Below, piece by piece: positions 1 through 64,000 of a DNA stretch of 64,000 nucleotides. The notes beneath the pieces are model-generated. The model did not search any database and was not told where the DNA came from. It worked only from the letters and a program-made list of their open reading frames with translations. Position numbers and translations under genes: made by a program. Within the stretch, counting starts at the first letter, position 1; every line of letters begins with the position of its first letter. The DNA comes from an uncultured Candidatus Saccharibacteria bacterium. Lineage in GTDB: Bacteria; Patescibacteriota; Minisyncoccia; Phycocordibacterales; WO2-35-19. Location: positions 11,448 to 75,447 of the forward strand of contig CAZVUY010000004.1 of the NCBI GenBank assembly GCA_964630525.1. The letters are read 5' to 3'.

Positions 1-1
1 T

Positions 2-199
2 CTTTCCTATGAAAGATTGGGCAGAGACAATGACGCTATCGCCCAATTTGAAGCGATCCAGAAAACCAATCCGGGCAATCAAGAAGTCGAGCTCATCCTC
101 AGCAATCTCAAAGCCGGTCGTTCTCCATTCAACGACGCCAAACCGCCGATCGACGCTGAACCAGAAAAACGCGCCGAACCTCCAATAGAAGAAAATTAA
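2..199 (+). CDS. 3' end of a TPR-repeat protein (partial; start lies upstream of the window)
   Basis: Open frame runs from the window edge (..LSYERLGRDNDAIAQFEAIQKTNPGN..). TPR-like A/L/Y periodicity. Ends at TAA 197-199. Confidence 0.4.
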   Translation, partial: LSYERLGRDNDAIAQFEAIQKTNPGNQEVELILSNLKAGRSPFNDAKPPIDAEPEKRAEPPIEEN

Positions 200-207
200 T
201 CCAACTG

Positions 208-1836
208 ATGGTAGCTCGCACCATAAGAATGATTACAAGCAAGATAAGCGGCTTGAGGGAAGCCGCTTTCTGGCTTTCGGTTTTTGCTTTATTTTCGCAA
301 ATTCTAGCGCTTTTGAGAGACCGACTTTTGGCCCATTATTTTGGTACTGGTGCGGCTCTCGATGTGTATTATGCCGCCTTCAAGGTACCAGATCTGATTT
401 TTGTGACAGTGGCTTCTTTGGTTTCCGTCTCTGCTCTAGTTCCTCTCTTTGCTAAGAAAGAACAGGAGCCAGGTCGACTCAAAGAAACGGCCGAATCCAT
501 CTTTACTGTTTTTTCGATTGCGATCGTAGCTTTTTGTTTTTTGGCTTGGTTTCTGATGCCCAGCGTTATCAATTTTTTCTTTACCGGACTTTCGGTTGAG
601 GCCAAGGTTGAGACGATTTTTCTCTCCAGACTCCTACTAGCTTCGCCGCTTTTTTTGGGCTTCTCCAATTTCTTTGGCAGCATTGTCCAGTACGAAAAGC
701 GGTTTATTCTTTATTCGATTAGTCCACTTCTTTATAACTTGGGCATTATCGCCGGGGTTGTTTTTTTCACCACTTCTTTAGGAATTACAGGAGTGGTGAT
801 CGGGGTGATGATCGGTGCACTGTTCCACCTCTTGCTCCAAGCGGCTTTTGTTTTGAACTCTGCTATCAAGCCCAAATTTACAACTAAAATCAATTGGTCG
901 GTAGTAAAAGAGACAGCGCTCCTTTCGGTGCCTCGGACTTTCGCTCTATCGATCGTTAGTTTTGTCGGATTTTTTTTCGTCGCTCTGGCCTCAAAAATAT
1001 CTGAAGGTTCGATCGCGGTATTCAATTTGGCATTAAACTTGCAGTCGGTACCGCTCTCTTTGATCGGCGTCAGCTTTAGTTTGGCGGCTTTTCCGGCGCT
1101 GTCGGTATCGGTCGCCAAAAAAGAGACAGATGAAGTGATAGCCAAAATTAGTGACGGTTTGCGTCAGATTATTTTCTGGTCGTTGCCTTTTTCGGCACTC
1201 ATCATTATTCTCCGAGCGCATATTGTGAGGGTTGTTTTGGGTTCTGGTGCTTTTGATTGGTCGGCGACGAGGCTGGTAGCCGCTACTTTGGCAGTCTTTG
1301 TGATCTCTACTGTTTTTCAAAGTGTCCAACTATTTCTTTCACGTAGTCATTATGCTCTTGGTAAAACCAAATGGCCGCTTATCGGCAATCTTTTGGGAGG
1401 CTTGGTGTCTGTGGTGACGGCGCTTATTATCTTTTATCAACCAGAGGCTTTTTCTTTCTGGTTTGATTGGCTCGCTTGGGCGCTCAATGTCTCAGATTTG
1501 TCTTCAAAAATACTTTTCTTGCCACTTGCGTATTCTCTTGGCGCTTTGGTGAGTGCGGTCGTGCTTTTTCTGGCTCTCGATGGACATCTTGTTGGCCATG
1601 TTTGGCGGGCCATTCGGTCTTCTGTGTTGATTGGTATTTTCACCGCCTTGATAGCAGCTTTGGTAGCCTATGCCAGTCTGCAGCTGACGGCTCAATTGTT
1701 TAACCTCAACACCTTTTTTGGGGTTTTGGGTCACGGTGCTTTGGCCGGACTGTCGGGGATTGCTTTTGGAGTAGCTTTTCTTGTAGTATCTAAAAATAAG
1801 GAAATGAAAGAATTAACAGACCGATTTTATAAATGA
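208..1836 (+). CDS. murJ: Lipid II flippase MurJ/MviN
   Basis: 542 aa polytopic membrane protein. The N-terminus (LLRDRLLAHYFGTGAALDVYYAAFKVPDLIF) matches the MurJ signature, and it has about 14 hydrophobic segments. Confidence 0.85.
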   Translation: MVARTIRMITSKISGLREAAFWLSVFALFSQILALLRDRLLAHYFGTGAALDVYYAAFKVPDLIFVTVASLVSVSALVPLFAKKEQEPGRLKETAESIFTVFSIAIVAFCFLAWFLMPSVINFFFTGLSVEAKVETIFLSRLLLASPLFLGFSNFFGSIVQYEKRFILYSISPLLYNLGIIAGVVFFTTSLGITGVVIGVMIGALFHLLLQAAFVLNSAIKPKFTTKINWSVVKETALLSVPRTFALSIVSFVGFFFVALASKISEGSIAVFNLALNLQSVPLSLIGVSFSLAAFPALSVSVAKKETDEVIAKISDGLRQIIFWSLPFSALIIILRAHIVRVVLGSGAFDWSATRLVAATLAVFVISTVFQSVQLFLSRSHYALGKTKWPLIGNLLGGLVSVVTALIIFYQPEAFSFWFDWLAWALNVSDLSSKILFLPLAYSLGALVSAVVLFLALDGHLVGHVWRAIRSSVLIGIFTALIAALVAYASLQLTAQLFNLNTFFGVLGHGALAGLSGIAFGVAFLVVSKNKEMKELTDRFYK

Positions 1837-3692
1837 AGAATATACGTAATTTCAGTATCATAGCCCATATTGATCACGGCAAATCTACTCTAGCTGACCG
1901 GATGCTCGAGATTACTGGCACGATCGAAAAGCGCAAAATGCAAGATCAGGTGCTCGATTCGATGGAGCTTGAGCGAGAGCGAGGGATCACGATCAAGATG
2001 CAACCTGTTAGGATGATATATCATCCTAACAGATTAGAGCTTAGAGCTGAAAGCTTAGAGGATTCAAAACTAAAAGCTCCAAGCTCTCAGCTCCAAGCTT
2101 CTTATGTTTTGAATCTGATCGATACTCCCGGCCACATCGATTTTTCTTATGAAGTTTCAAGGGCTCTAAAAGCGGTGGAAGGATCTATTTTGTTGGTCGA
2201 CTCGACCCAAGGAGTCCAGGCTCAAACTCTGACCACTCTCAACATGGCTCGCGAGCTCGGCCTTACCATTATCCCTGTTCTTAGCAAAATCGATTCTCCT
2301 TTGGCTCGAGTGGAAGAGGTGAAGCAGGAAGTAGTCAAGCTCTTGGGTTGTTACCCAGAGGAGATTTTGGAAGTATCGGGCAAAACAGGCGAAGGGGTCG
2401 CCAATCTACTGTCCAAAATTGTAACCCTTATTCCGTCCCCCAAAGAGGATGCTGGGCAATCATTCCGTTCTTTGATTTTTGATTTCAAATATTCGACTCA
2501 TCGAGGAGTGATTGTTTTCGTCCGAGTGATGAGTGGCGAAGTTTCGCGCAACACCCCGCTAGTTTTCAAGGTAGCTGGTGAAAAATTTAATTCTATTGAA
2601 GTAGGCATTTTTTCTCCGACCGAAGTGGCGACGGAAAAACTTGGGGCAGGGGAGATTGGTTATATTGTTACCGGGATCAAAGAGCCAGGCATTGCTTCGG
2701 TGGGAGACACTGTTACTCTTTTGAATGATACCCAACCTCCGCTCCCTGGCTACATGTCACCAAAACCGGTGGTCTGGGCCTCGATCTACCCGGAAAGCCA
2801 GGATGATTTTGTTTTGTTAAAACAATCTTTGAGCAAGCTCAAACTTTCCGACTCTTCTTATTCTTATGAAGAAGAATCTTCGGGGGCGCTTGGGCGCGGT
2901 TTTCGTTGCGGCTTTTTGGGGATGCTTCATTTGGAGATTGTGACCGAGCGACTCAAAAGAGAGTTTGGGTTGGAGCTCGTGGTGACGATGCCGACCATCA
3001 CTTATGAAGTGGTTTATAAAGGTGGTCCAAAAAATGGCAAAAAAGAAATGATTTATTCGCCAGCCAATTTCCCCGACGATGGTACTATTTCCGAAGTCCA
3101 TGAACCTTGGACTGTCGTCACCATCATCACACCAAGTGCGTATTTGGGTACCCTGATGCCTCTTTTGTATGAACACGAAGCTTTGTTGGGTGATTCCGAA
3201 AACTTTGGTGATGATAAAACCCGTTTGTATATAGAAATGCCGCTTCGGGAATTGATGCGCAATTTTTTCGATAAAATAAAAAGTGCTTCTTCTGGCTTTG
3301 CTTCCATTTCTTATGAGATCAAAGATATGCGACCAGCCGAAGTGACCAGGCTCGATATTTTGGTGGCCGATGAAGTCCAACCGGCTTTTTCGAGAGTGGT
3401 TTCCAAACGGGTGGTAGAAAGTGAGGCCGAAGCGGCTGTCGAGAAGCTCGCCAACATTATCCCACGCCAAATGTTTGCCATGAAAGTGCAAGGCAAGGCA
3501 CTCGGGCGAATTATTTCTTCTCGTTCGATTTCTGCCTTTAGAAAAGATGTGACCCAACACATGTACGGCGGTGATATTACGCGCAAAATGAAGTTGCGAG
3601 AGAAGCAAAAGAAAGGGAAGAAGAAGATGAAAGAGCGCGGCAACATCAACATCCCGCACGATGTCTTTTTGAAAATGATGCGGTCTGATTAG
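1833..3692 (+). CDS. lepA: Elongation factor 4 (LepA) carrying an in-frame ~19-aa low-complexity insertion in the GTPase domain
   Basis: MKNIRNFSIIAHIDHGKSTL.. has G1/G3 motifs (DTPGH) and the LepA C-terminal tail (KQKKGKKKMKERGNINIPHDVF). An extra segment lies between GITIK and DTPGH. Confidence 0.95.
   Translation: MKNIRNFSIIAHIDHGKSTLADRMLEITGTIEKRKMQDQVLDSMELERERGITIKMQPVRMIYHPNRLELRAESLEDSKLKAPSSQLQASYVLNLIDTPGHIDFSYEVSRALKAVEGSILLVDSTQGVQAQTLTTLNMARELGLTIIPVLSKIDSPLARVEEVKQEVVKLLGCYPEEILEVSGKTGEGVANLLSKIVTLIPSPKEDAGQSFRSLIFDFKYSTHRGVIVFVRVMSGEVSRNTPLVFKVAGEKFNSIEVGIFSPTEVATEKLGAGEIGYIVTGIKEPGIASVGDTVTLLNDTQPPLPGYMSPKPVVWASIYPESQDDFVLLKQSLSKLKLSDSSYSYEEESSGALGRGFRCGFLGMLHLEIVTERLKREFGLELVVTMPTITYEVVYKGGPKNGKKEMIYSPANFPDDGTISEVHEPWTVVTIITPSAYLGTLMPLLYEHEALLGDSENFGDDKTRLYIEMPLRELMRNFFDKIKSASSGFASISYEIKDMRPAEVTRLDILVADEVQPAFSRVVSKRVVESEAEAAVEKLANIIPRQMFAMKVQGKALGRIISSRSISAFRKDVTQHMYGGDITRKMKLREKQKKGKKKMKERGNINIPHDVFLKMMRSD
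2005..2032. repeat. 28-bp perfect palindrome inside lepA, followed by AGCT-rich direct repeats to ~2100
   Basis: ctgttaggatgatatatcatcctaacag is its own reverse complement. The downstream segment agcttagagctgaaagcttagagg/gctccaagctctcagctccaagctt is repetitive. Confidence 0.8.
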
Positions 3693-3865
3693 AGAGGGGA
3701 GCTATTTTGTGTGAGCTTCACTAAAAAGGCAGGTAGCTCAATATCAAGCCTAAAATTACGATGATCGAAATAAAAATCGATAGAACTCTTGTTATTTTGC
3801 GTACTTTTGGATCCCAGAGCATTTGGCGTATTTAAGAATTAAGTATTAAAATATTAGCATCAAGT

Positions 3866-4243
3866 ATGCGTGGCGTAAAGACAAAGACAGCGGGCCGCTG
3901 GAAGAGGGTGGTGATCTCCCTCACTTTGTTTTTCGTCTTGGCTATTTTCCTCAACGCGGTCAACAACGTCTATCAAAAGAAAAAGAGTGCCGAGGCTCTT
4001 TTGGTGCGGATGGAGAATGAGGTCCAGGAGCTCAAAGAGCGCGAATCTTTTCTTTCAAGCTCGCTCTCTCGGCTTCAGACGGTCGAAGGTATCAAGTTTG
4101 AAATTCGCCGCAAGCTCAATGTGGCTGAAGCGGGGGAGAGTGTGGCGATCATCGTTGCCCAAGAAGAAACCGATCGCGCCAACCCTTCCGATCTCTCTGC
4201 TTGGCAAAAAATCAAACTCTTTTTCACCAAACTTTTTGAATAA
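3866..4243 (+). CDS. FtsB/DivIC-like septum formation initiator (single TM plus coiled coil)
   Basis: 125 aa with an N-terminal TM (VVISLTLFFVLAIFL) followed by a leucine-zipper-like coiled coil (VRMENEVQELKERESFLSSSLSRLQ). Confidence 0.55.
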   Translation: MRGVKTKTAGRWKRVVISLTLFFVLAIFLNAVNNVYQKKKSAEALLVRMENEVQELKERESFLSSSLSRLQTVEGIKFEIRRKLNVAEAGESVAIIVAQEETDRANPSDLSAWQKIKLFFTKLFE

Positions 4244-4644
4244 GAAAAGCGCCCTCTTGCGAGAGCGCTTTGCCGAGCTTTGCGACTTACTGTTCACCGC
4301 AACCTTTCTTTCTAGTGGTTACCCGGTGCGCATCATCGCTCGGTGTTGGTGCATTTTGTTTCTAGTGGGAATAGCACCTTTCTCCCGGGCCGTTTTCCTT
4401 TCAACACCTTTCGCTGTTAAAAGAAGAAGTCTTGCCATGTCGAGTACTGACTAGTTAATTGATAGTACTCTTCGACTCCCGGTTTTTTTAAGGTCTACCA
4501 CGGACCGCTTTTTTGCTGAGGGTTGGGCTCCCTCCGCATTCTAAACTTCATCTGGCCTCCTGTCTAGAATTGTATCATATATAAAAATATTGTCAAGTAT
4601 AAAAAGTGAATTCTCAAAATATGTTGAAGAATAAGGGTTTATTG

Positions 4645-4715
4645 TGCGGGTAGGGGGAATCGAACCCCCGTCTCAACCTTGGGAAGGTCGCATCATACCA
4701 CTAAACTATACCCGC
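4645..4715 (-). tRNA. tRNA-Gly (anticodon CCC)
   Basis: Minus-strand read is GCGGGTATAGTTTAGTGGTATGATGCGACCTTCCCAAGGTTGAGACGGGGGTTCGATTCCCCCTACCCGCA. It folds as a cloverleaf with a GGTTCGATTCC T-loop and anticodon loop TTCCCAA. CCA is not encoded. Confidence 0.85.
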
Positions 4716-4765
4716 TTTTTGTTTTTCACTTCAATATTATCACATCCTCATTATTTACTGTTACC

Positions 4766-4799
4766 AACCCCTAGTTGACCGATCGGTCAACTAGGGGTT
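4766..4799. repeat. 34-bp perfect palindrome immediately upstream of the 4820 gene
   Basis: aacccctagttgaccgatcggtcaactaggggtt, centred on GATC. Confidence 0.9.
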
Positions 4800-4819
4800 A
4801 AAATGAAAAATAAAAAGTT

Positions 4820-5428
4820 ATGAGTAAAGTAGTGGATAAAATAGAAAGAGCGAAAAAATTTATAAGAGATGAAAGAACTTTGGAAATTTTGGAAGCCATT
4901 GCGAAATTGGGAACCATAGCTTTTCTTGCTACTGTTGCGCCAAATGCTGCCGGTCATATTATTAAACTTTTGGGATGGGTACCAGATTATCGCAGCAGGT
5001 ACAGGGTTCAAAGGATCTTAAAATCTTTAGAGAAGCAAAAATTTATCAGATTTTGGATCAAAAATGGAAAAGGTAAACTTGAATTGACCCGCGAAGGAAA
5101 ACTTTATTTTGCTGGATTGAAAGTGAAGCACATCAAACTTCAGACTAAACCAAAATGGGACAAGTTGTGGAGAATAGTAACATTTGATATTCCCGAAGAG
5201 TTAAAAGCCAATAGGAGACGTTTCAGCAGGACTCTCCTTGCAAAAGGTATGTTCAGTCTAGAAAGATCTATCTTCGTCTATCCGCACGAATGTAAGGAAG
5301 AAATATACAAAATTGCTCGCTTGTATGAAGTGGATGATTATATCTGTTATATTACAGCAAGTGCAGTAGTACCTGATTCAAAGTTGAAGTCTGCATTTCC
5401 TTACACTAACTTATCCGCCCCTAAGTGA
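4820..5428 (+). CDS. PaaX-like regulator: N-terminal wHTH plus C-terminal Cas2-like domain
   Basis: The C-terminal segment WRIVTFDIPEELKANRRRFSRTLLAKGMFSLERSIFVYP matches the Cas2 core pattern (LVxYDV..RRLRxxLAKxxxxYGxRVQNSVFEC). The N-terminal half is helical and basic, as in wHTH domains. The stop codon lies inside the downstream palindrome. Confidence 0.5.
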   Translation: MSKVVDKIERAKKFIRDERTLEILEAIAKLGTIAFLATVAPNAAGHIIKLLGWVPDYRSRYRVQRILKSLEKQKFIRFWIKNGKGKLELTREGKLYFAGLKVKHIKLQTKPKWDKLWRIVTFDIPEELKANRRRFSRTLLAKGMFSLERSIFVYPHECKEEIYKIARLYEVDDYICYITASAVVPDSKLKSAFPYTNLSAPK

Positions 5429-5447
5429 CCGATCGGTCACTTAGGGG
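5418..5447. repeat. 30-bp perfect palindrome, a paralogue of 4766-4799
   Basis: cccctaagtgaccgatcggtcacttagggg. It differs from the upstream copy by symmetric compensatory changes (AGTTGACC vs AAGTGACC), so dyad symmetry is preserved. Confidence 0.9.
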
Positions 5448-5536
5448 TTACAGACGACAGGCAAAGCAAATTTTAAATTCTTTTTAAATTATTTAGTAAA
5501 TTATTTTAGGAGTAAATTATTTCAGATTACAGAGGA

Positions 5537-6934
5537 TCAAATCAGAGAGGAAAGTTTGCGGCGAATCAGGCTCTGACCATCTTTGTCTTCCAAAATATAA
5601 CCTTCTTTTTCTATTTCTTCCCGCAAACGATCGCTTTTCTCCCAATCTTTTTCTGTTCTGGCTAGGTTACGTTCATTTTGAAGCTCTTTGATTTCTTCCG
5701 GTATCAAACCAAACATTTTTTCAGCCAAATTTTTAAGACCAAGACCGAAAACACGATCCATTGTATCGATTGCTTTTTTTGATTTGGCCTCTTGCAGGAG
5801 GGCGATGGTGATCGGGGTATTGAGGTCGTCGCTGATCGCAGTTTCAAATTTGGCGATCAATGACTCATCGCTCTCGTGGTCTGTTGGCAATCCGGGGTAG
5901 CCACTGATTATTTTTTCGAAAGCATTTTGGGCTCCTTGGACACTCTCCCAGGTGAAATTGGCATGAGTCTTGTAGTGTGAAGTGAGCAGCCAGTAGCGAA
6001 AGGAGAGTGGGTGGATCAAGTGCGACTTGAAATCACTGAGATAAATCACTGTTCCAGTTGATTTGGCTATTTTCTGGTCATCAATCTTGAGATGGGCCCG
6101 ATGAAGCCAAAATTTGGCAAACGGCTTTTTGCCGGTCGCTGATTCGGATTGGGCGATCTCGTTGTTGTGATGTACTGGTATGTGTTCGATGCCACCGGTG
6201 TGAATGTCGATTTGTTCTCCAAGAATCTTTACGATCATCGCCGAGCACTCTATATGCCAACCGGGGAAGCCTAGACCCCAAGGTGATGACCAGCCGATTT
6301 TTTCGTCTTTTTTCCAGAGGACAAAGTCGGTCGGGTTTCTTTTTTCACTTTTTTCGACCCGGGCTCCTTCGGTGAGGCCCGCGAGATTGATATTGCCTAG
6401 TTTGCCGTAGTCGGGAAATTTGCTGGTATCGAAATAAACTCCTTTTTCACCAACGTAGGCAAATTCTTTTTCGACCAAAGTTTCGATCATTTTGATCTGG
6501 TCGGGAATATAGTCGGAAGCATAAGGAAAGGTGATTTCGTTGGTGTTGATGTTTAGATTATCTAGGTCCGAGATAAACAATTTGGCGTATTTCTCAGCCA
6601 GTTGACGCATGTTCTCCAGGGTGAGCGCCATCCCTTCACGCTTCAAGCCTTTGGTCATCCGGTCTTCGCCTTGGTCGGCATCGCCCTCGTTGTCGCCGGA
6701 GAGGTGACCAAAATCGGTGAAGTTTATCACTTGTTTTACTTCGAACCCAGCATACTCCAGAGTTTTTCTTAGTACGTTGGTGAACACATACATAGAGAGA
6801 TTGCCGATATGTTGCGGCCCATAAACGGTTGGACCACAGTTGTACATCTTTACCGTGTTTGGTGTAAGTGGTGAAAAAACCTCTTTTTGGTTGGAGAGGG
6901 TATTTTGTAGGCTAATCTTCATCTTTATATCCAT
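5537..6934 (-). CDS. cysS: Cysteinyl-tRNA synthetase
   Basis: MYNCGPTVYGPQHIGN (HIGH-type), C-terminal KIAKSTG (KMSKS-like), CysRS length and layout. Confidence 0.95.
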   Translation of the reverse strand: MDIKMKISLQNTLSNQKEVFSPLTPNTVKMYNCGPTVYGPQHIGNLSMYVFTNVLRKTLEYAGFEVKQVINFTDFGHLSGDNEGDADQGEDRMTKGLKREGMALTLENMRQLAEKYAKLFISDLDNLNINTNEITFPYASDYIPDQIKMIETLVEKEFAYVGEKGVYFDTSKFPDYGKLGNINLAGLTEGARVEKSEKRNPTDFVLWKKDEKIGWSSPWGLGFPGWHIECSAMIVKILGEQIDIHTGGIEHIPVHHNNEIAQSESATGKKPFAKFWLHRAHLKIDDQKIAKSTGTVIYLSDFKSHLIHPLSFRYWLLTSHYKTHANFTWESVQGAQNAFEKIISGYPGLPTDHESDESLIAKFETAISDDLNTPITIALLQEAKSKKAIDTMDRVFGLGLKNLAEKMFGLIPEEIKELQNERNLARTEKDWEKSDRLREEIEKEGYILEDKDGQSLIRRKLSSLI

Positions 6935-7827
6935 TTTTTAAATCTAGCATAAATGAGCGAAGAGAACATGGCGATGAACATCAAGCCTAGAATAATCCAA
7001 AAAGCATAAGGATTGCTCTTGAGTGGGAAATATAAGACACTTAGCCCAAAAATTTGACCAATAATAGAGATAGGGAGAACAATCGACCCGATCACTGTCA
7101 ACTGTTTGGTAGTGTCATTTTGTTTGGTGGAAAGAATCGAGTCATTTGTTGCTCGGAGTTCGCTTACCGTATCGCTCAGGTTGGTCAGCTCGTCTGTCAT
7201 CCTTTGCCAATCTTCAATCAAAGAATCAACTTCTTTCTTAAAGCCAACATCAAATGTATCACCAGCCTCTCCCTTGATTGATAGCAAGACCAACTCATGA
7301 GATCTGATAATTCTTTTGAAATTTAAAATGTTGCGGGATATTAGTGAAATGGTGAAGACCATTGCTTTCTCGTGGCCGGCAAAAATTTTTATTTCAGTTT
7401 CTTTGAGCCAGTCTCTCAAATATTCGATCTCATCAAATAGGAAGCCATAGATTACTTTCATTAGTCCAAAAAAGAGGTGAGATTTTTCGTTTTTCCTCAA
7501 AATCTCGTTGACTTCTATTTGTTTGGCGAAGTGGTGCAGCGCATCGATGCTGTCATAACGGGTGGTGAATAGACTGTCCTTGGTAATTATAAAGTCGATT
7601 TCTTGCTTCGGGTCTTCGTTGTGGTTGTGTCGGAAAAAAGGGATATGGAGCACCGCATAGATACCTTGATCAAAGACGCGAGCATGTTGCTTGGGGGTGG
7701 GGGTCAGGAGATCTTTGACCACCAACGGGTCGAGTTTGTGATCAATGACCAAAAGATCGAGCTCATTCTTACTCGGCGAGCTTATGTCTACCCAAGTCTG
7801 GTCTTTGAATTGTCTATTGGTGATCAT
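6925..7827 (-). CDS. CorA-family divalent cation transporter-like protein
   Basis: 300 aa: a long soluble N-terminal domain, then two C-terminal TMs. The segment KQLTVIGSIVLPISIIGQIFGLS resembles the CorA TM1 region but lacks a canonical GMN. Confidence 0.55.
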   Translation of the reverse strand: MITNRQFKDQTWVDISSPSKNELDLLVIDHKLDPLVVKDLLTPTPKQHARVFDQGIYAVLHIPFFRHNHNEDPKQEIDFIITKDSLFTTRYDSIDALHHFAKQIEVNEILRKNEKSHLFFGLMKVIYGFLFDEIEYLRDWLKETEIKIFAGHEKAMVFTISLISRNILNFKRIIRSHELVLLSIKGEAGDTFDVGFKKEVDSLIEDWQRMTDELTNLSDTVSELRATNDSILSTKQNDTTKQLTVIGSIVLPISIIGQIFGLSVLYFPLKSNPYAFWIILGLMFIAMFSSLIYARFKKWI

Positions 7828-7876
7828 CGGGGAAAGTTTGGTGGAAAATTTTTAATAAAATTCCGATTATGATATA

Positions 7877-9103
7877 TTGTATCAGAAAATGAACACCGAA
7901 AGATATACTCAAGTCTGGATTTCTTTGTTTATAATTATTCTCGTCTTTACGGCTGGTTTTTATGCCGGCAAAAAGGACTCGGTAGATCTCGGCTCACTGC
8001 AGGTTTTGAACGCCACCACGACCGACAGTGTCGACCTCGAGCCTTTTTGGAAAGCTTGGTCGGTGCTGGAAGAAAGGTTTTCACCAGCTTCTTCGACCAC
8101 TCCGAAGGTGGCCAATCAAGATAAGATTTGGGGTGCGATCCAAGGTCTCGCCGCTTCCTACAATGATCCTTATACCGTCTTTTTCCCGCCAGTTGAATCT
8201 AAAGTGTTTGAAGAAGAGATCAGTGGCAGCTTTGGTGGGGTAGGTATGGAGATTGGTCTGACCGATGGGGTGCTGACCGTGATCGCTCCCCTCAAGGGTA
8301 CCCCAGCCTATCGGGCTGGCGTACTTTCGGGTGATAAAATTGTAGCCATCGATGACAAACCAGCTCTCAAGATGAGTACCGATGAGGCCATTAAGTTGAT
8401 TCGTGGCGAGATTGGTACAAAAGTTTCCATTACTTTTATTCGCGACGGAGTGGATGAGCCGATCATTAAAACTATCGAAAGAGATGCGATCGAGATACCG
8501 ACAGTCAGCACCAAATTGTTGCCAGAGAATGTGTTTTTGATCGAGCTCTATAATTTTTCAGCCACTTCACCGAGTCTTTTCCGGTCCGGCTTGCGTGAGT
8601 TTGTCGAGTCCGGGACTGACAAACTCATTATCGATCTACGCAACAATCCAGGCGGCTACCTCGAGGCGGCTCTTGATATGGCAAGTTGGTTTTTGCCGAC
8701 CGGCAAAGTGGTAGTGACTGAAGATTTTGGTAATGCCGAAGAAGACCGGGTTTATCGTAGCAAAGGCTATGATATTTTTACCGACCAGCTCAAATTGGTG
8801 ATCTTGGTGAACGAAGGCTCGGCTTCTGCCTCGGAAATTTTGGCTGGTGCTCTACGAGAACATGGCAAGGCCACCCTGATCGGCGAGAATACTTTCGGCA
8901 AAGGTTCGGTCCAGGAGCTTTTGCCGATCACGAACGATACTTCTTTAAAAATTACGGTCGCCCATTGGTTTACTCCGCTTGGCAATTCTATTTCTGATGG
9001 CGGTTTGGCCCCGGATATCGAAGTCGAGCTTACTCCAGAGAACACCAAAAATGGTGCCGATCCGCAGCTAGAGAGAGCAGTAAAATATTTGTTAGAGAAA
9101 TAA
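7877..9103 (+). CDS. ctpA: Carboxy-terminal processing peptidase (S41 family, PDZ-containing)
   Basis: N-terminal TM, PDZ segment (PAYRAGVLSGDKIVAIDD) and S41 catalytic region (LIIDLRNNPGGYL, GSASASEILAGALRE). Confidence 0.85.
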   Translation: MYQKMNTERYTQVWISLFIIILVFTAGFYAGKKDSVDLGSLQVLNATTTDSVDLEPFWKAWSVLEERFSPASSTTPKVANQDKIWGAIQGLAASYNDPYTVFFPPVESKVFEEEISGSFGGVGMEIGLTDGVLTVIAPLKGTPAYRAGVLSGDKIVAIDDKPALKMSTDEAIKLIRGEIGTKVSITFIRDGVDEPIIKTIERDAIEIPTVSTKLLPENVFLIELYNFSATSPSLFRSGLREFVESGTDKLIIDLRNNPGGYLEAALDMASWFLPTGKVVVTEDFGNAEEDRVYRSKGYDIFTDQLKLVILVNEGSASASEILAGALREHGKATLIGENTFGKGSVQELLPITNDTSLKITVAHWFTPLGNSISDGGLAPDIEVELTPENTKNGADPQLERAVKYLLEK

Positions 9104-9112
9104 TATCAAAAT

Positions 9113-9559
9113 ATGAAAGTGATTTTAAAACATGATGTGAAAGGAGTGGGGCGGAAATACGAGATCAAAGAGGTTTCCGATGGTTATGCCAACAATTTTT
9201 TACTACCTCAAAAGTTGGCCGAGTTTGCTACCAAGGAAGCGGTCCGCAAGGCTGAGATTTTGCACTCAGCAACTTTGGCAGAAATGAAAATCCAAGATGA
9301 TCTGGCTCAAAAACAGATCGCTGTTTTAAAAGAAACAAAGATTGTTTTAAAAAAGAAAGCCAACGAAAAGGGTCATCTATTTGAACAGGTACATGCGAAT
9401 GAGATCGCTGAGGCACTTAAAAATCAGGCGAAAATAGTTTTAGATCAGAGCCACTTGGTTATTGATAAACCAATCAAGGAAGTGGGGGAGCACGAAGTGA
9501 CTGTTCGGCTTGGTAAAAAAGAAGGCAACTTTAAGCTCTTGGTTGAAACGGAGAGCTAA
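9113..9559 (+). CDS. rplI: 50S ribosomal protein L9
   Basis: [36 protein letters not shown] is the typical L9 N-terminus; 148 aa. Confidence 0.9.
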
Positions 9560-9828
9560 ACCACACTGGCTACTTTTTTGATGAGAGTAGAACCATCGAA
9601 GTGAACCTTTCGTTTGGAGGTCATTTTGACAGTGCCGGCCTTGAGGGCAAAGAGGGTGTGATCGCGGCCGATGCCGACACCGTTGCCTGGAAGAATTTTG
9701 GAACCTCGTTGACGCACCAAAACAGAGCCGACAATGCATTTCTCGCCGTCCGCCACCTTGACACCCAGGTACTTTGGTCCCGAGTCTCTACCGTTTTTTG
9801 TTGTTCCAGCCGCTTTTTTATGTGCCAT
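9556..9828 (-). CDS. rpmA: 50S ribosomal protein L27
   Basis: [38 protein letters not shown] is canonical L27. Confidence 0.95.
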
Positions 9829-9908
9829 ATGATTAGGTTGAAAGTGAAAAATTAAAAGTGTAAAGTTATTACACTGTTCGCTCCAAGTATAACTCTAAGA
9901 TACTAAAA

Positions 9909-10373
9909 ATGCAAGAGGAGAAAATAGAAGAGGAATACGTGGTTTTGGATGAGGCGGGGGAGGTAGAGAAAGCCAATCTGAAGGCTAAAGTAGAGGGTTT
10001 TTTAGAAAGCCGGTTGTTCGTAGCGACTGTTTTGGTGCTCGTATCCCTTATCGCTTTTTTCTTGGGGAGGGTGTCGGTTTCTAAGGTTGGGAAGGTCCCG
10101 GTCAGAGTGATAAATAGTAGCACGGCTGCTTCGATCAGCGGAGGAGTGGTCAATACTGGGGCGAACCTCCAGGTCGATGAGTCAGATGGTGCTATGCCGG
10201 CTGATTCGACCAGCGAAATAGTGGTCGGCTCTAAAAACGGCAACAAATATCACTATCCTTGGTGTCCTGGCGCCAAACAGATCGCCGATAAAAATTTAAT
10301 CAAGTTCAATTCCATTGCAGAAGCGAAATCTAAAGGTTATACTCCTGCTAGCAATTGCAAAGGTCTAAAATAA
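9909..10373 (+). CDS. Membrane-anchored protein with C-terminal Ada-like Cys-rich metal-binding domain
   Basis: TM segment (LFVATVLVLVSLIAFFL). C-terminal KYHYPWCPGAKQIADKNLIKFNSIAEAKSKGYTPASNCKG fits the Ada N-terminal Zn-domain pattern C..N..F.S..EA..G..PC..C. Confidence 0.4.
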   Translation: MQEEKIEEEYVVLDEAGEVEKANLKAKVEGFLESRLFVATVLVLVSLIAFFLGRVSVSKVGKVPVRVINSSTAASISGGVVNTGANLQVDESDGAMPADSTSEIVVGSKNGNKYHYPWCPGAKQIADKNLIKFNSIAEAKSKGYTPASNCKGLK

Positions 10374-11656
10374 AAATGTCTAAGTCTTATTATAAAACGT
10401 CCAACGATTTTCTCATCTCCCTCAAGTTGGGATTTTTTTTGGCACTGCGCCAAGTCAAAAGGTCAAACAAGGCGACTACTGGCTTGATTATTTTTGTGAT
10501 GACCCTCACTTTTTTAAACTTGGTGGTAGTAAGAGGGGTTTTGGTCGGACTGATCGAGGGTTCGGTTCAGGTCTATCGCAATTTTTCGACCGGAGAAATT
10601 TTTATTTCCAAGCTGCCCAAAAAAAGCTACATAGAAAATAGTCCTTATATATTGGAGACGGTGAAAACCCTGCCCTGGGTTCAATCTTTCTCAGCGCGTT
10701 ATCTAGAGTCTGGCAATATTGAAGCTGATTATAAAACCAAGATTCGCCTGACAGATGCTTCCAATAGTGCTGGAGGAGTGATCGCCGGCATCAATCCAGA
10801 GGCTGAAAATGCGACCACCAATCTTTCCGCGAAAATAGTTGAAGGCCAGTTTCTAACCTCAGAAGACACCGAATACATTTTACTTGGTTCTAGTTTGTTG
10901 AAAAAATATGTGCCGGTCGACTCGGCCAGCTTCAGTTTTTTGGAAAATGTCGAGCCGGGTACTAAAGTGAGGGTCACGGTGGGTGGCAATACCAAAGAAT
11001 TTACAGTGAAAGGGGTGATCCAAAGCAAGGCCGATGAGGTCGATTTTCGAGCCTATATCTTGGATACAACCTTGCGCAACATGATTGGTCGCACCGACTA
11101 CAATGTCGATGAAGTGGCTATCAGGTTGAAGCCGGGAGTCGATCCGGTGTTGGTGAAAGAGGCGCTCCTCAAGTCAGGGGCGGGGGAGACTGCGAGAGTA
11201 CAAACAGCGGACGACGCGCTCCCTAAGTTTGTGATCGATATCAAGAATACTTTTGCCATTTTGGGTAATGTTGTCGGCTCAATTGGTTTGGTGGTAGCTT
11301 CGATCACTATCTTTATTGTGATTTTCGTCAATGCGATCACGCGCCGCAAATTTATCGGTATTTTGAAAGGGATTGGTATCAGTTCTCAGGCGATCGAGAT
11401 CGCTTATGTTTTCCAATCTCTTTTTTATGCCATCTTGGGTATTGGTATCGGACTCCTCTTTCTTTATGGTTTCTTGGTCCCGTTTATTGCCGCCAACCCG
11501 ATCAAGTTTCCGTTTAGCGACGGTATTTTGGTAGCTGAGGTACCAGCCACTTTCTTCCGGGTTTTCTTGTTGTCTGTCGCCACTTTAGTGGCTGGCTATG
11601 TGCCAGCAAGGATTGTGGTAAAGAAAAACACGCTGGACTCAATATTGGGGAGATAG
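10355..11656 (+). CDS. ABC transporter permease (MacB/FtsX-like, large periplasmic loop)
   Basis: 433 aa with TM1, a ~230-aa periplasmic domain and three C-terminal TMs (FtsX-like). Co-operonic with the ATPase and the HlyD adaptor. Confidence 0.8.
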   Translation: MQRSKIKMSKSYYKTSNDFLISLKLGFFLALRQVKRSNKATTGLIIFVMTLTFLNLVVVRGVLVGLIEGSVQVYRNFSTGEIFISKLPKKSYIENSPYILETVKTLPWVQSFSARYLESGNIEADYKTKIRLTDASNSAGGVIAGINPEAENATTNLSAKIVEGQFLTSEDTEYILLGSSLLKKYVPVDSASFSFLENVEPGTKVRVTVGGNTKEFTVKGVIQSKADEVDFRAYILDTTLRNMIGRTDYNVDEVAIRLKPGVDPVLVKEALLKSGAGETARVQTADDALPKFVIDIKNTFAILGNVVGSIGLVVASITIFIVIFVNAITRRKFIGILKGIGISSQAIEIAYVFQSLFYAILGIGIGLLFLYGFLVPFIAANPIKFPFSDGILVAEVPATFFRVFLLSVATLVAGYVPARIVVKKNTLDSILGR

Positions 11657-11683
11657 TATGACGAGCTCACTATAAATAATTTT

Positions 11684-12376
11684 ATGAATATTATTGAAGT
11701 AAAAAATTTAACAAAGTCTTTCAAAAGCGGCGATCAAGAGCTGGTGGTTTTGAATGAAATGTCTTTTGAGATAGCACAAGGTGAATTTTTTGCGATCACT
11801 GGTCGTTCTGGTTCTGGTAAATCGACCCTTCTTTACCAATTAGGCCTTTTGGATCATCCAAACTCTGGTGAAATCATTATTGATGGGGTGAACGTCTCAC
11901 TTCTCGACAATGAAGGTAGAACCAAGTTTAGACTCAAAGAACTCGGCTATGTTTTCCAGGATTATGCACTGGTACCGGAATTGTCGGCTATCGAAAATAC
12001 AGTCATCCCTCTTTTGATGCAAGGGCTAGAAAAAAAAGAGGCTTATCAAAAAGCGGAGGCAGCTCTAACAAAAATAGGTTTGGGGGGTAGATTGAACAAT
12101 TTGCCAAACCAACTCTCTGGTGGTGAGCAGCAAAGAGTGTCGATCGCTAGAGCGATCGCTCATGATCCGAAGATTATCTTTGCCGACGAACCAACCGCCA
12201 ATCTTGATTCAGAAACAGCCGATACCGTGATGAAAGCCTTTATTGATCTCAATCAGCAAGGCCAAACCATCATCATGGTCACTCATGAACCAGAATACGC
12301 CGCTTTGACCCGAAGAGCGATCAAGATTGGTGATGGCAAGATCTTGGCTGACGGCAAGCCAGACGAAGTGATTTAG
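11684..12376 (+). CDS. ABC transporter ATP-binding protein (MacB/LolD-like)
   Basis: Walker A GRSGSGKST, signature LSGGEQQRVSIARA, Walker B IIFADEPT. Confidence 0.9.
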   Translation: MNIIEVKNLTKSFKSGDQELVVLNEMSFEIAQGEFFAITGRSGSGKSTLLYQLGLLDHPNSGEIIIDGVNVSLLDNEGRTKFRLKELGYVFQDYALVPELSAIENTVIPLLMQGLEKKEAYQKAEAALTKIGLGGRLNNLPNQLSGGEQQRVSIARAIAHDPKIIFADEPTANLDSETADTVMKAFIDLNQQGQTIIMVTHEPEYAALTRRAIKIGDGKILADGKPDEVI

Positions 12377-12404
12377 TCAAAATAATTTGTTATAATAGCG
12401 ATTT

Positions 12405-13889
12405 ATGAGTTTCCCAAATTTTATTTCCAAGAAATTTATATTTTATTTTATTGGTATTTTAGCCGTCGGTTTTATTGGTGTCAGTGTTTTCAAAAATGGC
12501 AACGGCAAACAGACTGTTTCTGTAAATTATACTGATATTATCCAAGAAGTGGCGGCGACCGGCAAAGTGAAGCCAAATCAAAGTGTTGATCTGGGTTTTG
12601 ATAAGTCTGGTCGGGTCGCTTCGGCGGCAGTTGTGGTCGGAGACACAGTAAGCCCTGGCCAAGTTCTGGCTACTTTGGAAGCGGGGGAGATATTAGCGGA
12701 TCTCAATAAAGCCAAAGCCACCCTGGTGGAGGAGAACATTAAGCTGCGTGAACTAAAAAATACTTCCCCAGTCTCTTATAGCGATGCGGGAACCAATCTG
12801 CAGGCGGCGATTCGAGAAGGTTTTGTTATCGCTGATAACGCGGTTCGCAACAGAACTGATCAATTTTTCAAAAACATTGCAAACAACCCCTACTTTGAAG
12901 TTTCTTTTACTGATGGCAACTATGTTCATTATTTTAAAGTACCGAGCGAGATCATACTGGATATCAACAACTCTCGTAAACAAGTCGAGATTATTTTAGA
13001 CAATTGGCAGAGTCGTACCAATAACCTAGGTCAATCCAATCTGGTGGCCGAATCAGAGAAAGCGTTGGCTGATCTCAACTACATCGCTTCTTTCTTGAAT
13101 AAAGTCGCGAGTGCTGTCAACACTTTTTCTCCAGCCGAATATGCCTATGAATCAACCGTTACTACTTACAAAACTACTGTTTCTTCGGCGAGGACCGAAG
13201 TGGCCAATGCTATATCTGATCTAGTGTCAGCTAAGGACAAATTCAACACCGCCCCAACTTTGGGTGCCGGGGGTCAATTTGAAGACATTCTAGCCCAAGA
13301 ATCAAAAGTGGCTCAGGCCCAATCTTCCATAGCCGCTTTGGAAGCGAGTCTTAACAAAACAATTATCCGAGCCCCTTTTAGCGGGGTAGTGACTCTACAA
13401 GATGCCAAGGTTGGCAATGCTGTTTCTCCTGGCAGCACTCTTATATCAATCATTAGCCAAAACCAAATGTATGTTGAAGCTAATATTTCTGAAATCCAAA
13501 TTGGCAAAATCAAGGTAGGCGATAGGGTGTCGATCACTTTCGATGCTTTTCCGAATGAAAAATTTAGTGGAGCAGTCGCTTATATTGAGCCGGGGGATGT
13601 GATTATCGACGGAGTGGTCAATTATAAAATCCGAGTAAGCCTAGATAGCTATGAGGAACGTATCAAAAGCGGCTTGACCGCCAACCTCAAGATAGAAACA
13701 GCTCGCAAGTCCGGTGTCCTCGCTGTCCCACTTTACGCTGTTGTGAAAGAAGACGGTAAGGCCTTTGCCAACAAGAAAATTGGAGAAAAAGAGTACCAAA
13801 AAGTACTGATTGAGCTTGGTCTCTCTGGCAACAACGGCCTAGTGGAAGTGCTAAACGGCCTCTCCGAAGGCGACACCCTCGAGTTCTGA
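12405..13889 (+). CDS. HlyD-family periplasmic adaptor (membrane fusion protein)
   Basis: N-terminal TM, lipoyl-like halves (GKVKPNQSVDLGFDKSGRV ... IIRAPFSGVVTL), long coiled-coil insert, C-terminal beta-barrel. Completes a MacAB-like tripartite exporter. Confidence 0.75.
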   Translation: MSFPNFISKKFIFYFIGILAVGFIGVSVFKNGNGKQTVSVNYTDIIQEVAATGKVKPNQSVDLGFDKSGRVASAAVVVGDTVSPGQVLATLEAGEILADLNKAKATLVEENIKLRELKNTSPVSYSDAGTNLQAAIREGFVIADNAVRNRTDQFFKNIANNPYFEVSFTDGNYVHYFKVPSEIILDINNSRKQVEIILDNWQSRTNNLGQSNLVAESEKALADLNYIASFLNKVASAVNTFSPAEYAYESTVTTYKTTVSSARTEVANAISDLVSAKDKFNTAPTLGAGGQFEDILAQESKVAQAQSSIAALEASLNKTIIRAPFSGVVTLQDAKVGNAVSPGSTLISIISQNQMYVEANISEIQIGKIKVGDRVSITFDAFPNEKFSGAVAYIEPGDVIIDGVVNYKIRVSLDSYEERIKSGLTANLKIETARKSGVLAVPLYAVVKEDGKAFANKKIGEKEYQKVLIELGLSGNNGLVEVLNGLSEGDTLEF

Positions 13890-13897
13890 TTTGACTA

Positions 13898-14674
13898 GTG
13901 TGGTATAATAGGAAAATGTTAGAAAAATACCTGCAGGACATAGGACTGAGTGATAAAGAAGCCACTATTTATTTGGCACTTTTATCTGTCGAGTACGCTT
14001 CCGTGCTTGATTTGTCAAAAAAGACCAAAATAAAAAGACCAACCGTTTACGTAATTTTGGAGTCACTTGCCAAAAAGGGTTTGGTCGGCGAAACCACAAT
14101 CGGCAAAAAAACCAATTATCAAGCCGAACCTCCGGAACGATTGGAAACCTTTGTTGAACGCCGGAAATTGCAATTAGAGGAGTCAGAAAAAGTTTTGAAG
14201 GATGTTATTCCTCGTATCAAAAGTTTTTCTAGAGATGCGGGAGAAAAGCCAATCATCAAATATTTTGAAGGTAAAGAGGGGATTGTAAGTACCGCTGAAG
14301 AGTTTTTTGCTAGCGAGACCGATAATAACGACCTGGTCTATTTGCTCTATCCCAGAGACTTGCTCGATGAAACTTTCCCCCAGAAAGAAAGAGAAAAATA
14401 TCGTAAGTCCAGGTTAGACAGGAAGATAAAGTCAAAAGTTTTATATACCTATACTAAAGGGGTGATCGCTTCTGACGAAATGGGGGAAAGGATTAAGGTT
14501 GATGAAAAAAGATACCCTGTTACTTGTGATATCGGAATCTATAAAGACAGGGTACGTATCAGTGTACTGGGTAAAAAATTGTCCGGTATTTTCATCAAGA
14601 GCAAAGATGTAGCCGATACTCTTCAGAGCTTGTTTAGAATGGCGTTTGAATCGATGAACAAAAATAATAAGTAG
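13898..14674 (+). CDS. TrmB-family transcriptional regulator
   Basis: N-terminal wHTH (ATIYLALLSVEYASVLDLSKKTKIKRPTVYVILESLAKKGLV), typical TrmB_N, with a C-terminal effector-like domain. Confidence 0.55.
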   Translation: MWYNRKMLEKYLQDIGLSDKEATIYLALLSVEYASVLDLSKKTKIKRPTVYVILESLAKKGLVGETTIGKKTNYQAEPPERLETFVERRKLQLEESEKVLKDVIPRIKSFSRDAGEKPIIKYFEGKEGIVSTAEEFFASETDNNDLVYLLYPRDLLDETFPQKEREKYRKSRLDRKIKSKVLYTYTKGVIASDEMGERIKVDEKRYPVTCDIGIYKDRVRISVLGKKLSGIFIKSKDVADTLQSLFRMAFESMNKNNK

Positions 14675-15165
14675 AAAACCCCACAGATTACTTGCTCATA
14701 CGACAAGCTTTCATCTGTGGGGTCCCGCCAACTACTCTCACTGTCTAAATGGCTCTAAACAGTGAGAGAACGCTATTTCCCTTTGTACCGTTTTTTTGGA
14801 CCGGCTCAGGGTTGTACTGGAGCGTCCCCCATAGGGAACACCTCCTTTTGCAAAGTACCTGGTTGGAGGTCGACTTTGTCGGATCCTCAAGACCGCTTCC
14901 TGAAGAGTTATGCTACCTCAGGAAGCGGTCCTTTTGGACCCTTCTAGTCGAACATAACTACCTCCTTTCCAGATCTGCACTAAGTATAGCAAATTATTAA
15001 AATTTGTCAACTATTTTTGTCTTTTTTAATTTTTTAAACCACCAAAATTAGCATTATTTGTCAGGCAAAATAATCACTAAATATTTCAGTATAACCTTAA
15101 AATGGCTTATTTTAAGGTCTTTTTTCGATCGTACAAAAGAAAATAAAATTAAATGTCAAAAATAC

Positions 15166-15193
15166 TTGACAAAATTAGTGCCGTGAGTATAAT
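15166..15193 (+). promoter_or_regulatory. Consensus sigma70-type promoter (TTGACA-N16-TATAAT)
   Basis: ttgaca at 15166-15171, a 16-nt spacer, tataat at 15188-15193. It sits at the AT-rich/GC-rich boundary and faces the GC-rich island. Confidence 0.6.
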
Positions 15194-15552
15194 AGCCATC
15201 AGAAAGTTTGAAAAGAGCTTCTGCCCCAACTTTTGAGCCCGGCCCAGTAACATATCGCCAGGGCTCACAAGTGGGAGCGGAAGCAAACTATGTGGCCCAA
15301 AAGGGCAACCCCACTGCGAGGGTATTTCGGAGGGACCAAGGTCTACTCCACACATGGTGGTGTCGCAGACCAGCTATCCGCTCCCGTGAATATAACAACG
15401 ACTCAACTTCAGCTGGTTCGTGTAGCGGATCGGATCCTGGCAAAGGCCGGCCTGAACAAGGTTGGTCAGCCGAAGAGAAACTGCAAGTATGAAGATCTGT
15501 TGGTGAAAGCCATCAAGACTCCTTGTGGTGGACAACCTGGTTGGCGACGGTA

Positions 15553-15578
15553 GGGGAGATTACTCCCCAATCTTTTCA
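15553..15578 (+). terminator. Intrinsic terminator-like hairpin (GGGGAG-ATTA-CTCCCC, then AATCTTTTC)
   Basis: Perfect 6-bp GC stem with a tetraloop, followed by a T-run. It lies ~360 nt downstream of the 15166 promoter. Confidence 0.5.
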
Positions 15579-15682
15579 GGATTTAAGTAAATTGAATTTT
15601 GGAAAGACCACATGATTGCAAAATCGTGTGGAAAAGAGTTCTTTGATTTTTTGATCCAGTAAACCCTGACCGAAAGGCAGGT

Positions 15683-16735
15683 ATGGATAAGGAGATTTTT
15701 GTGAACAACAATAGCAAGCTCGTCACGATTTTCGGTGCTTTGGTGCCGACGTTCTTCACGACCAAAGGTGGTGTCTCCATTTCGGAGGTTGCTCGCCTGC
15801 AAGCTGAAGCCAAGCAGCAGAACGATACGTTCTGGGCCAGGCTGACCGATGCAACCCGCGGTGTGTTTCGCAAGGTTGTTTCGTTCGTGGGGGCCGGTTC
15901 TTCGGTGCCTCAGACTGTCGCTGGCCCGACCATTTCGGTTGGGGAAATCGGCGGCTACGGCGAGGTGGCGGCGCGCAACGCGTCGACGGCGGTGTTTATG
16001 CACGGTGTCAAGCTCTTCAAGAGTTTGCAGGAGAGGCTTGAGGTGATGGATTTGCGGCTTTTTGTCGTAGAGAAGTTGCCCGAAGCTCCTCCTAGCCCCG
16101 AGCGTCCGCAAGAACCCTCAGAGCCCACACGGGCAAAGAGTGGTACGGTCTGTGACACCCCGGTGTTCATGATGCTCGGCAACATCGACGAGATGATTGC
16201 TGGCCTCAAGCCGGAGGTGCTCGCGCGGTTCGACTTCGCCTTCTGGAAGAGGGCGAATGAGCTCAATGCTCGCGCGGCGGTGATCGGCAAGCTGCTCTCG
16301 GAGCAGGGTTCGTTCTTCCGTGAGGTGATCAAGCCTCTACCTTCGGGTGGTGAGCAGGTCACCCAGGCTGGGGTAGTGATATTCCGGTACGAGAAGGCTT
16401 ACTCGCCCGACGAGCTCGTCGACTTCGTTCGCATTCGCGAGACCCTCCAGGCTGAGTACAACGATTTGCAGAAGCAGCTCAATGGGCTGAAGAAGCAGAT
16501 CAAGGACGCCGTCCGGGCTTACAACCTGGAACAGGAGCGTCAGTACCAGGCCGCGTATGGTGAGTACAGACTCGCATACGCCTCCTATCAGGCTGCCGTT
16601 AAGGAGCTCTTGGTTAATCACCAAGACGCTCTGAAGCGGCACGCCCAGGAGATGGAGCGGATTCGCTCTTCTGCCGAAACGTTGCGACAGGAGGCGCTGG
16701 CTGAAATGGCCACCCTCCGCGTGCGCACGGAGTAG
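15683..16735 (+). CDS. Hypothetical protein with C-terminal coiled coil (island gene A). Probable true start is GTG 15704, which follows AAGGAG
   Basis: Long ORF in a GC-rich segment with protein-like composition. The C-terminal ~100 aa are Q/A/E/R/Y-rich heptads. It is followed by tandem hairpins at 16836-16880. Confidence 0.5.
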   Translation: MDKEIFVNNNSKLVTIFGALVPTFFTTKGGVSISEVARLQAEAKQQNDTFWARLTDATRGVFRKVVSFVGAGSSVPQTVAGPTISVGEIGGYGEVAARNASTAVFMHGVKLFKSLQERLEVMDLRLFVVEKLPEAPPSPERPQEPSEPTRAKSGTVCDTPVFMMLGNIDEMIAGLKPEVLARFDFAFWKRANELNARAAVIGKLLSEQGSFFREVIKPLPSGGEQVTQAGVVIFRYEKAYSPDELVDFVRIRETLQAEYNDLQKQLNGLKKQIKDAVRAYNLEQERQYQAAYGEYRLAYASYQAAVKELLVNHQDALKRHAQEMERIRSSAETLRQEALAEMATLRVRTE

Positions 16736-16928
16736 CGCAGGGCTGACGAGAGGACATGTGCATCCGTAGAGGTTGGTAGAGTAGGAGGTTGAAAGATCTT
16801 CTGCTCCCGCCTCTGCGCGCGCGTGGTCCCACGCTGTTGTGATAAAAAATACAATGAGAATTGTATTGGTTTAAAATCAAACCAAGACACCACACACATC
16901 GGAGCGTTCCCGCGATTTTTCCACTCAG

Positions 16929-16981
16929 GTCTGAGTCTGGAGTCTGCAGGGAAGGCTCGTCTGGGTCTGTGGCTGTGTCTG
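16929..16981. repeat. Array of six GTCTG pentamers within 53 bp
   Basis: GTCTG at 16929, 16935, 16942, 16959, 16965 and 16977, in noncoding DNA between island genes. Confidence 0.7.
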
Positions 16982-17172
16982 CGTTTGGGTCTACAACCTT
17001 CACAACGGCGTGGGACACCTCGTCAGTAAAATCTTCTTTGTTCTTAGCTCGAGAGAATTCTCGAGCTCCCATTTGAGAAAGTAATAAGTTATTTTCTGAA
17101 ATGGGAGAAGGGGAGCCATTTGTTTAATCTTCCGAAAGTTTTGAAGGGAGAAATCCTGCCTAGGGACTACCC

Positions 17173-17201
17173 TTGACAAAGGTGGTTGATAGGTGTATAA
17201 T
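17173..17201 (+). promoter_or_regulatory. Consensus sigma70-type promoter (TTGACA-N17-TATAAT), then RBS AAGGAGGT
   Basis: ttgaca 17173-17178, tataat 17196-17201, AAGGAGGT 17212-17219, ATG 17225. Confidence 0.6.
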
Positions 17202-17224
17202 ATAAGGCAGAAAGGAGGTCAATC

Positions 17225-17437
17225 ATGACCTGGGCAGATTTTTTCAACAGGCCGAAGTACGTCTTCGGCCTCCTCGCCACCTTGGTGGTAGTGTGGTTCC
17301 TCTTCCACCCGGAGGTCTTGGTTGACCTCATCAACCGGGTGGTGATGCCCCTCTTGATGCAGGGGCTGGTGATCGCTATCGTGATCTGGGGTATCAGGAT
17401 CATGATCTTCGGCACCAAAAAGCCACCGAAGAAGTAG
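17225..17437 (+). CDS. Small 2-TM membrane protein with basic C-terminal tail (holin-like topology)
   Basis: 70 aa with two hydrophobic helices (FGLLATLVVVWFLF / GLVIAIVIWGIRIMIF) and a KKPPKK tail. Strong RBS and promoter. Confidence 0.5.
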   Translation: MTWADFFNRPKYVFGLLATLVVVWFLFHPEVLVDLINRVVMPLLMQGLVIAIVIWGIRIMIFGTKKPPKK

Positions 17438-17626
17438 CGGCGCAAAATCCGGTGACCAGCTTTCGCTGAAGCTTCAGCAGGGCAAGCGCACCGGTGTCCG
17501 AGTGAATATACCTCGGGCTTCTACCATAATTTCTTTGAAATTTTAAGGAGATTATGGTGGGAGTAAAAACCCAAAGTTCTTTCAAAATCGCCGGCGGGCA
17601 TTGTACGCAAAGAGGAGACTACTATC

Positions 17627-18037
17627 ATGAAATACATCGCAACACCGTATACACTTACCTTCGTGCCCGCAAACGATGATATTGTGCGAATGAAGGCGAT
17701 GCAACTTCTTATTGATGCTGCGTGGTCAGCTCAGTGGGATGCATGTCAAAATGAGCAGGAGGGCTGGGTGCGCCACTGCCGGTTAAAACTCGAGAGTGGA
17801 CATGTTACTTTGTTGGTGCGTCACTACCAGACCAAGGAAGAAAACTGGGCAGTTCGCATCAACTGCAATAACACGACGAATGGTAAGTTTGTCGTGAGAG
17901 CCTCTTCCAAAAAAGACTTGGAGGAGATTTGGAAGGTAGTTTCAAACCCTCGCCCTGGCAGATTCTTCGACATGGAGTATCTTACTCCTAGGGATATCCA
18001 AGGGGGCGCGGTCTTCTCCGTTGAGTCTGATCAGTAG
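17627..18037 (+). CDS. Hypothetical protein (island gene C)
   Basis: 136-aa ORF preceded by AGAGGAGA. Composition is soluble-protein-like. No recognisable motif. Confidence 0.45.
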   Translation: MKYIATPYTLTFVPANDDIVRMKAMQLLIDAAWSAQWDACQNEQEGWVRHCRLKLESGHVTLLVRHYQTKEENWAVRINCNNTTNGKFVVRASSKKDLEEIWKVVSNPRPGRFFDMEYLTPRDIQGGAVFSVESDQ

Positions 18038-18201
18038 AAAAGGCCTGACCAGCCGTAAAGAGGTCTCTACCTACGAAAGGAGGTGAAAAAACAGGCTGCT
18101 TGGGAACAGGCAGTCTTTTTACATGTAAAAAATAGGTTTTGTCTTCATTTTGGCTTCAAAATGGGTCAAAAAGGGGAGGTAAATAGCACAATATTTGGGG
18201 C

Positions 18202-18230
18202 TTGACGTCAAATCTATAATATGCTATAAT
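18202..18230 (+). promoter_or_regulatory. Near-consensus sigma70-type promoter (TTGACG-N17-TATAAT), followed by a hairpin
   Basis: ttgacg 18202-18207, tataat 18225-18230, then hairpin AAGGCAATCCAG..CTGGATTTTGCCTT and RBS AAGGAGGT at ~18297-18304. Confidence 0.55.
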
Positions 18231-18463
18231 AAAGGCAATCCAGTAGTAATGCTGGATTTTGCCTTATATAGAGCCTCATTCTAAGAATGGGCTAAAAGGT
18301 AAGGAGGTTGAGTGTTAAAGCAGAACAAAAATTTCAGGTTCGCGTTCTGATTCTTTCACTTCGAACTCCCTTGGTCTTTGCTGCTCCTAGCCAAATAGGC
18401 AAGGGGACTAATTTGAGAAATAAATAGCAAAGGTCGGGATTAAAATTAAACAATCGGCTTATT

Positions 18464-18961
18464 TTGCAGACTACCGCTTTGGGTTTACTGATGATCGCTT
18501 CTGGTATCACTGGGTTCAACGGAGCCCCTTCGGCAGCCAATGTTCTGCCTCCGGAAGTTATTGAGGTAAATGAAGTTCTTCCAGATAATAAGAAAAAGGA
18601 AGAAGAAAGGGTGATCAAAAGAAGTATGACAGTCGAGGAGTATGTGAGAAATTATTTTTCTGATATACCAGTTTTGATCGAGGTGGCTAAGTGTGAATCA
18701 CGGTTTCGTCAGCATGATAAAAATGGCGAAGTTCTACGTGGTGAAGTTAACAACCTTGATCGTGGTGTGATGCAGATCAATGAATATTATCACAATGAAG
18801 ATTCAGCTAAGCTTGGCTACGACATATTGACCATAGAAGGGAACACTGCCTATGCTCGCTACCTTTTCGAGAAGTATGGCATAAAGCCATGGAACTCCTC
18901 AGCTCCTTGTTGGAGCAAAACATTTGCTTATTCCGAATATAAGGAATTGGCATTAAAATAA
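18464..18961 (+). CDS. Secreted lysozyme-like / lytic transglycosylase-family protein
   Basis: Signal-like N-terminus (TALGLLMIASGITGFNGAPSAANV). VAKCESRF ... GVMQINEYYH fits the SLT/lysozyme-like E-S ... G.MQI motif pattern. The ORF caller starts it on TTG; ATG 18491 is an alternative start. Confidence 0.5.
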   Translation: MQTTALGLLMIASGITGFNGAPSAANVLPPEVIEVNEVLPDNKKKEEERVIKRSMTVEEYVRNYFSDIPVLIEVAKCESRFRQHDKNGEVLRGEVNNLDRGVMQINEYYHNEDSAKLGYDILTIEGNTAYARYLFEKYGIKPWNSSAPCWSKTFAYSEYKELALK

Positions 18962-18967
18962 TCAGCT

Positions 18968-19008
18968 AAAACAAAACAACTTTCTTAACAGGGAAGTTGT
19001 TTTGTTTT
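18968..19008 (+). terminator. Long perfect hairpin terminator after the lysozyme-like gene
   Basis: AAAACAAAACAACTT / AAGTTGTTTTGTTTT form a 15-bp perfect stem with loop tcttaacaggg. The descending arm is T-rich. Confidence 0.55.
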
Positions 19009-19178
19009 GTACCAAAATCAAAAACAGGGGTCATGTGCCCAGTTTTTAAATCCTTACGAGGGGAGGAGCTCCTGAGAATGATAGGAACGTCGCACAATAT
19101 ATCTTTTACGTACTATCTCTAGATACAAAAAAGGGGCCGTTAAGACCCCTCTTTTGAACCCCTTCCCTGTCGCCATTT

Positions 19179-19460
19179 TTAAAATTTGGCCAAAATATTT
19201 TTAATTAAATTTTTGAGATAATCCCAAATTGTAATGATCAGGTCTTGATACTTCTCCCAGCCTTGGCTGCCAAAATTGTAGATTTTGTCTAAAACTGATC
19301 TGAACTTGCCGGTGGTCAAAAATTCGATTATATCGATGCTGTATGCGTACTTCAGGATCACCAATGCTCCGACTATTATCAAAGTGATCTGGATAAAGCC
19401 TCTTTTATCGTTTTTCATGGTATTAATAGTATCAATAAAGTTATTTAGAGACAAAGTCAT
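19179..19460 (-). CDS. Small hypothetical membrane protein
   Basis: 93 aa with one hydrophobic helix (IQITLIIVGALVILKYAY). AT-rich host-like composition. Confidence 0.3.
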   Translation of the reverse strand: MTLSLNNFIDTINTMKNDKRGFIQITLIIVGALVILKYAYSIDIIEFLTTGKFRSVLDKIYNFGSQGWEKYQDLIITIWDYLKNLIKNILAKF

Positions 19461-19580
19461 TGTTGCTTAGCTTAGTTAGATAAAAACAAAAATAAAATTT
19501 TCAAAAGCTGCAGATAAATCTCGCTTGTTGAAAATTTTATTTTATTTTTGTTTCTTGTTTGTTGAGCGTTTAAAAATTTA

Positions 19581-20852
19581 TTAGAAATATAACATTGGGT
19601 CCAAATAAGCTTTAACATCGGCAATTGGAATGCTCATATTTTTGCAATTGCGGCTCGAAGAGTATTTTTGAATGGTCACACCTTGGCTTGCATAAAGGGT
19701 TAGATGCAAATGTGGACCAGTCGAATATCCGGTTTGGCCGCTATAACCAATAACTTCACCAGTACCAACAACCTGACCAGCACCAACCTTGATCAGGTCC
19801 AAGTGCGCATAAAGACTTGATAGGCCATTGTCGTGTTTGATGAGTACCCACTTACCATAAGAATAACAGCCACGTTGCTCGTCAGTATTGCCTACCCCTT
19901 GGACCGTCCCAGAAAGGACCGCTTTGACCGGAGTCCCACGGCTGGCTCTAAAATCAACCCCGTTGTGGGTGCCGGAAACATAGAGACGCTTCGAGTCGAC
20001 TGTCCGACCAAAACTTTGGGTTATAAAGACGTTGTCGAGTGGCCAAGATAAGATGCCTTTCTTGGCACTTGGAAAGCTATTTGGATCAATCGCTCTTTTC
20101 AGGTCTGATTCAAACTGAAACAATTCTTTTTCAAAGCGCTCCTTCTCGGCTTGGCGTTCGGCGAGAATTCTTTTATATTCAGCTTCCTTGTTTTTGGTTT
20201 CGGCGAGCAGATTGTTCTTCTCCTTTTTATTGATATCAAGTATTTTCTTTTGGTCACTCAGATCCGATTTTAGAGAAAGCAAGGTCTTCTTTTCTTTTTC
20301 GGTACTATTCTTTTTTTCAGAGAGGTCTATTTTGTGGTTTTGCAAGGCCGCCGATTGTTCGCGGATTTTTAGTTGGACTTGGCTTATGGCTTCGTACTGA
20401 TCCAATACTTCTGAAAGGCTTTGACTATTGAGAAAACTCTCGATTAGAGAACTTTCATCATTCTGACGAATTTCATTCAGGGTTTTCTTTATCGCTTCGG
20501 TGTTAGCTTTGATTTTTTGCTCGGTATCTCCTATTTCGCCACCCAGTTGTTCGATAGTGAGAGCGGTTTTTTCAATATTGGTTTCCGTTTTTTTGATCTC
20601 GGTACCTATCTTTTTTTGGTTGATGTCGAGAGTCTTGATTGTATTCTGTAAATTTTTGGCCTCGCCGCCCACTATTTCAATTTGTCTTGAGTAAGCTTTT
20701 ATTTCCTCTTCCAAAGCTTTTATTTTTTCGTTGTGAGAATCGATATTTTCTTTTAACTTATCGACCGATTGAGCCCGGCCTGTGCTAACAAAAACCAGGC
20801 TTACCAAAAATATCAGGGTGATTAATTTTCTGATTTTAAAATCAAATTTCAT
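19581..20852 (-). CDS. M23-family peptidoglycan endopeptidase with N-terminal coiled coil (EnvC-like layout)
   Basis: Signal/TM, ~250-aa coiled coil, and a C-terminal LytM domain with HNGVDF and GPHLHLT metal-binding motifs. Confidence 0.85.
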   Translation of the reverse strand: MKFDFKIRKLITLIFLVSLVFVSTGRAQSVDKLKENIDSHNEKIKALEEEIKAYSRQIEIVGGEAKNLQNTIKTLDINQKKIGTEIKKTETNIEKTALTIEQLGGEIGDTEQKIKANTEAIKKTLNEIRQNDESSLIESFLNSQSLSEVLDQYEAISQVQLKIREQSAALQNHKIDLSEKKNSTEKEKKTLLSLKSDLSDQKKILDINKKEKNNLLAETKNKEAEYKRILAERQAEKERFEKELFQFESDLKRAIDPNSFPSAKKGILSWPLDNVFITQSFGRTVDSKRLYVSGTHNGVDFRASRGTPVKAVLSGTVQGVGNTDEQRGCYSYGKWVLIKHDNGLSSLYAHLDLIKVGAGQVVGTGEVIGYSGQTGYSTGPHLHLTLYASQGVTIQKYSSSRNCKNMSIPIADVKAYLDPMLYF

Positions 20853-22258
20853 TAGTTCTCAAGGATATTTATTGCTGCTTTGAGTCTTTGTTCGCTCTCA
20901 GCCACTCCTATTATATCGAATAAGGTAATTGGGTCGGGGGATTTCTCTTGGCCGGATAGGGCATAACGCAAAGGCCAGAACACCTCACCTCTCCCCTTTT
21001 CTTCGGCAAAGGCAATCAGTCTTTTTTTGATCTCCTCATCTGACGTTTGGGAATTTATTATCGCTAGCATTTCTCTCAAATTTTTCTTGGCATCTTCCAA
21101 AGATTGGTTTTTCCAGCAGAACCTATCTTTTTGGTGGGCAGGACCCTCGAAGAGATAGTTAAATTCCCCCGCCGCCAAGATCTCCCCTACTTCACCCCAA
21201 CGATGGATCCGGTCGAGCATTATTTTGAGTAATTTTTCCATAAAAACTGTATCTTTGGTTTTCGGATGGTCTTTGAATTTTGAGTTCGATACTTGAAGAT
21301 TGAAAATTGAAAATTGTTCTTCTTTTGGTTGTTGCAGGATGTATTCTCGGTTGAGCCAATCAAGTTTTTCCACATTGAAAATCGCTCCTTTTTTCTGGAC
21401 TTTGGTCAGATCAAAAATTTTAATCAGTTGATCTAAGCTGAAAATTTCTTGGTCTGTTCCCGGATTCCAACCAATGAGAGCTAGGAAATTGATAATCGCT
21501 CCAGGTTCATAGCCCTTATCTCGATAAAACTTCAAAGAAACCATTTCTCCATGCTTTCTCTTGGAGAGTTTTGATTTATCCGGTGCCAGGATCATTGGCA
21601 AATGAGCATATTCTGGTATGTCAAAGGGCACCTTTGACACCTCGGTGATCGCCTTCCAGATCAGGATTTGCCTTGGAGTATTTGAAATATGATCCTCGCC
21701 TCTGATGATGTGGGTGATACCACTCTCTAAATCATCAATCACTACTGCTAGATGATAGAGGGGCTCATTTATGTTTCGAGCAATGACAAAATCACCAAGC
21801 GAGTCTACCTCTATCTCTATTTCTCCTCTGATTAAGTCGTGAAATTTTATTTTGCCGCCCGGATTTTTAAATCTTACTACCCTCCTCTCTTCGTGGTTTT
21901 TTGTTGCAGATAAAATATTCTCCTCGTTCTCGACTTTTTGCTCTTCAGCAATATAGGCAACACCTGCTTCAATAAGTTTGTCGAGATATTTTTTGTAGGT
22001 ATCTATCCTCTCGGTTTGTCGCCATTCTTGACCTTGATTATCGTGTTCTAAACCCAACCATTTCATGCTCTCAAACATATTTGTCTCGTATTCTTTTTTT
22101 GATCTAAGTCTGTCTGTGTCTTCTACTCTGATCAAAAAAGCACCGCCATTTTTTCTGGCAAATAAATAGTTGTAAAGAGCAGTGCGGACGTTGCCCATAT
22201 GCAAAAGCCCGGTTGGGCTTGGAGGGAATCTGACTACTACTTTTTGATTATCTGTCAT
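20852..22258 (-). CDS. gltX: Glutamyl-tRNA synthetase
   Basis: VVRFPPSPTGLLHMGNVRTALYNYLFAR (HIGH-type), KLSKRK (KMSKS). Confidence 0.95.
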   Translation of the reverse strand: MTDNQKVVVRFPPSPTGLLHMGNVRTALYNYLFARKNGGAFLIRVEDTDRLRSKKEYETNMFESMKWLGLEHDNQGQEWRQTERIDTYKKYLDKLIEAGVAYIAEEQKVENEENILSATKNHEERRVVRFKNPGGKIKFHDLIRGEIEIEVDSLGDFVIARNINEPLYHLAVVIDDLESGITHIIRGEDHISNTPRQILIWKAITEVSKVPFDIPEYAHLPMILAPDKSKLSKRKHGEMVSLKFYRDKGYEPGAIINFLALIGWNPGTDQEIFSLDQLIKIFDLTKVQKKGAIFNVEKLDWLNREYILQQPKEEQFSIFNLQVSNSKFKDHPKTKDTVFMEKLLKIMLDRIHRWGEVGEILAAGEFNYLFEGPAHQKDRFCWKNQSLEDAKKNLREMLAIINSQTSDEEIKKRLIAFAEEKGRGEVFWPLRYALSGQEKSPDPITLFDIIGVAESEQRLKAAINILEN

Positions 22259-22301
22259 TAGGGTCTATTTTACCAAAAATAGCCCAATTTGCCTACTTAA
22301 T

Positions 22302-23435
22302 TTATTCCAACTTCTCGTGAGAAATGACGATCGAAAGGAGCTCCTCGGCTATTTCAGCGGCAGCGCCAGGTTTGAAGAAAGATTTGGCACTCTCTTTCAT
22401 TTTTTTGACTAATTCTTTGTCGCTGAGAATCCTTCTTATTTCAGCTATGAAAATATGGGTCTTCAGATTTTCTTCTTGGAGGACCGAGCAAGCGCCGGCA
22501 TGAGCATAAGCAAAAGCATTTTTGACTTGGTGGTTTTCGTTGGAATCAGTGATCGGGATAATGATTGAGGGTAAACCCCAAGAGGCAATTTCAAAGATGG
22601 TAGACCCCGCTCGACTGATCACGAGAGAAGCGGCGCCGGCGGCCATTCGCATTTCGAGACTGTTGAGGTAAGCAAAAGGTTTGTAGCGATGCTGCTTAGG
22701 GTTATTGATAAGGATCGCGGCGGCAGACTGCTTCATCACCTCGATATGTTCTTGGCCGGTCTGGTGAATAATTTGAAAGTCTTTGACTAGATCTGGCAAG
22801 GCGTCTAGTACAGCATTGTTGATCACCTCGGCTCCCTGAGAACCCCCAAGGACAAGCAAGGTCGGGACACTAAGGTCAAAACCAAAAAACTCAAGGGCGT
22901 TAGCGACTATCGGCTCTAATCTCTCTGTCAACACTGGTTGGCCAGTGTAGGCCACTTTTTTATTTTTGAAATAAGGAGCCGCTTCTTTATAAGAAAGGGC
23001 GATTCGGTCGGCAAACTTACCAGCCCATTTGTTTACTCTACCTGGGGCGGAGTCTGATTCGTGGATAAATACTGGTATTCGCAAGATTCGGGCTGCAAGT
23101 ACGGTCGGGAAACTACCATAACCACCCTTACTAAAAACCACATCAGGAAAGATATCGAAAACGTCTAAGAGTGCCCCTAAAACACCCCAAGCAGTTTTAA
23201 AAATATCAAAGAAATTGGCGATCGAAAAATAACGTCGAAGTTTGCCCGCTATCACTTTTTTGTATTTGATATTGTGGTCGTAAAGGATACCTTGGTTGTA
23301 AGGGTTTGGACCAAAAAAATACATCTCCGGAGTGAGCAGTTTTTTCTCTTTAGTAACTTTTTGGATTGCTTCGACGATGGCAATGATCGGATAAAAGTGT
23401 CCGCCAGAACCGCCTCCGGTAAATATTATTTTCAT
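22302..23435 (-). CDS. murG: Undecaprenyldiphospho-muramoylpentapeptide beta-N-acetylglucosaminyltransferase
   Basis: MKIIFTGGGSGGHFYPIIAIVEAI and C-terminal GT-B motifs. Confidence 0.95.
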   Translation of the reverse strand: MKIIFTGGGSGGHFYPIIAIVEAIQKVTKEKKLLTPEMYFFGPNPYNQGILYDHNIKYKKVIAGKLRRYFSIANFFDIFKTAWGVLGALLDVFDIFPDVVFSKGGYGSFPTVLAARILRIPVFIHESDSAPGRVNKWAGKFADRIALSYKEAAPYFKNKKVAYTGQPVLTERLEPIVANALEFFGFDLSVPTLLVLGGSQGAEVINNAVLDALPDLVKDFQIIHQTGQEHIEVMKQSAAAILINNPKQHRYKPFAYLNSLEMRMAAGAASLVISRAGSTIFEIASWGLPSIIIPITDSNENHQVKNAFAYAHAGACSVLQEENLKTHIFIAEIRRILSDKELVKKMKESAKSFFKPGAAAEIAEELLSIVISHEKLE

Positions 23436-24541
23436 CTTTTTATTTTACTGTTTCTTGAAATATTCATAATAATACCAACTTCGACCAGATTGATGAAAAG
23501 GGCTGTCCCTCCGTGGCTAACAAATGGCAGTGGGATGCCGGTAAGCGGCAGCACCCCGATGATTCCACCGATATTGATCATTGCTTGCGATACGATAAGT
23601 ATAACAATTCCAATCGAGAGGAGTCTACCAAAATCGTCTGGTGCTTTCTGTCCAATCTTCATTCCCTCGATACCAAACATCACAAAGATTCCAATTAGAA
23701 TAAACGTGCCGAAAAATCCAAATTCTTCGGCGGCAACTGCAAAGACCGAATCACCGATCGGCTCTGGCAAATAGCTAAATTTTTGGATGCTCTGACCAAA
23801 ACCTTTACCCCAAAATTGTCCGGAACCGACAGCGATCAAGGATTGGTTGAGTTGGTAAGTGGAAGTTTGGCTGTTGGCGTTTGGGTTTAATACGGAGTCG
23901 ATCCTTTGTTTGATGTAAGGTCTGGTAAAGGCGAGTAGGGCTAAGATCGCCACCCCTGCCACTATGATAGCTAAAACATGTCGCCACTTGGCACCGGAAA
24001 CCAGGTACATAGATAGACCACCAAAGACTGTTACCGCAAAAGTGTCAGTGTCTGGTTGAGAAAGCAAGATAGCCCCAAGGATGGCGGATAAAACTAAAAA
24101 TGGAGCCAACCCCCAACTAAAGGTTTCGACTTTTGATTTGAGACTTGAGAGCCAGGCGGCAAAATAGATCGTAAACGCTATTTTTAAAAATTCAGCTGGC
24201 TGGAAAGTGATAAAGCCGAGGTTGATCCAGCGTTTGGCACCACCATGTTCCATGCCTATCCCCGGCATAAAAACTAACAAAGTTAGTAAGATAGAACCAA
24301 TAAAAAAGATGAAGGCGTAGCGTTTCCAAATACGGTAATCAATTCTGGCGGCAAACAGGCAAGCGATTGACCCCAAGAAAAGCCCATAAAAAACTTGGTT
24401 GAAAGCTACAGAGCTAAACTTCACTTCGTTTTTAGCTAGCTCTCCAAGCGAGGCCGACATGAAAATTAAAAAACCGGCTACTACGAGCACGATAGTCCAA
24501 AACAAAAACGGCCTACTCACCTTCCCTACTTTTGTCGCCAT
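23432..24541 (-). CDS. ftsW: SEDS-family peptidoglycan glycosyltransferase FtsW/RodA
   Basis: 10-TM protein with FtsW/RodA conserved segments (NLGFITFQPAEFLKIAF). Lies in a murG-ftsW-mraY block. Confidence 0.9.
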   Translation of the reverse strand: MATKVGKVSRPFLFWTIVLVVAGFLIFMSASLGELAKNEVKFSSVAFNQVFYGLFLGSIACLFAARIDYRIWKRYAFIFFIGSILLTLLVFMPGIGMEHGGAKRWINLGFITFQPAEFLKIAFTIYFAAWLSSLKSKVETFSWGLAPFLVLSAILGAILLSQPDTDTFAVTVFGGLSMYLVSGAKWRHVLAIIVAGVAILALLAFTRPYIKQRIDSVLNPNANSQTSTYQLNQSLIAVGSGQFWGKGFGQSIQKFSYLPEPIGDSVFAVAAEEFGFFGTFILIGIFVMFGIEGMKIGQKAPDDFGRLLSIGIVILIVSQAMINIGGIIGVLPLTGIPLPFVSHGGTALFINLVEVGIIMNISRNSKIKR

Positions 24542-24553
24542 AAATTGATTATA

Positions 24554-25639
24554 TCATCCAATCAAGGCTAAGGTGATGCCTAAAATGGCGCAAATCGTGG
24601 ATAGGATCCAATAGCGCATGGTGACTTTGTAAGACGGCCAACCTTTGGCTTCAAAATGGTGATGAAGTGGAGCGATCAAGAAAAACTTTTTACCTCGAAA
24701 TTTTTTGGACAGTACTTGGATCAGGTTTGAAAGAACGGTGATCACAAGTGGTAGCGCGATCACTGGTAGAACCAAGAGGCCATAACCATCCCCTAATCGA
24801 TCAGTCATAAAAGCAACTACGGTAAGAGTGATAGTAAGCCCCATACTCCCAGTCTCAGACATGTAGAAACGAGCGGGTGGGATGTTGAACCATAAGAAGG
24901 CTAAAAGTCCGCCAGCGACAGTAGCGCAAAAAGCAGCCAGGTCGATTTGCTGTTGATAAAAAGCAATACCAGCATAAGCGGCGAACATAGTGGTGAAAAC
25001 TCCACCGGCGAGACCATCAATCCCATCGATCACTCCCCCGGCGTACATACAGAGCGTGGTAAAGACAAAAAATAAAACAAAAAATGGTCCGAGATAAAGT
25101 TCGCTTTGGCCAAATATTCCAACAAAGGGTAGACCGATTGAGGCAACATCTAGTTTGACAAAAAACCACAAAGCGCAAAATAAAGAGATAGCCGATACTG
25201 CTCCAAGTCGGACTAAAAGTGACAACCCTCCCTTGCCCCCATTTAAAGAACCCTTCACTTCGAGCCAATCATCTATCAGTCCAACTAAAGCTCCCAAAAG
25301 CAAGGTGCCGAGTGGAACCCAGGTTTGGCTTCTTGATATGAAATCAAGTTTGATGCTTGTTTCTGTTGGTAGCAAAAAGGCGACCAGCCAAGTGGCTAAC
25401 ATGACAAAACTGGCACTAAACCAGATCACTATCCCACCCATTCTTGGGGTGTTGACCTCTCTTTCCTTGTGTAGATCGTTGAAGACGGCAGCCTGGCTAC
25501 CATCAAGAGCGATCTTGCCCGCTTTTTTCTTCCACATCTTGTGGGTGTAGAGATAGTCAGTCAAAAAGGGTGTGAAGAAGATGCCAAGTAAAAAGGCGCC
25601 AACAGATGGTAGGAAGACTTTGACAATATCGATGATCAT
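24554..25639 (-). CDS. mraY: Phospho-N-acetylmuramoyl-pentapeptide transferase
   Basis: MGGIVIWF, GLIDDW and GGVIDGIDGLAGG motifs. Confidence 0.95.
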   Translation of the reverse strand: MIIDIVKVFLPSVGAFLLGIFFTPFLTDYLYTHKMWKKKAGKIALDGSQAAVFNDLHKEREVNTPRMGGIVIWFSASFVMLATWLVAFLLPTETSIKLDFISRSQTWVPLGTLLLGALVGLIDDWLEVKGSLNGGKGGLSLLVRLGAVSAISLFCALWFFVKLDVASIGLPFVGIFGQSELYLGPFFVLFFVFTTLCMYAGGVIDGIDGLAGGVFTTMFAAYAGIAFYQQQIDLAAFCATVAGGLLAFLWFNIPPARFYMSETGSMGLTITLTVVAFMTDRLGDGYGLLVLPVIALPLVITVLSNLIQVLSKKFRGKKFFLIAPLHHHFEAKGWPSYKVTMRYWILSTICAILGITLALIG

Positions 25640-26589
25640 TTATTTTGATTTAGATATTTCATACTCGCTTCGACTAATTGCAAAGTGTCGCTAAAACGGC
25701 CGGTTTCACTGGAGCCGAGGATCGCGATGACAATCGGCTGGTTTAGCCCAGGATCGAAGGCGATCACCAGATTTCCTTGAGCGAGATCTGTATAACCAGT
25801 TTTTGAAGCGATCAGATTTGGTATTTTGCTCACAAAGATATTGGTATTTTGGGCATCGTAAGCTTTTTCGGCACTAGCGAAATGCAAGTTCGGGTAGCGG
25901 GTGGCCTCAAGCAAACCTGGCTGGCTTTCAAGGGCGTATTCAAAAAGTCGAGCCATGTCTCTCGCAGTACCATAAGCACCACCCTTCTCCAAGGTTCGGT
26001 CAAGACCGTGTTCATTGAAAAAACGGCTATTGGTCAAGCCTACTTCTTTAGCTTTTTCGTTCATTGCTTTAATAAAATTCAATCGATCACCTTCTTTGTT
26101 GGTAGCGGTCCCAGCTTTGGTCGCTGCCGCTAGGGCGAAAGCACCGTCATTGGAAGAAGTTAGCAAGGTAAAATCTCGTAGGTCACCAGCTGTCCAAGTA
26201 TCACCAACGACGAGGGCCGAATCCCCCTCTGGCTCAAGGTATTCTGAAGCAATACTAACTTTAGTATCAGGAGACATTTGTGAGGCAGTAACAGCAGTCA
26301 TCACTTTAGTCAAAGAAGCAAGTGGTAGAGGGACGTCTGGATTTTTCACAAAGAGTTCTTGTTGGTTGACAATATCCCAGACGATCGCACTCTTTGCTTC
26401 CAAATTTATTTCAGCAAAAGGATTGTTCTGTTGGTCACTTGTCGCGGTAGATTTTTTAGTTTTTACATCATCACTATTTACAATGAGTAGCACGAAAATC
26501 ATCACTGCGGCTATAAACAGAAAAGAGATGAAGTGACCGAAATATTTCGTTCTATTTTCAATATTAAATATTTCTCTGAAATTATTCAT
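25636..26589 (-). CDS. D-alanyl-D-alanine carboxypeptidase (S11, PBP5-like)
   Basis: Signal/TM, an SxxK motif (ASLTKVMTAV) and an S11 fold-like sequence. Confidence 0.8.
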   Translation of the reverse strand: MNNFREIFNIENRTKYFGHFISFLFIAAVMIFVLLIVNSDDVKTKKSTATSDQQNNPFAEINLEAKSAIVWDIVNQQELFVKNPDVPLPLASLTKVMTAVTASQMSPDTKVSIASEYLEPEGDSALVVGDTWTAGDLRDFTLLTSSNDGAFALAAATKAGTATNKEGDRLNFIKAMNEKAKEVGLTNSRFFNEHGLDRTLEKGGAYGTARDMARLFEYALESQPGLLEATRYPNLHFASAEKAYDAQNTNIFVSKIPNLIASKTGYTDLAQGNLVIAFDPGLNQPIVIAILGSSETGRFSDTLQLVEASMKYLNQNK

Positions 26590-27133
26590 TGTTGTCTTGA
26601 TTTTCGTTTTGTTGTTCGAGCGTTGTTCTGAGTGTTTGCTGCAGCTCGGTAAATTGGGGCAAGTCTTCCCTTCGACTCAACCCCAAATGGGCCAACAAAG
26701 CCAAGGTGGGCTGGTATCTAAAAGTGCGTTGATCAGCCGGGTTTTGTTCTTTTTCGATCAGCCCTCGGATACTTAGGTTGCGCAATATAAAAGCGGAATT
26801 TACTCCGCGAATATAATCGATCTCTCGACGAGAGACTCCCTGATTATACAATATGATAGCGAGAGTCTCCAGACCGGCTTTACCGATCTCCTCACTCATC
26901 TCCCCTTTAGCGACACTCTCAATGAGAGCAGACAATTCTTGATTAGTAGCTAACACCACTTCTTTCTCGTTTCTGACAACGCAGATACCGCGGTTTTTCA
27001 AAGATTCGGCCAGATTGTCGACACTCTCCCTTACCTCGCTCTCGGTAACCGCCAAAATCTCTGCCAATTTTTTGATTGTTTGTGGCTCGTTCTTATAAAA
27101 CAATACCGCTTCTATTTTTTGTTCGAGATTCAT
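26582..27133 (-). CDS. scpB: Segregation and condensation protein B
   Basis: IEAVLFYKNEPQTIKKLAEIL is the typical ScpB tandem-wHTH N-terminus. Confidence 0.9.
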   Translation of the reverse strand: MNLEQKIEAVLFYKNEPQTIKKLAEILAVTESEVRESVDNLAESLKNRGICVVRNEKEVVLATNQELSALIESVAKGEMSEEIGKAGLETLAIILYNQGVSRREIDYIRGVNSAFILRNLSIRGLIEKEQNPADQRTFRYQPTLALLAHLGLSRREDLPQFTELQQTLRTTLEQQNENQDNNE

Positions 27134-27135
27134 TT

Positions 27136-27864
27136 TTAATAACTGGGTATGCTTATATTATCAGATTCCATCTCAATATCATCAAAATGATTTTCCTGGT
27201 TTGCTCGTACCAAGCCTTGTTTGACAAGCTCGAGCATGGCTAGGAAACTCACGATCACATGCACGCGCTCTGCTTTGCCTAGGCCCGCAAAATCTTTGAA
27301 GCTGGTTCTCAAGCTTTTTTGGACCCGCTCGGCCAAAGTGCCGATCATTTCCTCCAGGCTGACCACTTTGGCGACTGATATTTTTGGTAGTGGTGCCTCT
27401 GTTTTTTGCAGATTTTGGAGCACTTCTCTCAGGCTATGATGCAAAGTGTCGGGAGTGATCTCGTAAGTCGGCGAGAAAACTACTTTCATCACTTTTCTCT
27501 CTCTGGCAAAGTACAAGAAATTACCGAAGAGCTTGCTTACTTCGGTTGCTAATTCTTTATATTGTTTATAAGTGGCCAATCTTTTTTCCAACTCATCGAT
27601 GCTTTGCTCTTCCTCGGTGGAAAGGTCGAGGGTTGGCAGGAGCGATTTTGATTTGATGAGCAATAAGGTAGAAGCGATCAAGATGAAGTCAGCTGAGTCG
27701 GCTAGCGGAAAATTCTCGAAAGATTTGGTGTACTCGATGAAATCGTCGGCGACCGCGGAGATAGCGACATTTGAAATGTGGAGCTTCCTTTTTTCGATTA
27801 GCTCGAGCAAGAGCTCAAGCGGCCCTTCAAACTCCCCCACTTTGACTTTAAAATCGGTTTCCAT
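27136..27864 (-). CDS. scpA: Segregation and condensation protein A
   Basis: FEGPLELLLELIEKRKLHISNVAISAV is the ScpA signature. Confidence 0.9.
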   Translation of the reverse strand: METDFKVKVGEFEGPLELLLELIEKRKLHISNVAISAVADDFIEYTKSFENFPLADSADFILIASTLLLIKSKSLLPTLDLSTEEEQSIDELEKRLATYKQYKELATEVSKLFGNFLYFARERKVMKVVFSPTYEITPDTLHHSLREVLQNLQKTEAPLPKISVAKVVSLEEMIGTLAERVQKSLRTSFKDFAGLGKAERVHVIVSFLAMLELVKQGLVRANQENHFDDIEMESDNISIPSY

Positions 27865-28091
27865 CCTGTAGTAGAAAATGGCATTGCTCTAAAGAAGCTT
27901 ACCACTTAAATTGAAAATTACTTAATAAAATCAACCCTGCTACTGATTCGGATTTTTCACTGTAGACTTTAATGCCATTTTTCACTACAGGATCCATCTT
28001 GTTATTTTAACAGTATTTGGTAACATTTTGAAAGACCGCGACCTTTCAACAGGTCTTCTTCTGGTAAGGCCCGGGGCAACCTGGGCCTTTT

Positions 28092-29510
28092 TTATTTCTT
28101 CTTTTTGATTTCTATCCTCAGTTCGCGGAGCTGTTTCTCAGAGATTGGGCTTGGTGAGTCCATCATCGCATCCCTACCCTCTCCTGTTTTCGGGAAAGCT
28201 ATCACTTCACGGATATTCGGTTCTCCTTGAAGAAGCATCACAAATCTGTCCAGACCCCAAGCGATACCTCCGTGCGGCGGAGTCCCAAGTTTAAATGCTT
28301 GCAACATGTGACCAAAATCTTTTTCTATAGACTCTTTTTCATAACCCAATATCTCAAAGACCTTTTGTAAAGCTTCGTATTGATGGTTTCTGATACTACC
28401 ACCCCCTATCTCATACCCGTTCAAAACAACGTCATATTGAGAAGTGATAATCTCGCCTATATTTTCTTTTGCCATTAGCCAGTTCATATGATCGTTGAGC
28501 GGTCTGGAAAATGGATTGTGGGTAAAGGTCCAATCTCCCTGAGTCTGTTTATTATCCGAAGTTTTAGTTTTTTCAAAAAATGGAAAATCTATAACCCAAC
28601 AGAAAGCTAGTAGGTCTGGATCATTCTTGTCTTTCCGAATATCTGGCCTGTCAGTACCGTATTTTTCCATAGCATCTTTATAAGTAATTTTAGGGAATGG
28701 TGTCTCCTGGATTTTTTTATGAGGATAAAGTTCTTTAATTATTTTGATTATAAGATTTTCGTTTGTTTGCATCACATCTTCTCGTTCTACGAAACTCATT
28801 TCCATATCAAGCTGAGTAAATTCTGGTTGTCTGTCCCCCCTTGTATCTTCATCACGCAAGCATTTTGCTATTTGGAAATATTTTTCTATGCCGCCTGTCA
28901 TCAAAAGCTGTTTATATTGTTGGGGTGATTGAGGTAAGGCATAAAATTCTCCAGGGTAAATCCTAGCAGGTACTACGTAGTCCCTGGCACCTTCTGGAGT
29001 GGACTTAGTGAGTATCGGGGTCTCTACTTCTATGAACCCTTCTTGGTCCAAATGATCTCTTATAATTTTTATTATTTTATGTCTGGCTCTGATGTTTTTT
29101 TGGACTCTATTGGATCGCAAGTCTACGTACTTGTATTTTAATCTTATATTCTCGTCAATGATAGAGGTGTCGGCACTGATATCAAACGGCAAGGTTTCCG
29201 CTTGATTTAAAACCTTGATGTCGGTCACCTCAAGCTCGATATCGCCGTTCCCCACCTTCTCATTTACCATTTTTTCGGGTCGTTTGTTGACGATACCTCT
29301 CACCTCTACTACCCATTCAGAACGGATCGGCTTCGATCTTTCTACTAGATCACCTTTGTTGGAGAGGACTACTCCTTGGACTAGGCCGGTCATGTCGCGG
29401 AAGTCAAAAAAGAGCATTTTGCCTTGATCGCGCGCCACTGCCACCCAGCCAGATATTGACACTTCTTTCCCAATATGATCTTTGAGATCCTTAATGTAGA
29501 TTCTTTTCAT
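28092..29510 (-). CDS. aspS: Aspartyl-tRNA synthetase, short form without the GAD insertion domain
   Basis: N-terminal OB fold, class II motifs (FYALPQSPQQYKQLLM, QLDMEMSF, GGGSIR, GLDRFVML). At 472 aa it lacks the bacterial insertion domain. Confidence 0.8.
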   Translation of the reverse strand: MKRIYIKDLKDHIGKEVSISGWVAVARDQGKMLFFDFRDMTGLVQGVVLSNKGDLVERSKPIRSEWVVEVRGIVNKRPEKMVNEKVGNGDIELEVTDIKVLNQAETLPFDISADTSIIDENIRLKYKYVDLRSNRVQKNIRARHKIIKIIRDHLDQEGFIEVETPILTKSTPEGARDYVVPARIYPGEFYALPQSPQQYKQLLMTGGIEKYFQIAKCLRDEDTRGDRQPEFTQLDMEMSFVEREDVMQTNENLIIKIIKELYPHKKIQETPFPKITYKDAMEKYGTDRPDIRKDKNDPDLLAFCWVIDFPFFEKTKTSDNKQTQGDWTFTHNPFSRPLNDHMNWLMAKENIGEIITSQYDVVLNGYEIGGGSIRNHQYEALQKVFEILGYEKESIEKDFGHMLQAFKLGTPPHGGIAWGLDRFVMLLQGEPNIREVIAFPKTGEGRDAMMDSPSPISEKQLRELRIEIKKKK

Positions 29511-29907
29511 AGTCCGATTCTAACAAAATAGCCCCTTTTTTACAATGCGGTATAAAGATGGTCTTGTTGACATTGAACCTTTTTAACGTTATTGTGTCAA
29601 ATGGAAGGGGGTTAGGTGCTGGTAGCTTTCGCGTGTGTCGTGGGCGCTATCTGCGCCATCACGCAACTCATGAATTTTTTAGAGAGTCGCGATCCCTGGG
29701 CTCTCTTGGTTGTGGCGATCTCCTTATCCATTTTATGGATCTGTGGGATGAGTGAGGAGGAGATTCGGGAAAGGATCTTATGGACAGCTTCTTTGAAGTT
29801 TTTGATCTGCGAATTCTCGGCTATTGTTGCGCGGGGGTTTGCGCGATTCTCTCTTTTGCTCTTGTGGCGTCCGCTTTCTTTTTTGCGGGAAAAAAAGAGC
29901 GGATACC

Positions 29908-30891
29908 CTAACGTGAGGTGACGCCGATAGCCTGTTTGGCTTCGGCAAGTTTAGGCCCGGCGACTGCGCGGGCCTTTTCCTTACCTTCTTCAAGAACCTT
30001 TTTGATTAATCTTTCATCTTTGGCGATTTCTTTTCTTTTTTCGCGCAAAGGTCTGATAAAGTTTTTCACATCTTCTATCAACATTTCTTTCAATTTTTTA
30101 TACTGACCCTTGTTTTCTTGATAAACTTCTTCAAGTTTATCAATGGTGAGCGAAGTCGAACCATTCGCAAACAGCTTATGAATCGCAAAAACATTTTCCG
30201 GATATTCTGCTTTTGAATCGGTGACTATGGCCATCACTTTTTCTTCGATTTCACCATCTTCGGCAAAAAGTGGGATGGTGTTGCCATAGCTCTTGCTCAT
30301 CTTCTTTCCATCAATGCCGGGCACCGTCTCCACATCTTTCATAATGTATTCTGCCGGCAGTTTGAAAATATCTCGGCCGAAAGCTGGACCGAATATTCTA
30401 TTAAATTTTTCGGCGGTGTCTCTGGCAAACTCGATGTGTTGCTTCTGATCTTGACCGACGGGGATAATATCTGGGCTGTAGAGCAAAATATCGGCCGCCA
30501 TCAGCATGGGGTAATTGAAGGTGCCCATACTGATCTCTTCCTCCCCACCTTTCGCTACTGCATCTTTATAGGCATGAGCGCGTTTGAGGTAAGGTAGAGT
30601 GGTGATCGTATCAAAAATCCAACAGAGCTCGGTGTGCTCGGGCACATCAGACTGCTTGAACAAAATATTTTTTTCGATATCAAAGCCGAGAGTCAGGTAG
30701 TCGACGACTAGTTCGTGAGTCAAGCTGCGCATTTCATCGGCGTTTTGAATGAAATTGAGGGCGTGATAATCGACAATGATAGCAAGTACCTTGCCTTCAT
30801 TTTGCATTTCGACGAGCTGTCTCATCATGCCAAAATAGTTGCCCAAATGCGGCCGCCCAGTTGGTTTGATGCCTGAAAGGATGGTTTTCAT
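29908..30891 (-). CDS. trpS: Tryptophanyl-tRNA synthetase
   Basis: ILSGIKPTGRPHLGNYFG, KMSKS. Confidence 0.95.
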   Translation of the reverse strand: MKTILSGIKPTGRPHLGNYFGMMRQLVEMQNEGKVLAIIVDYHALNFIQNADEMRSLTHELVVDYLTLGFDIEKNILFKQSDVPEHTELCWIFDTITTLPYLKRAHAYKDAVAKGGEEEISMGTFNYPMLMAADILLYSPDIIPVGQDQKQHIEFARDTAEKFNRIFGPAFGRDIFKLPAEYIMKDVETVPGIDGKKMSKSYGNTIPLFAEDGEIEEKVMAIVTDSKAEYPENVFAIHKLFANGSTSLTIDKLEEVYQENKGQYKKLKEMLIEDVKNFIRPLREKRKEIAKDERLIKKVLEEGKEKARAVAGPKLAEAKQAIGVTSR

Positions 30892-30944
30892 ATTTCTTAA
30901 ATATAACCCACCCTGCCCCCCCTTACAACACTAATCTCCCCCAG

Positions 30945-30967
30945 CCCCTCTTTATGTTAAAGAGGGG
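30945..30967. repeat. REP-like hairpin CCCCTCTTTA-tgt-TAAAGAGGGG, followed by GTGACT
   Basis: Same family as 31014-31036, 46100-46124 and 46155-46177. Confidence 0.7.
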
Positions 30968-31013
30968 TGACTAAAATCTAGATTTTAGTGAAATTTTAGT
31001 TATGTTGCGCAGG

Positions 31014-31036
31014 CCTCCCTTTAAAGTGAAGGGAGG
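31014..31036. repeat. REP-like hairpin CCTCCCTTtaaagtgAAGGGAGG
   Basis: Related to the 30945 element, in the same intergenic spacer. Confidence 0.6.
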
Positions 31037-31074
31037 TTAGGAGGGATTATTTGGAAGAACAGGTGGAGGTGAAG

Positions 31075-31971
31075 TTACCTCTCCCAAATTGCAAAGATGG
31101 ACATTGGCAATAGTCGAGCCGTCTCAAGAGCCGAGCTGAAATTTTCCTGTGGTATGGCGAGTTCGCCTGCTTTGATATTGCCGCCAAGGTTTTTAGTAAT
31201 GTCAGAAAGGATATTGACAGCAGAGACAGCGGAGAGCTCGGTCGAATACATGTTGAGGATTATAAAAAGCGGATCATCGCTCAAGAGCTCTTTGCAAAGA
31301 AGTAGCAGATTGTCTAATTTTTCTTCTATTTTCCAAACTTCCCCTTTTGGACCTTTGCCGTAGCTTGGCGGGTCCATGATAATGGCGTCGTACCTTTCCT
31401 TTCTTTTTACTTCTCTTTTCAAAAATTTGACCACATCGTCTACAATCCAGCGGATGGGAGCATTCTCAAGTCCGGAAAGTTTTTGGTTTTCTCTCCCCCA
31501 ATCAACACTCTGTTTTGAAGCATCTACATGAGTAACCTCTGCCCCACTCTTCGCCGCTACCAAGCTAGCGATTCCAGTATAGCCAAATAGGTTTAATATT
31601 CTTAAACCTTTAATTTTCAATTTAGAATTTTCAATTTTTAATTCCCCATCCTTGATTCTAGATTCTAGATTCGAGATTCTATTTTTTACCCATTGCCATT
31701 GTGTAAATTGCTCGGGAAAAATCCCTATATGCTTTGATCCTTCCTTAAACTTTATTTTGCATTTGACTCCCAAATCTCCCAAATCTAAGACCGTTTCCAA
31801 TTCTTTGCCCGCATCTTGCCACTTGCTACTTTCTAGCTCTTTTTGCCACCACGCTCGTGGTTCTTTCCTTACAATCTTGATCCCGTTTATTTCCTCTAGT
31901 TTCTCCCCTGCTCCACTATCAAGTAGTTTGTATCCGGGTACTTCTCTCGCCCAAATTTCAATATTTTTCAT
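31075..31971 (-). CDS. Class I SAM-dependent RNA methyltransferase (RlmI/YccW-like catalytic domain, no PUA)
   Basis: LNLFGYTGIASLVAAKSGAEVTHVDAS (motif I), IIMDPPSY (motif IV). An in-frame tandem repeat (gattcta x3) encodes KIENSKLKIKG. Confidence 0.7.
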   Translation of the reverse strand: MKNIEIWAREVPGYKLLDSGAGEKLEEINGIKIVRKEPRAWWQKELESSKWQDAGKELETVLDLGDLGVKCKIKFKEGSKHIGIFPEQFTQWQWVKNRISNLESRIKDGELKIENSKLKIKGLRILNLFGYTGIASLVAAKSGAEVTHVDASKQSVDWGRENQKLSGLENAPIRWIVDDVVKFLKREVKRKERYDAIIMDPPSYGKGPKGEVWKIEEKLDNLLLLCKELLSDDPLFIILNMYSTELSAVSAVNILSDITKNLGGNIKAGELAIPQENFSSALETARLLPMSIFAIWER

Positions 31972-31989
31972 GGTTTTAAAGATAACATA

Positions 31990-33696
31990 TTACAAAAACA
32001 AGCGGACGAGGCGGAGGTCGTCGTAAGAGTATTTACTGCCGAGGAGTTCTTTGACTGGTGCAAGGCGGTATTGGCCACCTTCGCTTGTACCCACCTTCTT
32101 AAACGCATTGTAGATAGCCTGAAACTTGTTTTTAGGAATGTTGCTGCGGAGATTGTAGATATTAAACTTCGGATCATTGCTTCTGATTTCTTCGATATGG
32201 TCAAAGATGGTGTTTGATTTCAACCCCCTCTCTTTTGCTACCTCTTTGACCCCGAAACCTTTTTCGAGCAATTGTTTGGTTTGGGTGACTGTATCAACCT
32301 TTTTTATTTTCTTTTTGTGATCGTTACTTATTTTTTCGGCGAAGTCAGTGTGCATTTGTGAAATTTTCTGATCACCCATAGTGCGAACATGGAAAGCATT
32401 GGTGGCTGACAACTTTTTGAATTTTTGATCAAAATCAATCACTTCCTCATCTACTTCCAATGCTTTCTCGTTGAAACCTTTTAGGAAAAGACCGGAGAGC
32501 GAGCGGACTCGGGAGAGGGCGACATAGCCCATGCCCTTTTCAAAAGAACGTGATAGATCTATTTGGGCTGCGTCGAGCGACATTCCCTGGCTTTTGTGTA
32601 CCGTGATCGCCCAAGCCAGGCGCAAGGGGTACTGGTTTATCTCGGCTTTGATCTTGTCATCTTCCTCGATAACCCAGGAAGCCCTTTCGACATCGATCTT
32701 CTGGCTGTTTAAGGTTTTCACTCGTATTTCTTCATAACCACAATGCTCGACTGTGCCGAGAGTGCCGTTCACATAACCCTCGTCAAAATTGTTTTTGACA
32801 AACATCACTTTAGCGCCAACTTTGAGTTCCAATTTTTCTGGTGCGAGACAACTTTTCTTCAAAAGTTCTACAAGTGACGGGGTGCCCCGGCTATGCATCT
32901 CGTAAACATGATTTTTATTGTCGATCTTTTTTAGCTCAGTCTGGTTTTCCGAATCAACATCTCGGTTGTGAGAATACAATCTGGTGGGCGACAAGTCTGT
33001 AGATTGGTCGAACCTAGTTTTTAGAATCTCTCGGGTTTCTGTGGTGACCTGATTGTTCCTGATGTCGTTTAATATTTTCAAGAAAAGGTTGTCGTTCTGG
33101 CGGTGCTGCTCCTCGAGGTAGCAGATTTTTAGATCCAAGTTTCGCCAAATATCGGCATGGTAGGCAAAGCGAGCTTCTCGCTCACCGCTCCGGTGCACTG
33201 GCGGTAATTGGAAAAAGTCGCCACAGAAGACTATTTGCATGCCACCAAACGGTTGGTCGACCGACTTGACCGCTCTGATGATCTGATCGACCAGATCAAG
33301 TCGAAAGTGGTGGAGCATCGATATTTCGTCGATTATCAAAACTTGAGCATCCCGGATTTTTTTGCGGATGTGTGATTTTTCGGCGATCTCTAAAGCTTCG
33401 CTATGGCTCAAGCTGTCGCGAATGCCAATGCCCGACCAAGAATGGATGGTGATACCGCCCATGTGGGTAGCGGCTATGCCGGTTGAGGCAGTGACTCCAA
33501 AATCGGCATCAAGTTTTTTGAGGTAGGCTATGTATTCTCGCAAGACATAGGTTTTGCCGCTGCCGGCTGCTCCGGTGAGGAAGACATTGCGTCCAGTTTT
33601 CAAGATATCGAGAGCTTCTTTTTGGGTCATAGGAGATATTGTAGCTCTTTGTGTCCCTTTTTCAATTTCCCCATTTTGGGTATTGACAAAAAGCAT
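31990..33696 (-). CDS. PIF1/RecD-family 5'-3' DNA helicase with C-terminal HTH-like extension
   Basis: Walker A LTGAAGSGKTY, IIDEISM, FCGDFFQLPPV, and C-terminal helicase motifs. The true start is probably the internal Met at 33630 (MTQKEALDIL), because a plus-strand promoter overlaps the ORF-caller start. Confidence 0.8.
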   Translation of the reverse strand: MLFVNTQNGEIEKGTQRATISPMTQKEALDILKTGRNVFLTGAAGSGKTYVLREYIAYLKKLDADFGVTASTGIAATHMGGITIHSWSGIGIRDSLSHSEALEIAEKSHIRKKIRDAQVLIIDEISMLHHFRLDLVDQIIRAVKSVDQPFGGMQIVFCGDFFQLPPVHRSGEREARFAYHADIWRNLDLKICYLEEQHRQNDNLFLKILNDIRNNQVTTETREILKTRFDQSTDLSPTRLYSHNRDVDSENQTELKKIDNKNHVYEMHSRGTPSLVELLKKSCLAPEKLELKVGAKVMFVKNNFDEGYVNGTLGTVEHCGYEEIRVKTLNSQKIDVERASWVIEEDDKIKAEINQYPLRLAWAITVHKSQGMSLDAAQIDLSRSFEKGMGYVALSRVRSLSGLFLKGFNEKALEVDEEVIDFDQKFKKLSATNAFHVRTMGDQKISQMHTDFAEKISNDHKKKIKKVDTVTQTKQLLEKGFGVKEVAKERGLKSNTIFDHIEEIRSNDPKFNIYNLRSNIPKNKFQAIYNAFKKVGTSEGGQYRLAPVKELLGSKYSYDDLRLVRLFL

Positions 33697-33712
33697 CCTT
33701 TGGTTCTATAAT
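33683..33712 (+). promoter_or_regulatory. Consensus sigma70-type promoter (TTGACA-N18-TATAAT) facing a 200-bp GC-rich spacer
   Basis: ttgaca 33683-33688, tataat 33707-33712. Confidence 0.55.
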
Positions 33713-33719
33713 AAACCTA

Positions 33720-33891
33720 GAAAGTTCAGGCTTGCTGAAGCCGCTCAAATTGTCCGTGCGCCTCCTCCACCCACGGATCTCCAACTGAGCGGTTCGCAGC
33801 TGCCCCCGAGATTGCAGGCGTTCTCCCTGGTCACACAACCACTCCTTACACCAGGGTAACATGAACGCCTCTCTCGGGGGTGTTTTCTTTT
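33720..33891 (+). ncRNA. Candidate ~170-nt structured sRNA of unknown family
   Basis: Bounded by the promoter above and an intrinsic terminator: CCCCCGAGA..AGGCGTTC..CCCTGGT(loop)ACCAGGG..GAACGCCT..TCTCGGGGG, then TGTTTTCTTTT. The 5' domain holds a second nested hairpin (CCGCTCA..CCGTG..CACGG..TGAGCGG). No protein-like ORF. Confidence 0.35.
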
Positions 33892-33909
33892 ATAAATTTT
33901 TAGGGTTGA

Positions 33910-35538
33910 TTAAGAATATTTTGGCAATTCGATCGTGAAGGTGGTGCCTTTGCCCAGACCATCGGAATCAACCTTGATATCTCCTTGGTGCGCCTCAACC
34001 ATCTTCTTGGCGATGTAGAGGCCAAGACCGGTACCGATGACGTTGGTTTTATTGGCATCTTTGGTGCGCGAGAATTTGGCAAAAAGCTTGCCCATTTCTT
34101 GAGGATCGATACCAACTCCGGTGTCTTTGATGGCCACCTTTACTTTATTACCCTCAGTGAAGACCGCGATCGATATGTCACCTTTCACGGTGTATTTAAT
34201 GGAATTGTCGATCAGATTGCTGATTGCCTGTTTGATTTTGTTACGGTCGGCATTGACCTCTTGTTTTGCACTTTTGATGTTGACCTGAAGCTCTAATCCA
34301 GCATTTTGTATGTTGGGCTTTATTTCATTTGCTACCTCGTTTACCAGAGCACCGATATCAAAAATCGATTTTTCATAAACCATCCTCCCCTGTTCAATTC
34401 GAGAAATATTAAGGAAATCATTGACAATATTGATGAGGTTTTGGCACGATTTCATAACGATCTCTACTGAGCTTGCCGCCTTGGGTGGCAAGACTCCAAA
34501 ATCCCCCTCAAGCAACATCGAGGAGTAGCCTTTAATGGCGGTGAGCGGTGCTCGGATCTGGTGTGTCGCCAGGGAGAGGAATTCTGATTTGAGTTGGTCG
34601 AGCTCCTTGAGCTTATCGTTGGCTAATTGGAGGTCTTTGGCCAACTTCTCAATCTTTTCTCTCTGTTCGACTTCTCTAAAAACACTTTTAACAATAAGTA
34701 TACCAAGTGTAACAACCAGTATAAATATTCCGCTTCTGAAAATCACTAACTCTAGATTGTTTTTTGCGACTATAACCTCAAACAGACTAACTATTGATAA
34801 TACAAAAGTAAGCGTGCTTGTTGCCAAAACCTTAATTTTAAGAAGATTTTGTTTCGATATTGCGTAAAATGTAAGAATAACGAATGGGAAAAAGAATACC
34901 GGTGCTAGCCCAACGTATCTTGATTTGTCCAATAATGCTGGCAGAATAAAATTGAATATAATGATAAACGAGAAAGTGATAAAAGTACCCAAAGCCACTA
35001 GTTTGTAAGGTTTTCTTTGTCCGCTCTGAACACGAATGGCTTTTCTAATAACTATAAATATTCCACTGACAACAAGGCTTAGTATAATTAACCCAAACAA
35101 AACTATCGCTGGTCCGTTGTTTACCTCCAGTATTTTCCCTGTGTCAGAGGCGGCTTTGATACTACTGAATATGAGAGGAGTGAACGCTACTAAAGAACTT
35201 ACTGTCACTAGGGGTAATAGTAGATATTTATAGGATTTAGGAAAAATTATCAAGTCATTAGGAAAAACATAAAATAATCTAAAGAAAGAAAATGCGTGCC
35301 AAATTGCAAAGAATATAGTTAATTTTAGTAGCCAGAATCCTAAAGTTAAATTTGTGGCTTGATATACCAAGTAATTGGTTACGCTGTAGAGCACTGTAAG
35401 TATTGAGAAGAAAAGAAATGATTGGTTGGTAACACTCTTTGTATTATTAAAATAAACGGTAAAACCAAGGGTGATAATGGCCGATGTTGTTATTGCTACT
35501 GCGAGCAGGTCTAGATTTGTAATTTCATTTATACTCAT
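33910..35538 (-). CDS. Sensor histidine kinase with 7-TM-like N-terminal domain (orphan, no adjacent response regulator)
   Basis: About 7 N-terminal TMs, a coiled-coil linker, HisKA H-box (LSLATHQIRAPLTAIKGY) and HATPase_c (NLIDNSIKYT, GTGLGLYIAKKMVE). Confidence 0.85.
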   Translation of the reverse strand: MSINEITNLDLLAVAITTSAIITLGFTVYFNNTKSVTNQSFLFFSILTVLYSVTNYLVYQATNLTLGFWLLKLTIFFAIWHAFSFFRLFYVFPNDLIIFPKSYKYLLLPLVTVSSLVAFTPLIFSSIKAASDTGKILEVNNGPAIVLFGLIILSLVVSGIFIVIRKAIRVQSGQRKPYKLVALGTFITFSFIIIFNFILPALLDKSRYVGLAPVFFFPFVILTFYAISKQNLLKIKVLATSTLTFVLSIVSLFEVIVAKNNLELVIFRSGIFILVVTLGILIVKSVFREVEQREKIEKLAKDLQLANDKLKELDQLKSEFLSLATHQIRAPLTAIKGYSSMLLEGDFGVLPPKAASSVEIVMKSCQNLINIVNDFLNISRIEQGRMVYEKSIFDIGALVNEVANEIKPNIQNAGLELQVNIKSAKQEVNADRNKIKQAISNLIDNSIKYTVKGDISIAVFTEGNKVKVAIKDTGVGIDPQEMGKLFAKFSRTKDANKTNVIGTGLGLYIAKKMVEAHQGDIKVDSDGLGKGTTFTIELPKYS

Positions 35539-36596
35539 ACCTTTTTAATTTTGGGAGGTTGTTTTTGTGAGCGAGCGGTTACTTTGTCAGCATAACCAAT
35601 TCTGAATACGAAACTCACAACATCTTTTTTTATATTGAAAATTTCTCTAATTATACTATATGTTTTTTTTATTTCATGAATGTGCTTTTCTTTGAAGATA
35701 ATTTTATCATTATGGATAATTTTGTTTGCCAAGAATACTATACCTGTAATTGGTTGTATATATAAATTATGTTTGGTGGCTATTAACCAAATTTTCTGCA
35801 TTATTCTTCCCACCTCAATAAATTTTATCGGCTCATATTTCTCAATGGTAATAATTCCGATACCTCCACCATGGCCGTATATTTTAGCGTTTGTTTTTGA
35901 TACTAAATTAGAGAACCCAAAAATATTCAGAAATCTAACGATGGGCCATACTTTGATTATTCTAAAGATGTATTCTACTATGGCCGGTAATTCTAAGGTT
36001 TTTATGTATAGTCCATGAGTGAACTGACTATTCTCCTGTTCTTTCCAGTTTATTTCAGCAAAAAACGATTGATGGATCAACTTGTTTTCTAGGGCAATTT
36101 TTTCCATTATACTTACAGCTTTCGCAAGAGCGGTTCTTTTAGTTCTACTTTCAGTTATAAGAATTCTGATTCCCGAATCATTTTGATTTACGGATAGGAT
36201 TTCAGTTTTAGCTAACTGATCAATCTTTTTATCGTAATAAATCTTTCGGTTTGTATGCCTGCCGGTTATATAACTGAAAAGTTTGCTGTTGGGATTTTTT
36301 TTTGTTTTTATAAAAGATATGATGGCGACTAAATCTTTTTCTTTAGCCTTATTTAGTACAAGATCTATTTTAGCCTCATACCCATAATGGCTTGAGGCTA
36401 TACAAATATTTTCTATAAGAGCTCCGTGGGCTATATAAGAACCAGTTTGCTCAAAATTCAGCACCGGATTATCTTTGTCTGGTATGTTGTATAAAAAAAG
36501 TTTATTCGATTTTATTTCAAATCTCCATGGTTGTGAATTACCGCCAGAGGGGGCTTGGATACCATAATAGATTATATCTTCTATTAACTTATTCAT
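35535..36596 (-). CDS. Tandem nitroreductase-fold oxidoreductase (SagB/McbC-like FMN-dehydrogenase candidate)
   Basis: The N-terminus YGIQAPSGGNSQPWRF is the classic nitroreductase FMN motif. At 353 aa it is consistent with two fused nitroreductase-like halves. Very AT-rich. Confidence 0.55.
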   Translation of the reverse strand: MNKLIEDIIYYGIQAPSGGNSQPWRFEIKSNKLFLYNIPDKDNPVLNFEQTGSYIAHGALIENICIASSHYGYEAKIDLVLNKAKEKDLVAIISFIKTKKNPNSKLFSYITGRHTNRKIYYDKKIDQLAKTEILSVNQNDSGIRILITESRTKRTALAKAVSIMEKIALENKLIHQSFFAEINWKEQENSQFTHGLYIKTLELPAIVEYIFRIIKVWPIVRFLNIFGFSNLVSKTNAKIYGHGGGIGIITIEKYEPIKFIEVGRIMQKIWLIATKHNLYIQPITGIVFLANKIIHNDKIIFKEKHIHEIKKTYSIIREIFNIKKDVVSFVFRIGYADKVTARSQKQPPKIKKV

Positions 36597-36598
36597 TC

Positions 36599-38182
36599 CT
36601 AAATTTCTTCTAATCTCATAATTTCTATTATTTTTTCTACATCTTTGTTTAGAGGTCTGTCGATATTAACAAAAGAAGACACCTTCCTAATCTTTTTTAC
36701 TACATTTTGAGAATGTGTCGAGCAATTATTCAACCCCCTAAATTCCAAAGCTTGCGCGCTCGAGATTGTTAGTATAGAAACCAGTCTTTCTAGATTCGCC
36801 ACAGATTCCTTTAGGTCTTGTGCTGCGTGTGCTGCTAAGCTGTTTACGTCCTGATTATCTCCTTCTGTGGGGATCATATACGCTTGTTGTGATTGGGCCA
36901 ATTTCCTATTTTGTACCGTAAGTGAAGCAGATAAAATGTGCAGAGGTCTAAATCCATTATAAATTTCAGAATGTTCAATTAGATTTGCTGGAAGACCAAA
37001 ATTTTTTCTCGGGTGATAAAGGTTACTTAATATTGCGTGCAACCAGGTTGAAGCCTGAGAGACGTCCATTTTTAAAAGATCACACGCTTCAGTAACATAA
37101 TAGCCCATAAAGTTTGCTCCGTGACATATTTTCATTGAACTAGGATCTATCACGGGGTTATCATTTATCGAATTTATCTCATCTTCAATCCACTTTTCTG
37201 CTGTTTGTAGGTTCTCTTTAAATACACCAAACCCTTGTGGTACTGACCTAAGAGAATAATAATCTTGAAGATTATTATCTATATTGTTGGACCCGTTTGT
37301 TTTGAAGTTTTTTAAGCTTTTTATTCTCAAATCAGAAAGATTTCTAATCAATCGACTTCCTTTCCATAATTTTCTAATAATATTATTAACTTCAATTTCC
37401 CCACTATGATTTTTTAATTTGTGTACCAATGGATCGTATGCGCTATCGATTACACGGAGTGACTCAAGTGCCATTGATATTGCTGACAGCATTTGATCAA
37501 ATATTCTTTTTAGGTCATACAATGAAATTGCTGCGACCGATGTCATAAAGGATGTTCCATTTATAAGCGCCAAACCCTCACGGGTTTCTAGTTGTAATTT
37601 CTCAAGCCCAACATTTTTCATAGCAATTGCAGATTCAATTTTTCGATTTCCATACAATACCTCTCCTTTTCCTATGAGGGCACTTGCAATACTTGATAAA
37701 GGTATCAAATCACCACTAGCACCAATTGACCCATATTTTCGAATAACCGGATGTATTTTATTGTTTATAAAATCTAAAAGAGAATCAACTACTATTGGTC
37801 TAACACCAGAATGACCAAGTGCCAAACAGTGGGATCTCAACAACATAGTTGCTCTTGAGATCTCCTCGCCCATTTCTTCTCCGAGCCCACAATTATGGGA
37901 AATAACGAGATTTAGTTGGCGATTTTTTAACGACTCAGAATACTCTTTTTCATCACTGTCTAAGTTTTTATCCAATATATTAACCTGGCTGCCAAACTGT
38001 GTGTTAAGTCCATAAACAGGCGTTCTTGTGTCAGCTGAATTTATAAGTATCTGATGAGAAGCCTTCATTTTTGCGATAGATTGTTCGGATAGTCTCACTT
38101 TTGAATTTTCTCTAGCCACCGCTTTGATTGCTGTTAAATCCAATTTTCTTCCTACACCTATAGTTATCATTTTCGTTTTCAT
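36599..38182 (-). CDS. MIO-dependent aromatic amino acid ammonia-lyase/aminomutase (HAL/PAL/TAM family)
   Basis: GSIGASGDLIPLS contains the Ala-Ser-Gly triad that forms the MIO cofactor. Length and conserved blocks match the histidine/phenylalanine ammonia-lyase family. Confidence 0.85.
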   Translation of the reverse strand: MKTKMITIGVGRKLDLTAIKAVARENSKVRLSEQSIAKMKASHQILINSADTRTPVYGLNTQFGSQVNILDKNLDSDEKEYSESLKNRQLNLVISHNCGLGEEMGEEISRATMLLRSHCLALGHSGVRPIVVDSLLDFINNKIHPVIRKYGSIGASGDLIPLSSIASALIGKGEVLYGNRKIESAIAMKNVGLEKLQLETREGLALINGTSFMTSVAAISLYDLKRIFDQMLSAISMALESLRVIDSAYDPLVHKLKNHSGEIEVNNIIRKLWKGSRLIRNLSDLRIKSLKNFKTNGSNNIDNNLQDYYSLRSVPQGFGVFKENLQTAEKWIEDEINSINDNPVIDPSSMKICHGANFMGYYVTEACDLLKMDVSQASTWLHAILSNLYHPRKNFGLPANLIEHSEIYNGFRPLHILSASLTVQNRKLAQSQQAYMIPTEGDNQDVNSLAAHAAQDLKESVANLERLVSILTISSAQALEFRGLNNCSTHSQNVVKKIRKVSSFVNIDRPLNKDVEKIIEIMRLEEI

Positions 38183-39624
38183 TTGTTATCAGATAATATT
38201 ATTTTAGGTTTTTTACCATTGATGCTTACTAATTTAGTTTCCGTTGGCTCAACAAGATTACTTTCATTATATTTTAGAAGTTTGATTACTGGTCGAGCTT
38301 TTTCTCCAATGGCTGAATATAGTTTGCTAAACTCTATGTTCTTTTCAACTAACTCATTTAAAATACGATCGGTGATTTTGGTAAGTATATTGGTAGATGG
38401 TTCTACTCCCTTGGCGAGTTCTAGTGAGATGTGAAGTTTTTGTACCATGTTATTTTTGGTATTTTTGTTATACGCACTAAAATTTCCACTCAATAATTTG
38501 TAGACACTTTTATTTTCTGTGGCCGCCCGAATTGTTTCAGGATATATATTTATTGCATAAAAAGTTACAGCTATATCCGCTCTACCACTTACTATAACGA
38601 ATGGTAGATTCCAGCCAGTATATTCTGAAAGAGATATTTTGTGATTTGTGTCAGCGAGATTTAGTTTTGATAAAATCTCCGATTTTTTATATAAAATCCC
38701 AGTATCGTGTATGTTATAACGTATTAAAGGAGAAAAAGTTGGAGCAGTTAAGATCAACTCCTCGTTTATTGTTTCAAAGTATATATATTCTGGGTGGTAT
38801 TGGAATATGGCTGGGATATTTTTTACTGTACCAAACAAATCTTCGCGAAGTTGATTATTATCAGCCACTCTTTTTCTTAAATAGATAGTAAGTGGTGTTT
38901 CGTGCCCTAGTATACCCGCATCGGCTGAACCGTAAATACTTATTAAATGATGGGAGGATTTCAAGCCAAATTCTTTTACTGCGCAGTCTCTCCATTCCTC
39001 AGTAAACTTATCTCCAGCAGTAATTATGAATTTTCTTTTATTTAAGATAGTTATTTTTTTCTTTTTACACTCATTAATTATATCCATAACAAAAGGTGGG
39101 TATCCTGCCAATATCACGGTATTGAAGTTTGGGGCCACTTCTCTTAGGGTGTTTAAAATATCATTCATTTCTACCCCCGGTGTAACGGTAGTCAGGTTGT
39201 ACCCTCTTCTTGACAGGTGGCGACATGAAGCAAGAGTATAATTACCAGCAACCCAAACACCCATGGCGAAACATACTATTACTAGAACACTCTCTTTTTT
39301 TGTTATTTCAAAAACATTCTTAAATATGTATTCATGAATTTGACCACCAATGATCTCTTGTTCATCACTTCTGGACCAGAAAGTGGGTTTACCAGACGAA
39401 CCAGAGCTTGCGTATATCATGGGAGGAAACTTTTTATTGGGAAATAGGTCAATAAAATTATTTTTATTAAAATAAGATTTTTTATCGGCAATCGGTAGTT
39501 GCTTAAATTCTTCGATTGAGGTTATTCTGTCTTTTTTAAAATTAAGGCTATTTACAAATTGCTTATAACACTTTATCTCGGACATAGCTTTATTTGACAA
39601 ACTTACGACATCTAAATTTTTCAT
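38179..39624 (-). CDS. PaaK-like adenylate-forming enzyme (phenylacetate-CoA ligase / F390 synthetase family)
   Basis: P-loop-like YASSGSSGKPTFW at the position of the PaaK SSGTTGKPT motif. The overall 480-aa layout matches the PaaK/CapK family. Confidence 0.65.
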   Translation of the reverse strand: MKNLDVVSLSNKAMSEIKCYKQFVNSLNFKKDRITSIEEFKQLPIADKKSYFNKNNFIDLFPNKKFPPMIYASSGSSGKPTFWSRSDEQEIIGGQIHEYIFKNVFEITKKESVLVIVCFAMGVWVAGNYTLASCRHLSRRGYNLTTVTPGVEMNDILNTLREVAPNFNTVILAGYPPFVMDIINECKKKKITILNKRKFIITAGDKFTEEWRDCAVKEFGLKSSHHLISIYGSADAGILGHETPLTIYLRKRVADNNQLREDLFGTVKNIPAIFQYHPEYIYFETINEELILTAPTFSPLIRYNIHDTGILYKKSEILSKLNLADTNHKISLSEYTGWNLPFVIVSGRADIAVTFYAINIYPETIRAATENKSVYKLLSGNFSAYNKNTKNNMVQKLHISLELAKGVEPSTNILTKITDRILNELVEKNIEFSKLYSAIGEKARPVIKLLKYNESNLVEPTETKLVSINGKKPKIILSDNK

Positions 39625-39638
39625 TGGATTTATTGGTA

Positions 39639-40763
39639 TTAGAAATTTTTTAAAAAAAACTTTAAATTTTTTTGTCTAGCCTTTTTATTTTGAAGAGAAT
39701 TATAGTCTAATGATATCTGCTTCTCTAAGTTTACAATGTATCTTCCAGAGAGTACTTTTTCTTTGTTTGCCATTTTACGAAGTACATATGCAATAGCCGA
39801 TCCCGCCATTGATGCAGTAGCGCCTAACTGAGGAACGGCGTTGATTGTTTTTCCAATTTTTAAAATAGAATCCCTCATACTTATAGGTAAATAGCTAGGA
39901 TTAACTATTTTGGTAGCAAGGGAAAGCCACTCCTTATAATCCATTTTACTAAAATCCTGATCCTCTATTTTATCTATCAAACCATGGAATAATTTCCTGT
40001 TTGGTTCAAGGTCGTATCTTTCTATATCTAGCACCAAACTGTCGCCATTATCAGTTGCCATAACTATTGGGATTTTCCTTGATCTGGCTATTAGGCGACA
40101 CTTTATTTTTAGTGCAATATCGTCCATTTCATCAATTAAGACATCTATCGCTGGTTTGTTACAAATAAATTTTTCTAGGTTAATTATATTTAGTCCCCTT
40201 TCCCATAATTCTACTTTGGCGTAAGGGTCTAGGTCGTATATGTTTCTAGCTGCAACTAATGTTTTTGGTGATCCGATATCTGAAATCTTTGCTTCAATTC
40301 GGTTTAAATTTGTAATATCTATAGTGTCAAAATCTGCTATTCTTATGTATTTAGGACCCCCACTTTGTATTAGGGTTGATATTATTTTTGAACCAACTGA
40401 TAACCCAGCTATACCGACTCTAAAATCCCTATATTTTTGTTGCTGAGTTTGGGTGATGATATCTCTATTTCTTGCTGTGCGAAGCTTAAAATAGATTTCT
40501 TCCGGAACAGTTTTGATTAGTGTATTTGACCACGGTAAATATATCCATTCTGGTTTTAATTTTCTCTGATTATTAACATATTGCTCTAATAGTTGCTTCG
40601 CTTTCTGATCCTGAGGTCGATATTTGGGATTTTCAATATAAAAAAGTTCTTTTATTGCTTTTAAGTAAATATCAACAAAAACCAGATCTCCTCTATTTTT
40701 TAGGAATTTTTTTAATGTTGACTCATTCTTTATGATCTTTGGTTTTTGGAACACCCTTTTCAT
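39639..40763 (-). CDS. ThiF/MoeB/E1-like adenylyltransferase family protein
   Basis: Rossmann GxGxxG (RVGIAGLSVGSKIISTLIQSGG), an E1-like spacing of acidic residues (ATDNGD), and extra N- and C-terminal regions. Confidence 0.65.
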   Translation of the reverse strand: MKRVFQKPKIIKNESTLKKFLKNRGDLVFVDIYLKAIKELFYIENPKYRPQDQKAKQLLEQYVNNQRKLKPEWIYLPWSNTLIKTVPEEIYFKLRTARNRDIITQTQQQKYRDFRVGIAGLSVGSKIISTLIQSGGPKYIRIADFDTIDITNLNRIEAKISDIGSPKTLVAARNIYDLDPYAKVELWERGLNIINLEKFICNKPAIDVLIDEMDDIALKIKCRLIARSRKIPIVMATDNGDSLVLDIERYDLEPNRKLFHGLIDKIEDQDFSKMDYKEWLSLATKIVNPSYLPISMRDSILKIGKTINAVPQLGATASMAGSAIAYVLRKMANKEKVLSGRYIVNLEKQISLDYNSLQNKKARQKNLKFFLKNF

Positions 40764-40842
40764 CTGTTCTGGCGGATCTATTCCTACACTTACTGATCTG
40801 GCTATTCTACAATAAATTCTTAAAAATTACTATCAAAGATTA

Positions 40843-42669
40843 TTACTCAAAATCTTGCTTTTGTTTTTGGTAAGCTAGGGCGTAGCGACCGCCAAGGTTT
40901 AAAAGTTCGGCATGTTTACCCTTCTCCACTACTTCCCCTTCATGCAAGACAATGATCTCGTCAGCTCGTTTGATGGTGGCAAAGTTGTGGGAAATCAAGA
41001 CAGCCGAAATGTCGTCGGGCAAATTTTCGATTTCATTGAAAATAATATTGGCTGATTCGGCATCGATCGAGGCAGTTGGTTCGTCCAGAATCAAAAACCT
41101 CTTTCCTTTATAAAAAGCGCGGGCAATCGCCAGCTTTTGGCGCTGACCTTTTGATGGTTCGATCCCACCAAATTCTACACCGATCATATGGTTGTATTTC
41201 TGATCGAGTTCTTCAATGAAGTCTCCAATCGTACTTTTCTTGGCAGACTCTTTGACATCGTCCAACCTTATTTTCTCAGATATATTACCGACAGCGATCG
41301 ACTCTTTGACCGTAAAATTGTAAGTAGTGAAATCTTGAAGTAGGACACCCAACTCTTGCCACCATTTTGCTAAATCAAGCTGCTTTAGGTCGACCCCACC
41401 CACCGTGATTTTGCCTTTGACTGGATCGTGGATACGTAAAAGTAGGCGAACCAAGGTCGATTTGCCAGCGGCGTTGTTGCCGACCAAGCCGATTTTTTGG
41501 CCGGGCTCTATGACGAAGGACACATTTTTTAAAGCCCATTTTTGTTGCCCAGGATATTTGAAGTAGACATTTTCAAAGACCACTCTTGGTGCTTGGTGCA
41601 GATCAAGCTTTTTAGGATTTTTTGGGTATTTAAGAGCTGGACTTTCGTCGAGAATACTAAAAATGTCTGTTACGTAAAGGTTTCTTTCCAAGATACGGGC
41701 GGTGTTGGAGAGCATGCTAGAAGTCCAGCCGCTTACTCGGTTTAAAGTATCAAAGGCAAACACGACTGTACCGATAGCTACTAGACCAGCGATAGCATCA
41801 TTGATAATGATCGCTGTACCTACAAAAAGGCCTGCAGCTGCAAATATACTGGCCGAAATTTTCATTATTGTTTTCCAATGTTCGGCACTAAGTTGTTCTT
41901 TTGTAAAACCGCTCAAAATTTGTTTGATATCTGACAAAAATTTTTCTCCCGTTTGGTAAAGTTTGCTATCGATAACTGATATTTTTTGCATAAAAAATCT
42001 TCTCAGATCTATATATCTGCGTTGCTCAGTACTATTTTTGGCCCAGATAGCCCAAATTCGGCCTCCGTGTTTGATATCAATCCAAAAATTAGGTATAGAA
42101 GTGACAAAAACTAGTAGAAACACTCGCCAATCGATGGTGGCTGCCGCGATCGACCCCACCACGATACCGCAGAAAATTTCTAAATTTTGGATTTGAGCAT
42201 CGACCACGTTGATGAATGGGTAGATACCATTGTTGAAAGCGCGTTGCAGCCTGTCTTGGAATTTTGGATCTTCATATTGAGCAATATCAAAGGAGCCGCG
42301 CTTTCTGAGGGTGATGAGTTCGAATAGGTCTTGCATTTTCAAAAATAGGTTTCGGTCAATAAAGGAAACAACATTTCTAATGACGGTAGGGATGGCGGTA
42401 AGGATGGCAAACCAAATAAGGGCTGGGTAGGCCACTGACACATCAGAAGTTTCCACTCCTTCTATTATTTTATCTATCAAGGTGCCCAGTGCTTTGGCTG
42501 AGAAAATGGGTACGATACCCATAATAATTGTCAATACTAAGATTGATGAAAATAGCCATGGCAGATGCCTAAAAAGAATGGCAAAAATTCGGCCAGTATT
42601 TCTAAATAAGGCTTTGAAATTTTCTATGCTTTTCTGTTGTTTTGCTAGATTTTCAGTATTTTGACTCAT
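40843..42669 (-). CDS. ABC exporter, fused transmembrane and ATP-binding domains
   Basis: N-terminal 6-TM domain. C-terminal NBD with GNNAAGKST (Walker A), LSGGQRQ-like signature (SKGQRQKLAIARA) and LILDEPT (Walker B). Confidence 0.9.
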   Translation of the reverse strand: MSQNTENLAKQQKSIENFKALFRNTGRIFAILFRHLPWLFSSILVLTIIMGIVPIFSAKALGTLIDKIIEGVETSDVSVAYPALIWFAILTAIPTVIRNVVSFIDRNLFLKMQDLFELITLRKRGSFDIAQYEDPKFQDRLQRAFNNGIYPFINVVDAQIQNLEIFCGIVVGSIAAATIDWRVFLLVFVTSIPNFWIDIKHGGRIWAIWAKNSTEQRRYIDLRRFFMQKISVIDSKLYQTGEKFLSDIKQILSGFTKEQLSAEHWKTIMKISASIFAAAGLFVGTAIIINDAIAGLVAIGTVVFAFDTLNRVSGWTSSMLSNTARILERNLYVTDIFSILDESPALKYPKNPKKLDLHQAPRVVFENVYFKYPGQQKWALKNVSFVIEPGQKIGLVGNNAAGKSTLVRLLLRIHDPVKGKITVGGVDLKQLDLAKWWQELGVLLQDFTTYNFTVKESIAVGNISEKIRLDDVKESAKKSTIGDFIEELDQKYNHMIGVEFGGIEPSKGQRQKLAIARAFYKGKRFLILDEPTASIDAESANIIFNEIENLPDDISAVLISHNFATIKRADEIIVLHEGEVVEKGKHAELLNLGGRYALAYQKQKQDFE

Positions 42670-44075
42670 CCGAATATTTTACTCTTGTTTATATTGTCCC
42701 GCAATTTGCGGTGGAAGGAGAGAGCGAAGCGATGCGCCTCGGAGTTTGCGAGGAGGATTTGTTTTTCTAATTCCTTTATTTTCAATTTTAAATTTTTAAA
42801 TTTTTCGATATTCAATATTTGTTTTGGTCTATGTTTCTCATCTTTGGTTACCGCCACTATTTTTATATCTTCCAATCTTTCGACCTGTCCCGTTGATCCA
42901 AGGCGGACCTGTAAATTTTTTAATGTGCTTTCTGTAACATTGAGCTGAGCCACTCCCCCATCTACCACTATCAAGTCCGGAAAAGCCCATTCTGGGTGTT
43001 TGAACCTGCGCTCCAATATTTCACTCAGAGCTTTTGTATCGTTTGCATTTTTTTGACCTTTGATTTTGAACATTCGATATTTTGCTTTATTTGGCCCGCC
43101 ATTTTCAATGTTGACCATGACTCCGACCATGTTGCTGCCAGAAATATGAGCTACATCGTAAGCTTCGATAGAAAAAGCTGGAGACTGAGGACTGAAAGCT
43201 TGGAGGTCGGTTTCTATTAAAGCTACATCTTGAATGTGTTTTAAGGCAAACACTTTTTTCTTGATCTCGGCTGCTTTTTCAAATTCTCTTTTTTGGGCCA
43301 GCACTTTCATTTCTTTTTCTAAATCGCGAATCAATTTTTTCTTGTTGCCTTCAAAAAAAGTTTTGATGTGCTTGATCGTTTTCGCGTATTCTTGTTTACT
43401 GATCGCACCGATGCAGATGCCCGGACAGATGCCAAGTTGATAATTGAAGCATGGAAGACCCCTCTCCGCTCTGGGGGTACATTTATCTCTAAATGGGAAA
43501 ATTTTGCGAATAATTTTCAGAGCTTCTTTCAGATTATTTCCGTGGGGAAAAGGTCCAAAGGCTTCTGAAATTATTGAATTATCCGAGCCGTCTTCCTGAG
43601 AAAACCCTCGGGAGGAGCGACGGCGACGGACGGAGGAAATTTTTAGCAGAAAATTTCCGTGGTTTTCGATGGATGCGGCGACAGATAATTTAGTCATATC
43701 TCTTTCTCGCATCACCAAAACTCTTGGAAATTCTTCGTCAGTGATTACGACATAATTGAAGCTTTTTTGGTCTTTATCAGCGCTATTGTAAGGGGGCATC
43801 CATTTTTTTATCAACCTTGATTCTAAAATCAAAGCCTCCAATACCGAGTCGGTCTTTTCAAAATTCAAGTCGACTGCTTCTGCTACCATCTTGGCAATCA
43901 GGGGACTTCTTTTTTCGGCAATATTCGTACCAAAATAACTGCGCACTCTGTTTTTGAGCGAAGTAGCTTTGCCAATGTACAAAATCTCCTTCTTGGATCC
44001 GAGGAAGAGGTAAACTCCGGGGCCGTCTGGGAGTTTGGCAATTTTTGTTTTTAGGCTTTCTTGAGCTTTGGTCAT
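42666..44075 (-). CDS. uvrC: UvrC-like excinuclease subunit (GIY-YIG N-terminus), shortened, with internal low-complexity insertion
   Basis: GVYLFLGSKKEILYIGKATSLKNRVRSYF is the GIY-YIG motif. At 469 aa it is shorter than typical UvrC. An R/S-rich segment (SSVRRRRSSRGFSQEDGS) is encoded by DNA resembling the 45401/47053 repeat family. Confidence 0.7.
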   Translation of the reverse strand: MTKAQESLKTKIAKLPDGPGVYLFLGSKKEILYIGKATSLKNRVRSYFGTNIAEKRSPLIAKMVAEAVDLNFEKTDSVLEALILESRLIKKWMPPYNSADKDQKSFNYVVITDEEFPRVLVMRERDMTKLSVAASIENHGNFLLKISSVRRRRSSRGFSQEDGSDNSIISEAFGPFPHGNNLKEALKIIRKIFPFRDKCTPRAERGLPCFNYQLGICPGICIGAISKQEYAKTIKHIKTFFEGNKKKLIRDLEKEMKVLAQKREFEKAAEIKKKVFALKHIQDVALIETDLQAFSPQSPAFSIEAYDVAHISGSNMVGVMVNIENGGPNKAKYRMFKIKGQKNANDTKALSEILERRFKHPEWAFPDLIVVDGGVAQLNVTESTLKNLQVRLGSTGQVERLEDIKIVAVTKDEKHRPKQILNIEKFKNLKLKIKELEKQILLANSEAHRFALSFHRKLRDNINKSKIFG

Positions 44076-44098
44076 AAATCGCTTATAATCTACAACAT

Positions 44099-45394
44099 AT
44101 GTTTGGAATCGGCAAAAACAAATTATCGACTGAGAGCTACAAAGGGGTGAGAGATTTTTATCCGGAAGATCAAGATATCCAGAACTACATTTTCAATATT
44201 ATGCGCTCAGTAGTCGAATCTTGGGGTTATGTTGAATACGGCGCCTCTATTTTAGAGCCCCTGGAGCTTTACAAATCCAAAACAAGCGAAGAAATAGTCA
44301 ACGAACAGATATATTCCTTTGTCGACCGAGGCGGCCGCGAAGTGGCTCTACGGCCGGAGATGACTCCGACCGTTGCCCGTATGATCGCTGGCAAAATCCA
44401 AGAACTCCCCTCGCCTATCCGTTGGTATTCGATACCAAATCTTTTTCGTTATGAGAAGCCACAGCGTGGCAGGCTACGTGAACATTGGCAGCTCAATGTC
44501 GACCTTTTTGGAGTAGCCGGACCTTTTGCGGATGCAGAAGTGGTCAATGTGGCGAGCGACATTATGTCCGCCTTCGGCGCGAAAGCGGCTGATTTTCAAA
44601 TCAAAATCAGTAGCCGCAGTTTACTCGATGAGATTTTGACAAAAATCAAAATAGACGATGAAAAGAAACAATTTGTCTATCGCCTTCTCGACAAGAAAGA
44701 CAAAATGGAACAGGCCAAGTTTAAACAATCGATGGTTGCCTTGATTGGCGAAGATAAGGCCAAAGATTTGCTGGAAACTCTTTACTTTGGTGAAGGAGTA
44801 CTTACGATGCTGGGCGGCAGCGAAACTGCCAAATATCTAAATCAAACCATCAACACTCTGAGAGGTCGTGGGATTAAAAATATTGTATTCGACCCTACTT
44901 TAACGCGAGGTTTTGACTATTATACCGGGGTGGTGTTTGAGGTTTTCGATACCAACAAAGAAAATCCAAGATCAATTTTCGGTGGTGGCCGGTATGACGA
45001 TCTGGCCAATAACTTTGTGAACAGTTCGATACCTGCTGCTGGTTTTGGTATGGGAGATGTGACCACTCGCGACTTCCTGACTACCCATGACCTCTTGCCC
45101 AAATTATCACCCAAGACCGATCTTTATATTTGTGTAGCACCAGAAACTGAATTGGAGACGGTGTATGATTTGGCGCGACAATTGAGAGAAGGTGGAGTCC
45201 GAGTAGCTGTCGATATTTCTGGTAGGAAACTTTCTGACCAACTAAAAAGTCTTGATAAAAGGAAGATCCCTTTTGTTTTGACAGTCGGTCCGGAAGAATT
45301 GAAAAATCAAAAGTTTGTAATTAGAAATACTGAAACAAGAGAAGAAAAAAGTGGCACTATTGAAGAGGTTTTAGGTGTTATAAAAAATATTTGA
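44099..45394 (+). CDS. hisS: Histidyl-tRNA synthetase
   Basis: Class II motifs including FRYEKPQRGRLREHWQLNVDLFG, plus a C-terminal anticodon-binding domain. Confidence 0.9.
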   Translation: MFGIGKNKLSTESYKGVRDFYPEDQDIQNYIFNIMRSVVESWGYVEYGASILEPLELYKSKTSEEIVNEQIYSFVDRGGREVALRPEMTPTVARMIAGKIQELPSPIRWYSIPNLFRYEKPQRGRLREHWQLNVDLFGVAGPFADAEVVNVASDIMSAFGAKAADFQIKISSRSLLDEILTKIKIDDEKKQFVYRLLDKKDKMEQAKFKQSMVALIGEDKAKDLLETLYFGEGVLTMLGGSETAKYLNQTINTLRGRGIKNIVFDPTLTRGFDYYTGVVFEVFDTNKENPRSIFGGGRYDDLANNFVNSSIPAAGFGMGDVTTRDFLTTHDLLPKLSPKTDLYICVAPETELETVYDLARQLREGGVRVAVDISGRKLSDQLKSLDKRKIPFVLTVGPEELKNQKFVIRNTETREEKSGTIEEVLGVIKNI

Positions 45395-45400
45395 TAAAAT

Positions 45401-45450
45401 GCCTTGCGAGGCTTGACTGAAGCGAGCACGAGCAAATTTTCAGCAGAAAA
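45401..45450. repeat. Left copy of a ~50-bp inverted repeat pair (partner at 47053-47103)
   Basis: gccttgcgaggcttgactgaagcgagcacgagcaaattttcagcagaaaa. The reverse complement of 47053-47103 matches it at about 48 of 50 positions, and weaker similarity continues for ~25 bp more. Confidence 0.85.
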
Positions 45451-45499
45451 TTATCGTGCATTTTAGCGAATATTTTTTAGAACACTGGTTTTATAAATT

Positions 45500-46078
45500 A
45501 TGAAAAAAGTAGTATTTGATATAGAAACTAGCAATATTTTTCAGGAAGTTGGATCGAACAATCCGGCTGATTTGTCGATCTCGGTGGTCGGACTTTATGA
45601 CTACTCTACCGACTCCTACCAAACTTTTTTGGTAGAAGAGTTTGGTAGTCTCTGGCCGATTTTAGAAAATGCCGATATGCTGATCACCTTCAACGGCGAC
45701 CACTTCGATATCCCTCTACTCGACAAATATTATTCGGGCAGTTTGTTTAAAATAAAAAGTTTGGATATTTTGAAAGAAATGCAAAAGAGTGCTGGTCGGA
45801 GGATGAAGCTCGACCAGATCGCCGAAGGGACTTTGGGTATTAACAAGAGTGGTCACGGGCTTGATGCTATAAAATGGTGGCGGGAGGGTGAAGTGGAGAA
45901 AGTAAAGAAATATTGTTTGGATGATGTGAAGATTACCAAAGATATTTATGAATACGCGCTTCAAAATGGCAAATTGATTTTCAAAGAAGGACCCAATCTC
46001 AATACCGTCAAACTTGATACCACTGATTGGGAAAAATTGCCCGAAGCTGCCGCTCTCAATTTCACCTTGCCGTTTTAA
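45500..46078 (+). CDS. DEDD-family 3'-5' exonuclease-like protein (DnaQ/RNase T fold)
   Basis: Exo I VVFDIETS, Exo II FNGDHFDIPLL, Exo III YCLDDVKITKDIYEY. Confidence 0.6.
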   Translation: MKKVVFDIETSNIFQEVGSNNPADLSISVVGLYDYSTDSYQTFLVEEFGSLWPILENADMLITFNGDHFDIPLLDKYYSGSLFKIKSLDILKEMQKSAGRRMKLDQIAEGTLGINKSGHGLDAIKWWREGEVEKVKKYCLDDVKITKDIYEYALQNGKLIFKEGPNLNTVKLDTTDWEKLPEAAALNFTLPF

Positions 46079-46099
46079 TATTTCCTAATCTCCTCCCGA

Positions 46100-46124
46100 C
46101 CTCCTCTTTACCTTAAAGAGGAGG
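46100..46124. repeat. REP-like hairpin CCTCCTCTTTA-cc-TTAAAGAGGAGG, followed by GTGACT
   Basis: Same family as 30945-30967. Confidence 0.7.
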
Positions 46125-46154
46125 TGACTCCTATTCGAGTTTTGTAGTTTGGCT

Positions 46155-46177
46155 CCCCTCTTTAAAATAAAGAGGGG
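46155..46177. repeat. REP-like hairpin CCCCTCTTTA-aaa-TAAAGAGGGG
   Basis: Near-identical arms to the 30945 element. Confidence 0.7.
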
Positions 46178-46213
46178 TTAGGGGAGATTATATTGGAACA
46201 GATCAGAGGAAGA

Positions 46214-46999
46214 TTAGAACATAAAAATAATTACCCCAGCGAGGAGGAGGCGGTAGATGATGAAAGGAGTAAATGAGTGGTGGGAGAGGTATTTAATTAA
46301 AAATTTGACTGACCAAATGCCAGAGACGAGGGCGGCAGCGAAAGCAACAAATAATTGAATATTTAGAAATTGACTAGTCAATAAATCAGTACTGCCGATA
46401 TCGAGCAAAACTTTTAATAAAGCGCCGAGTGAAATGGGAATTAGAAGAAGGAAAGAAAATCTAATCGCCTCTTCTCTCGAAAGTCCGGAGAGGATACCGC
46501 CGGAAATGGAAATACCAGAACGAGAGATACCTGGGATGAGGGCCAAGGTTTGAAAGAGACCCACCACCAATCCTCTCCCAACATTCAGACCATTTTTCCT
46601 TTGCCATCGATCGGCCGCGAACATCACAATACTGCCAAAGATAAGACTCAGAGCGACCACCTTGCCGCCCCGCAAAGCATTTTCGATAATGTCTCCATAC
46701 AGGAAGCCGACTAGCCCAGCAGGAATGGTACCGACAATAAGGGCACAGATCAGGGTTTTGTTTCTACTAGAAAACCCATTGCTCAAGAGGTCTCTTAGGA
46801 TTGATTTTAATTCACCAAAGAAACAGAAAATAACGGCGAGCAAGGTGGCGGTGTTTAGAAAAATATCGAAAGCCAAACTGCCCTCAAGAGGAATATTTAA
46901 AAATTCTCTAAACAAAATCAGGTGGCCAGAAGAAGAGACAGGCAAAAATTCGGTTAGTCCTTGGATAAGGCCGAGCAAAACAGATTCAAGTATGTTCAT
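46214..46999 (-). CDS. uppP: Undecaprenyl-diphosphatase
   Basis: LLGLIQGLTEFLPVSSSGHLIL is the UppP/BacA signature; 8 TMs. Confidence 0.9.
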   Translation of the reverse strand: MNILESVLLGLIQGLTEFLPVSSSGHLILFREFLNIPLEGSLAFDIFLNTATLLAVIFCFFGELKSILRDLLSNGFSSRNKTLICALIVGTIPAGLVGFLYGDIIENALRGGKVVALSLIFGSIVMFAADRWQRKNGLNVGRGLVVGLFQTLALIPGISRSGISISGGILSGLSREEAIRFSFLLLIPISLGALLKVLLDIGSTDLLTSQFLNIQLFVAFAAALVSGIWSVKFLIKYLSHHSFTPFIIYRLLLAGVIIFMF

Positions 47000-47052
47000 T
47001 TTAATTTATGTTTAGAGTTTGTATAAATAGCTTCTTTCGCTTTGCACGGATA

Positions 47053-47103
47053 TTTTTCTGCTGAAAAATTCCTCGTGCTCGCTTCAGTCAAGCCTCGCAA
47101 GGC
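47053..47103. repeat. Right copy of the ~50-bp inverted repeat pair
   Basis: tttttctgctgaaaaattcctcgtgctcgcttcagtcaagcctcgcaaggc is the reverse complement of 45401-45450. Confidence 0.85.
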
Positions 47104-47154
47104 ACGCTCAAGAACTATTTATACAAACATTACTTTTTTGTTATAATTACCACC

Positions 47155-47877
47155 ATGAATGATACCGTATCCAAATCAGAAAAACTAATGTTGCCAGTGT
47201 CGATCATCATCGCCGGCCTTTTGATCGGTGGCGGGGTCTACTTGAATGGTCGCTTGGCTAAAGACGCTCCTTCCCCAGCTAGCAACCAGCAGGCTATCTC
47301 TACTGATTTGGCTGGTACGCTCCGCGAGATCGATGCCAATGATCATGTACTTGGCAGTGCCGACGCGCGGGTGATCATCGTCGAATATTCTGATACCGAG
47401 TGTCCGTTTTGCAAAATTTTCCATTCCGCCATGCTCTCGATCATGCAAGACTATGGCAAAGACGGCCAAGTGGCTTGGGTTTATCGCCACTTCCCAATGG
47501 TTGATATTCATTCCCGCGCTTTCAAAGAAGCCGAAGCGCTAGAGTGCGCGGGCGAGCTCGGGGGCAACAGCAAGTTTTGGGAGTACACCAACAAAGTCTA
47601 CGAAGTCACCCCTTCCAACAACGAGCTTGATCCGGCCGAACTTATAAATATTGCGACAAGTGTCGGCCTCTCCTCGACCGCCTTTAAAAATTGTTTGGAC
47701 AGCGGGCAATATGCACCCCGGGTCAATGCTGATATTGAAAACGCTCGAGAAATCGGCGCCGAAGGCACTCCATACAGCATCCTGATCGACACTAAAACCG
47801 GCGACCACTACCCTCTCGAAGGCGCTTATCCTTACGCCCAACTAAAGCAGGTGATTGACCTTATTCTTCAGAGCTAG
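47155..47877 (+). CDS. DsbA-like thiol:disulfide oxidoreductase (membrane-anchored)
   Basis: N-terminal TM and a thioredoxin-fold CPFC active site (SDTECPFCKIFH). Confidence 0.8.
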   Translation: MNDTVSKSEKLMLPVSIIIAGLLIGGGVYLNGRLAKDAPSPASNQQAISTDLAGTLREIDANDHVLGSADARVIIVEYSDTECPFCKIFHSAMLSIMQDYGKDGQVAWVYRHFPMVDIHSRAFKEAEALECAGELGGNSKFWEYTNKVYEVTPSNNELDPAELINIATSVGLSSTAFKNCLDSGQYAPRVNADIENAREIGAEGTPYSILIDTKTGDHYPLEGAYPYAQLKQVIDLILQS

Positions 47878-47996
47878 GTTGACTAAAATCGTAAAATGTA
47901 GTTCCATATAAATGTCAGAAAGCTAAGGTTTTCTGGCTACTCGTAAACTATGCCCTAAGGGGGAGTCCAAGAGTAATTCTTTGACAGGAGAAAAGT

Positions 47997-48929
47997 ATGG
48001 AAATGGAAATGGCAGTATTTGTGGTCTGGATTTTGGTGGGTGTGGTGTTTGTCGCCACACTTGGTTTGTGGGTCGCTCTTGGGCTTACGAATCGCTACCG
48101 CAAAATCCCTCATTTCTTTTGGAACCAGGTTGGGAGCCAGATTGCATTCTGTGCAACCAGCGACTTCTATGTCGCCAAAAAGAAAGGCCATCCGGTTCAA
48201 ACTCCGGGTGGGAGAGATGTGGTTGTTGTGAACGAAACCTTTAGTTTTCATTCGGGTTGCGTCGACTCAAATAGGAAGTGCGAATGGTTTTATCCACGCG
48301 CTTTTCAGCCTGAACTTTTTGTTCCGTTCGCGTCACATTCAATCAATCTTCCGGAAGAGATTAATTTTTTGCATCAAAAATATTTGGACCAGGGGTGGAT
48401 AAGAAAAAAACAAGAACAAAACAAATCTCATTTTTTCCGGATGAGGTTTGCTGAAGAACAATATAGGATCAGCGAGTGGTTGTTGTGGTGTTTGACAATC
48501 CTTTTCGTCCTCCTGGTATTCGCTTTTCTGGGCCAGTCTCACTTAAACGGAATATCTAATAATGAAAGGATTGTGTCAGTATACCTTACTGACGACAATG
48601 GCGAGGTGTATGAGGTCAGCTCGAAGAGGAAGGATGCTCACAAGCTTCTTGTCCTTGAATCGCCCAACCGAACTCTTTTCAAGGGAACGGTCCAGTCGGC
48701 GCAAACTCTAAGCAGTAACATGCATAGAGCCTGTGTTGTCTCAAAAAATCAATCTACTCTTTGTGGGTTTGTTGCGCCCTCCTTGGTTCCACAGAAGGGT
48801 GATACGGTTTACTTGAGAGTTGCGGAATTCATGCATTCTCTCGGTAAACCGAGAATATTTGGGGTGTGGGTAGTCCCGGATAAGGATGCCCAAAATCTCA
48901 TCAGATCCGGTTTTGCTGTTGAGGAGTGA
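47997..48929 (+). CDS. Hypothetical membrane protein (2 TM)
   Basis: 310-aa ORF with RBS AGGAGAAAAG and TM segments at the N-terminus and ~165-185. Followed by a classic intrinsic terminator. Confidence 0.4.
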   Translation: MEMEMAVFVVWILVGVVFVATLGLWVALGLTNRYRKIPHFFWNQVGSQIAFCATSDFYVAKKKGHPVQTPGGRDVVVVNETFSFHSGCVDSNRKCEWFYPRAFQPELFVPFASHSINLPEEINFLHQKYLDQGWIRKKQEQNKSHFFRMRFAEEQYRISEWLLWCLTILFVLLVFAFLGQSHLNGISNNERIVSVYLTDDNGEVYEVSSKRKDAHKLLVLESPNRTLFKGTVQSAQTLSSNMHRACVVSKNQSTLCGFVAPSLVPQKGDTVYLRVAEFMHSLGKPRIFGVWVVPDKDAQNLIRSGFAVEE

Positions 48930-48942
48930 GAGTTTGTTGGTG

Positions 48943-48980
48943 GCGAGCTTGGACTGGTTGTCTGGCTCGCCTTTTTATTT
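48943..48980 (+). terminator. Intrinsic terminator GGCGAGC-loop-GCTCGCC, then TTTTTATTT
   Basis: 7-bp GC stem plus a T-run directly after the stop of the 47997 gene. Confidence 0.7.
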
Positions 48981-48988
48981 GGTTTTAT

Positions 48989-51934
48989 CTAATACTTACA
49001 ATACTTACAATCAGGATCCTCACATTTTTGGGAGAGGAGCTGGCCAGACCAGACGGTATCGATGAGGAGGGTGATCTGATCTTCGACTGATCTAATGTCA
49101 GCCTCTTCGATTGGTAGAGAGATGGTCGGGCAGCGACCCTTCTCATCAGGTCTCACGAAAACCAAAGCCGGCTCGATCGTTTTGCTTTTATATTTTTCTT
49201 TATCTTTGAGTAGCATTTTATAAAAAACCAATTGTCGGAAATAGTCGCCATTTTCGTTCAAGGTTCCCGCCCGCAACGCTCTCGCTTGCGAGGCGGGCGG
49301 GTCCCCTTTGATGGCATTTACACTCATCGCTTTTTTGGTTTTGTAATCATAAATCAAGATATTTTTTTCTTGTTCTATTACTGTATCTAGTTTGCCATGT
49401 ATACGAAATGTAATTTTTTCTTTTCCATAAGTATGGACCATCTCTTTCTCTTGCCACTCTTCAGTGAGTACTCGGCCGGGCTGATTGAAGTGAGGCACAA
49501 GTTCGCTTGCTACTTTAGGCGCATCTTCCAACAGCTCTTTGAGGATAGTTTCTTTTTCAAATTTGAATAATAAAGATTTTTCCAAATAATTTCTGATTGC
49601 CGTTTCTATAGTGTGCTTTATTTCAACCTCACTTTTGTTTTGATGCTGCCAGACTTGGCGCATCGCTTCGTGCATGGCATTGCCTTTTTCGGAAGTTGGG
49701 TTTGGTGCCTCGGGCAGTTTCAGAATGCTTTTGTAGAAAAATTTGTTTGGGCATTCTAGAAAATGGTTGAGCGCGGTGACAGACAGCCCTTTTTCTAGAA
49801 TCACACTTTTGGCAAACTCTATTTTCTCGGTATCCAGCCTGTTTTTTAGAGTCTGCAAGCTCTTTGGTTCCGCTTCTTTTGTTTTTGGTTCTGGGGTTTG
49901 TACTGACAATTTGTTCACTCCTAACTCATCGATAAAACGCAATGGAGTCGTGGTTTTGCCCGCGGAGCTTTCGAGATGGTAGCTTATGGTTACCGCCTTT
50001 TTGGCTCGAGTCAGGGCTACATAAAAGAGTCTTCGGTCGTCTCTAATATCGTCCTCATTTTCTTTTTCTCGCGGTAGGACGAAGGTGCCACTGCGGTCTC
50101 TTTTGATCCAACTCTCCTCCAGAGCATAAGGCAAGAATACATAGTCGAACTCCAATCCTTTGGAGCCGTGAGCAGTCATAATATGAATCTGAGCCCCATT
50201 TTTACCGGCTTTTATTTTGACAGAGCGCCTCTCGGCTGTTTTTTTGTAAGAGAGCAAGGCTTCGATCAAGCTCTTCGGACTCTCTATACCTTGCGAGCGG
50301 GCTATTTCTTCACTTAAATTCAAAATGGCTCGCCAGACCGCACTACCGAGCGTCGTCATTTGAGCGATCTCTGTAAAACCAGAGACTTGGGCTGCATAGA
50401 CAAGGTACTCAATGACACCAGAGTGGTTGATCACTTTTTGTAGTTCTTCGATTTGCGGTAGCTGGGAAAATATTTCCTGAGTTTTGTGGGAGCGAGCGAG
50501 AGCAATAAGCTTGGTTTGATCAGCAAAAGAGAGTTGCCAGAGCCCCCGGGCAAAGGTATCGGCCAAACTCTCTATCTTGCTTGGGTCAGCCAAAAAATCT
50601 ATCAGTGCAAAATACATTTGACCTATCGGATGCTCAAAAATGTTAGCCCCTTTTTCGGCTTGGGCAGGAATGCCGTTCTCTTCGAGGGTGGTGAGAAGTC
50701 TCTCGACATCGCTATTGCGGCGGACAATGATGGCGATTGTGCTTTCTGGATCTTCTTCTTTAATATTTTTTAATTTTTCTACCAATACGATCTCCTCGGT
50801 GGTCTGGTCGGGACAGATGGAGAGTTCGATCGGTTCGGGCTTCAACTTGCTTTTGGCGAGCAGTTTGACTCTCAAATCCTCATGCTCCCCCTCCTTATAA
50901 TTTTTTTCAATCATTTGGAAAGCAGTGTCCAGGATATCTTGATGAGAGCGATAATTTTCTTCTAGTGGAATAATTTTCATATTGCCCCAGGTTTTTTGGA
51001 AGCCTAGGAAATTTTCGACCGAAGCACCCTGAAAGCGATAAATGGCCTGCTTTTCATCTCCCACTACAAACAGGTTGGGGCTTTCAAAAAAATTGGCGAT
51101 CAGTTTGACGATCAGGTTTTGGGTATCATTGGTGTCTTGGTGCTCGTCGACCATGAGGTAAAGGTATTTTTCTTGCAAACTACGGAGCAACACCTCATCG
51201 GCCCGGAGTGCCTGAAGCAATTCGAAAAGCATGTCATCAAAATCGATCTTTCTCTCCTCCTTCTTTATTTTTTCGTATTCTTCGTAAACTTGAGCGAAGA
51301 GAATTGTTCTTTCACATTTTTCAATGCGTTTCAAAGCTTCTCCTTTTAGTTCTCCTTTGGTTTTGCCACGGGTGGAGAGACTACTCTCACCGTTCTTGAT
51401 TCTCTCGGTTTCTTCTCTGGCGAAGCTTGCTACCATCTCTGGTGTCCAAGCCTCTCTTTTGCAATCGCTCACCGTGCCGATAATTTTGCCTACATAGTAT
51501 TCTGGGTCGCCGCTTGGTCGCAATTTGGCAAACTGAGGTTGTTTTAAAATTTTTCTAATCAGATTTTCGGCCTCAACTTCTGTTAGCTCTTTCGACCGAG
51601 CGAGATGTGGGAAATGATCTTCAAATTCTCGGATCACTGACATGGCAAATCCGTGGAAGGTGTGGATCGGTATTTCGAGCGCTCGCTCACCTATTATTGT
51701 TCGAAGCTTGGCTCGCATGGCTCTTACTCCTGCATCAGTGAAAGTGAGAGCCAAGATGCCGGAAGGTGGTGTGTCGGTTAAACGCAAAATATTGGCGATT
51801 CTGAGGGTTAAAATGGTGGTTTTGCCAGTCCCAGGGCCTGCTATCACCATCACCGGCCCCTCAATACTATCCACTGCCTCCTTTTGGGCTTTGTTTAGCT
51901 TTTTATATTCAATCTCAAAATCTTTGGTCTCCAT
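48989..51934 (-). CDS. UvrD/PcrA/AddA-family helicase with C-terminal PD-(D/E)xK nuclease and Cys cluster
   Basis: N-terminal AVDSIEGPVMVIAGPGTGKTT (Walker A) and UvrD motifs throughout. The C-terminal IYDYKTKK nuclease-like motif and terminal CEDPDCKYCKY resemble AddA/AddB-type nuclease and Fe-S tails. Confidence 0.8.
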   Translation of the reverse strand: METKDFEIEYKKLNKAQKEAVDSIEGPVMVIAGPGTGKTTILTLRIANILRLTDTPPSGILALTFTDAGVRAMRAKLRTIIGERALEIPIHTFHGFAMSVIREFEDHFPHLARSKELTEVEAENLIRKILKQPQFAKLRPSGDPEYYVGKIIGTVSDCKREAWTPEMVASFAREETERIKNGESSLSTRGKTKGELKGEALKRIEKCERTILFAQVYEEYEKIKKEERKIDFDDMLFELLQALRADEVLLRSLQEKYLYLMVDEHQDTNDTQNLIVKLIANFFESPNLFVVGDEKQAIYRFQGASVENFLGFQKTWGNMKIIPLEENYRSHQDILDTAFQMIEKNYKEGEHEDLRVKLLAKSKLKPEPIELSICPDQTTEEIVLVEKLKNIKEEDPESTIAIIVRRNSDVERLLTTLEENGIPAQAEKGANIFEHPIGQMYFALIDFLADPSKIESLADTFARGLWQLSFADQTKLIALARSHKTQEIFSQLPQIEELQKVINHSGVIEYLVYAAQVSGFTEIAQMTTLGSAVWRAILNLSEEIARSQGIESPKSLIEALLSYKKTAERRSVKIKAGKNGAQIHIMTAHGSKGLEFDYVFLPYALEESWIKRDRSGTFVLPREKENEDDIRDDRRLFYVALTRAKKAVTISYHLESSAGKTTTPLRFIDELGVNKLSVQTPEPKTKEAEPKSLQTLKNRLDTEKIEFAKSVILEKGLSVTALNHFLECPNKFFYKSILKLPEAPNPTSEKGNAMHEAMRQVWQHQNKSEVEIKHTIETAIRNYLEKSLLFKFEKETILKELLEDAPKVASELVPHFNQPGRVLTEEWQEKEMVHTYGKEKITFRIHGKLDTVIEQEKNILIYDYKTKKAMSVNAIKGDPPASQARALRAGTLNENGDYFRQLVFYKMLLKDKEKYKSKTIEPALVFVRPDEKGRCPTISLPIEEADIRSVEDQITLLIDTVWSGQLLSQKCEDPDCKYCKY

Positions 51935-51982
51935 GTGGGGATTATAACAGAAAAACTCCCACCTTTTTGGCGGGAGTTTTTC

Positions 51983-53215
51983 TTACATATAATGCTGTAA
52001 TCGTTTTGTTTTTTCGTGTTGGCGCATTTTTTCGAGTGCTTTGGCTTCGATCTGGCGGATACGTTCTCGGGTGACACCAAATTCTTTACCCACATCTTCG
52101 AGGGTGTGGTAAACACCATCGATGAGCCCATTTCTCATCTCAATAATTTTCTTTTCTTTCGGCGGCAGGTCGGCCAAGATTTCCTGGAGTTGATCTTTGA
52201 TAATCCGATGGTTGGCTTCCTGATCAGGGGCGAGGATTTTGTCATCGGCCAAGAAGTCGCCGAGGGTTGATTTGTCCTCTTCATCACCGACTGGAGTTTC
52301 GAGCGAGAAGGTGCCCTGGTCAATCTTTTCGATCATATAAATTTTTTCCGGTTCGATACCCATCTCGATGGCGATCTCCTCTGGTAGCGGGTCCCTTCCC
52401 AAATCCTGCAAAAGTCTGCGAACTACTTGTTTGTATTTGGCGATCGTCTCCACCATATGCACTGGTACTCGGATGGTGCGTGATTGGTCGGCTAGAGCGC
52501 GAGTGATCGCTTGGCGGATCCACCAAGTGGCGTAGGTCGAAAATTTGTAACCCTTGGTGTAGTCGAATTTGTCTACCGCTTTGAAAAGCCCAAGGTTGCC
52601 TTCTTGGATCAGGTCCAGTAAAGTGAGGTCAGCGCTGCGGTTGGCGTATTTCTTGGCGATCGAGACCACTAATCGCAGGTTGGCTTTGGCCAAGATGTTG
52701 CGAGCGCCAGCGTCGCCGGCGACGATTCTTTTGGCCAACTCTTTTTCCTGGGCACCAGAGATCAGTTGATGGCGACCGATCTCTTTGAGGTACATCTGGA
52801 TTGAATCATAAGAGGCATCGTCTTTGAAATAATCTTTTTCTTTGCCCAATGAGTCTTCAAGTAGCTTGCCGCTTTCTAAAACGTCGATTCCTTCAGTGGC
52901 GCATTCCTCGTACATTTTTTCTAAAAGTTCCACATCGTTTTCAATCTGTGGGAATTCTTTGAGGATCTCATCGAAGGTGATGAAGCCTCTTTCTTTGCCT
53001 TTGGCGATCAGTCTCGCCTGCTTGGCAAGTGCTTCGGAAGCAGGTTTGGCTACTACTTTTTTGGTAGCTGCTTTTTTGATTTTGGCAACAGGTTTTTTTG
53101 TTTTGGTTTTTGTTTTTTGAATCTTAGCCTTTTTTAGTCGGGCTGCTTTAATTTTTTTATAAACTTCTTTTTTGTTGCCGCCACTCTTTTTTGTTTTTTT
53201 AGTTTTTTTGACCAT
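51983..53215 (-). CDS. rpoD: RNA polymerase sigma factor RpoD (sigma-70), Lys-rich N-terminus
   Basis: Region 2.4 [13 protein letters not shown], region 4 HTH ([23 protein letters not shown]). Confidence 0.95.
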
Positions 53216-53258
53216 CTTTTTATTTAAAATTGATAATTGGCTTGTTGATAATTGTTAC

Positions 53259-54953
53259 TTAAATTTTGATTTCATAATCCCTAATCCGTTTTTGTATTTT
53301 TTCAAACTCTGTTCGCACCTCCTTTTCTCTAGTTGCCGAGATGTCCGGATCATCCAAAATAGACGCGGTTTTTTGCAACTCTTTTTTCAGAGTTTGGAGC
53401 TCAATCCTTTTTAATAAGATCGACCAAGTTTTTTCTGTACCGTCCTCTTTGTCATCTTTTGAGCTGTGTTGTTCGGCTAGAAAACTGAGAGCTTCTTTTT
53501 CATCCTGATAAGAGAGTAGTATTTCATCAACCTCTGCTTGACCGGCTATCTTTTGCCACTCTTTTCTGGTGTGACTCTCCTTTTTTCCGCCCCGGCTTTC
53601 TTCTAGGAAAACGAAACCAGCCATCAAGCGCTCAAGATTTGGTATTGGTAATCCGACATCCTTTACTATCTCGCCAGTCTTTTCAGCCTCTTTTATTTTG
53701 GCGACATCCTTCCAGACTGTTTCGGTGCTAACTCCCAGTTTGGCGGCTACTTTGTTTACAAACTGAGCCTTCTCGATATCGCTCTTGATAAAACTGATGA
53801 GGGGTAGCACGTTTTCCAAAATATCTCTGGTCACTTTTCTGCCCTGCCCTATTCCGGAATTGTTGATCATGAAGTCGATGAAGTGTACTGAGTTTCGTAA
53901 AGATTGTTTCCAAAGTTCAGGATTTTTTTTGACAGTTGAGGCCGGATCTTCGCCAGGTTCGAGAGAAGCGATCTTTGCCTCCATGCCTAGTGAAAGGGCG
54001 AGTTCGGCTGCGCGTCTGGCCGCTTTTTCTCCCGCCGAGTCAGAATCGTAGGCGATGATAATCCGATTCGATAATTTCTGAATCTTTTGGATATGAAGCG
54101 GTGAAAGAGCGGTTCCGGAGGAAGCGACGGTGTTTTGGACTCCTGCCTGGTGAGACATGACCAGATCCATCTGGCCTTCTACTAGGACCGCGTAATCCGC
54201 TTTTCGGATATTGGTCTTGGCTAGGTGAAGGCCGTAGAGTGTCTCTGATTTGTGGAAGAGTTTGGTTTCTGGCGAATTCAGATATTTCGGTATTTTGGGG
54301 TCATCCTTTAGGGTGCGGCCCGAGAAGGCAACTGTCCGGCCAGCACTGTCACAGAGTGGAAACATTATCCTGTCTCTAAAGGTATCATAATATTTACTCT
54401 CATTTTCAACTTTTTTAATCAAGCCGGTGGCCAACATCTCTTCTCTACTAAACCCCTTGCCTTCCAGATGGTCGTGCAGATTGCGCCAACCTTCTTTGGC
54501 GAAACCCAAATGCCATTTTTTAAACGAATCCTCGTTTAAACCTCGACGCCGCAAGTATTCTTGTATTTTTTGGTTTCCATCTAACATTTGGCTGAAATAA
54601 TCAGCCGCCTGGTCCATTATCTCAAAGAGCCTATCTTTCTCGCCATCTTCCCTGGCATCTTTTTTGGCATATTTTATTTCGACGCCAGCTCTTTTGGCTA
54701 AAGATTCGAGAGCCCCTTTAAAATCAAGACCTTCGAATTTTTCTACAAAAGAGAAGATGTCTCCTTTTTCACCGCAACCAAAACAGTAGAAAGATTGTCT
54801 CGTTGGTGAGATGAAGAAGGAGGGAGTTTTTTCGTTGTGGAAAGGGCACCGGGCTTTGTAGTTGATACCAGCTTTTTCTACTTTCACATAGGAACCAATA
54901 ACATCTACGATGTCTAGTTTTTCCTTTATTTGTCCAATATTGGAGGAAGTCAT
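53259..54953 (-). CDS. dnaG: DNA primase
   Basis: Zn ribbon CPFHNEKTPSFFISPTRQSFYCFGCGEKGD and TOPRIM EGQMD. Confidence 0.95.
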   Translation of the reverse strand: MTSSNIGQIKEKLDIVDVIGSYVKVEKAGINYKARCPFHNEKTPSFFISPTRQSFYCFGCGEKGDIFSFVEKFEGLDFKGALESLAKRAGVEIKYAKKDAREDGEKDRLFEIMDQAADYFSQMLDGNQKIQEYLRRRGLNEDSFKKWHLGFAKEGWRNLHDHLEGKGFSREEMLATGLIKKVENESKYYDTFRDRIMFPLCDSAGRTVAFSGRTLKDDPKIPKYLNSPETKLFHKSETLYGLHLAKTNIRKADYAVLVEGQMDLVMSHQAGVQNTVASSGTALSPLHIQKIQKLSNRIIIAYDSDSAGEKAARRAAELALSLGMEAKIASLEPGEDPASTVKKNPELWKQSLRNSVHFIDFMINNSGIGQGRKVTRDILENVLPLISFIKSDIEKAQFVNKVAAKLGVSTETVWKDVAKIKEAEKTGEIVKDVGLPIPNLERLMAGFVFLEESRGGKKESHTRKEWQKIAGQAEVDEILLSYQDEKEALSFLAEQHSSKDDKEDGTEKTWSILLKRIELQTLKKELQKTASILDDPDISATREKEVRTEFEKIQKRIRDYEIKI

Positions 54954-54998
54954 GGAAAGATTTAAAGATGAAAAGAAGTAAAGATTGGGAGTAATGCT

Positions 54999-55376
54999 TT
55001 ACTTTTTATTACTGGTAGAGATTAAGAATTTTCGGAAGTTTGATAATTGGGCTGAGATATTTTCGATCTTCGAGCACAATTCTATGAACTCTTCCTTGTT
55101 TATGTATTCATTATCTTCCAGGAGGTGAAGTATCGATCTGACTTCACCCGCCGATCCTTTGGCGATATTCAGGAAATTGGCGAATTCTTTGTTTGATCCC
55201 CTTTCAAACCCTTCAGCGATATTTAGCATTATGGAGTAAGAGGCACGTTTCAGTTGGTCTACAAGAGAGAAATCTTTTTGTAATTTCTGATGCGTGTAGA
55301 TAATGTTATAAATTCTGTTTACGAATTCCTTCGACTCATTCCATACTTTGATTTCTTCAAATCTTTTGTACTGCAT
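54999..55376 (-). CDS. Four-helix-bundle protein (23S rRNA intervening-sequence protein family)
   Basis: 125 aa. EEIKVWNESKEFVNRIYNI..SLVDQLKRASYSIMLNIAEG...AKGSAGEVRS matches the TIGR02436-type four-helix-bundle pattern. AT-rich insert between dnaG and rpoC. Confidence 0.65.
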   Translation of the reverse strand: MQYKRFEEIKVWNESKEFVNRIYNIIYTHQKLQKDFSLVDQLKRASYSIMLNIAEGFERGSNKEFANFLNIAKGSAGEVRSILHLLEDNEYINKEEFIELCSKIENISAQLSNFRKFLISTSNKK

Positions 55377-55424
55377 GAGCGTGTTTTTTTAATCTTTCCT
55401 TCTTTCCATTTTTGCTTCTTTTAA

Positions 55425-64000: not shown

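What the first reader, a model, noticed from the sequence alone, without database searches (positions are those of the whole stretch)
4766..5447. PaaX-like (wHTH + Cas2-fold) gene bracketed by two near-identical 30-34-bp perfect palindromes
The 202-aa ORF ends in a segment that closely follows the Cas2 core consensus (IVTFDIPEE..RRRFSRTLLAKGMFSLERSIFVY). It is flanked upstream (4766-4799) and downstream (5418-5447, overlapping its stop codon) by palindromes CCCCTAGTTGACCGATCGGTCAACTAGGGG and CCCCTAAGTGACCGATCGGTCACTTAGGGG. The two copies differ only by compensatory substitutions in both arms, so the dyad symmetry itself is under selection. No cas1, CRISPR array or transposase is nearby, and a tRNA-Gly lies just upstream. 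The palindromes could be operators for the wHTH protein, processing or hairpin sites, or ends of a small mobile cassette that targets a tRNA-proximal site.
Basis: seen in the sequence. Interest (0 to 1): 0.6.

Follow-up and report, generated by a model that had tools for sequence, protein, structure and literature searches.

The report
Regulator gene bracketed by own operators
A small DNA-binding protein gene of an ultra-small (Patescibacteria) bacterium is flanked on both sides by the same long palindrome. This gene-between-two-palindromes layout recurs in the many relatives examined, out of a family of thousands, each with its own palindrome, so it most likely marks a self-regulating repressor with two binding sites.

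Summary
Perfect palindromes at 4766-4799 and 5418-5447 bracket a 202-aa ORF (4820-5428). Its product is a winged-helix domain plus a Cas2-fold domain (Pfam PaaX_M, E=5e-18) and lacks PaaX_C. There are only two copies in 64 kb.

The layout is a family hallmark. In 56 of 60 non-identical relatives, down to 28% identity, an upstream and a downstream copy of a lineage-specific palindrome flank the gene. Control genes almost never show this. The two copies co-evolve, keep dyad symmetry through compensatory changes, and show no G·U bias, so they are double-stranded DNA sites rather than RNA hairpins.

The upstream copy overlaps a TTGACC-18-TAAAAT promoter 15 nt before the ATG. The downstream copy sits at the stop codon. 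The gene co-diverges with the neighbouring cysS, so it is inherited vertically and is neither a REP nor an active mobile cassette. It is absent from some relatives, and a Saccharibacteria genome has a solo palindrome at the equivalent tRNA-Gly/cysS site.

Best reading: an autorepressor with two flanking operators, possibly looped. It is neither a true PaaX nor a CRISPR Cas2, although the Cas2 active-site Asp is invariant. Binding is inferred and has not been shown.

The parts
4766..4799 (.). Upstream palindrome (U), 34 bp, perfect: the proposed operator. It overlaps the -35 hexamer and spacer of the gene's promoter and abuts the -35 of the divergent tRNA-Gly promoter.
4775..4804 (+). Promoter-like site TTGACC-18 nt-TAAAAT (10 of 12 matches). 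The ATG follows 15 nt after the -10 hexamer, so the mRNA is nearly leaderless. Orthologues have TATAAT 3-12 nt after their palindrome.
4820..5428 (+). 202-aa protein: N-terminal winged helix (residues ~1-103) plus a C-terminal Cas2-like ferredoxin-fold domain (residues ~111-192), with no PaaX_C domain.
5150..5395 (+). Region encoding the Cas2-like (PaaX_M) domain. The invariant Asp123 codon GAT is at 5186-5188, within the motif FDIPE.
5418..5447 (.). Downstream palindrome (D), 30 bp, perfect: the proposed second operator. It contains the TGA stop codon (5426-5428).
4761..4800 (+). 40-nt direct-repeat unit containing U. Its partner is 5411-5450, 650 bp away and 83% identical.
   Evidence: D5
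5411..5450 (+). 40-nt direct-repeat unit containing D.
   Evidence: D5
4644..4715 (-). tRNA-Gly(CCC), transcribed divergently from the gene. Its promoter-like site GTAACA-17-GATAAT (4764 down to 4736) touches palindrome U. This is context and a possible co-regulated target.
5537..6934 (-). cysS, convergent with the gene. It is the conserved neighbour of this subfamily in relatives with 28-100% protein identity (context).

Best explanation
The ORF encodes a small dimeric DNA-binding regulator: a winged helix for DNA recognition and a Cas2-fold domain for dimerisation. It recognises the long palindrome present on both sides of its own gene. Bound at the upstream copy, which covers the -35 hexamer and spacer of a near-leaderless promoter, it shuts off its own transcription. 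The downstream copy, at the stop codon, is a second operator for the same protein. It most likely acts cooperatively with the first, through a loop of about 650 bp enclosing the gene in the manner of lambda CI OL/OR or LacI O1/O2, and/or as a protein roadblock that ends and insulates the transcription unit.

What is shown:
- the anatomy;
- the family-wide bracket;
- co-evolution of the two sites;
- selection for dyad symmetry at the DNA level;
- promoter overlap;
- vertical inheritance.

What is inferred:
- that the encoded protein is the binder;
- repression;
- looping or roadblock;
- dimerisation through the Cas2-like domain.

My confidence that the palindromes are cognate binding sites of the encoded protein is about 0.7. 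For looping specifically it is about 0.35.
For: 1. Protein. Pfam PaaX_M E=5e-18. The AlphaFold model has pLDDT 84 and shows an alpha1-beta1-alpha2-alpha3-wing domain followed by a beta-alpha-beta-beta-alpha-beta domain. The best PDB match is E. coli PaaX 8a39; further matches are MarR/ArsR-type winged helices and Cas2.

2. Family-wide bracket. In 60 non-identical relatives (27-100% identity), the best ungapped match between the upstream and downstream flanks exceeds the 95th percentile of 134 control genes in 56 loci and the 99th percentile in 39. Palindromes are 22-46 bp and differ completely between members.

3. Co-evolution. U-D identity within a locus is 0.92, against 0.66 between orthologous loci. 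For paralogues the figures are 0.83 and 0.39.

4. Symmetry is selected. There are 24 compensatory double changes between U and D, where about 5 are expected.

5. DNA, not RNA. Arm mismatches show no wobble bias (G·T 18, A·C 29, transversions 75). There is no U-tract on either strand. Rfam finds only the tRNA.

6. Promoter overlap.

7. Not dispersed. There are two copies in 64 kb and no third copy within ±4 kb in 36 loci. The MAG H52-bin031_1 holds only the flanking pair under the strict pattern.

8. Precedent. Canonical PaaX represses its own promoter by steric hindrance at a long dyad operator, TGATTC-N27-GAATCA (PMC9493321).
Against: - No binding data exist, and the sites could be bound by another factor.
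- A regulator whose only detectable sites flank its own gene has no obvious physiological output.
- U and D share asymmetric deviations in the same orientation (28 identical against 4 flipped). In some genomes they are identical over 29-38 nt including non-palindromic bases. Selection by a symmetric dimer does not predict this; it points to gene conversion or copying.
- The residues of the predicted recognition helix differ among orthologues that share the same operator.
- The Cas2 active-site Asp is invariant, which a pure dimerisation role does not require.
- The gene is absent from 4 of 4 relatives sampled through CysS.
- The same palindrome core occurs as solo copies in Saccharibacteria genomes, with no family gene nearby.
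Confidence: 0.62

Rival explanations
1. The unit is a cassette or a remnant of one. Palindrome-gene-palindrome is, or was, a self-contained insertion/excision module. The protein (winged-helix targeting plus a Cas2-like metal-dependent nuclease) acts on the palindromes. The two direct copies arise by duplication of a palindromic target, and recombination between them excises the gene and leaves one palindrome.
For: - U and D are direct repeats with shared asymmetries, sometimes identical over 29-38 nt.
- D hugs or overlaps the stop codon, and U carries the promoter, as in insertion-sequence ends.
- Asp123, at the position of the Cas2 catalytic Asp, is invariant in 52 divergent members, whereas the PaaX-like 3kfw lacks it.
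- Family members sit between unrelated housekeeping genes.
- The gene is absent from 4 of 4 CysS-anchored relatives, including one with 74% identical CysS.
- L054 (Saccharibacteria) has a single 34-bp palindrome with the same core exactly between tRNA-Gly(CCC) and cysS, which looks like an empty or excised site.
- In L136 the tRNA-Gly 3' end is duplicated around a small insert, so this site is an integration hotspot.
Against: - All 16 orthologous loci (45-100% identity) are at the same site. A 28-33% identical subfamily also sits next to cysS.
- Identity matrices of the protein and CysS are congruent (Mantel r=0.59, p=0.0002; r=0.86 over all pairs).
- The protein is often more conserved than CysS.
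- There is one copy per 64-kb window and one per locus in all but one locus, L086.
- No recombinase or cas1 lies nearby.
- Relatives that lack the gene (L136, L137) have no relic palindrome.
- Cas2 alone is not known to cut or join DNA site-specifically (my own knowledge).
Confidence: 0.1
2. The palindromes act as RNA or DNA hairpins, as intrinsic or bidirectional terminators or mRNA-stabilising stem-loops. They insulate the gene from the tRNA/lepA unit upstream and the convergent cysS downstream, with no role for the encoded protein.
For: - If transcribed, both fold into 14-15-bp stems of about -27 to -29 kcal/mol, z -5.6 to -6.9.
- D lies at the 3' ends of two convergent genes.
- The solo palindromes in Saccharibacteria all lie just after stop codons.
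Against: - Terminators have no reason to be the same sequence on both sides of a gene, or to co-vary pairwise in more than 50 lineages.
- There is no G·U excess on the sense strand.
- There is no U-tract on either strand.
- U lies upstream of the -10 hexamer and so is probably not transcribed with the gene.
- The palindromes are loop-less and perfect, up to 46 bp long.
Confidence: 0.07
3. The palindromes are operators of a broader regulon of this transcription factor, or of another one. The copy near tRNA-Gly/cysS is the functionally important site, for example controlling tRNA-Gly(CCC) or neighbouring housekeeping genes. The bracket around the gene is then a by-product of the gene's position between two target sites.
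For: - U abuts the -35 of the divergent tRNA-Gly promoter.
- In L054 a solo palindrome with the same core lies about 82 nt upstream of tRNA-Gly(CCC), without the gene.
- In one Saccharibacteria MAG, the same palindrome occurs at two or more unrelated places (L011, L042).
- Where the downstream gene is co-directional, D lies 26-200 nt before it. In L010 a TATAAT follows D.
Against: - The bracket persists in every genomic context and neighbour orientation.
- The downstream genes are unrelated: gatC, rsmI, ksgA, secA, rpmF and pilC-like.
- No extra copies occur within ±4 kb of any locus or in the H52-bin031_1 MAG.
Confidence: 0.12

Closest known systems
PaaX, repressor of phenylacetate catabolism (E. 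coli; PDB 8a39, 3l09; TIGR02277)
   Same: It has an N-terminal winged helix followed by the Cas2-like central domain (PF20803, E=5e-18), and it is the best structural match. PaaX is a dimer, binds long dyad operators and represses its own promoter by blocking RNA polymerase (PMC9493321).
   Different: The window protein is 202 aa against about 305-316 aa. It has no PaaX_C domain, the region that binds phenylacetyl-CoA. It scores 17.6 bits against the TIGR02277 cut-off of 264. There are no paa genes nearby. The operator is a contiguous 30-34-bp palindrome rather than TGATTC-N27-GAATCA. Two operators bracket the gene. The Cas2-type Asp is retained, whereas the PaaX-like structure 3kfw lacks it.
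Cas2 (CRISPR adaptation protein; also the related VapD-type ferredoxin-fold nucleases)
   Same: The fold is the same beta-alpha-beta-beta-alpha-beta arrangement. The motif FDIPE...R...QKSVF aligns with Cas2 YDVSDD...R...IQRSAF, including the Asp at the end of strand 1. Some databases name family members 'CRISPR-associated endonuclease Cas2'.
   Different: Scores fall below every Cas2 model threshold (15-19 bits against about 24). The domain is fused to a winged helix. There is no cas1 and no CRISPR array. The gene is chromosomal, single and syntenic with housekeeping genes. The Cas2 annotation in databases is a misnomer.
Repressors whose gene lies between two operators that loop (lambda CI with OL/OR; also LacI O1/O2, GalR OE/OI, DeoR)
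   Same: One operator sits at the promoter and a second lies hundreds of base pairs away. For lambda CI the repressor gene itself lies between the operators. This comparison rests on my own knowledge of those systems.
   Different: In those systems the distal operator also serves other promoters, and oligomerisation is demonstrated. Here the distal site sits at the stop codon, no oligomer state is known, and the arrangement marks a whole family rather than one system.
Genes flanked by their own palindromes in mobile contexts (RAYT/REP 'REPtrons', IS200/IS605 ends, Xer-dependent dif modules)
   Same: A gene is bracketed by palindromic sites that its own product, or a host recombinase, recognises. 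Presence/absence polymorphism occurs.
   Different: There is no Y1 transposase or Xer-type conserved arm, and no genome-wide spread of the palindrome in the source lineages. Position is stable over deep divergence.

Membership tests
PaaX (TIGR02277 equivalog) | Whole-protein score above the curated cut-off | tested here: not met
   17.6 bits against a cut-off of 264.55.
PaaX (TIGR02277 equivalog) | Central Cas2-like domain (PF20803, PaaX_M) | tested here: met
   E=5e-18, 65.4 bits against a cut-off of 24, residues 111-186.
PaaX (TIGR02277 equivalog) | C-terminal helical ligand-binding domain (PaaX_C) | tested here: not met
   No Pfam hit. The protein ends about 10 residues after the Cas2-like domain.
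PaaX (TIGR02277 equivalog) | [quoted passage not shown] | tested here: met
   The AlphaFold model shows helix-strand-helix-helix-wing in residues 1-103. Foldseek matches PaaX, MarR, ArsR/SmtB and Sso10a. There is no Pfam PaaX_N hit.
PaaX (TIGR02277 equivalog) | Linked to paa catabolic genes | tested here: not met
   The neighbours are lepA, tRNA-Gly, cysS, corA and an S41 peptidase in all orthologous loci.
CRISPR Cas2 | Score above the Cas2 model thresholds | tested here: not met
   PF09827 15.1 bits against 23.8; TIGR01573 18.7 against 24.5.
CRISPR Cas2 | Ferredoxin-like fold with a conserved Asp at the end of strand 1 | tested here: met
   Asp123 is invariant in 52 divergent members and aligns with the Asp of Cas2 chains 3exc, 6jhz and 8ia4 (those E-values are weak, 0.07-0.9).
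CRISPR Cas2 | Adjacent cas1 and a CRISPR array | tested here: not met
   No array in 64 kb and no cas genes in the annotated neighbourhoods.
REP-type dispersed palindromes | Many copies at unrelated intergenic sites in the same genome | tested here: not met
   Two copies in 64 kb. Only the flanking pair in MAG H52-bin031_1 under the strict pattern. No third copy in 36 loci. Caveat: solo copies of the same core occur in Saccharibacteria MAGs, and degenerate copies were not searched genome-wide.
Intrinsic terminator | G+C-rich hairpin followed by a U-tract | tested here: not met
   The hairpin is stable, but there is no T-run after it on either strand, and the scan does not call it.
Mobile cassette / insertion sequence | The same element at different sites in related genomes, in multiple copies, with a recombinase | tested here: not met
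   Synteny is conserved and the gene co-diverges with cysS. It is single-copy. Presence/absence and a solo-palindrome site exist, so an ancient cassette origin is not excluded.
Autorepressor with two looping operators | An operator overlapping the gene's own promoter, plus a distal second operator of the same sequence | tested here: met
   By position only.
Autorepressor with two looping operators | The protein binds both sites and forms a tetramer or higher oligomer that bridges them | not testable with these tools
   This needs EMSA/footprinting, determination of the oligomeric state, and a looping assay.

The most novel reading that the evidence does not exclude
The palindrome-gene-palindrome unit is a minimal self-acting DNA element. 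A winged-helix-targeted Cas2-like nuclease, with the invariant Cas2 catalytic Asp, nicks or synapses the two direct palindromic repeats that bracket its own gene. This drives excision, re-insertion or gene conversion. It would account for the shared asymmetries, for the 29-38-nt identical flanks, and for the solo palindrome at the same tRNA-Gly/cysS site in Saccharibacteria. Such an element would be a Cas1-independent DNA-processing role for the Cas2 fold and a possible evolutionary link to CRISPR repeat duplication.
Probability: 0.07. Interest if true: 0.9.

Novelty: new variant of a known kind. Interest (0 to 1): 0.58.

Why it matters
Patescibacteria have very few recognisable regulators, and almost nothing is known about how they control transcription. 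This is a large family: 5,119 clusters at 50% identity at E<=0.001, nearly all about 180-200 aa. In the loci examined here, each gene carries its presumptive binding site twice, readable directly from the genome.

If binding is confirmed, three things follow:
- A natural library of potentially thousands of orthogonal repressor/operator pairs becomes available for studying how a winged helix reads DNA, and for synthetic circuits.
- It would provide a first defined promoter/operator architecture (near-leaderless, with the operator over the -35 hexamer and spacer) for these uncultured bacteria.
- Database entries that call these proteins 'CRISPR-associated Cas2' or 'PaaX' can be corrected.

The retained Cas2 active-site residue and the direct-repeat nature of the sites leave open a more unusual DNA-processing role.

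Tried and rejected
- **Generic REP.** Rejected for the source lineage.
- **Known RNA family.** Rfam gives only the tRNA and sub-threshold miRNA-hairpin noise.
- **Sense-strand RNA hairpin.** The G·T versus A·C test shows no wobble bias.
- **Intrinsic terminator.** There is no U-tract.
- **Replication terminus or origin trap** (by analogy with RTP/Tus). There is no GC-skew switch at the locus, and perfect palindromes are non-polar.
- **Xer/dif-type module.** The palindromes have no conserved arm across members.
- **CRISPR link.** There is no array and no cas1.
- **Defence or phage link.** PADLOC gives only weak Cas2 and CARF-wHTH hits, and PHROGs gives nothing.
- **Second family copy in the window.** None found.
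- **Recognition-helix/operator covariation by eye.** Three orthologues with the same operator differ at helix-3 positions, so no simple code emerged. This was not pursued statistically.
- **Half-site search in the window for further targets.** 14 matches against 9.5 expected, which is uninformative.
- **Literature.** No paper found links PaaX-like proteins of Patescibacteria, Cas2-like domains and flanking palindromes.
- **Source genome.** It was not found in the species-representative genome collection, so a whole-genome count of sites for this organism could not be made.
Full report
**1. Observation**

The sequence shows a perfect 34-bp palindrome, AACCCCTAGTTGACCGATCGGTCAACTAGGGGTT, at 4766-4799. 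A perfect 30-bp palindrome, CCCCTAAGTGACCGATCGGTCACTTAGGGG, lies at 5418-5447. A pattern search allowing 3 mismatches finds only these two in 64 kb, against 0 in 100 shuffles. The 14-bp core with 2 mismatches also gives only these two. They are the longest two-copy direct repeat of the window: 40 nt, 83% identical, 650 bp apart.

They bracket ORF 4820-5428 (+, 202 aa), whose TGA stop (5426-5428) lies inside the downstream palindrome. The two palindromes differ at two arm positions, and both changes are compensated on the other arm. tRNA-Gly(CCC) is at 4644-4715 on the minus strand.

**2. The protein**

- Pfam gives PaaX_M, the 'PaaX central Cas2-like domain', at E=5e-18 for residues 111-186. 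There is no PaaX_C and no PaaX_N hit.
- The NCBIfam PaaX equivalog scores 17.6 bits against a cut-off of 264. Cas2 models score just below threshold.
- An AlphaFold model built from 20 homologues has pLDDT 84 and pTM 0.73. It shows a winged helix (helix 2-30, strand 32-36, helices 41-51 and 57-72, wing 76-89, helix 91-103). This is followed by a beta-alpha-beta-beta-alpha-beta domain in residues 117-180.
- The best solved-structure match is E. coli PaaX (8a39, E=1.6e-4). MarR/ArsR-type winged helices match the N-terminal half, and Cas2 chains match the C-terminal half.
- In 52 representatives with 24-47% identity to the query, the invariant residues are G93, W117, D123, R132, S150 and P155.
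- A profile of the C-terminal domain aligns FDIPE...R...QKSVF with YDVSDD...R...IQRSAF of Cas2-type chains 3exc, 6jhz and 8ia4 (weak E-values, 0.07-0.9). The PaaX-like chain 3kfw has no Asp at that position.

The protein is therefore a truncated PaaX relative that keeps Cas2 hallmark residues. It is neither a true PaaX nor a CRISPR Cas2.

**3. Relatives and their context**

Close homologues (45-70% identity) come from Patescibacteria/Paceibacterota assemblies. In every locus fetched the order is the same: lepA, a small ORF, (tRNA-Gly), the gene, then convergent cysS, corA and an S41 peptidase.

A scan of metagenome contigs with a family profile added 80 loci: 16 orthologous and the rest 27-38% identical. 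A profile search of 1.84 billion cluster representatives finds 5,119 clusters at E<=0.001 and 422 at E<=1e-30, nearly all 180-200 aa. Where sources name members, the names are 'PaaX family regulator', 'hypothetical protein' or 'CRISPR-associated endonuclease Cas2'. These come from Parcubacteria, Giovannonibacteria or Paceibacterota.

**4. The bracket is a property of the family**

In the orthologues both palindromes are present, with lineage-specific cores, and each variant occurs both upstream and downstream in its genome:
- GACCGATCGGTC
- GTGCGATCGCAC
- GGCCGATCGGCC
- GAGCGATCGCTC
- GGCCTATCGGCC
- a divergent form in L009

In the distant members the same holds with unrelated sequences. Two examples: L077 has TACCATAATGTTAGCATATGCTAACATTATGGTA twice. 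L108 has TATATTCCATTATTACGCCATGGCGTAATAATGGAATATA against TTTATTCCATTATCCAGCCATGGCTGGATAATGGAATAAA.

The quantitative results are as follows.
- Among 60 non-identical loci with both flanks, the best ungapped upstream/downstream match exceeds the 95th percentile of 134 control genes from the same loci in 56 cases. It exceeds the 99th percentile in 39. With a stricter score, 39 of 60 family loci pass against 4 of 179 controls.
- Identity between the two sites over 26 nt is 0.92 within a locus, against 0.66 between orthologous loci. For paralogues it is 0.83 against 0.39.
- There are 24 positions where the two sites of one locus differ on both arms while each keeps Watson-Crick symmetry. About 5 are expected.
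- No third copy occurs anywhere in the 36 loci tested, at ±4 kb or more.

**5. DNA site or RNA hairpin**

If transcribed, the palindromes would fold stably, at -27 to -29 kcal/mol. However, non-complementary arm positions show no wobble bias on the sense strand: G·T 18, A·C 29, transversions 75. No T-run follows either palindrome on either strand, and Rfam matches only the tRNA. An RNA-level constraint would also not require the two hairpins of one genome to have the same sequence. The sites are therefore read as double-stranded DNA sites.

**6. Position relative to signals**

In the window a promoter-like site, TTGACC (4775)-18 nt-TAAAAT (to 4804), matches the consensus at 10 of 12 positions. 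Its -35 hexamer lies in the left arm of the upstream palindrome, and the right arm fills the spacer. The ATG follows 15 nt after the -10 hexamer. Orthologues have TATAAT 3-12 nt after their palindrome, and in most the start codon follows 6-11 nt later. This implies near-leaderless mRNAs. A protein bound there would occlude RNA polymerase.

On the other strand, a promoter-like site for tRNA-Gly (GTAACA-17-GATAAT, 4764 down to 4736) abuts the palindrome. The downstream palindrome usually begins between -10 and +50 nt of the stop codon, whatever the orientation of the next gene.

**7. Mobile or inherited**

cysS is the convergent neighbour in all orthologous loci. It is also the neighbour in a 28-33% identical subfamily whose upstream neighbours are a Nudix gene, dnaB and recR. 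Pairwise identity matrices of the protein and of CysS are congruent: Mantel r=0.59, p=0.0002 for 14 orthologous loci, and r=0.86 for all 19. The protein is often more conserved than CysS, at 62-69% against 49-55%. The window holds a single family member, and only one locus holds two. This is vertical inheritance under purifying selection, not current mobility.

Three observations keep an older cassette history open.
- Four relatives chosen through CysS alone all lack the gene. L136 (CysS 74% identical) has tRNA-Gly 20 nt from the cysS stop and no palindrome. L137 has a Gmad2-domain gene in its place.
- The two sites are direct repeats. Shared departures from symmetry are identical in 28 cases and flipped in 4. 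In some genomes the repeat is identical over 29-38 nt.
- The strict pattern found the same core in Saccharibacteria assemblies without any family gene nearby. In L054, a solo 34-bp palindrome ACCCACTAGTTGACCGATCGGTCAACTAGTGGGT lies between tRNA-Gly(CCC) and the cysS stop. That is the same site without the gene. In L011 and L051 the palindrome follows murC. In L042 it lies between a CYTH-domain gene and a dedA-like gene.

**8. Explanation**

The best-supported reading is a dimeric winged-helix repressor that binds two copies of its own operator. One copy lies over its promoter and gives autorepression, as shown for PaaX at Px (PMC9493321). The other lies at the end of its gene, where it acts cooperatively with the first by looping and/or blocks transcription through the unit.

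Binding, repression, oligomeric state and looping are inferred. The rivals are an ancient or residual self-acting cassette using the Cas2-like domain as a nuclease, plain hairpin terminators, and a wider regulon in which the tRNA-Gly/cysS-proximal site is the important one. Each is listed in the report with its evidence. No single reading explains all of the following:
- the shared asymmetries and the long identical flanks;
- the invariant Asp123;
- the solo palindromes in Saccharibacteria.

**9. Comparison and novelty**

The system works like an autorepressor of the PaaX/MarR kind with a long dyad operator, and it resembles two-operator systems such as lambda CI OL/OR. It fails the membership tests for PaaX: score, C-terminal domain and gene context. 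It also fails those for CRISPR Cas2: score and context.

I found no description of the two-palindrome bracket, or of this family's biology, in the searchable literature. I rate it a new variant of a known kind. It is of moderate to good interest because the family is large, its members come from barely understood organisms, and in nearly all loci examined the gene displays its presumptive binding site in the genome.

Noticed in passing
L054 155-188 (Saccharibacteria MAG CAZRKB010000003.1): A solo 34-bp perfect palindrome with the same core as the window's (ACCCACTAGTTGACCGATCGGTCAACTAGTGGGT) lies between tRNA-Gly(CCC) (2-73, minus strand) and the cysS stop (238). No PaaX-like gene is present. 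It looks like the same site without the gene.
   Followed up: partly
L011 283-318, L051 4778-4811, L042 3554-3587 (Saccharibacteria MAGs): The palindrome CTCAACTAGTTGACCGATCGGTCAG[C/T]TAGTTGAG recurs 35-62 nt after the murC stop in two MAGs. It also lies between a CYTH-domain gene and a dedA-like gene. Two copies are in one MAG. This suggests a dispersed site or a regulon in that class.
   Followed up: partly
L136 4459-4480 and 4911-4930: In a relative that lacks the gene, the last ~20 nt of tRNA-Gly(CCC) are duplicated 450 bp downstream, around a 98-aa ORF. This is an att-like signature of a small element integrated at this tRNA.
   Followed up: no
L082 and L102, upstream versus downstream sites: In two loci of the 33%-identity group, the centre of the site reads GCTCCAGC upstream and GCTGGAGC downstream. 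This is a conserved two-base flip between the two operators.
   Followed up: no
L086 3-275 and 1799-2392: This is the only locus with two family members, about 1.5 kb apart on the same strand. Its flank repeat is a promoter-like AT-rich segment rather than a clean palindrome.
   Followed up: no
L038 310-1002 and 1036-1560 (same genes as L003 965-1675 and 1709-2233): Two adjacent ORFs without Pfam hits, upstream of lepA, gave the highest upstream/downstream flank-repeat scores among control genes (24 and 23).
   Followed up: no
window 2002-2035: A 34-nt near-perfect palindrome, AACCTGTTAGGATGATATATCATCCTAACAGATT, lies inside the lepA coding sequence.
   Followed up: no
window 34000-42000: G+C content drops to 0.34-0.36 against about 0.44 elsewhere, and cumulative GC skew turns near 20-22 kb. 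This may be an island and/or a skew switch.
   Followed up: no
window 49767-49792 and 56659-56684; 44812-44842 and 46330-46360: There are two further two-copy direct repeats: 26 nt at 92% identity and 31 nt at 77% identity. Their significance is unknown.
   Followed up: no
L015, L016, L026, L039, L047 (Mucilaginibacter): The palindrome TAA[A/G]TGACCGATCGGTCA[T/C]TTA is conserved in AT-rich intergenic DNA of five Mucilaginibacter genomes. It is probably an unrelated operator that shares the 14-bp core.
   Followed up: no

Follow-up and report, generated by a model that had tools for sequence, protein, structure and literature searches.

A conserved lysozyme-like protein of Patescibacteria beside a strain-variable membrane-protein insertion: probably two unrelated units

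Within a 64,000-nucleotide stretch of DNA (hereafter the window), three open reading frames lie in a row on the + strand and encode products of 70, 136 and 165 residues (p70, p136 and p165). An earlier note on this DNA had singled out two motifs in the last of these, E-S and G.MQI, and both prove to lie within invariant motifs of p165; all three frames are real, and the lysozyme-like product is indeed the second gene downstream of p70, after the 136-residue frame. The DNA upstream of p165 is composed of the following features:

13909–17171, no strand assigned: outer accessory segment, holding a TrmB regulator gene (13916–14674), ~1 kb of DNA that includes two structured RNAs, and the gene for a 350-residue protein, p350 (15683–16735)
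17172–18177, + strand: inner accessory unit, p70 + p136, carried by strain L093 but lacking in L092, otherwise the closest relative
17173–17201, + strand: sigma-70 consensus promoter of p70, TTGACA-17-TATAAT (12/12 match), followed by an AAGGAGG Shine–Dalgarno sequence and ATG
17225–17437, + strand: p70, a 70-residue membrane protein with two transmembrane segments and a KKPPKK tail (from reading frame, homologues and hydropathy)
17627–18037, + strand: p136, a 136-residue soluble protein without family match in Pfam, PHROGs, NCBIfam or PADLOC
18093–18116, + strand: terminator-like hairpin (10-bp stem, then TTTTT) that ends the p70–p136 unit

The p70–p136 unit and the TrmB/RNA/p350 segment are nested, strain-variable insertions into a short spacer upstream of p165. 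The outer segment is missing from L093 (98% identical), which matches the window at 13534–13908 and again at 17172–19474 with only ~110 nt between. L092 presents an empty site, in which the stop codon of an HlyD-like gene is followed by ~50 nt and then by the p165 promoter, with homology to the window resuming at 18178. The inserted genes are richer in G+C (0.58 for p350, 0.55 for p70 and 0.49 for p136) than the window (0.43). The suggestion that p70 and the lysozyme-like gene sit together in a foreign-looking island therefore divides: it holds for p70, which lies in a higher-GC insertion ending near 18177, and fails for p165, which has a GC of 0.41 and its own promoter and belongs to the native flank. 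The regulator falls in the TrmB family (Pfam match, 5.6e-15), p350 is a coiled-coil protein with 60 unnamed representatives and no family match in Pfam, PHROGs, NCBIfam or PADLOC, and the two RNAs are highly structured and unclassified. Searches with tblastn found p136 in L005 and L093 only, both of the same lineage, and it accompanies p70 only in this strain lineage. A prophage or integrative element was considered for the insertion and rejected: 13909–18177 contains no recombinase or phage structural gene (integrase, terminase, capsid), no terminal direct or inverted repeats were found, and the junction has no tRNA gene.

p70 is a real gene. Its homologues form 18 clusters of 61–97% identity among 5.8 billion proteins, and differences by codon position (267/118/494) favour the + strand. 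Hydropathy bears out the two transmembrane helices noted earlier, with hydrophobic segments at ~13–27 and 40–62 (15-residue Kyte–Doolittle means up to 2.68) ahead of a TKKPPKK carboxy terminus; the predicted topology is N-in/C-in with a basic tail. A reading of p70 as a phage holin finds no support among its relatives, although p70 could conceivably damage membranes. These occur in seven unrelated contexts with no neighbour gene in common and no muralytic or phage structural gene alongside; none was found in PHROGs (0 families), INPHARED or IMG/VR, and Pfam returned noise matches with no holin family among them. One possible, though doubtful, account makes p70 an accessory gene independent of p165 that acts at the membrane and travels in RNA-rich variable regions of patescibacterial genomes; candidate roles are those of toxin, immunity or exclusion factor, and regulator or small subunit of a membrane complex. 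In its favour are the gene's own 12/12 promoter and strong Shine–Dalgarno sequence, sporadic distribution, GC above that of the host genome and shifting surroundings, which include a tyrosine recombinase once, a Ro60/TROVE gene with long uncalled DNA once, and a TrmB gene with a conserved RNA 5′ domain twice. No conserved antitoxin or immunity partner accompanies it, however, neither PADLOC nor NCBIfam gives a family match, and it is difficult to see how a cell would stay viable with a toxin expressed from a consensus promoter that looks constitutive.

The p165 gene and the DNA on its two sides are of a different character, and comprise:

18202–18230, + strand: native promoter of p165, TTGACG-17-TATAAT (11/12 consensus match)
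18236–18262, + strand: 9-bp hairpin and U-run at the 5′ end of the p165 leader; an alignment of 28 leader sequences yields no other consensus helix
18438–18465, + strand: invariant 28-nt element, GATTAAAATTAAACAATnGGCTTATTTT, with an ATT codon (18461–18463) at its end
18461–18961, + strand: p165 gene, counted from the ATT at 18461 (mechanical TTG start at 18464)
18692–18700, + strand: C77-E78-S79 of p165, which closes the first long helix and contains the Glu that is the putative general acid
18758–18781, + strand: D99-R-G-V-M-Q-I-N106 of p165, a β-hairpin signature matching DYGILQIN of c-type lysozymes and GLMQ of SLT
19179–19460, − strand: p93, a conserved small single-transmembrane protein, convergent to p165 and the last gene of the M23–GluRS–MurG–FtsW–MraY string
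19581–20852, − strand: M23 endopeptidase with an amino-terminal coiled coil, PcsB/EnvC-like (Peptidase_M23, 5.1e-27; the CC_PcsB match, 1e-4, is below cutoff)

p165 occupies the same chromosomal position in all 80 of 80 related species genomes (at least 80 related species thus carry it at the locus). Opposite it runs a convergent string of M23 endopeptidase–GluRS–MurG–FtsW–MraY–DD-carboxypeptidase, and on the opposite strand downstream of p165 we find the M23 gene in 58 of the 80, GluRS in 57, MurG in 51 and p93 in 29. Homologues of p70, p136, p350 or the TrmB regulator lie near p165 in none of them (0/80). p165 is a native, vertically inherited core gene of Patescibacteria of the Paceibacteria/Zambryskibacteria type.

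These distributions bear directly on the proposal, made in the earlier note, that p70 and p165 form a lysis module. In its fullest form this would be a phage-type cassette on a prophage remnant or island, with p70 as a class-II-like holin that releases or activates a p165 endolysin. In this genome just 1 kb separates the two genes, which share a strand; p70 has the size, paired helices and basic carboxy terminus of a holin, and p165 is lysozyme-like with phage homologues that share its anchor–linker–domain layout. Yet the p165 locus is kept without p70 in 80/80 species genomes, the L092 site is empty, and none of the seven contexts of p70 places it by a muralytic or phage structural gene. The two genes also have separate promoters with a terminator-like hairpin between them, the integrase, terminase and capsid genes of a prophage are absent from the insertion, p70 is without relatives in the phage collections, and the phage copies of p165 have no p70 relative next to them. 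The cassette is largely refuted by the distribution data, and we regard it as the most improbable of the readings weighed here. The two genes are neighbours by chance, an insertion having landed next to a native gene of fixed position, and closeness within such a variable region is no evidence of a module; p70 is a conserved two-transmembrane inner-membrane protein with a constitutive-looking promoter and is not functionally coupled to p165. The best explanation, to which we give a probability of roughly 60%, is that the interval joins two unrelated units, a native glycosidase acting on the cell's own wall (p165) and a strain-variable p70/p136 insertion.

The 165-residue product of 18464–18961 begins with a weakly hydrophobic anchor or signal (residues ~4–18), continues with a variable Pro/Glu/Lys linker and ends in a lysozyme-like catalytic domain (~55–165). 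Gly, Ala, Ser and Thr abound in the amino-terminal segment, QTTALGLLMIASGITGF, which has a Kyte–Doolittle mean of ~1.7–1.8 and no basic n-region. An alignment of 99 homologues (46–87% identity) leaves C77, E78, S79, D99, G101, V102, M103, Q104, N106 and C149 invariant, so that the candidate catalytic Glu is conserved throughout, and C77 and C149 are the only invariant cysteines. The family is large, unannotated and limited to Patescibacteria in the collections searched; with >900 homologue clusters and no Pfam domain, it is a 'hypothetical protein' met very often in Patescibacteria, which can now be interpreted as a wall glycosidase of lysozyme-like type tied to a division and cell-wall gene cluster.

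Structure and profile comparisons place p165 in the lysozyme-like fold class, as had been proposed from its motifs, with no single match to a characterised enzyme significant alone. In the AlphaFold (AF2) model (pLDDT 77, pTM 0.74), helix 22–32 bears C-E-S and is followed by short strands and four helices; the β-hairpin part is modelled at a pLDDT of only ~63–65. All 50 of the 50 PDB matches listed by Foldseek are lysozyme-like (lysozymes, α-lactalbumins, SLT/MltF, GEWL, phi29 gp13, T7 gp16 and RpfB) with c-type lysozymes ranked best, although individually these matches are weak (E of at least 0.26, TM 0.35–0.52). Matches in BFVD are to LT_GEWL, SLT or lysozyme proteins (probability up to 0.92), and every Foldseek or BFVD E-value is at least 0.1 except that of one true viral homologue. 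Pfam profiles point the same way below threshold, with SLT_3 (PF18896) reaching 17.8 bits (E = 0.0046; gathering threshold 27 bits) and SLT (PF01464) 13.9 bits (E = 0.042; threshold 21.3 bits). Among 32 family members (p165 and 31 aligned homologues), SLT_3 matches 28 (best E = 0.0013) and SLT matches 13 at E < 0.1, none of them at threshold. The C-type lysozyme (GH22) profile PF00062 gives no match to p165 at E ≤ 1, and the sole PDB profile match is the c-type lysozyme 2fbd (E = 0.31). Alignment by hhalign to c-type lysozymes covers the whole catalytic core (70 columns, P = 5.5e-4, score 27.0, probability 30%) and pairs E78 with E35 and D99 with D52 of hen egg-white lysozyme (HEWL). Hen lysozyme alone scores 24.7, a value reached by none of 30 shuffles of its sequence (maximum 16.9), and T4 lysozyme is negative in hhalign.

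A further reading sees p165 not as a bulk autolysin but as a small lysozyme-fold domain with one disulfide, either Rpf-like or a non-degradative protein of wall signalling or scaffolding, that would stimulate growth by nicking or binding peptidoglycan. Its C-E-S motif and cysteine pair (C77, C149) resemble the Rpf arrangement, a likeness that we take as a lead only; RpfB structures are among the Foldseek matches (4emn_B, TMt 0.57, r.m.s.d. 3.8), and a phage homologue of p165 matches the Rpf profile PF06737 over its full length below threshold (17.6 against 27 bits), as it does PF00062 at 17.9 against 27 bits. PF06737 matches neither p165 itself nor its 31 aligned homologues, however, hhalign against Rpf sequences gives a weak match confined to the C-terminal part (P = 0.012), and the strand motif of p165 resembles those of c-type lysozyme and SLT more than the GG(L/V)QF of Rpf. 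We consider this reading very unlikely.

The DNA between the promoter and the reading frame itself carries conserved elements. The promoter position is kept in 27 other sequences aligned with the window, and the leader that follows (140–230 nt) carries a 5′ hairpin that is conserved without covariation across 28 sequences and may serve as a 5′ stabiliser or attenuator. At sites that would be synonymous, the 28-nt element is unchanged in 28/28 sequences, whereas codons just downstream wobble. No in-frame upstream ATG, GTG or TTG exists in 18 of these 28. Of 68 family members, 63 keep the ATT, and in 54 the stretch from the preceding stop codon to this position offers no canonical start. Judged on this conservation, the ATT at 18461–18463 is probably the non-canonical start of the family. 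Expression of p165 appears to be tightly set, through a conserved promoter, 5′ hairpin and leader and a weak ATT start behind the invariant element; so weak a start codon points to housekeeping expression at a low level. With this conserved ATT as the likely start, gene finders have probably mis-called the amino terminus and hence missed the putative export signal.

Most likely, p165 is a peptidoglycan glycosidase that is anchored in the membrane and works on the wall of its own cell. We envisage a small exported or membrane-anchored enzyme of the lysozyme-like superfamily, whose amino-terminal segment would insert N-in/C-out and whose flexible linker would hold the ~110-residue catalytic domain outside the membrane, with Glu78 of C-E-S as the putative general acid on the MurNAc–GlcNAc bond. 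In the alignment Asp99 falls on Asp52 of hen lysozyme, so the chemistry may be hydrolytic (muramidase) and not that of a lytic transglycosylase. The fixed place of the gene, convergent to the wall-synthesis string, points to a housekeeping role in remodelling the wall or separating daughter cells, and p165 is a concrete, testable candidate for the means by which these ultra-small, walled cells divide or reshape their peptidoglycan.

Homologues of p165, closer and more distant, occur in three viral sources, the closer copies at 41–50% identity. One is an IMG/VR contig in which a 50%-identical copy, also beginning with a hydrophobic stretch, sits between terminase and portal genes; another is BFVD entry A0A516MN84 (E = 9e-8, TM 0.77). 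'lyZ1' of phage record MW202577 is 29% identical to p165 and has the same anchor–linker–domain layout. If the hosts of these viruses are Patescibacteria, the family would cut a Patescibacteria-type wall, and the viral copies are candidate lysins of phages infecting these cells.

The wall-gene synteny is no proof of an own-wall substrate, as even a universally conserved enzyme of an obligate episymbiont could equally attack a host. p165 might be a muralytic effector on the surface of an episymbiont, thinning or opening host peptidoglycan at the attachment site for uptake of nutrients or DNA. A predicted extracytoplasmic lysozyme-like domain on a flexible linker, in a family restricted to Patescibacteria in the collections searched, is compatible with this role, which also fits the proposal, made in general terms, that lytic transglycosylases of Patescibacteria impair the envelopes of their hosts (PMC11665869). 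The linkage, though, is to the cell's own MurG, FtsW, MraY, M23 and DD-carboxypeptidase genes and not to genes for pili, secretion or adhesion, p165 contains no targeting or host-binding domain, and its very weak start speaks for housekeeping. The viral copies at 41–50% identity may hint that the enzyme's target is the wall of whichever lineage bears the gene. Synteny and viral homologues together point rather to the own wall, and we judge a host-directed effector unlikely.

A more far-reaching view of the locus can be offered tentatively. The family may be a Patescibacteria-specific 'mini-lysozyme' that unites an Rpf-like C-E-S/disulfide with the Glu/Asp pair of c-type enzymes, is exchanged with phages and is throttled by an obligatory AUU start within the invariant 28-nt element together with a structured leader, which would amount to a dedicated translational safeguard against an autolysin where the regulatory repertoire is minimal. 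Separately, the two structured RNAs of the insertion, whose conserved 5′ domain recurs by a Ro60/TROVE gene, would hint at a Y-RNA-like system with p70 as its travelling companion.

Known systems share features with both units. Class II holins such as S68 of phage 21 have two transmembrane domains in an N-in/C-in topology, and p70 resembles them in its 70 residues, two such domains, short acidic loop and lysine-rich carboxy terminus; it differs in having no dual-start motif and no endolysin neighbour in independent contexts, and in not occurring in phage. Closest to p165 by Pfam are the family-1 lytic transglycosylases (LT_GEWL: Slt70, MltF and phage SLT-domain proteins): its best matches, SLT_3 and SLT, fall here, as do most of those in BFVD and several in the PDB (MltF, Slt). 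They share the E-S motif at a helix end, the G-(L/V)-M-Q-I strand motif and an aromatic-rich third motif, but p165 has an invariant Asp two residues before G-V-M-Q and two invariant cysteines, and its domain is much smaller than most cellular lytic transglycosylases. With GH22 it has in common (F/C)-E-S-x-F ... D-x-G-(I/V)-(L/M)-Q-I-N, the Glu and Asp aligning with E35 and D52, at a spacing of 21 residues against 17 in GH22; unlike GH22 enzymes it is bacterial and predicted to be membrane-anchored, its two invariant cysteines do not reproduce the four conserved GH22 disulfides, and TM-scores reach only ~0.4–0.5. The Rpf domain is likewise a mini lysozyme-like domain of ~80–110 residues, with a Cys directly before the catalytic Glu (C-E-S) and a second conserved Cys near the C-terminus, although D-x-G-V-M-Q-I-N sets p165 nearer the c-type lysozymes and SLT, and the lineages are Actinobacteria for Rpf and Patescibacteria for p165.

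Signal-anchor (SAR-type) phage endolysins, among them P1 Lyz and R of phage 21, offer a parallel for the layout, in which a Gly/Ala/Ser/Thr-rich, TM-like amino-terminal segment of low hydrophobicity precedes a muralytic domain; p165, unlike them, is a syntenic core gene of the chromosome and has no pinholin partner. For the start codon, the precedents are genes of E. coli that are initiated at AUU under translational control, infC and pcnB. p165 is like these in having an in-frame ATT where coding conservation begins and in lacking a canonical start in most species, and is distinguished from them by its gene class, a wall hydrolase, and by the nucleotide-invariant element upstream.

All three open reading frames in the interval that the earlier note read as a candidate lysis or cell-wall-attack module are present as described on inspection of the sequence:

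17225-17437, + strand: p70, an ORF behind a sigma-70 promoter and AAGGAGG
17627-18037, + strand: p136, an ORF
18464-18961, + strand: p165, an ORF with TTG as its first mechanical start

The p70 promoter is a perfect sigma-70 sequence whose -35 box begins at 17173, the left edge of the proposed module, with the ribosome-binding site AAGGAGG lying between it and p70. Our best reading (roughly 60% probability) separates these genes: p165 would be an anchored peptidoglycan glycosidase of the cell's own wall, kept at low levels, and p70/p136 and the upstream segment with a TrmB regulator, two putative RNAs and the 350-aa coiled-coil protein p350 would be accessory insertions unrelated to it.

p165 carries the motifs C77-E78-S79 and D99-R-G-V-M-Q-I-N106, and the residues invariant across 99 family sequences include C77, E78, S79, R82, D99, G101, V102, M103, Q104, N106, H110, N127, P142, W143, C149 and W150. 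Pfam-type sequence models are weakly consistent with a lysozyme-like domain: SLT_3 (17.8 bits, below its cutoff of 27) and SLT (13.9 bits, below 21.3) match 28/32 and 13/32 family members, respectively, and the family reaches no Pfam threshold. NCBIfam and PADLOC gave no meaningful match for p165, and PHROGs none. HMMER searches of the PDB with the single sequence and both profiles returned nothing significant, the sole sequence matched by the 99-sequence profile being a c-type lysozyme (2fbd, E = 0.31). Aligning that profile with hen and human lysozyme in hhalign (P = 5.5e-4, score 27.0, 70 columns) pairs E78 with lysozyme E35, D99 with D52, GVMQIN with GILQIN and G..PW with GMNAW; hen lysozyme alone scores 24.7, a value reached by none of 30 shuffles of the hen sequence (maximum 16.9), and T4 lysozyme gave no match.

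A first AlphaFold (AF2) model of full-length p165, built with 32 close homologues, was discarded (pLDDT 58; Foldseek returned only noise). Its replacement, restricted to the domain and built from 99 sequences of two subfamilies after recruitment of a divergent one, reached pLDDT 77 and pTM 0.74. All 50 matches listed by Foldseek for this model in the PDB are lysozyme-superfamily proteins, c-type lysozymes first, then MltF, Slt, goose-type lysozyme, phi29 gp13, T7 gp16 and RpfB, each individually non-significant (E-values ≥0.26, TM-scores 0.35-0.52). Together with the sub-threshold SLT and SLT_3 hits, these profile and structure matches therefore bear out the lysozyme-like assignment of p165, for which similarity to lysozyme/SLT folds was looked for and found. 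RpfB is among the structural matches and the hhalign matches to Rpf sequences are weak; an Rpf-like, non-bulk function for p165 is improbable.

Homologues of p165 form more than 900 clusters, every one unnamed or 'hypothetical' and none with a precomputed Pfam domain. All come from Patescibacteria (for example, Zambryskibacteria, Paceibacterota and Parcubacteria), a taxonomic range that is a lower bound because GTDB was scanned with exact peptide patterns. Literature searches found no earlier account; p165 represents a new, unannotated family within a very well known superfamily. Its neighbourhood is constant among relatives, with p165 oriented toward a convergent gene string encoding a small TM protein, an M23 peptidase, GluRS, MurG, FtsW, MraY and a DD-carboxypeptidase. 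Among 80 species-representative genomes, M23 (58), GluRS (57) and MurG (51) lie downstream of p165 on the opposite strand, counts that are lower bounds because contig ends interrupt many of the 80 loci. A homologue of p70, p136, p350 or TrmB occurs within 6 kb of p165 in none of the 80. The M23 peptidase downstream of p165 in the window (19581-20852) has a PcsB-like coiled coil (CC_PcsB match sub-threshold). Upstream of p165 lies a MacB-type ABC system (10355-13889: FtsX-domain permease, ATPase and HlyD/YknX-like adaptor), whose adaptor adjoins p165 in only 10/80 genomes, the permease and ATPase about as rarely, so this linkage is loose. On our preferred reading, p165 and the neighbouring PcsB/EnvC-like M23 endopeptidase would both act on the cell's own wall.

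Members of the p165 family also occur in three viral sources. The 39.6-kb siphovirus MW202577 encodes 'lyZ1', 29% identical to p165 with the same anchor-linker-domain layout; BFVD entry A0A516MN84 is a true viral homologue (E = 9e-8, TM 0.77, 41% identity), the other BFVD matches of the model being LT_GEWL, SLT or lysozyme proteins (probability ≤0.92); and a 40-kb IMG/VR contig (UViG_3300014205_000124) carries a copy 50% identical to p165, between its large terminase and portal genes (3444-7665). That is an unusual site for a lysin. No p70 relative lies beside the viral copies. If those phages infect Patescibacteria, the substrate of the family is probably the patescibacterial wall, which would favour an own-wall role for cellular p165. 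A muralytic effector directed at the host, plausible under the general proposal in PMC11665869, is disfavoured by both the synteny and the phage copies, and we consider it unlikely.

Expression of p165 appears to depend on a conserved leader and start region:

18202-18230, + strand: p165 promoter, conserved in 28/28 aligned leader sequences
18236-18262, + strand: 9-bp hairpin and U-run just past the start site, kept in 28/28 aligned leaders
18438-18465, + strand: 28-nt element GATTAAAATTAAACAATnGGCTTATTTT, directly ahead of the p165 ORF

The leader is 140-230 nt long with further conserved blocks. A riboswitch was considered and dropped, because RNAalifold yields a consensus structure only in the 5' hairpin and no covariation anywhere; Rfam (gathering and E ≤ 1) finds no ydaO/c-di-AMP or other riboswitch there. 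The 28-nt element is nucleotide-invariant in all 28 aligned sequences, and the codons that follow (T-T-A-L-G-F) wobble freely. An in-frame canonical start lies upstream of it in only 10 of these, and a stop falls one to five codons upstream in several and inside the element in one. Across three subfamilies, 63 of 68 distinct members have an in-frame ATT at the onset of amino-acid-level conservation of the hydrophobic segment; in 54/68 no canonical start (ATG, GTG or TTG) falls between this ATT and the stop before it, that stop being at most six codons upstream in 27, and in some the next canonical start comes only past the entire hydrophobic segment. In the second subfamily the L-N-F codons that come next after ATT differ synonymously only. 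From these patterns we infer that AUU is the initiation codon of the family; in the window the ATT is at 18461 and the adjoining TTG is fortuitous. With AUU initiation, gene callers make p165 either too short, starting it from an internal Met, or too long, starting it from a point upstream, and the N-terminus is thus probably mis-annotated in public gene calls. Read from the ATT, it is M-(F/L)-Q-T-T-A-L-G-L-L-M-I-A-S-G-I-T-G-F, weakly hydrophobic (mean about 1.7-1.8) and without a basic n-region; the linker behind it is acidic and poorly conserved, and this layout fits a predicted type-II signal anchor. Leader and weak start codon would hold the level of p165 low.

In the closest other relative (L092, 73% nucleotide identity) the site is empty: about 50 nt separate the stop of the HlyD-like gene from the p165 promoter, and window homology resumes at 18178. 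Strain L093, 98% identical, contains p70 and p136 (17172-18177) and lacks 13909-17171. Hence the insertion is nested and varies from strain to strain, and GC content agrees (p350 0.58, p70 0.55 and p136 0.49, versus 0.41 for p165 and 0.43 for the window). In L093 about 110 unrelated bases (376-485) stand in place of the 3.26-kb segment with TrmB, the RNAs and p350. In one public assembly of this strain a contig end falls within the insertion, the contig (L005) beginning just ahead of p136. No integrase, tRNA or phage genes were found marking the insertion, a repeat search found no terminal repeats or att-like sites at its boundaries, NCBIfam and PADLOC gave no meaningful match for p136 or p350, and an IMG/VR scan found no relatives of p350. 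A non-coding stretch of 436 nt (16736-17171) separates p350 from the p70 promoter; within it are a 17-nt inverted repeat pair (16826-16842 / 17000-17016) and a 19-bp hairpin (17066-17107). Elsewhere, about 6 kb at 35001-41000 has markedly lower GC (0.32-0.36 versus about 0.43) and may be another foreign region.

The foreign island that p70 and p165 were thought to share dissolves on these data: p165, at GC 0.41 and with its neighbourhood conserved in relatives, is native to the locus, and p70, at 0.55, sits inside a strain-variable insertion. The two do not make up one lysis module; that idea is an artefact of adjacency, and a true holin-endolysin cassette is hardly tenable.

Taken by itself, p70 is a real gene: it has 18 homologue clusters (61-97% identity), pairwise differences at codon positions 1/2/3 of the + frame number 267/118/494, and protein identity always exceeds that of the antisense shadow ORF. 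Two hydrophobic stretches (about 13-27 and 40-62), a basic N-terminus (R9, K11), an acidic loop and the TKKPPKK tail imply an N-in/C-in topology. Seven independent contexts were recovered (L numbers denote homologous loci):

The window and L093
L007: p70 preceded by TrmB, about 1.1 kb of DNA with no called gene and four small ORFs, and followed by a 78-aa ORF and a tyrosine recombinase
L008-010: after a DUF1653 gene
L011: after DnaG, RpoD and a 314-aa protein
L097/098: 0.8 kb past a Ro60/TROVE gene
L095
L096

Within 3 kb on each side these share only p70, plus one downstream ORF in L011/L095; neither p350 nor p136 homologues were found beside p70 at other loci, and a metagenome scan added two short loci and nothing more. 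That p70 acts as an autonomous, membrane-active accessory gene, a reading that does not compete for the role of p165, is a tentative possibility.

The outer segment contains two divergent promoters, which would drive two putative RNAs:

15166-15193, + strand: near-perfect sigma-70 promoter between TrmB and p350
15010-14983, - strand: near-perfect sigma-70 promoter between TrmB and p350
15199-15575, + strand: putative RNA of about 377 nt, ending at a terminator-like hairpin (folding z-score -5.1)
14976-14676, - strand: putative RNA of about 300 nt, ending at a hairpin past TrmB (folding z-score -8.8)

Both are highly structured (0/100 shuffles fold as well), and Rfam (gathering and E ≤ 1) finds no known RNA family in 14600-19600 or the Ro60 loci. 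The promoter and first ~100 nt of the + RNA (15135-15282) are 73-74% conserved at two other patescibacterial loci, in L007 (5499-5685) downstream of TrmB as here, and in L098 (16-199) 1.4 kb ahead of a Ro60/TROVE gene with a p70 homologue behind it; this part may be Y-RNA-like or a shared leader element. A palindrome, TGTCAA-AAATAC-TTGACA (TGTCAA-N6-TTGACA, 15154-15171), overlaps the -35 box of the + RNA promoter. It is almost intact in L007 and L098 (with a single base changed in L098) and may be an operator for the TrmB-family regulator encoded next to it. The bacterial Ro60 gene (TROVE + vWA_Ro60; L097 1513-4190 / L098 1616-4293) is flanked by 0.8-1.6 kb without called genes, the p70 homologue following; the window holds no Ro60 homologue. 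Judged by sequence comparison, these two putative structured RNAs and the probable ATT start, conserved together with an invariant element, are the more unusual points of the region.

Set against known systems, p70 has the topology expected of a class II holin, and the two-TM topology and basic tail that suggested a holin stand, but its contexts do not place it there and neither does family membership, with no match in Pfam holin families, PHROGs, NCBIfam, PADLOC, INPHARED or IMG/VR. The motif set of p165, by its residues, is a hybrid of Rpf, GH22 and SLT features. Rpf proteins combine C-E-S with one Cys pair, as p165 does; D-x-G-x-x-Q-I-N is shared with GH22, and E-S and G-x-M-Q with SLT.

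What the first reader, a model, noticed from the sequence alone, without database searches (positions are those of the whole stretch)
33683..33891. Stand-alone candidate sRNA with consensus promoter and long nested-hairpin terminator
The 213-bp gap between the helicase start and the histidine-kinase stop is GC-rich and contains TTGACA-N18-TATAAT. This is followed by two nested stem-loop domains and a GC-clamped terminator with a U-tract, all on the plus strand. That strand is opposite to both flanking genes, so it cannot be their terminator. The predicted ~170-nt transcript has no ORF. Its size and the two-domain hairpin architecture would suit 6S-like or other regulatory RNA. I found no SRP domain IV motifs.
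Basis: seen in the sequence. Interest (0 to 1): 0.55.

Follow-up and report, generated by a model that had tools for sequence, protein, structure and literature searches.

The report
Fast-evolving small RNA in a Patescibacterium
The spacer holds a real, previously uncatalogued ~175-nt non-coding RNA gene of a small clade of Patescibacteria (CPR bacteria), which always shows a CCUCC-type sequence in a hairpin loop although the genome itself hardly uses the matching ribosome-binding sites.

Summary
A perfect TTGACA-N18-TATAAT promoter lies at 33683-33712 (+). It is followed by two hairpin domains, and the second domain is a long intrinsic terminator with a T-tract (to 33891). There is no conserved ORF.

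I recovered the same element in 9 further contigs (7 distinct alleles in all), always divergent from a Pif1-like helicase and convergent with a histidine kinase. The organisms are Patescibacteria/Parcubacteria. All alleles keep:
- the promoter hexamers;
- a GCUG/CAGC closing helix;
- the terminator;
- an apical loop carrying CCUCC, usually CCUCCUCC.

The stems change by compensatory substitutions: 13 pairs changed on both sides, 96.8% of cells paired, 0/500 shuffles. Twenty-one G·U cells support the + strand. No Rfam family matches, so it is not 6S or SRP RNA.

Two features are unusual:
- The RNA body evolves unevenly. It is strongly conserved on some branches. On others it is rebuilt at or above the synonymous rate, inside flanks that are 90-100% identical.
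- The genome is almost free of Shine-Dalgarno sites (2/51 genes) and rich in leaderless genes.

Best reading: a trans-acting, base-pairing sRNA of the C-rich-loop kind. It resembles 6C, RsaE and LhrC in logic but is not a member of those families. No target could be named.

The parts
33683..33712 (+). sRNA promoter: -35 TTGACA (33683-33688), 18-nt spacer, -10 TATAAT (33707-33712)
   Evidence: It matches 12/12. Only 3 perfect sites occur in the window against 0.02 expected. Both hexamers and the N18 spacing are present in all 9 homologous contigs, although the spacer sequence differs.
33719..33892 (+). Predicted sRNA transcript (~174 nt). The 5' end is inferred from -10 spacing and the 3' end from the T-tract.
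   Evidence: Covariance model R1, built without the window sequence, hits 33714-33894 at 72.6 bits, E 1e-21. R2 gives 138.8 bits. There is no conserved ORF. The ends are inferred, not mapped.
33719..33733 (+). Single-stranded A/U-rich 5' tail (consensus AGAAnUUUnAG)
   Evidence: It is unpaired in the folds of the alleles and semi-conserved in alignment A6.
33734..33800 (+). Hairpin domain 1: P1 GCUG/CAGC (33734-37 / 33797-800), P2 (33740-47 / 33786-93), P3 (33752-58 / 33772-78)
   Evidence: P1 is essentially invariant (one G-C to G·U change in 7 alleles). P2 and P3 carry 4 and 3 pairs changed on both sides. Each allele folds the same way when folded alone.
33759..33771 (+). Apical loop CGCCUCCUCCACC. 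The CCUCCUCC core is at 33761-33768 and resembles the anti-Shine-Dalgarno sequence.
   Evidence: A CUCC motif sits in the apical loop of every allele (CCUCCUCC, UCUCCUCC, CACCUCC) with P(unpaired) 0.99-1.00. It is kept even where the surrounding stem was replaced (L018, L013).
33802..33881 (+). Hairpin domain 2, a long nested terminator hairpin: outer stem CCCCCGAGA/UCUCGGGGG, middle stem GGCGUUC/GAACGCC, inner stem 33825-31/33850-56, and a variable C/A-rich loop at 33832-33849
   Evidence: z = -6.3 for this domain alone. The inner stem has 4 of 6 pairs changed on both sides. The inner stem and loop are deleted in the L013 allele.
33883..33891 (+). T-tract (TTTTCTTTT) of the intrinsic terminator
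   Evidence: Found by the terminator scan. It is identical in all alleles. No T-tract follows the hairpin on the minus strand (sequence).
33638..33665 (-). Back-to-back promoter of the helicase: TTGAAA (33665-33660), N16, TACAAT (33643-33638). The ATG at 33630 lies 7 nt after the -10, so the mRNA is probably leaderless.
   Evidence: It matches 10/12. TTGAAA and TACAAT+7 nt+ATG are conserved in the alleles that carry the sRNA. TACAAT+7 nt+ATG is also kept in L003, which lacks the sRNA.
31990..33630 (-). Pif1-like helicase with a C-terminal HTH_40 domain (546 aa), the divergent neighbour
   Evidence: Pfam PIF1 at 1.3e-41. Homologues are Patescibacteria/Parcubacteria.
33910..35538 (-). Orphan 7TM-HisKA histidine kinase (542 aa), the convergent neighbour. 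Its stop codon lies 18 nt beyond the sRNA T-tract.
   Evidence: Pfam HATPase_c, HisKA and HisKA_7TM. The kinase half is conserved in all loci that carry the sRNA. The sensor half (beyond ~34600) is hypervariable.

Best explanation
The spacer encodes a lineage-restricted, independently transcribed, structured small RNA of about 175 nt. A strong sigma-70-type promoter fires away from the helicase promoter. The transcript has a short A/U-rich 5' tail, then a three-helix hairpin whose apical loop shows CCUCCUCC, then a long hairpin that serves as an intrinsic terminator.

Shown:
- The gene-like anatomy.
- Its conservation in seven alleles.
- Structure-preserving (compensatory) evolution.
- The strand.
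- The invariance and exposure of the CCUCC loop.
- The absence of an ORF.
- The absence of any Rfam match.

Inferred:
- The RNA acts in trans by base pairing. The exposed C/U-rich loop is the seed, and it pairs with G-rich (GGAGG-like) stretches of target RNAs. No chaperone need be invoked, because a few G-C pairs between single-stranded regions suffice, as in other C-rich-loop sRNAs.
- Because this genome is almost devoid of Shine-Dalgarno sites, such a seed would touch only a small set of mRNAs, namely the few SD-led genes or other G-rich sites, rather than translation in general.
- The stems act as a scaffold under structural constraint only. That is why they are repeatedly rebuilt while the loop motif, promoter and terminator stay fixed.
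For: Anatomy. The promoter matches 12/12, and such sites number 3 in the window against 0.02 expected. There is a terminator with a T-tract on the + strand only. Fold z = -4.9.

Homologues. The element is found in L001, L002, L006 and L013-L018, always between the kinase and the helicase. The promoter is present in all of them.

Structure. On alignment A6, 96.8% of cells are paired and 13 pairs changed on both sides. No shuffle of 500 reached this, and slid controls gave 0-3. With 4 sequences there were 9 such pairs. Single-sequence folds of every allele give the same architecture.

Strand. Twenty-one G·U cells would be A·C on the other strand, dropping pairing from 96.8% to 90.0%.

Loop. CUCC is in the apical loop of all alleles with P(unpaired) of about 1, including alleles whose stem was replaced.

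Selection. The RNA diverges far less than synonymous sites between L001 and L002 (0.156 against 0.61, p = 3e-18) and between L002 and L006 (0.065 against 0.286, p = 1e-8).

Other points:
- No conserved ORF.
- The -10 consensus TATAAT is evidently used by this organism: 11/51 genes have a >=5/6 TATAAT 5-9 nt before the start, against 1.6% background.
- Precedent for the mechanism: 6C sRNA binds targets through C-rich loops without chaperones (PMC6486639). UCCC/CU-rich loop motifs of LhrC, RsaE, RNAIII and SprD bind SD regions (PMC4132741, PMC2790875).
Against: - There is no expression data, and the 5' and 3' ends are inferred.
- No target could be nominated. Translation-initiation regions in the window are on average less complementary to the loop than random windows (mean -7.3 against -10.05 kcal/mol; the best, trpS upstream at -18.2, is only at the 5th percentile). 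The few SD-led genes score -11.8 to -13.6. There is no excess of long complementarity anywhere in the window.
- Only 2 of 51 genes have an SD-like motif, so the classical 'block the SD' mode has few substrates here.
- Only 7 distinct alleles from one narrow clade were found, and the alignment used for pair counts was fitted to the model.
- A 5-8 nt CU-rich motif could equally well be a protein-binding site.
Confidence: 0.55

Rival explanations
1. A protein-binding or decoy RNA. The exposed CCUCC(UCC) loop mimics the 3' tail of 16S rRNA (the anti-SD). It would titrate a protein that recognises that sequence, such as a ribosome-biogenesis or small-subunit factor, or another pyrimidine-binding protein, rather than pairing with mRNAs.
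For: The only invariant single-stranded element is a short CU-rich motif shown on a stable hairpin. The L018 loop reads CACCUCC, identical to the canonical 16S tail core (the identity to the 16S tail rests on my own knowledge). The genome hardly uses SD sites, and no mRNA target emerged. That the anti-SD core CCUCC is conserved across prokaryotes is stated in PMC10783764.
Against: There is only one motif copy per RNA in most alleles, whereas known sponges carry many. No candidate partner protein is linked to the locus. The 16S rRNA of this organism was not available to compare. The idea is speculative.
Confidence: 0.2
2. A cis-acting antisense or insulator element. Strong convergent transcription, and the RNA's perfect complementarity to read-through kinase transcripts, would stop or destroy kinase mRNA that runs towards the helicase. 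The product would have no trans function.
For: The kinase has no T-tract terminator of its own, and its stop codon lies 18 nt from the sRNA T-tract. The kinase-sRNA-helicase arrangement is fixed in all 10 loci.
Against: Pure interference needs neither a conserved CCUCC loop, nor compensatory maintenance of helices, nor sequence conservation far below the synonymous rate. The relative L008 has kinase and helicase 17 bp apart with no such element, so insulation is not obligatory.
Confidence: 0.12
3. Not an RNA gene. The palindromic, GC-rich DNA would be a DNA-level element (a REP/MITE-like repeat or recombination site) or merely a bidirectional terminator next to a chance promoter.
For: Both strands fold about equally well. 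The region is a local hotspot of sequence turnover.
Against: It is single copy: there is no second copy in the window with filters off, and none in the loci of relatives. There is no match in the phage, plasmid or viral collections. The perfect promoter is conserved in all alleles. G·U pairs are asymmetric between strands. The T-tract is on one strand only.
Confidence: 0.05
4. A divergent 6S RNA or SRP RNA.
For: The size of ~175 nt and the strong constitutive-looking promoter fit. Neither RNA was found elsewhere in the 64 kb.
Against: No Rfam hit to 6S or SRP appears even at E<=10. The RNA forms two independent hairpins instead of one rod with a central bubble. It has no GNRA-capped domain IV. 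The family is absent from relatives at <=74% helicase identity at this locus, and its body is partly deleted in the L013 allele. Both points are unexpected for a universal housekeeping RNA.
Confidence: 0.02

Closest known systems
6C sRNA (Rfam RF01066; Mycobacterium B11/6C)
   Same: A stand-alone short sRNA made of hairpins whose C-rich loops are the target-binding sites. It needs no chaperone, and its host phylum has many leaderless mRNAs (PMC6486639; the leaderless context is from PMC3898074 and PMC4633059, titles and abstracts).
   Different: There is no covariance-model match. The host is Patescibacteria, not Actinobacteria. The RNA is about twice as long. Only one loop carries the motif, and the motif is CCUCCUCC (mixed C/U) rather than a run of six or more C. 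The second loop is C/A-rich and variable.
UCCC/CU-rich-loop sRNAs of Firmicutes (RsaE/RoxS, LhrC1-5, RNAIII hairpins, SprD)
   Same: C/U-rich motifs shown in hairpin loops pair with G-rich ribosome-binding regions (PMC4132741 section 'A redundant CU-rich motif'; PMC2790875; PMC5419742). LhrC is controlled by a two-component system. Here the gene sits next to a histidine kinase.
   Different: There is no sequence or CM relationship. Here the genome has almost no SD sites to block. The link to the kinase is positional only, and no response regulator is nearby.
Streptococcal csRNAs (CiaRH-dependent sRNAs) and Helicobacter RepG
   Same: From my own knowledge, not tested here. csRNAs carry anti-SD-like sequences and depend on a two-component system. 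RepG uses a C/U-rich loop to bind a G-repeat that varies between strains.
   Different: No homology was detected. Here it is the sRNA body, not a known target, that varies between strains. No anti-AUG element lies next to the CCUCC motif.
6S RNA / SRP RNA
   Same: Similar length and a strong promoter.
   Different: The architecture and motifs are absent and no CM match was found. See the membership test.

Membership tests
Stand-alone bacterial sRNA gene (generic kind) | Own promoter and own intrinsic terminator in an intergenic region, not part of a neighbouring mRNA | tested here: met
   The promoter matches 12/12 and there is a hairpin plus T-tract on the + strand. Both neighbours are on the minus strand. 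The promoter is conserved in all alleles.
Stand-alone bacterial sRNA gene (generic kind) | Non-coding: no conserved ORF | tested here: met
   The longest ORFs are not shared between alleles in any frame.
Stand-alone bacterial sRNA gene (generic kind) | Conserved secondary structure supported by compensatory changes | tested here: met
   Thirteen pairs changed on both sides, 96.8% of cells paired, 0/500 shuffles, and slid controls gave 0-3. Caveat: there are only 7 alleles and the alignment was fitted to the model.
Stand-alone bacterial sRNA gene (generic kind) | Detected transcript of the predicted size and strand | not testable with these tools
   No transcriptome data were available.
C-rich-loop base-pairing sRNAs (functional class: 6C, RsaE/RoxS, LhrC) | C-rich motif exposed in hairpin loop(s) | tested here: met
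   CCUCC(UCC) is in the apical loop of all alleles with P(unpaired) 0.99-1.00.
C-rich-loop base-pairing sRNAs (functional class: 6C, RsaE/RoxS, LhrC) | Demonstrable complementary G-rich target sites, typically at ribosome-binding sites | tested here: inconclusive
   There is no enriched target among 51 initiation regions or anywhere in the window. Only about 6-10% of a genome was available.
6C RNA (RF01066) / RsaE (RF01820) as sequence families | Match to the family covariance model | tested here: not met
   Neither is listed at E<=10 for 33500-34050 or at E<=5 in five homologous loci.
6S RNA (RF00013 and relatives) | Match to a 6S covariance model | tested here: not met
   No hit at the gathering threshold or at E<=10.
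6S RNA (RF00013 and relatives) | One long, mostly double-stranded rod with a large central bubble (open-promoter mimic) | tested here: not met
   All alleles fold into two adjacent independent hairpins.
Bacterial SRP RNA (4.5S) | Domain IV with a GNRA-type tetraloop and conserved internal loops; CM match | tested here: not met
   No Rfam hit. The apical loops are 9-19 nt and CU- or CA-rich.
CsrB/RsmZ-type CsrA sponges (if read on the minus strand) | Multiple GGA motifs in loops of the transcribed strand | tested here: not met
   GGAGGAGG would be in a loop only on the minus strand. The promoter, the T-tract and 21 G·U cells point to the + strand. There are only 1-2 motifs.

The most novel reading that the evidence does not exclude
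In a Patescibacterium whose own genes are leaderless or SD-less, an abundant sRNA showing the anti-SD sequence could act as a translation-level filter. It would selectively silence the rare SD-led mRNAs. In the window these cluster in a GC-rich, possibly foreign island at 15.7-18 kb, and include a strongly promoted 70-aa hydrophobic protein with a perfect AAAGGAGGU site. The episodic, faster-than-neutral rebuilding of the RNA body between near-identical strains, next to a kinase whose sensor half is also hypervariable, would then reflect an arms race or strain-specific retuning.
Probability: 0.07. Interest if true: 0.85.

Novelty: new member of a known kind. Interest (0 to 1): 0.5.

Why it matters
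My literature searches found no described regulatory sRNAs for Patescibacteria/CPR, and Rfam has no model for this one. This is a clean, comparatively supported example.

It has three features a specialist would want to follow up:
- It shows an anti-SD-like seed in a genome that has largely abandoned SD-led initiation.
- Its tempo is heterogeneous: deep conservation on some branches and structure-preserving rebuilding at or above the neutral rate on others.
- It is placed back-to-back with a leaderless helicase promoter and tail-to-tail with an orphan sensor kinase.

If the target set can be found from complete genomes, it would give a first view of post-transcriptional control in these reduced, uncultured bacteria. 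By itself, however, it is one more lineage-specific sRNA of a familiar general type.

Tried and rejected
- Rfam. Gathering threshold on the whole window gave only tRNA-Gly. The E-value mode on the region gave only chance hits: Yfr10 18 bits against 43 needed, BSnc150, ybhL. Five homologous loci gave nothing relevant.
- Public-collection scans with exact patterns from the terminator half. Genome contigs returned one chance hit in an Acidobacteriota coding region. Metagenome contigs returned two chance hits. The patterns were too strict: the L013-type allele from JGI reads AAACACC instead of GAACGCC.
- Viral contigs, phages and plasmids gave no match.
- More alleles came instead from members of the helicase protein clusters. 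The window's own helicase and P0125 were not on record.
- Paralogue search with model R2, filters off, over the window and over relatives' loci found none. The best other hit was 15 bits inside a coding region.
- Target search: RNAduplex of the loop against 51 initiation regions, with a background; k-mer complementarity over the window; the four SD-led genes. None stood out.
- A small peptide was rejected.
- A minus-strand leader or riboswitch for the helicase was rejected. The helicase has its own conserved promoter placed for a leaderless mRNA downstream of the structure, and the G·U asymmetry favours the + strand.
- My first impression of 'much faster than neutral' evolution was toned down. 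With a score-optimised pairwise alignment the substitution divergence between window and L001 is 0.12. With the structure-aware alignment it is 0.26 against 0.17 at fourfold sites (p = 0.03).
- PHROG and Pfam searches of the SD-led island genes were uninformative.
- Literature searches for CPR sRNAs or SD usage in CPR found nothing specific.
Full report
**1. What is in the sequence**

Neighbours and spacer:
- Region 33631-33909 lies between two minus-strand genes.
- One is a Pif1-like helicase with a C-terminal HTH_40 domain (Pfam PIF1 1.3e-41). The other is an orphan 7TM-HisKA histidine kinase.
- The longest helicase ORF starts at 33696. All homologues begin with MTQKEALDIL, which is the ATG at 33630.

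Anatomy on the + strand:
- TTGACA-N18-TATAAT lies at 33683-33712 and matches 12/12. Only three such perfect sites exist in 64 kb, against 0.02 expected.
- Downstream, the RNA folds into two domains: hairpin 1 (33734-33800) and a long nested hairpin (33802-33881). The latter is followed by TTTTCTTTT (33883-33891).
- The scan reports the base of hairpin 2 as an intrinsic terminator.
- The fold is -70.4 kcal/mol with z = -4.9. Domain 2 alone has z = -6.3.
- The minus strand folds about as well, so strand had to be decided in other ways.
- The transcript is 55% G+C against 43% for the window.

**2. Organism and homologues**

- The helicase's relatives are all Patescibacteria: Parcubacteria, Paceibacterota and Zambryskibacteria.
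- I fetched contigs for the closest helicases and for members of their 90% clusters.
- The element is present, always upstream of and divergent from the helicase and downstream of a kinase homologue, in these contigs:
  - L001 and L015;
  - L013 = L014 = L016 = L017;
  - L002, L006 and L018.
- It is absent at this locus where the helicase is <=74% identical (L003-5, L007-9). In L008 the kinase and helicase are 17 bp apart.
- There is no second copy in the window, even with filters off, and none in the other loci.
- Exact-pattern scans of the genome, metagenome and viral collections gave only chance hits or nothing. BLAST against phages and plasmids found nothing.
- The family is therefore narrow and single-copy per locus.

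**3. Is it a structured RNA, and on which strand?**

- A covariance model was built from three homologues only, without the window. It finds window 33714-33894 at 72.6 bits, E about 1e-21.
- On the resulting structure-aware alignment of 7 distinct alleles:
  - 96.8% of cells are standard pairs;
  - 13 of 49 pairs changed on both sides;
  - no shuffle of 500 reached this;
  - sliding the partners gave 0-3 such pairs and 43-49% pairing.
- With 4 sequences the figure was 9 pairs.
- The compensatory changes concentrate in P2, P3 and the inner stem of the terminator hairpin.
- The alignment is fitted to the model, which flatters the counts. However, each allele folded on its own gives the same architecture.
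- Strand evidence:
  - 21 G·U cells would be A·C on the other strand, dropping pairing from 96.8% to 90.0%;
  - the T-tract follows the hairpin only on the + strand;
  - the perfect promoter with N18 spacing is present in all nine homologous contigs although the spacer sequence differs.
- No ORF is shared between alleles.

**4. What is conserved and what is not**

Conserved:
- Invariant: both promoter hexamers, the outer and middle terminator stems, and the T-tract. The P1 helix GCUG/CAGC is nearly so (one G-C to G·U change).
- Semi-conserved: the A/U-rich 5' tail.
- An apical loop containing CUCC. It is usually CCUCCUCC, and CACCUCC in L018. P(unpaired) is 0.99-1.00 in every allele.
- That loop motif persists even where the supporting stem was replaced (L018), or where the whole domain was rebuilt and the inner terminator hairpin deleted (L013).

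Tempo, which is uneven:
- Helicase fourfold-site divergence is 0.17 between the window, L001 and L013, and 0.6 between that group and L002/L006/L018.
- The RNA diverges far less than that between L001 and L002 (0.156, p = 3e-18) and between L002 and L006 (0.065 against 0.286, p = 1e-8).
- It diverges at or above the synonymous rate between window and L001 (0.262 against 0.171, p = 0.03, plus 8 indel events). It is comparable for L013 and L018.
- In a sliding window, identity between window and L001/L013 is 90-100% across the helicase, its promoter and the kinase half of the HK.
- Between 33700 and 33860 it drops to 55-75% (L001) and 32-58% (L013), then recovers at 33863.
- The RNA body is thus a sharply bounded island of turnover. 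A cruder pairwise alignment gives lower substitution figures, so I do not claim strong positive selection.
- My claim is only episodic, structure-preserving remodelling, which could also reflect allele replacement by recombination.
- A second variable block begins inside the kinase's sensor half (~34600) and extends into a low-GC gene block that L001 lacks.

**5. Genomic context that bears on the mechanism**

- Of 51 genes in the window, only 2 have an SD-like motif 4-20 nt upstream. Random positions give 10.7%.
- Eighteen genes have TANNNT, and 11 have a >=5/6 TATAAT, ending 5-9 nt before the start codon. Background is 7.9% and 1.6%.
- The organism is therefore largely leaderless or SD-less. 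The helicase next door (TACAAT + 7 nt + ATG) is an example.
- The few SD-led genes cluster at 15.7-18 kb in a region of up to 57% G+C. They include a 70-aa hydrophobic ORF with AAAGGAGGT behind another perfect promoter.
- An anti-SD-like seed in such a genome would have few natural partners.
- I could not nominate one. Initiation regions are on average less complementary to the loop than random windows. The SD-led genes score -11.8 to -13.6 kcal/mol, unremarkable against a background of -10 ± 4. No long complementarity is enriched.

**6. Most likely mechanism, and rivals**

I commit to a trans-acting base-pairing sRNA. Its seed is the exposed CCUCCUCC loop and the remainder is scaffold and terminator. 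The logic is that of C-rich-loop sRNAs:
- 6C binds targets through C-rich loops without chaperones (PMC6486639).
- The UCCC/CU-rich motifs of LhrC, RsaE, RNAIII and SprD bind SD regions (PMC4132741, PMC2790875).

My confidence that this is a real sRNA gene is about 0.85. My confidence in the gene plus this mechanism together is 0.55.

Rivals:
- A decoy or protein-binding RNA that mimics the 16S 3' tail (0.2). The motif is short and the genome lacks SD sites, but there is only one motif copy and no partner protein.
- A cis antisense or insulator against kinase read-through (0.12). The kinase has no terminator of its own, but this would not explain the loop, the covariation or the deep conservation, and L008 does without it.
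- A DNA-level element (0.05).
- 6S or SRP RNA (0.02).

**7. Comparison with the known, and novelty**

- No Rfam 15 family matches, so the RNA is not a member of 6S, SRP, 6C or RsaE.
- Functionally it resembles the C-rich-loop sRNAs.
- I file it as a new member of a known kind, with two unusual twists: the SD-poor host and the uneven tempo.
- Literature searches found no description of sRNAs or SD usage in Patescibacteria.

**8. Verdict**

Interest is moderate (0.5). This is a solid, comparatively validated, uncatalogued sRNA in a poorly explored phylum. Its function is inferred and no expression data exist.

Noticed in passing
window 15166-15580 (+): A second perfect TTGACA-N16-TATAAT (15166-15193) is followed by a ~385-nt G+C-rich stretch without a convincing ORF. 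The stretch ends in GGGGAGATTACTCCCC plus a T-run. It folds to -158.3 kcal/mol, z = -5.6, and has no Rfam hit at E<=1. This is a candidate larger unknown ncRNA.
   Followed up: partly
window 17173-17437 (+): The third perfect consensus promoter (17173-17201) drives a 70-aa hydrophobic ORF (17225-17437). AAAGGAGGT lies 6 nt before the ATG, the strongest SD seen in the window. There is no Pfam or PHROG match. It could be a toxin- or holin-like small membrane protein.
   Followed up: partly
whole window (51 gene starts): The genome is almost SD-free and rich in leaderless genes. Only 2/51 starts have an SD-like motif (background 10.7%), while 18/51 have TANNNT and 11/51 have a near-consensus TATAAT 5-9 nt before the start (background 7.9% and 1.6%).
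   Followed up: yes
window 15700-18100: The few SD-led genes (15701, 17225, 17627) cluster in a region of raised G+C, up to 57% against a 43% mean. It also holds many spurious overlapping ORFs and a lysozyme-like gene at 18464-18961. It may be a foreign island.
   Followed up: partly
window 33630-33696 and 33638-33665 (-): The 568-aa form of the helicase, as called in P0001 and P0125, is probably an over-extension that would overlap the sRNA promoter. The real start is 33630. A conserved TTGAAA-N16-TACAAT precedes it, with the ATG 7 nt after the -10, so the mRNA is leaderless. This promoter lies back-to-back with the sRNA promoter.
   Followed up: yes
window ~34600-41000: The sensor (7TM) half of the histidine kinase and the genes upstream differ completely between strains whose helicase is 97% identical. 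Here there is a 32-35% G+C block with an aromatic amino-acid lyase (36599-38182) and a nitroreductase-like gene. L001 instead has AdoMet decarboxylase and SET-domain genes.
   Followed up: partly
L008:1-771 and L009: A relative with 72% helicase identity has the kinase homologue only 17 bp upstream of the helicase and no sRNA. The sRNA was therefore either gained in the ancestor of the two carrier groups or lost here.
   Followed up: partly
window 30892-31074 (-): The 183-bp spacer upstream of trpS holds a G-rich run (GGGGGGGCAGGGUGGG, about 15-35 nt before the ATG) and a hairpin (CCCCTCTTTAACATAAAGAGGGG). It was the best match, though still unremarkable, to the sRNA loop at -18.2 kcal/mol. 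No T-box or other Rfam hit was found.
   Followed up: no
window 4644-4715 (-): tRNA-Gly(CCC) is the only Rfam or ARAGORN hit in the 64 kb.
   Followed up: yes

What the first reader, a model, noticed from the sequence alone, without database searches (positions are those of the whole stretch)
35535..42669. AT-rich five-gene cluster: nitroreductase-fold + MIO lyase/aminomutase + PaaK-like ligase + ThiF/E1-like + ABC exporter
Five co-directional, tightly packed minus-strand genes have noticeably lower GC than the surrounding housekeeping genes. They are a tandem nitroreductase-fold protein (APSGGNSQPW motif), an MIO-type aromatic amino acid ammonia-lyase/aminomutase (ASG triad), a PaaK-like adenylating enzyme (SSGSSGKPT), a ThiF/E1-like adenylyltransferase (GxGxxG) and a fused TMD-NBD ABC exporter. 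A multi-TM sensor kinase with no partner response regulator sits directly upstream (33910-35538). This combination looks like a horizontally acquired pathway that converts an aromatic amino acid (deamination or 2,3-aminomutation), activates a carboxylate by adenylation (PaaK/E1), oxidises it (flavin enzyme) and exports the product. I see no YcaO, no LanB/C and no credible small precursor ORF, so a classical TOMM/lanthipeptide RiPP is unlikely. An E1-like plus nitroreductase pair without a recognisable precursor suggests an undescribed small-molecule or amino-acid-conjugate system. Secondary metabolism of this kind is rare in a reduced genome.
Basis: partly seen in the sequence, partly recalled or inferred. 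Interest (0 to 1): 0.8.

Follow-up and report, generated by a model that had tools for sequence, protein, structure and literature searches.

The report
Oxazolone-type synthase cassette with sensor kinase
This tiny-genome (Patescibacteria) bacterium carries an inserted five-gene cassette, conserved in many relatives, that joins enzymes resembling the recently discovered oxazolone makers to their own membrane sensor kinase, which suggests a small-molecule signalling unit.

Summary
It covers ThiF, the PaaK-like ligase, the MIO enzyme, the nitroreductase-fold protein and the sensor half of the histidine kinase. It does not cover the ABC exporter.

A syntenic relative has ABC followed directly by the Pif1 helicase, so the inserted unit is ThiF to kinase (33910-40763). 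The ABC gene is a resident neighbour.

ThiF and the nitroreductase-fold protein match the two halves of the Rv1355c/TrzS family. These are the ATP-dependent cyclase and flavin desaturase that turn N-acyl amino acids into oxazolones. The usual N-acyltransferase is missing. A PaaK-fold ligase with no Pfam family always accompanies the pair.

Next to that ligase sits either a tyrosine-type MIO enzyme (not hutH) or, in other lineages, an amino-acid dehydrogenase.

About 120 related loci, nearly all from Patescibacteria or unlabelled metagenome contigs, show ligase-ThiF-nitroreductase followed by one specific 7TM kinase family. Some also have a receiver gene and a receiver-PilB pilus ATPase.

Best reading: a new variant of the oxazolone / N-acyl-dehydroamino-acid pathway, coupled to a dedicated sensor. 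The chemistry and the ligand-receptor link are inferred, not shown.

The parts
40764..40842 (-). 79-nt spacer upstream of ThiF, a likely promoter region. It marks the upstream edge of the AT-rich block and of the indel.
   Evidence: This is the only gap over 14 nt in the cassette. A promoter-like TTGATA-16-TATTGT lies at 40836-40809, scoring 9/12, which is weak. GC steps from 0.32 to 0.44 at about 40900.
39639..40763 (-). ThiF/E1-like adenylating cyclase (374 aa), homologous to the N-terminal half of Rv1355c/TrzS-type oxazolone synthetases.
   Evidence: NCBIfam PRK07877 (Rv1355c family) positions 26-346, E 1.7e-85, 288 bits; the next family scores E 4e-18. It is 36% identical over 278 aa to a Rhodococcus Rv1355c-family fusion. 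The best PDB sequence hit is the ct6A dehydratase TcdA. ATP-site residues R95, R98, N99, D144, D146, N152, N154, R155, K167 and D214 are conserved in 74 homologues and in the fusion.
38179..39624 (-). PaaK-fold (ANL superfamily) adenylating ligase (481 aa) with no curated family. Proposed amide-forming N-acyl amino acid synthetase.
   Evidence: No Pfam hit; PaaK TIGR02155 scores only 23 bits against a cut-off of 646. The AlphaFold model has pLDDT 88.4. Foldseek hits are PaaK1/2 at E 1e-20, then BT_0428, AjiA1, NatL2, ClxA and HCL. Motifs SSGSSGKPT, YGSADAG, RYNxHDxG, GRxD and C-terminal GKK are invariant or nearly so. It was present in 34 of 44 kinase-seeded loci together with ThiF and the nitroreductase-fold gene.
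36599..38182 (-). MIO-dependent aromatic amino acid ammonia-lyase or aminomutase (527 aa), tyrosine-type signature. An accessory module of the cassette.
   Evidence: PF00221 451 bits; below every NCBIfam equivalog cut-off. It has ASG, catalytic Tyr57, a Ser-His switch, and NQDV where true hutH has QEDH. It shares a roughly 20-aa insert with SgTAM that hutH lacks. The best PDB hit is the SgTAM tyrosine aminomutase at 240 bits. MIO was present in 25 of 44 ligase-seeded and 3 of 44 kinase-seeded loci.
35535..36596 (-). Acg-like nitroreductase-superfamily FMN enzyme (353 aa), homologous to the flavin-dependent desaturase half of Rv1355c/TrzS.
   Evidence: NCBIfam PRK14851 206 bits, PRK07877 positions 376-713 169 bits, Acg family 127 bits. 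E 7e-18 to the FDO half of the Rhodococcus fusion. The only PDB sequence hit is Acg 2YMV. APSxxNxQPW, R113, R117, W184 and R332 are conserved in 89 homologues and in the fusion.
34669..35538 (-). Sensor half of the histidine kinase (codons 1-290): multi-helix membrane domain with a short beta-hairpin loop. This family is specifically linked to the cassette.
   Evidence: PF16927 HisKA_7TM, E 2e-7. The AlphaFold model has pLDDT 89.5, eight to nine helices, and a hairpin at 124-141 next to the conserved NGP motif. It is 25-49% identical in all cassette kinases, often more conserved than the kinase core. GC3 is 0.30, like the enzymes. The family has 392 representatives at E<=1e-10 among 1.84 billion.
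33910..34668 (-). Kinase core of the same protein (HisKA with His326, plus HATPase_c).
   Evidence: PF00512 and PF02518. Foldseek matches HK853, WalK and GacS cores. GC3 is 0.54. The whole kinase gene is absent from the ABC-Pif1 junction in syntenic relative L172.

Best explanation
The unit is a five-gene operon, ThiF - ligase - MIO - nitroreductase-fold - 7TM histidine kinase (33910-40763, minus strand). It is inserted between the resident ABC and Pif1 genes of a Paceibacteria (Patescibacteria) genome.

Proposed mechanism:
1. The MIO enzyme deaminates tyrosine to p-coumarate. This is inferred from active-site signatures, and an aminomutase role is not excluded.
2. The PaaK-fold ligase adenylates that acid and joins it to the amino group of an amino acid, giving an N-acyl amino acid. 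It would thus replace the acyl-CoA-dependent N-acyltransferase of known pathways. This is inferred.
3. The ThiF-like enzyme adenylates the alpha-carboxylate of the N-acyl amino acid, and the amide oxygen closes an oxazol-5-one ring. This rests on homology to TrzS, TyzB and OxzB, whose reaction has been shown for those enzymes.
4. The Acg-like flavoenzyme desaturates C-alpha to C-beta, giving an unsaturated oxazolone or, after ring opening, an N-acyl dehydroamino acid. This also rests on homology.
5. The co-transcribed 7TM kinase is the dedicated sensor for this lipophilic product or a derivative. In relatives it signals to a single-domain receiver and a receiver-PilB type IV pilus ATPase. This step rests on gene linkage only.
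For: Enzyme homology.
- ThiF and the nitroreductase-fold protein match the two halves of the Rv1355c/TrzS family far better than any other family, and they keep its conserved residues.
- TrzS, TyzBC and OxzB are shown to cyclise and desaturate N-acyl amino acids (PMC12856293, PMC10404671, PMC12596934).

The missing amide-forming step.
- No acyltransferase is in the window or in any of about 160 related loci.
- The PaaK-fold ligase is a constant partner.
- Its structural neighbours include NatL2, AjiA1 and ClxA. From my own knowledge these form ester or amide bonds without CoA.

Source of the acid.
- A gene for an amino-acid-deaminating enzyme lies within the same cassette as the ligase, and directly adjacent to it in many arrangements. 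It is either an MIO enzyme (two distinct lineages) or an ELFV dehydrogenase.
- Ligase clades follow that partner.
- The MIO has a Tyr-type, non-hutH signature.

Kinase linkage.
- 38 of 44 ligase-seeded non-cyanobacterial loci have the kinase.
- 40 of 44 kinase-sensor-seeded metagenome loci have cassette genes directly upstream on the same strand, and 34 have all three.
- Sensor similarity correlates with nitroreductase similarity (rho 0.49, p 6e-6) and ThiF similarity (rho 0.31). The kinase core correlates with none.
- The sensor shares the enzymes' low GC3.
- Receiver genes and receiver-PilB/PilC recur next to the cassette.

Insertion. The cassette is an indel in syntenic relatives.
Against: - No biochemical data exist for any member.
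- The ligase's second substrate (amine, CoA or other) cannot be read from sequence.
- The flavoenzyme's homologues use O2, whereas many Patescibacteria live in low-oxygen groundwater.
- TAL versus TAM is unresolved for the MIO enzyme, and NCBIfam scores are highest for HAL models.
- MIO is absent from most kinase-seeded cassettes, so the acyl donor differs between lineages.
- Linkage to a kinase fits regulation by an external cue as well as product sensing.
- No response regulator or pilus gene lies in this 64-kb window.
- The sensor-enzyme correlation is not corrected for shared ancestry.
- A sensor/core GC3 contrast is a family-wide trait (mean -0.11), so it is not evidence for co-transfer by itself.
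- Related loci were found by pattern scans, which bias sampling.
Confidence: 0.55

Rival explanations
1. The enzymes make an oxazolone or N-acyl-dehydroamino-acid metabolite used for something other than self-signalling. It could be an antibiotic against the host or competitors, a pigment, a membrane constituent, or a reactive acylating agent. The kinase merely senses an external cue, such as host contact or oxygen, and controls the operon or pili.
For: The enzymology evidence is the same as for the best explanation. N-acyl amino acids are reported as antibiotics, signals or membrane lipids, and the role of tyrazolones is unknown (PMC10404671). Tailoring genes vary between lineages, as in secondary metabolism: methyltransferases, an M19 dipeptidase, an M20 peptidase and a radical SAM enzyme.
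Against: A regulator that only controls expression would not be expected to keep one specific sensor family fixed to the cassette across about 120 loci. Nor would its sensor, but not its kinase core, be expected to co-vary with the nitroreductase-fold protein and ThiF. No DNA-binding regulator recurs in the neighbourhood; the recurring receivers are single-domain or fused to PilB.
Confidence: 0.27
2. The ligase and/or the electrophilic oxazolone product attach a tyrosine-derived group covalently to a protein, possibly the kinase's own sensor. This would resemble the way TAL plus a coumarate ligase load the photoactive yellow protein chromophore, and would create a ligand- or light-responsive receptor.
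For: The cassette combines a TAL-type MIO enzyme, an ANL ligase and a sensor protein. Tyrazolones and tryptazolones absorb at 360-400 nm and are readily opened by nucleophiles (PMC12856293). Lys236 is invariant in 37 sensors.
Against: MIO is absent from most cassettes. Many source samples are groundwater, where light sensing is pointless (contig names). No conserved Cys was seen in the sensor, and the only invariant Lys is Lys236. The ThiF/flavoenzyme homologues act on free small molecules (PMC12596934).
Confidence: 0.05
3. A RiPP-like or protein C-terminal modification system: an E1-like enzyme plus a dehydrogenase acting on a peptide, as in TOMM, microcin C7 (MccB) or pantocin (PaaA).
For: ThiF-like enzymes and nitroreductase-type dehydrogenases occur in such systems (PMC12596934). 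Weak PADLOC E1-E2 hits were found.
Against: There is no YcaO and no precursor. Gaps of 2, -4, 14 and 79 nt leave no room, and every short ORF is embedded in a long gene. No small ORF family of at least 70 aa recurred in the clustering of related loci; shorter ORFs were not clustered. ThiF scores 288 bits on the Rv1355c family against at most 65 bits on any other family, and its N-terminal region aligns to that family as well.
Confidence: 0.04
4. Ordinary catabolism or housekeeping: hutH for histidine use, PaaK for phenylacetate degradation, ThiF for thiamine or molybdopterin sulfur transfer, and a nitroreductase for detoxification, adjacent by chance.
For: The best NCBIfam scores of the MIO protein are to HAL models at 374 bits. 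JGI annotates ligase homologues as phenylacetate-CoA ligase.
Against: All scores are below the equivalog cut-offs: 364 against 539 for hutH, 23 against 646 for PaaK, and 48-59 against 152-275 for ThiF. The hutH QEDH motif is missing. There is no hutU/hutI, no paa genes and no ThiS/MoaD. The gene set is conserved as a block, with overlapping start and stop codons, in about 120 loci.
Confidence: 0.02

Closest known systems
TrzAS (Rv1356c-Rv1355c), TyzACB and OxzAB oxazolone pathways (Mycobacterium, Rhodococcus, Pseudoalteromonas)
   Same: A ThiF-like ATP-dependent cyclase plus an Acg-like flavin desaturase. The window proteins match the two halves of the Rv1355c family and keep its conserved residues. 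As in TyzB/TyzC, they are separate polypeptides.
   Different: There is no N-acyltransferase (TrzA/TyzA/OxzA). A PaaK-fold ligase takes its place. The acyl donor is probably a deaminated amino acid (MIO or ELFV dehydrogenase partner) rather than a fatty acyl-CoA. The cassette has an obligatory 7TM histidine kinase partner. It occurs in Patescibacteria, which is not among the three phyla reported for N-acyl tyrosine producers.
NasY + ThiF + nitroreductase (+ methyltransferase) clusters for N-acyl dehydrotyrosines (stieleriacines, thalassotalic and kyonggic acids; PMC12479983)
   Same: The ThiF and nitroreductase genes are in an operon with the amide-forming enzyme. Methyltransferase tailoring genes are also seen in several Patescibacterial cassettes. 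The end product may be the ring-opened dehydro acid rather than the oxazolone.
   Different: [quoted passage not shown] No sensor kinase is described for those clusters.
CoA-independent PaaK-like ligases NatL2, AjiA1 and ClxA of benzoxazole pathways
   Same: They have the same fold and are among the top structural matches. From my own knowledge, they adenylate an aromatic acid and pass it to a hydroxyl or amine rather than to CoA. This is the type of reaction proposed here.
   Different: Identity is only 12-16%. Their substrates are aminohydroxybenzoates. No ThiF, nitroreductase or kinase is in their context.
Autoinducer synthase-receptor cassettes: CqsA/CqsS, LqsA/LqsS/LqsR, agrBDCA
   Same: Biosynthetic genes are co-transcribed with a polytopic membrane histidine kinase that senses their lipophilic or peptide product. 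In agr, the synthase genes and the sensor half of the kinase co-vary. This comparison is an analogy from my own knowledge.
   Different: The enzyme families and sensor fold are unrelated. Ligand binding is untested here. The cognate regulator is not always adjacent.
SgTAM/CmdF-type tyrosine aminomutases and bacterial TALs
   Same: The MIO triad, the Ser-His selectivity switch, the NQDV motif and a shared insertion.
   Different: Identity is 31%. The score is below the TIGR03832 cut-off (298 against 501). Whether it is a lyase or a mutase is unknown. There is an extra 10-aa insert after the catalytic Tyr loop.

Membership tests
ThiF-FDO oxazolone synthetase (OxzB / TyzB+TyzC / TrzS = Rv1355c family) | ThiF-like domain of the Rv1355c/TrzS clade | tested here: met
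   PRK07877 N-terminal half, E 1.7e-85, 288 bits; other ThiF families score at most 65 bits. 36% identity over 278 aa to a Rhodococcus Rv1355c-family protein.
ThiF-FDO oxazolone synthetase (OxzB / TyzB+TyzC / TrzS = Rv1355c family) | Nitroreductase-superfamily (Acg-like) flavin-dependent oxidase fused to ThiF or encoded beside it | tested here: met
   PRK07877 C-terminal half 169 bits, PRK14851 206 bits, Acg family 127 bits. E 7e-18 to the fusion's FDO half. The only PDB hit is Acg 2YMV. The gene is in the same operon, and directly adjacent to ThiF in most relatives.
ThiF-FDO oxazolone synthetase (OxzB / TyzB+TyzC / TrzS = Rv1355c family) | Catalytic or cofactor residues: the ATP-site Asp equivalent to TrzS D217, and FMN-site residues | tested here: inconclusive
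   D214 in the DxxD motif and the RxxRN, DxD and NxNR motifs are conserved. APSxxNxQPW, R113, R117 and R332 are conserved and shared with a Rhodococcus fusion.
ThiF-FDO oxazolone synthetase (OxzB / TyzB+TyzC / TrzS = Rv1355c family) | Whole-protein score above the curated cut-off | tested here: not met
   The cut-off of 476 bits is set for the fused protein. The split halves score 288 and 169 bits, 457 in sum.
Known oxazolone / N-acyl dehydrotyrosine gene clusters | Adjacent N-acyl amino acid synthase or acyltransferase (OxzA/TyzA/TrzA/NasY) | tested here: not met
   No acyltransferase domain is found in the cassette genes. No recurring acyltransferase family appears in related loci. BLAST with two ThiF-adjacent candidate proteins (a Streptomyces GNAT and a Rhodococcus hypothetical protein) found nothing.
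Known oxazolone / N-acyl dehydrotyrosine gene clusters | Product is an oxazolone or N-acyl dehydroamino acid | not testable with these tools
   This needs expression and LC-MS with acid- and alcohol-free work-up (PMC12856293).
Phenylacetate-CoA ligase PaaK | ANL/PaaK fold with adenylation motifs | tested here: met
   Foldseek matches PaaK1/2 at E 1e-20, probability 1.0. Motifs are invariant in 30 homologues.
Phenylacetate-CoA ligase PaaK | Equivalog-level sequence score and paa catabolic context | tested here: not met
   TIGR02155 scores 23 bits against a cut-off of 646; there is no Pfam family. No paa genes are in the window or in related loci.
Histidine ammonia-lyase HutH | Score above cut-off, QEDH substrate motif, hutU/hutI neighbours | tested here: not met
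   364 bits against 539. The motif is NQDV instead of QEDH, and there is an extra insert absent from two hutH genes that lie in hut operons. No hutU or hutI is nearby.
MIO tyrosine ammonia-lyase / 2,3-aminomutase | ASG (or TSG) MIO triad, catalytic Tyr, His at the selectivity switch | tested here: met
   Present in alignments A4 and of 28 cassette MIOs. The best solved relative is SgTAM. The score is below the TIGR03832 cut-off (298 against 501), so it is not an equivalog.
RiPP systems with E1-like enzymes (TOMM, MccB, PaaA) | YcaO or other partner, and a precursor peptide gene | tested here: not met
   No YcaO or LanB/C domain. No free small ORF. No conserved small ORF of at least 70 aa in relatives.
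Synthase-receptor signalling cassette (Cqs/Lqs/agr type) | Biosynthetic genes co-transcribed with a polytopic sensor kinase specific to them | tested here: met
   There is a 4-nt overlap between the nitroreductase-fold gene and the kinase. Linkage holds in both directions: 38 of 44 and 40 of 44 loci. The sensor family is conserved.
Synthase-receptor signalling cassette (Cqs/Lqs/agr type) | The kinase binds the product, and a cognate response regulator exists | not testable with these tools
   A receiver gene lies immediately downstream of the kinase in about 11 related loci, and one flanks the far end of the cassette in about 13. Receiver-PilB lies downstream in about 10. None is in this window. 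Binding needs experiments.

The most novel reading that the evidence does not exclude
Patescibacteria (CPR bacteria) carry a self-contained chemical signalling cassette. A ligase, ThiF and flavoenzyme build an oxazolone or N-acyl-dehydroamino-acid signal from amino acids without CoA. A dedicated 7TM histidine kinase, whose sensor co-varies with the ThiF and nitroreductase enzymes, perceives it. The output goes through single-domain receivers and a receiver-PilB ATPase to type IV pili, that is, to attachment, motility or DNA uptake. This would give oxazolones their first physiological role. It would also be the first autoinducer-like system described in these reduced-genome episymbionts.
Probability: 0.3. 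Interest if true: 0.85.

Novelty: new variant of a known kind. Interest (0 to 1): 0.68.

Why it matters
ThiF-flavoenzyme oxazolone synthetases were found only in 2020-2025, and the role of their products is still unknown, including in M. tuberculosis.

This cassette would extend them to a fourth phylum with minimal metabolism. It shows a different, probably CoA-independent way to make the N-acyl amino acid substrate. It also ties the pathway to one specific sensor kinase family and, in some genomes, to pilus motor genes.

That linkage turns the question of what oxazolones are for into a concrete experiment: does the product switch the kinase? It also offers a rare handle on cell-cell or host signalling in uncultivated CPR bacteria.

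The ligase and the sensor domain lack any characterised close relative. The ligase has no curated family at all.

Tried and rejected
- Rfam scans of the window and of the HK-Pif1 spacer found only one tRNA.
- PADLOC gave only generic E1 and ATPase hits, so there is no sign of a defence system.
- Nostoc homologues of the ligase (33% identical) are stand-alone genes with uninformative neighbours.
- A domain-swap idea was weakened. The idea was a resident kinase core joined to an imported sensor, suggested by the GC3 break at codon 290. The same sensor/core contrast is family-wide. The whole kinase gene is also missing from the syntenic junction in L172. The kinase core of relative L170 is no closer (56%) than cassette kinases.
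- The first attempt to scan metagenomes with 37 sensors failed for lack of conserved stretches. A 12-sequence alignment worked.
- Foldseek of the full kinase model matched only the cytoplasmic core, so nothing was learned about the sensor fold.
- Cluster look-up gave no source names for the window proteins.
- Literature searches for Patescibacteria plus oxazolone, ThiF or nitroreductase, and for HisKA_7TM, returned nothing relevant.

Full report
**What is in the sequence**

Six co-directional minus-strand ORFs lie at 33910-35538, 35535-36596, 36599-38182, 38179-39624, 39639-40763 and 40843-42669. The gaps or overlaps between them are -4, 2, -4, 14 and 79 nt. The ABC gene also overlaps uvrC (42666-44075) by 4 nt.

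- an MIO enzyme (PF00221, 451 bits);
- a ThiF-family protein (PF00899);
- a nitroreductase-fold protein (APSGGNSQPW motif, Acg family);
- a fused TMD-NBD ABC exporter;
- a HisKA_7TM / HisKA / HATPase_c kinase.

The PaaK-like protein has no Pfam family and only a 23-bit match to PaaK. Its AlphaFold model (pLDDT 88.4) nevertheless matches PaaK1/PaaK2 at Foldseek E 1e-20. The next matches are BT_0428, AjiA1, NatL2, ClxA and 2-hydroxyisobutyryl-CoA ligase. Its adenylation motifs are invariant in 30 homologues.

RpoB is 84-90% identical to Zambryskibacteria/Paceibacterota proteins. The flanks hold aminoacyl-tRNA synthetases, cell-wall genes, RNA polymerase, primase and sigma factor.

**Composition and limits of the island**

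GC is 0.32-0.355 across 35-41 kb against about 0.43-0.45 elsewhere. GC3 is 0.27-0.29 for the four enzyme genes, against 0.47 +/- 0.065 (minimum 0.34) for the other ORFs.

The ABC gene (GC3 0.42) does not share this composition. The low-GC3 stretch continues into the first 290 codons of the kinase (0.30) and stops at the sensor/kinase-core boundary (0.54). This is the largest within-gene contrast in the window.

This contrast is partly a family trait. Over 58 related loci, mean GC3 is 0.373 for sensors, 0.388 for the enzymes, 0.413 for flanks and 0.460 for kinase cores. The window is simply more extreme: enzymes minus flanks is -0.16, against a family mean of -0.025 with sd 0.057.

Synteny settles the limits. 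The ABC protein has 73-87% identical orthologues in relatives, whereas the best homologue of the ligase among 5.8 billion proteins is 53% identical. In relative L172 the order is DnaJ - ABC (76%) - a 99-aa ORF - Pif1 (71%) - aaRS - aaRS - ScpA. This is collinear with the window but lacks ThiF, ligase, MIO, nitroreductase and kinase. In L170 the ABC gene abuts the aaRS genes. In L167-L169 the ABC gene has other neighbours.

The mobile or variable unit is therefore the five genes from ThiF to the kinase. The ABC exporter is a resident gene.

**Identity of the E1-like plus nitroreductase pair**

ThiF matches positions 26-346 of NCBIfam PRK07877 (Rv1355c family protein) at E 1.7e-85. The nitroreductase-fold protein matches positions 376-713 of the same model.

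A Rhodococcus plasmid Rv1355c-family fusion is 36% identical to ThiF over 278 aa. It aligns to the nitroreductase-fold protein at E 7e-18.

The only solved structure found by sequence for the nitroreductase-fold protein is Acg (2YMV). This is the same structure the TrzS authors found as nearest to their flavin domain. The best solved hit for ThiF is the ct6A dehydratase TcdA, another oxazolone-forming ThiF enzyme (PMC12856293; PMC12596934).

ATP-site and FMN-site residues are conserved across 74 and 89 homologues respectively, and are shared with the fusion.

Rv1355c is TrzS. It performs ATP-dependent cyclisation and O2-dependent desaturation of N-acyl tryptophan to a tryptazolone. TyzB/TyzC and OxzB do the same with N-acyl tyrosine. 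So the pair is a split member of a described, though very recent, enzyme class.

**What differs from the known pathways**

All described clusters supply the substrate through an acyl-CoA/ACP-dependent N-acyltransferase (TrzA, TyzA, OxzA, NasY). None is present here or in about 160 related loci. The PaaK-fold ligase is always there instead.

Next to it sits an enzyme that removes the amino group of an amino acid.
- In the window's lineage this is an MIO enzyme fused by overlapping codons to the ligase gene.
- In many other loci it is a second, only 30% identical MIO lineage (mostly with a TSG triad) upstream of ThiF.
- In about 11-13 MIO-less loci it is an ELFV (Leu/Phe/Val/Glu) dehydrogenase directly upstream of the ligase.

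Ligase sequence clusters follow this partner. At 45% identity no cluster mixes MIO-linked and ELFV-linked ligases, and both MIO lineages pair with the same ligase clade.

The MIO proteins have the catalytic Tyr, the ASG or TSG triad and a Ser-His switch. They carry NQDV where two hutH genes from hut operons have QEDH. They share a roughly 20-aa insertion with the tyrosine aminomutase SgTAM, their best solved relative. Every NCBIfam equivalog cut-off is missed.

I therefore read the enzyme as tyrosine-type (lyase or mutase), not hutH.

The simplest scheme has four steps. Tyrosine is deaminated to p-coumarate. The ligase joins the acid to an amino acid, by analogy with the CoA-independent PaaK-like ligases among its structural neighbours. 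ThiF closes the oxazolone ring. The flavoenzyme desaturates it. Only the last two steps rest on homology to enzymes with shown activity.

**The kinase belongs to the system**

Forty-four non-cyanobacterial genome loci were found with the ligase as seed. Of these, 40 carry ThiF, 36 the nitroreductase-fold gene, 25 MIO and 38 the kinase. The kinase is almost always the last gene on the same strand.

All these kinases share the N-terminal membrane domain. It is 25-49% identical to the window's and often better conserved than the catalytic half.

The reverse test used this sensor domain as seed in metagenome contigs. Of 44 loci with at least 4.5 kb upstream, 40 have cassette genes directly upstream, 34 have ligase, ThiF and nitroreductase together, and only 3 have MIO. 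MIO is thus an accessory gene, and the kinase is core.

Sensor similarity to the window correlates with nitroreductase similarity (rho 0.49, p 6e-6) and ThiF similarity (rho 0.31, p 0.01). Kinase-core similarity correlates with none. This test is not corrected for phylogeny.

The sensor family is modest in size, with 392 representatives at E<=1e-10 among 1.84 billion. The model shows eight to nine membrane helices and a beta-hairpin loop beside a conserved NGP motif. It has no match among solved structures beyond the kinase core.

A single-domain receiver gene lies right after the kinase in about 11 loci and at the other end of the cassette in about 13. A receiver-PilB ATPase, usually with PilC, follows the kinase in about 10. 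None of these is in the window.

**Interpretation**

The most economical reading is a small-molecule synthase coupled to its own sensor, comparable in layout to CqsA/CqsS, the Lqs system or agr.

The main rival keeps the same chemistry but makes the product an effector, with the kinase sensing something else. A covalent-ligand (PYP-like) idea, a RiPP system and plain catabolism are much less likely, for the reasons listed under the rival explanations.

Weak points are the unknown acceptor of the ligase, the oxygen requirement of the homologous desaturases, the TAL/TAM ambiguity, and the complete lack of experimental data.

**Novelty**

N-acyl tyrosine and oxazolone pathways are reported from Pseudomonadota, Actinomycetota and Planctomycetota. 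Full-text searches found nothing on Patescibacteria, on a ligase-based variant or on a kinase partner.

I rate this as a new variant of a known kind. The signalling reading is a well-defined and testable extension.

Noticed in passing
window 33697-33909: The spacer between the kinase and the Pif1 helicase is GC-rich and folds strongly as RNA (-81 kcal/mol, z = -4.8 against shuffles). It has no Rfam match and no similar sequence in any fetched locus. It could be a structured RNA or a long terminator or insulator at the edge of the indel.
   Followed up: partly
window 15683-16732 (+): A 350-aa ORF with GC 0.585 and GC3 0.73 in a roughly 44% GC window, with no Pfam family. This is a compositional outlier in the opposite direction from the cassette.
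   Followed up: no
L003, L006, L010, L011, L012, L086, L129, L148, L151, L152 (downstream of the kinase): A PilB/GspE ATPase, often with an N-terminal receiver domain, and usually PilC follow the cassette kinase, often after a stand-alone receiver gene. This hints that type IV pili are the output.
   Followed up: partly
L028, L029, L084, L098, L115, L135, L146, L150, L152, L161 (directly upstream of the ligase): A Glu/Leu/Phe/Val-type amino-acid dehydrogenase occupies the place of the MIO enzyme in MIO-less cassettes.
   Followed up: partly
L024:3936-4859, L031, L040, L041, L130, L134, L145, L147, L154, L159: A conserved protein of about 310 aa (motifs GSGGMEVERQ and FRHHL), with no Pfam family, sits immediately upstream of the kinase in at least 10 cassettes. 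It is possibly a divergent methyltransferase. A separate 245-aa class I methyltransferase occupies the same slot in other loci.
   Followed up: partly
L171:1905-4213 and L170:1455-6755: Close relatives (ABC 85% and 75% identical) carry other HisKA_7TM kinases near the same ABC gene, with different partners. One has a membrane protein, a SET-domain protein and a 55-aa ORF. The other has MarR, a PlsC-like acyltransferase and a 549-aa unknown protein. This kinase superfamily may pair with several alternative cassettes.
   Followed up: partly
L045-L081 (Nostoc and relatives), e.g. L063:7818-9422: Cyanobacterial homologues of the ligase (about 33% identical, no Pfam) are stand-alone genes without ThiF, nitroreductase or kinase. 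In the one locus examined (L063) the gene lies next to two Ser/Thr protein kinase genes.
   Followed up: partly
L021:9508-10446; L125:3417-6688: Single cassettes carry an M19 membrane dipeptidase, or an unannotated 416-aa ORF, an M20-peptidase-like ORF (judged from its N-terminal sequence only) and a small unidentified ORF. The M19 family includes dehydropeptidases, which fits a dehydro-peptide-like product.
   Followed up: no
L035 (MAG labelled Legionella), 7905-11022: A ligase homologue lies next to a PAL-like MIO enzyme (no Ser-His switch, QYNQN motif), without ThiF, nitroreductase or the kinase. It may be a simpler aryl-acryloyl conjugate pathway outside Patescibacteria.
   Followed up: no
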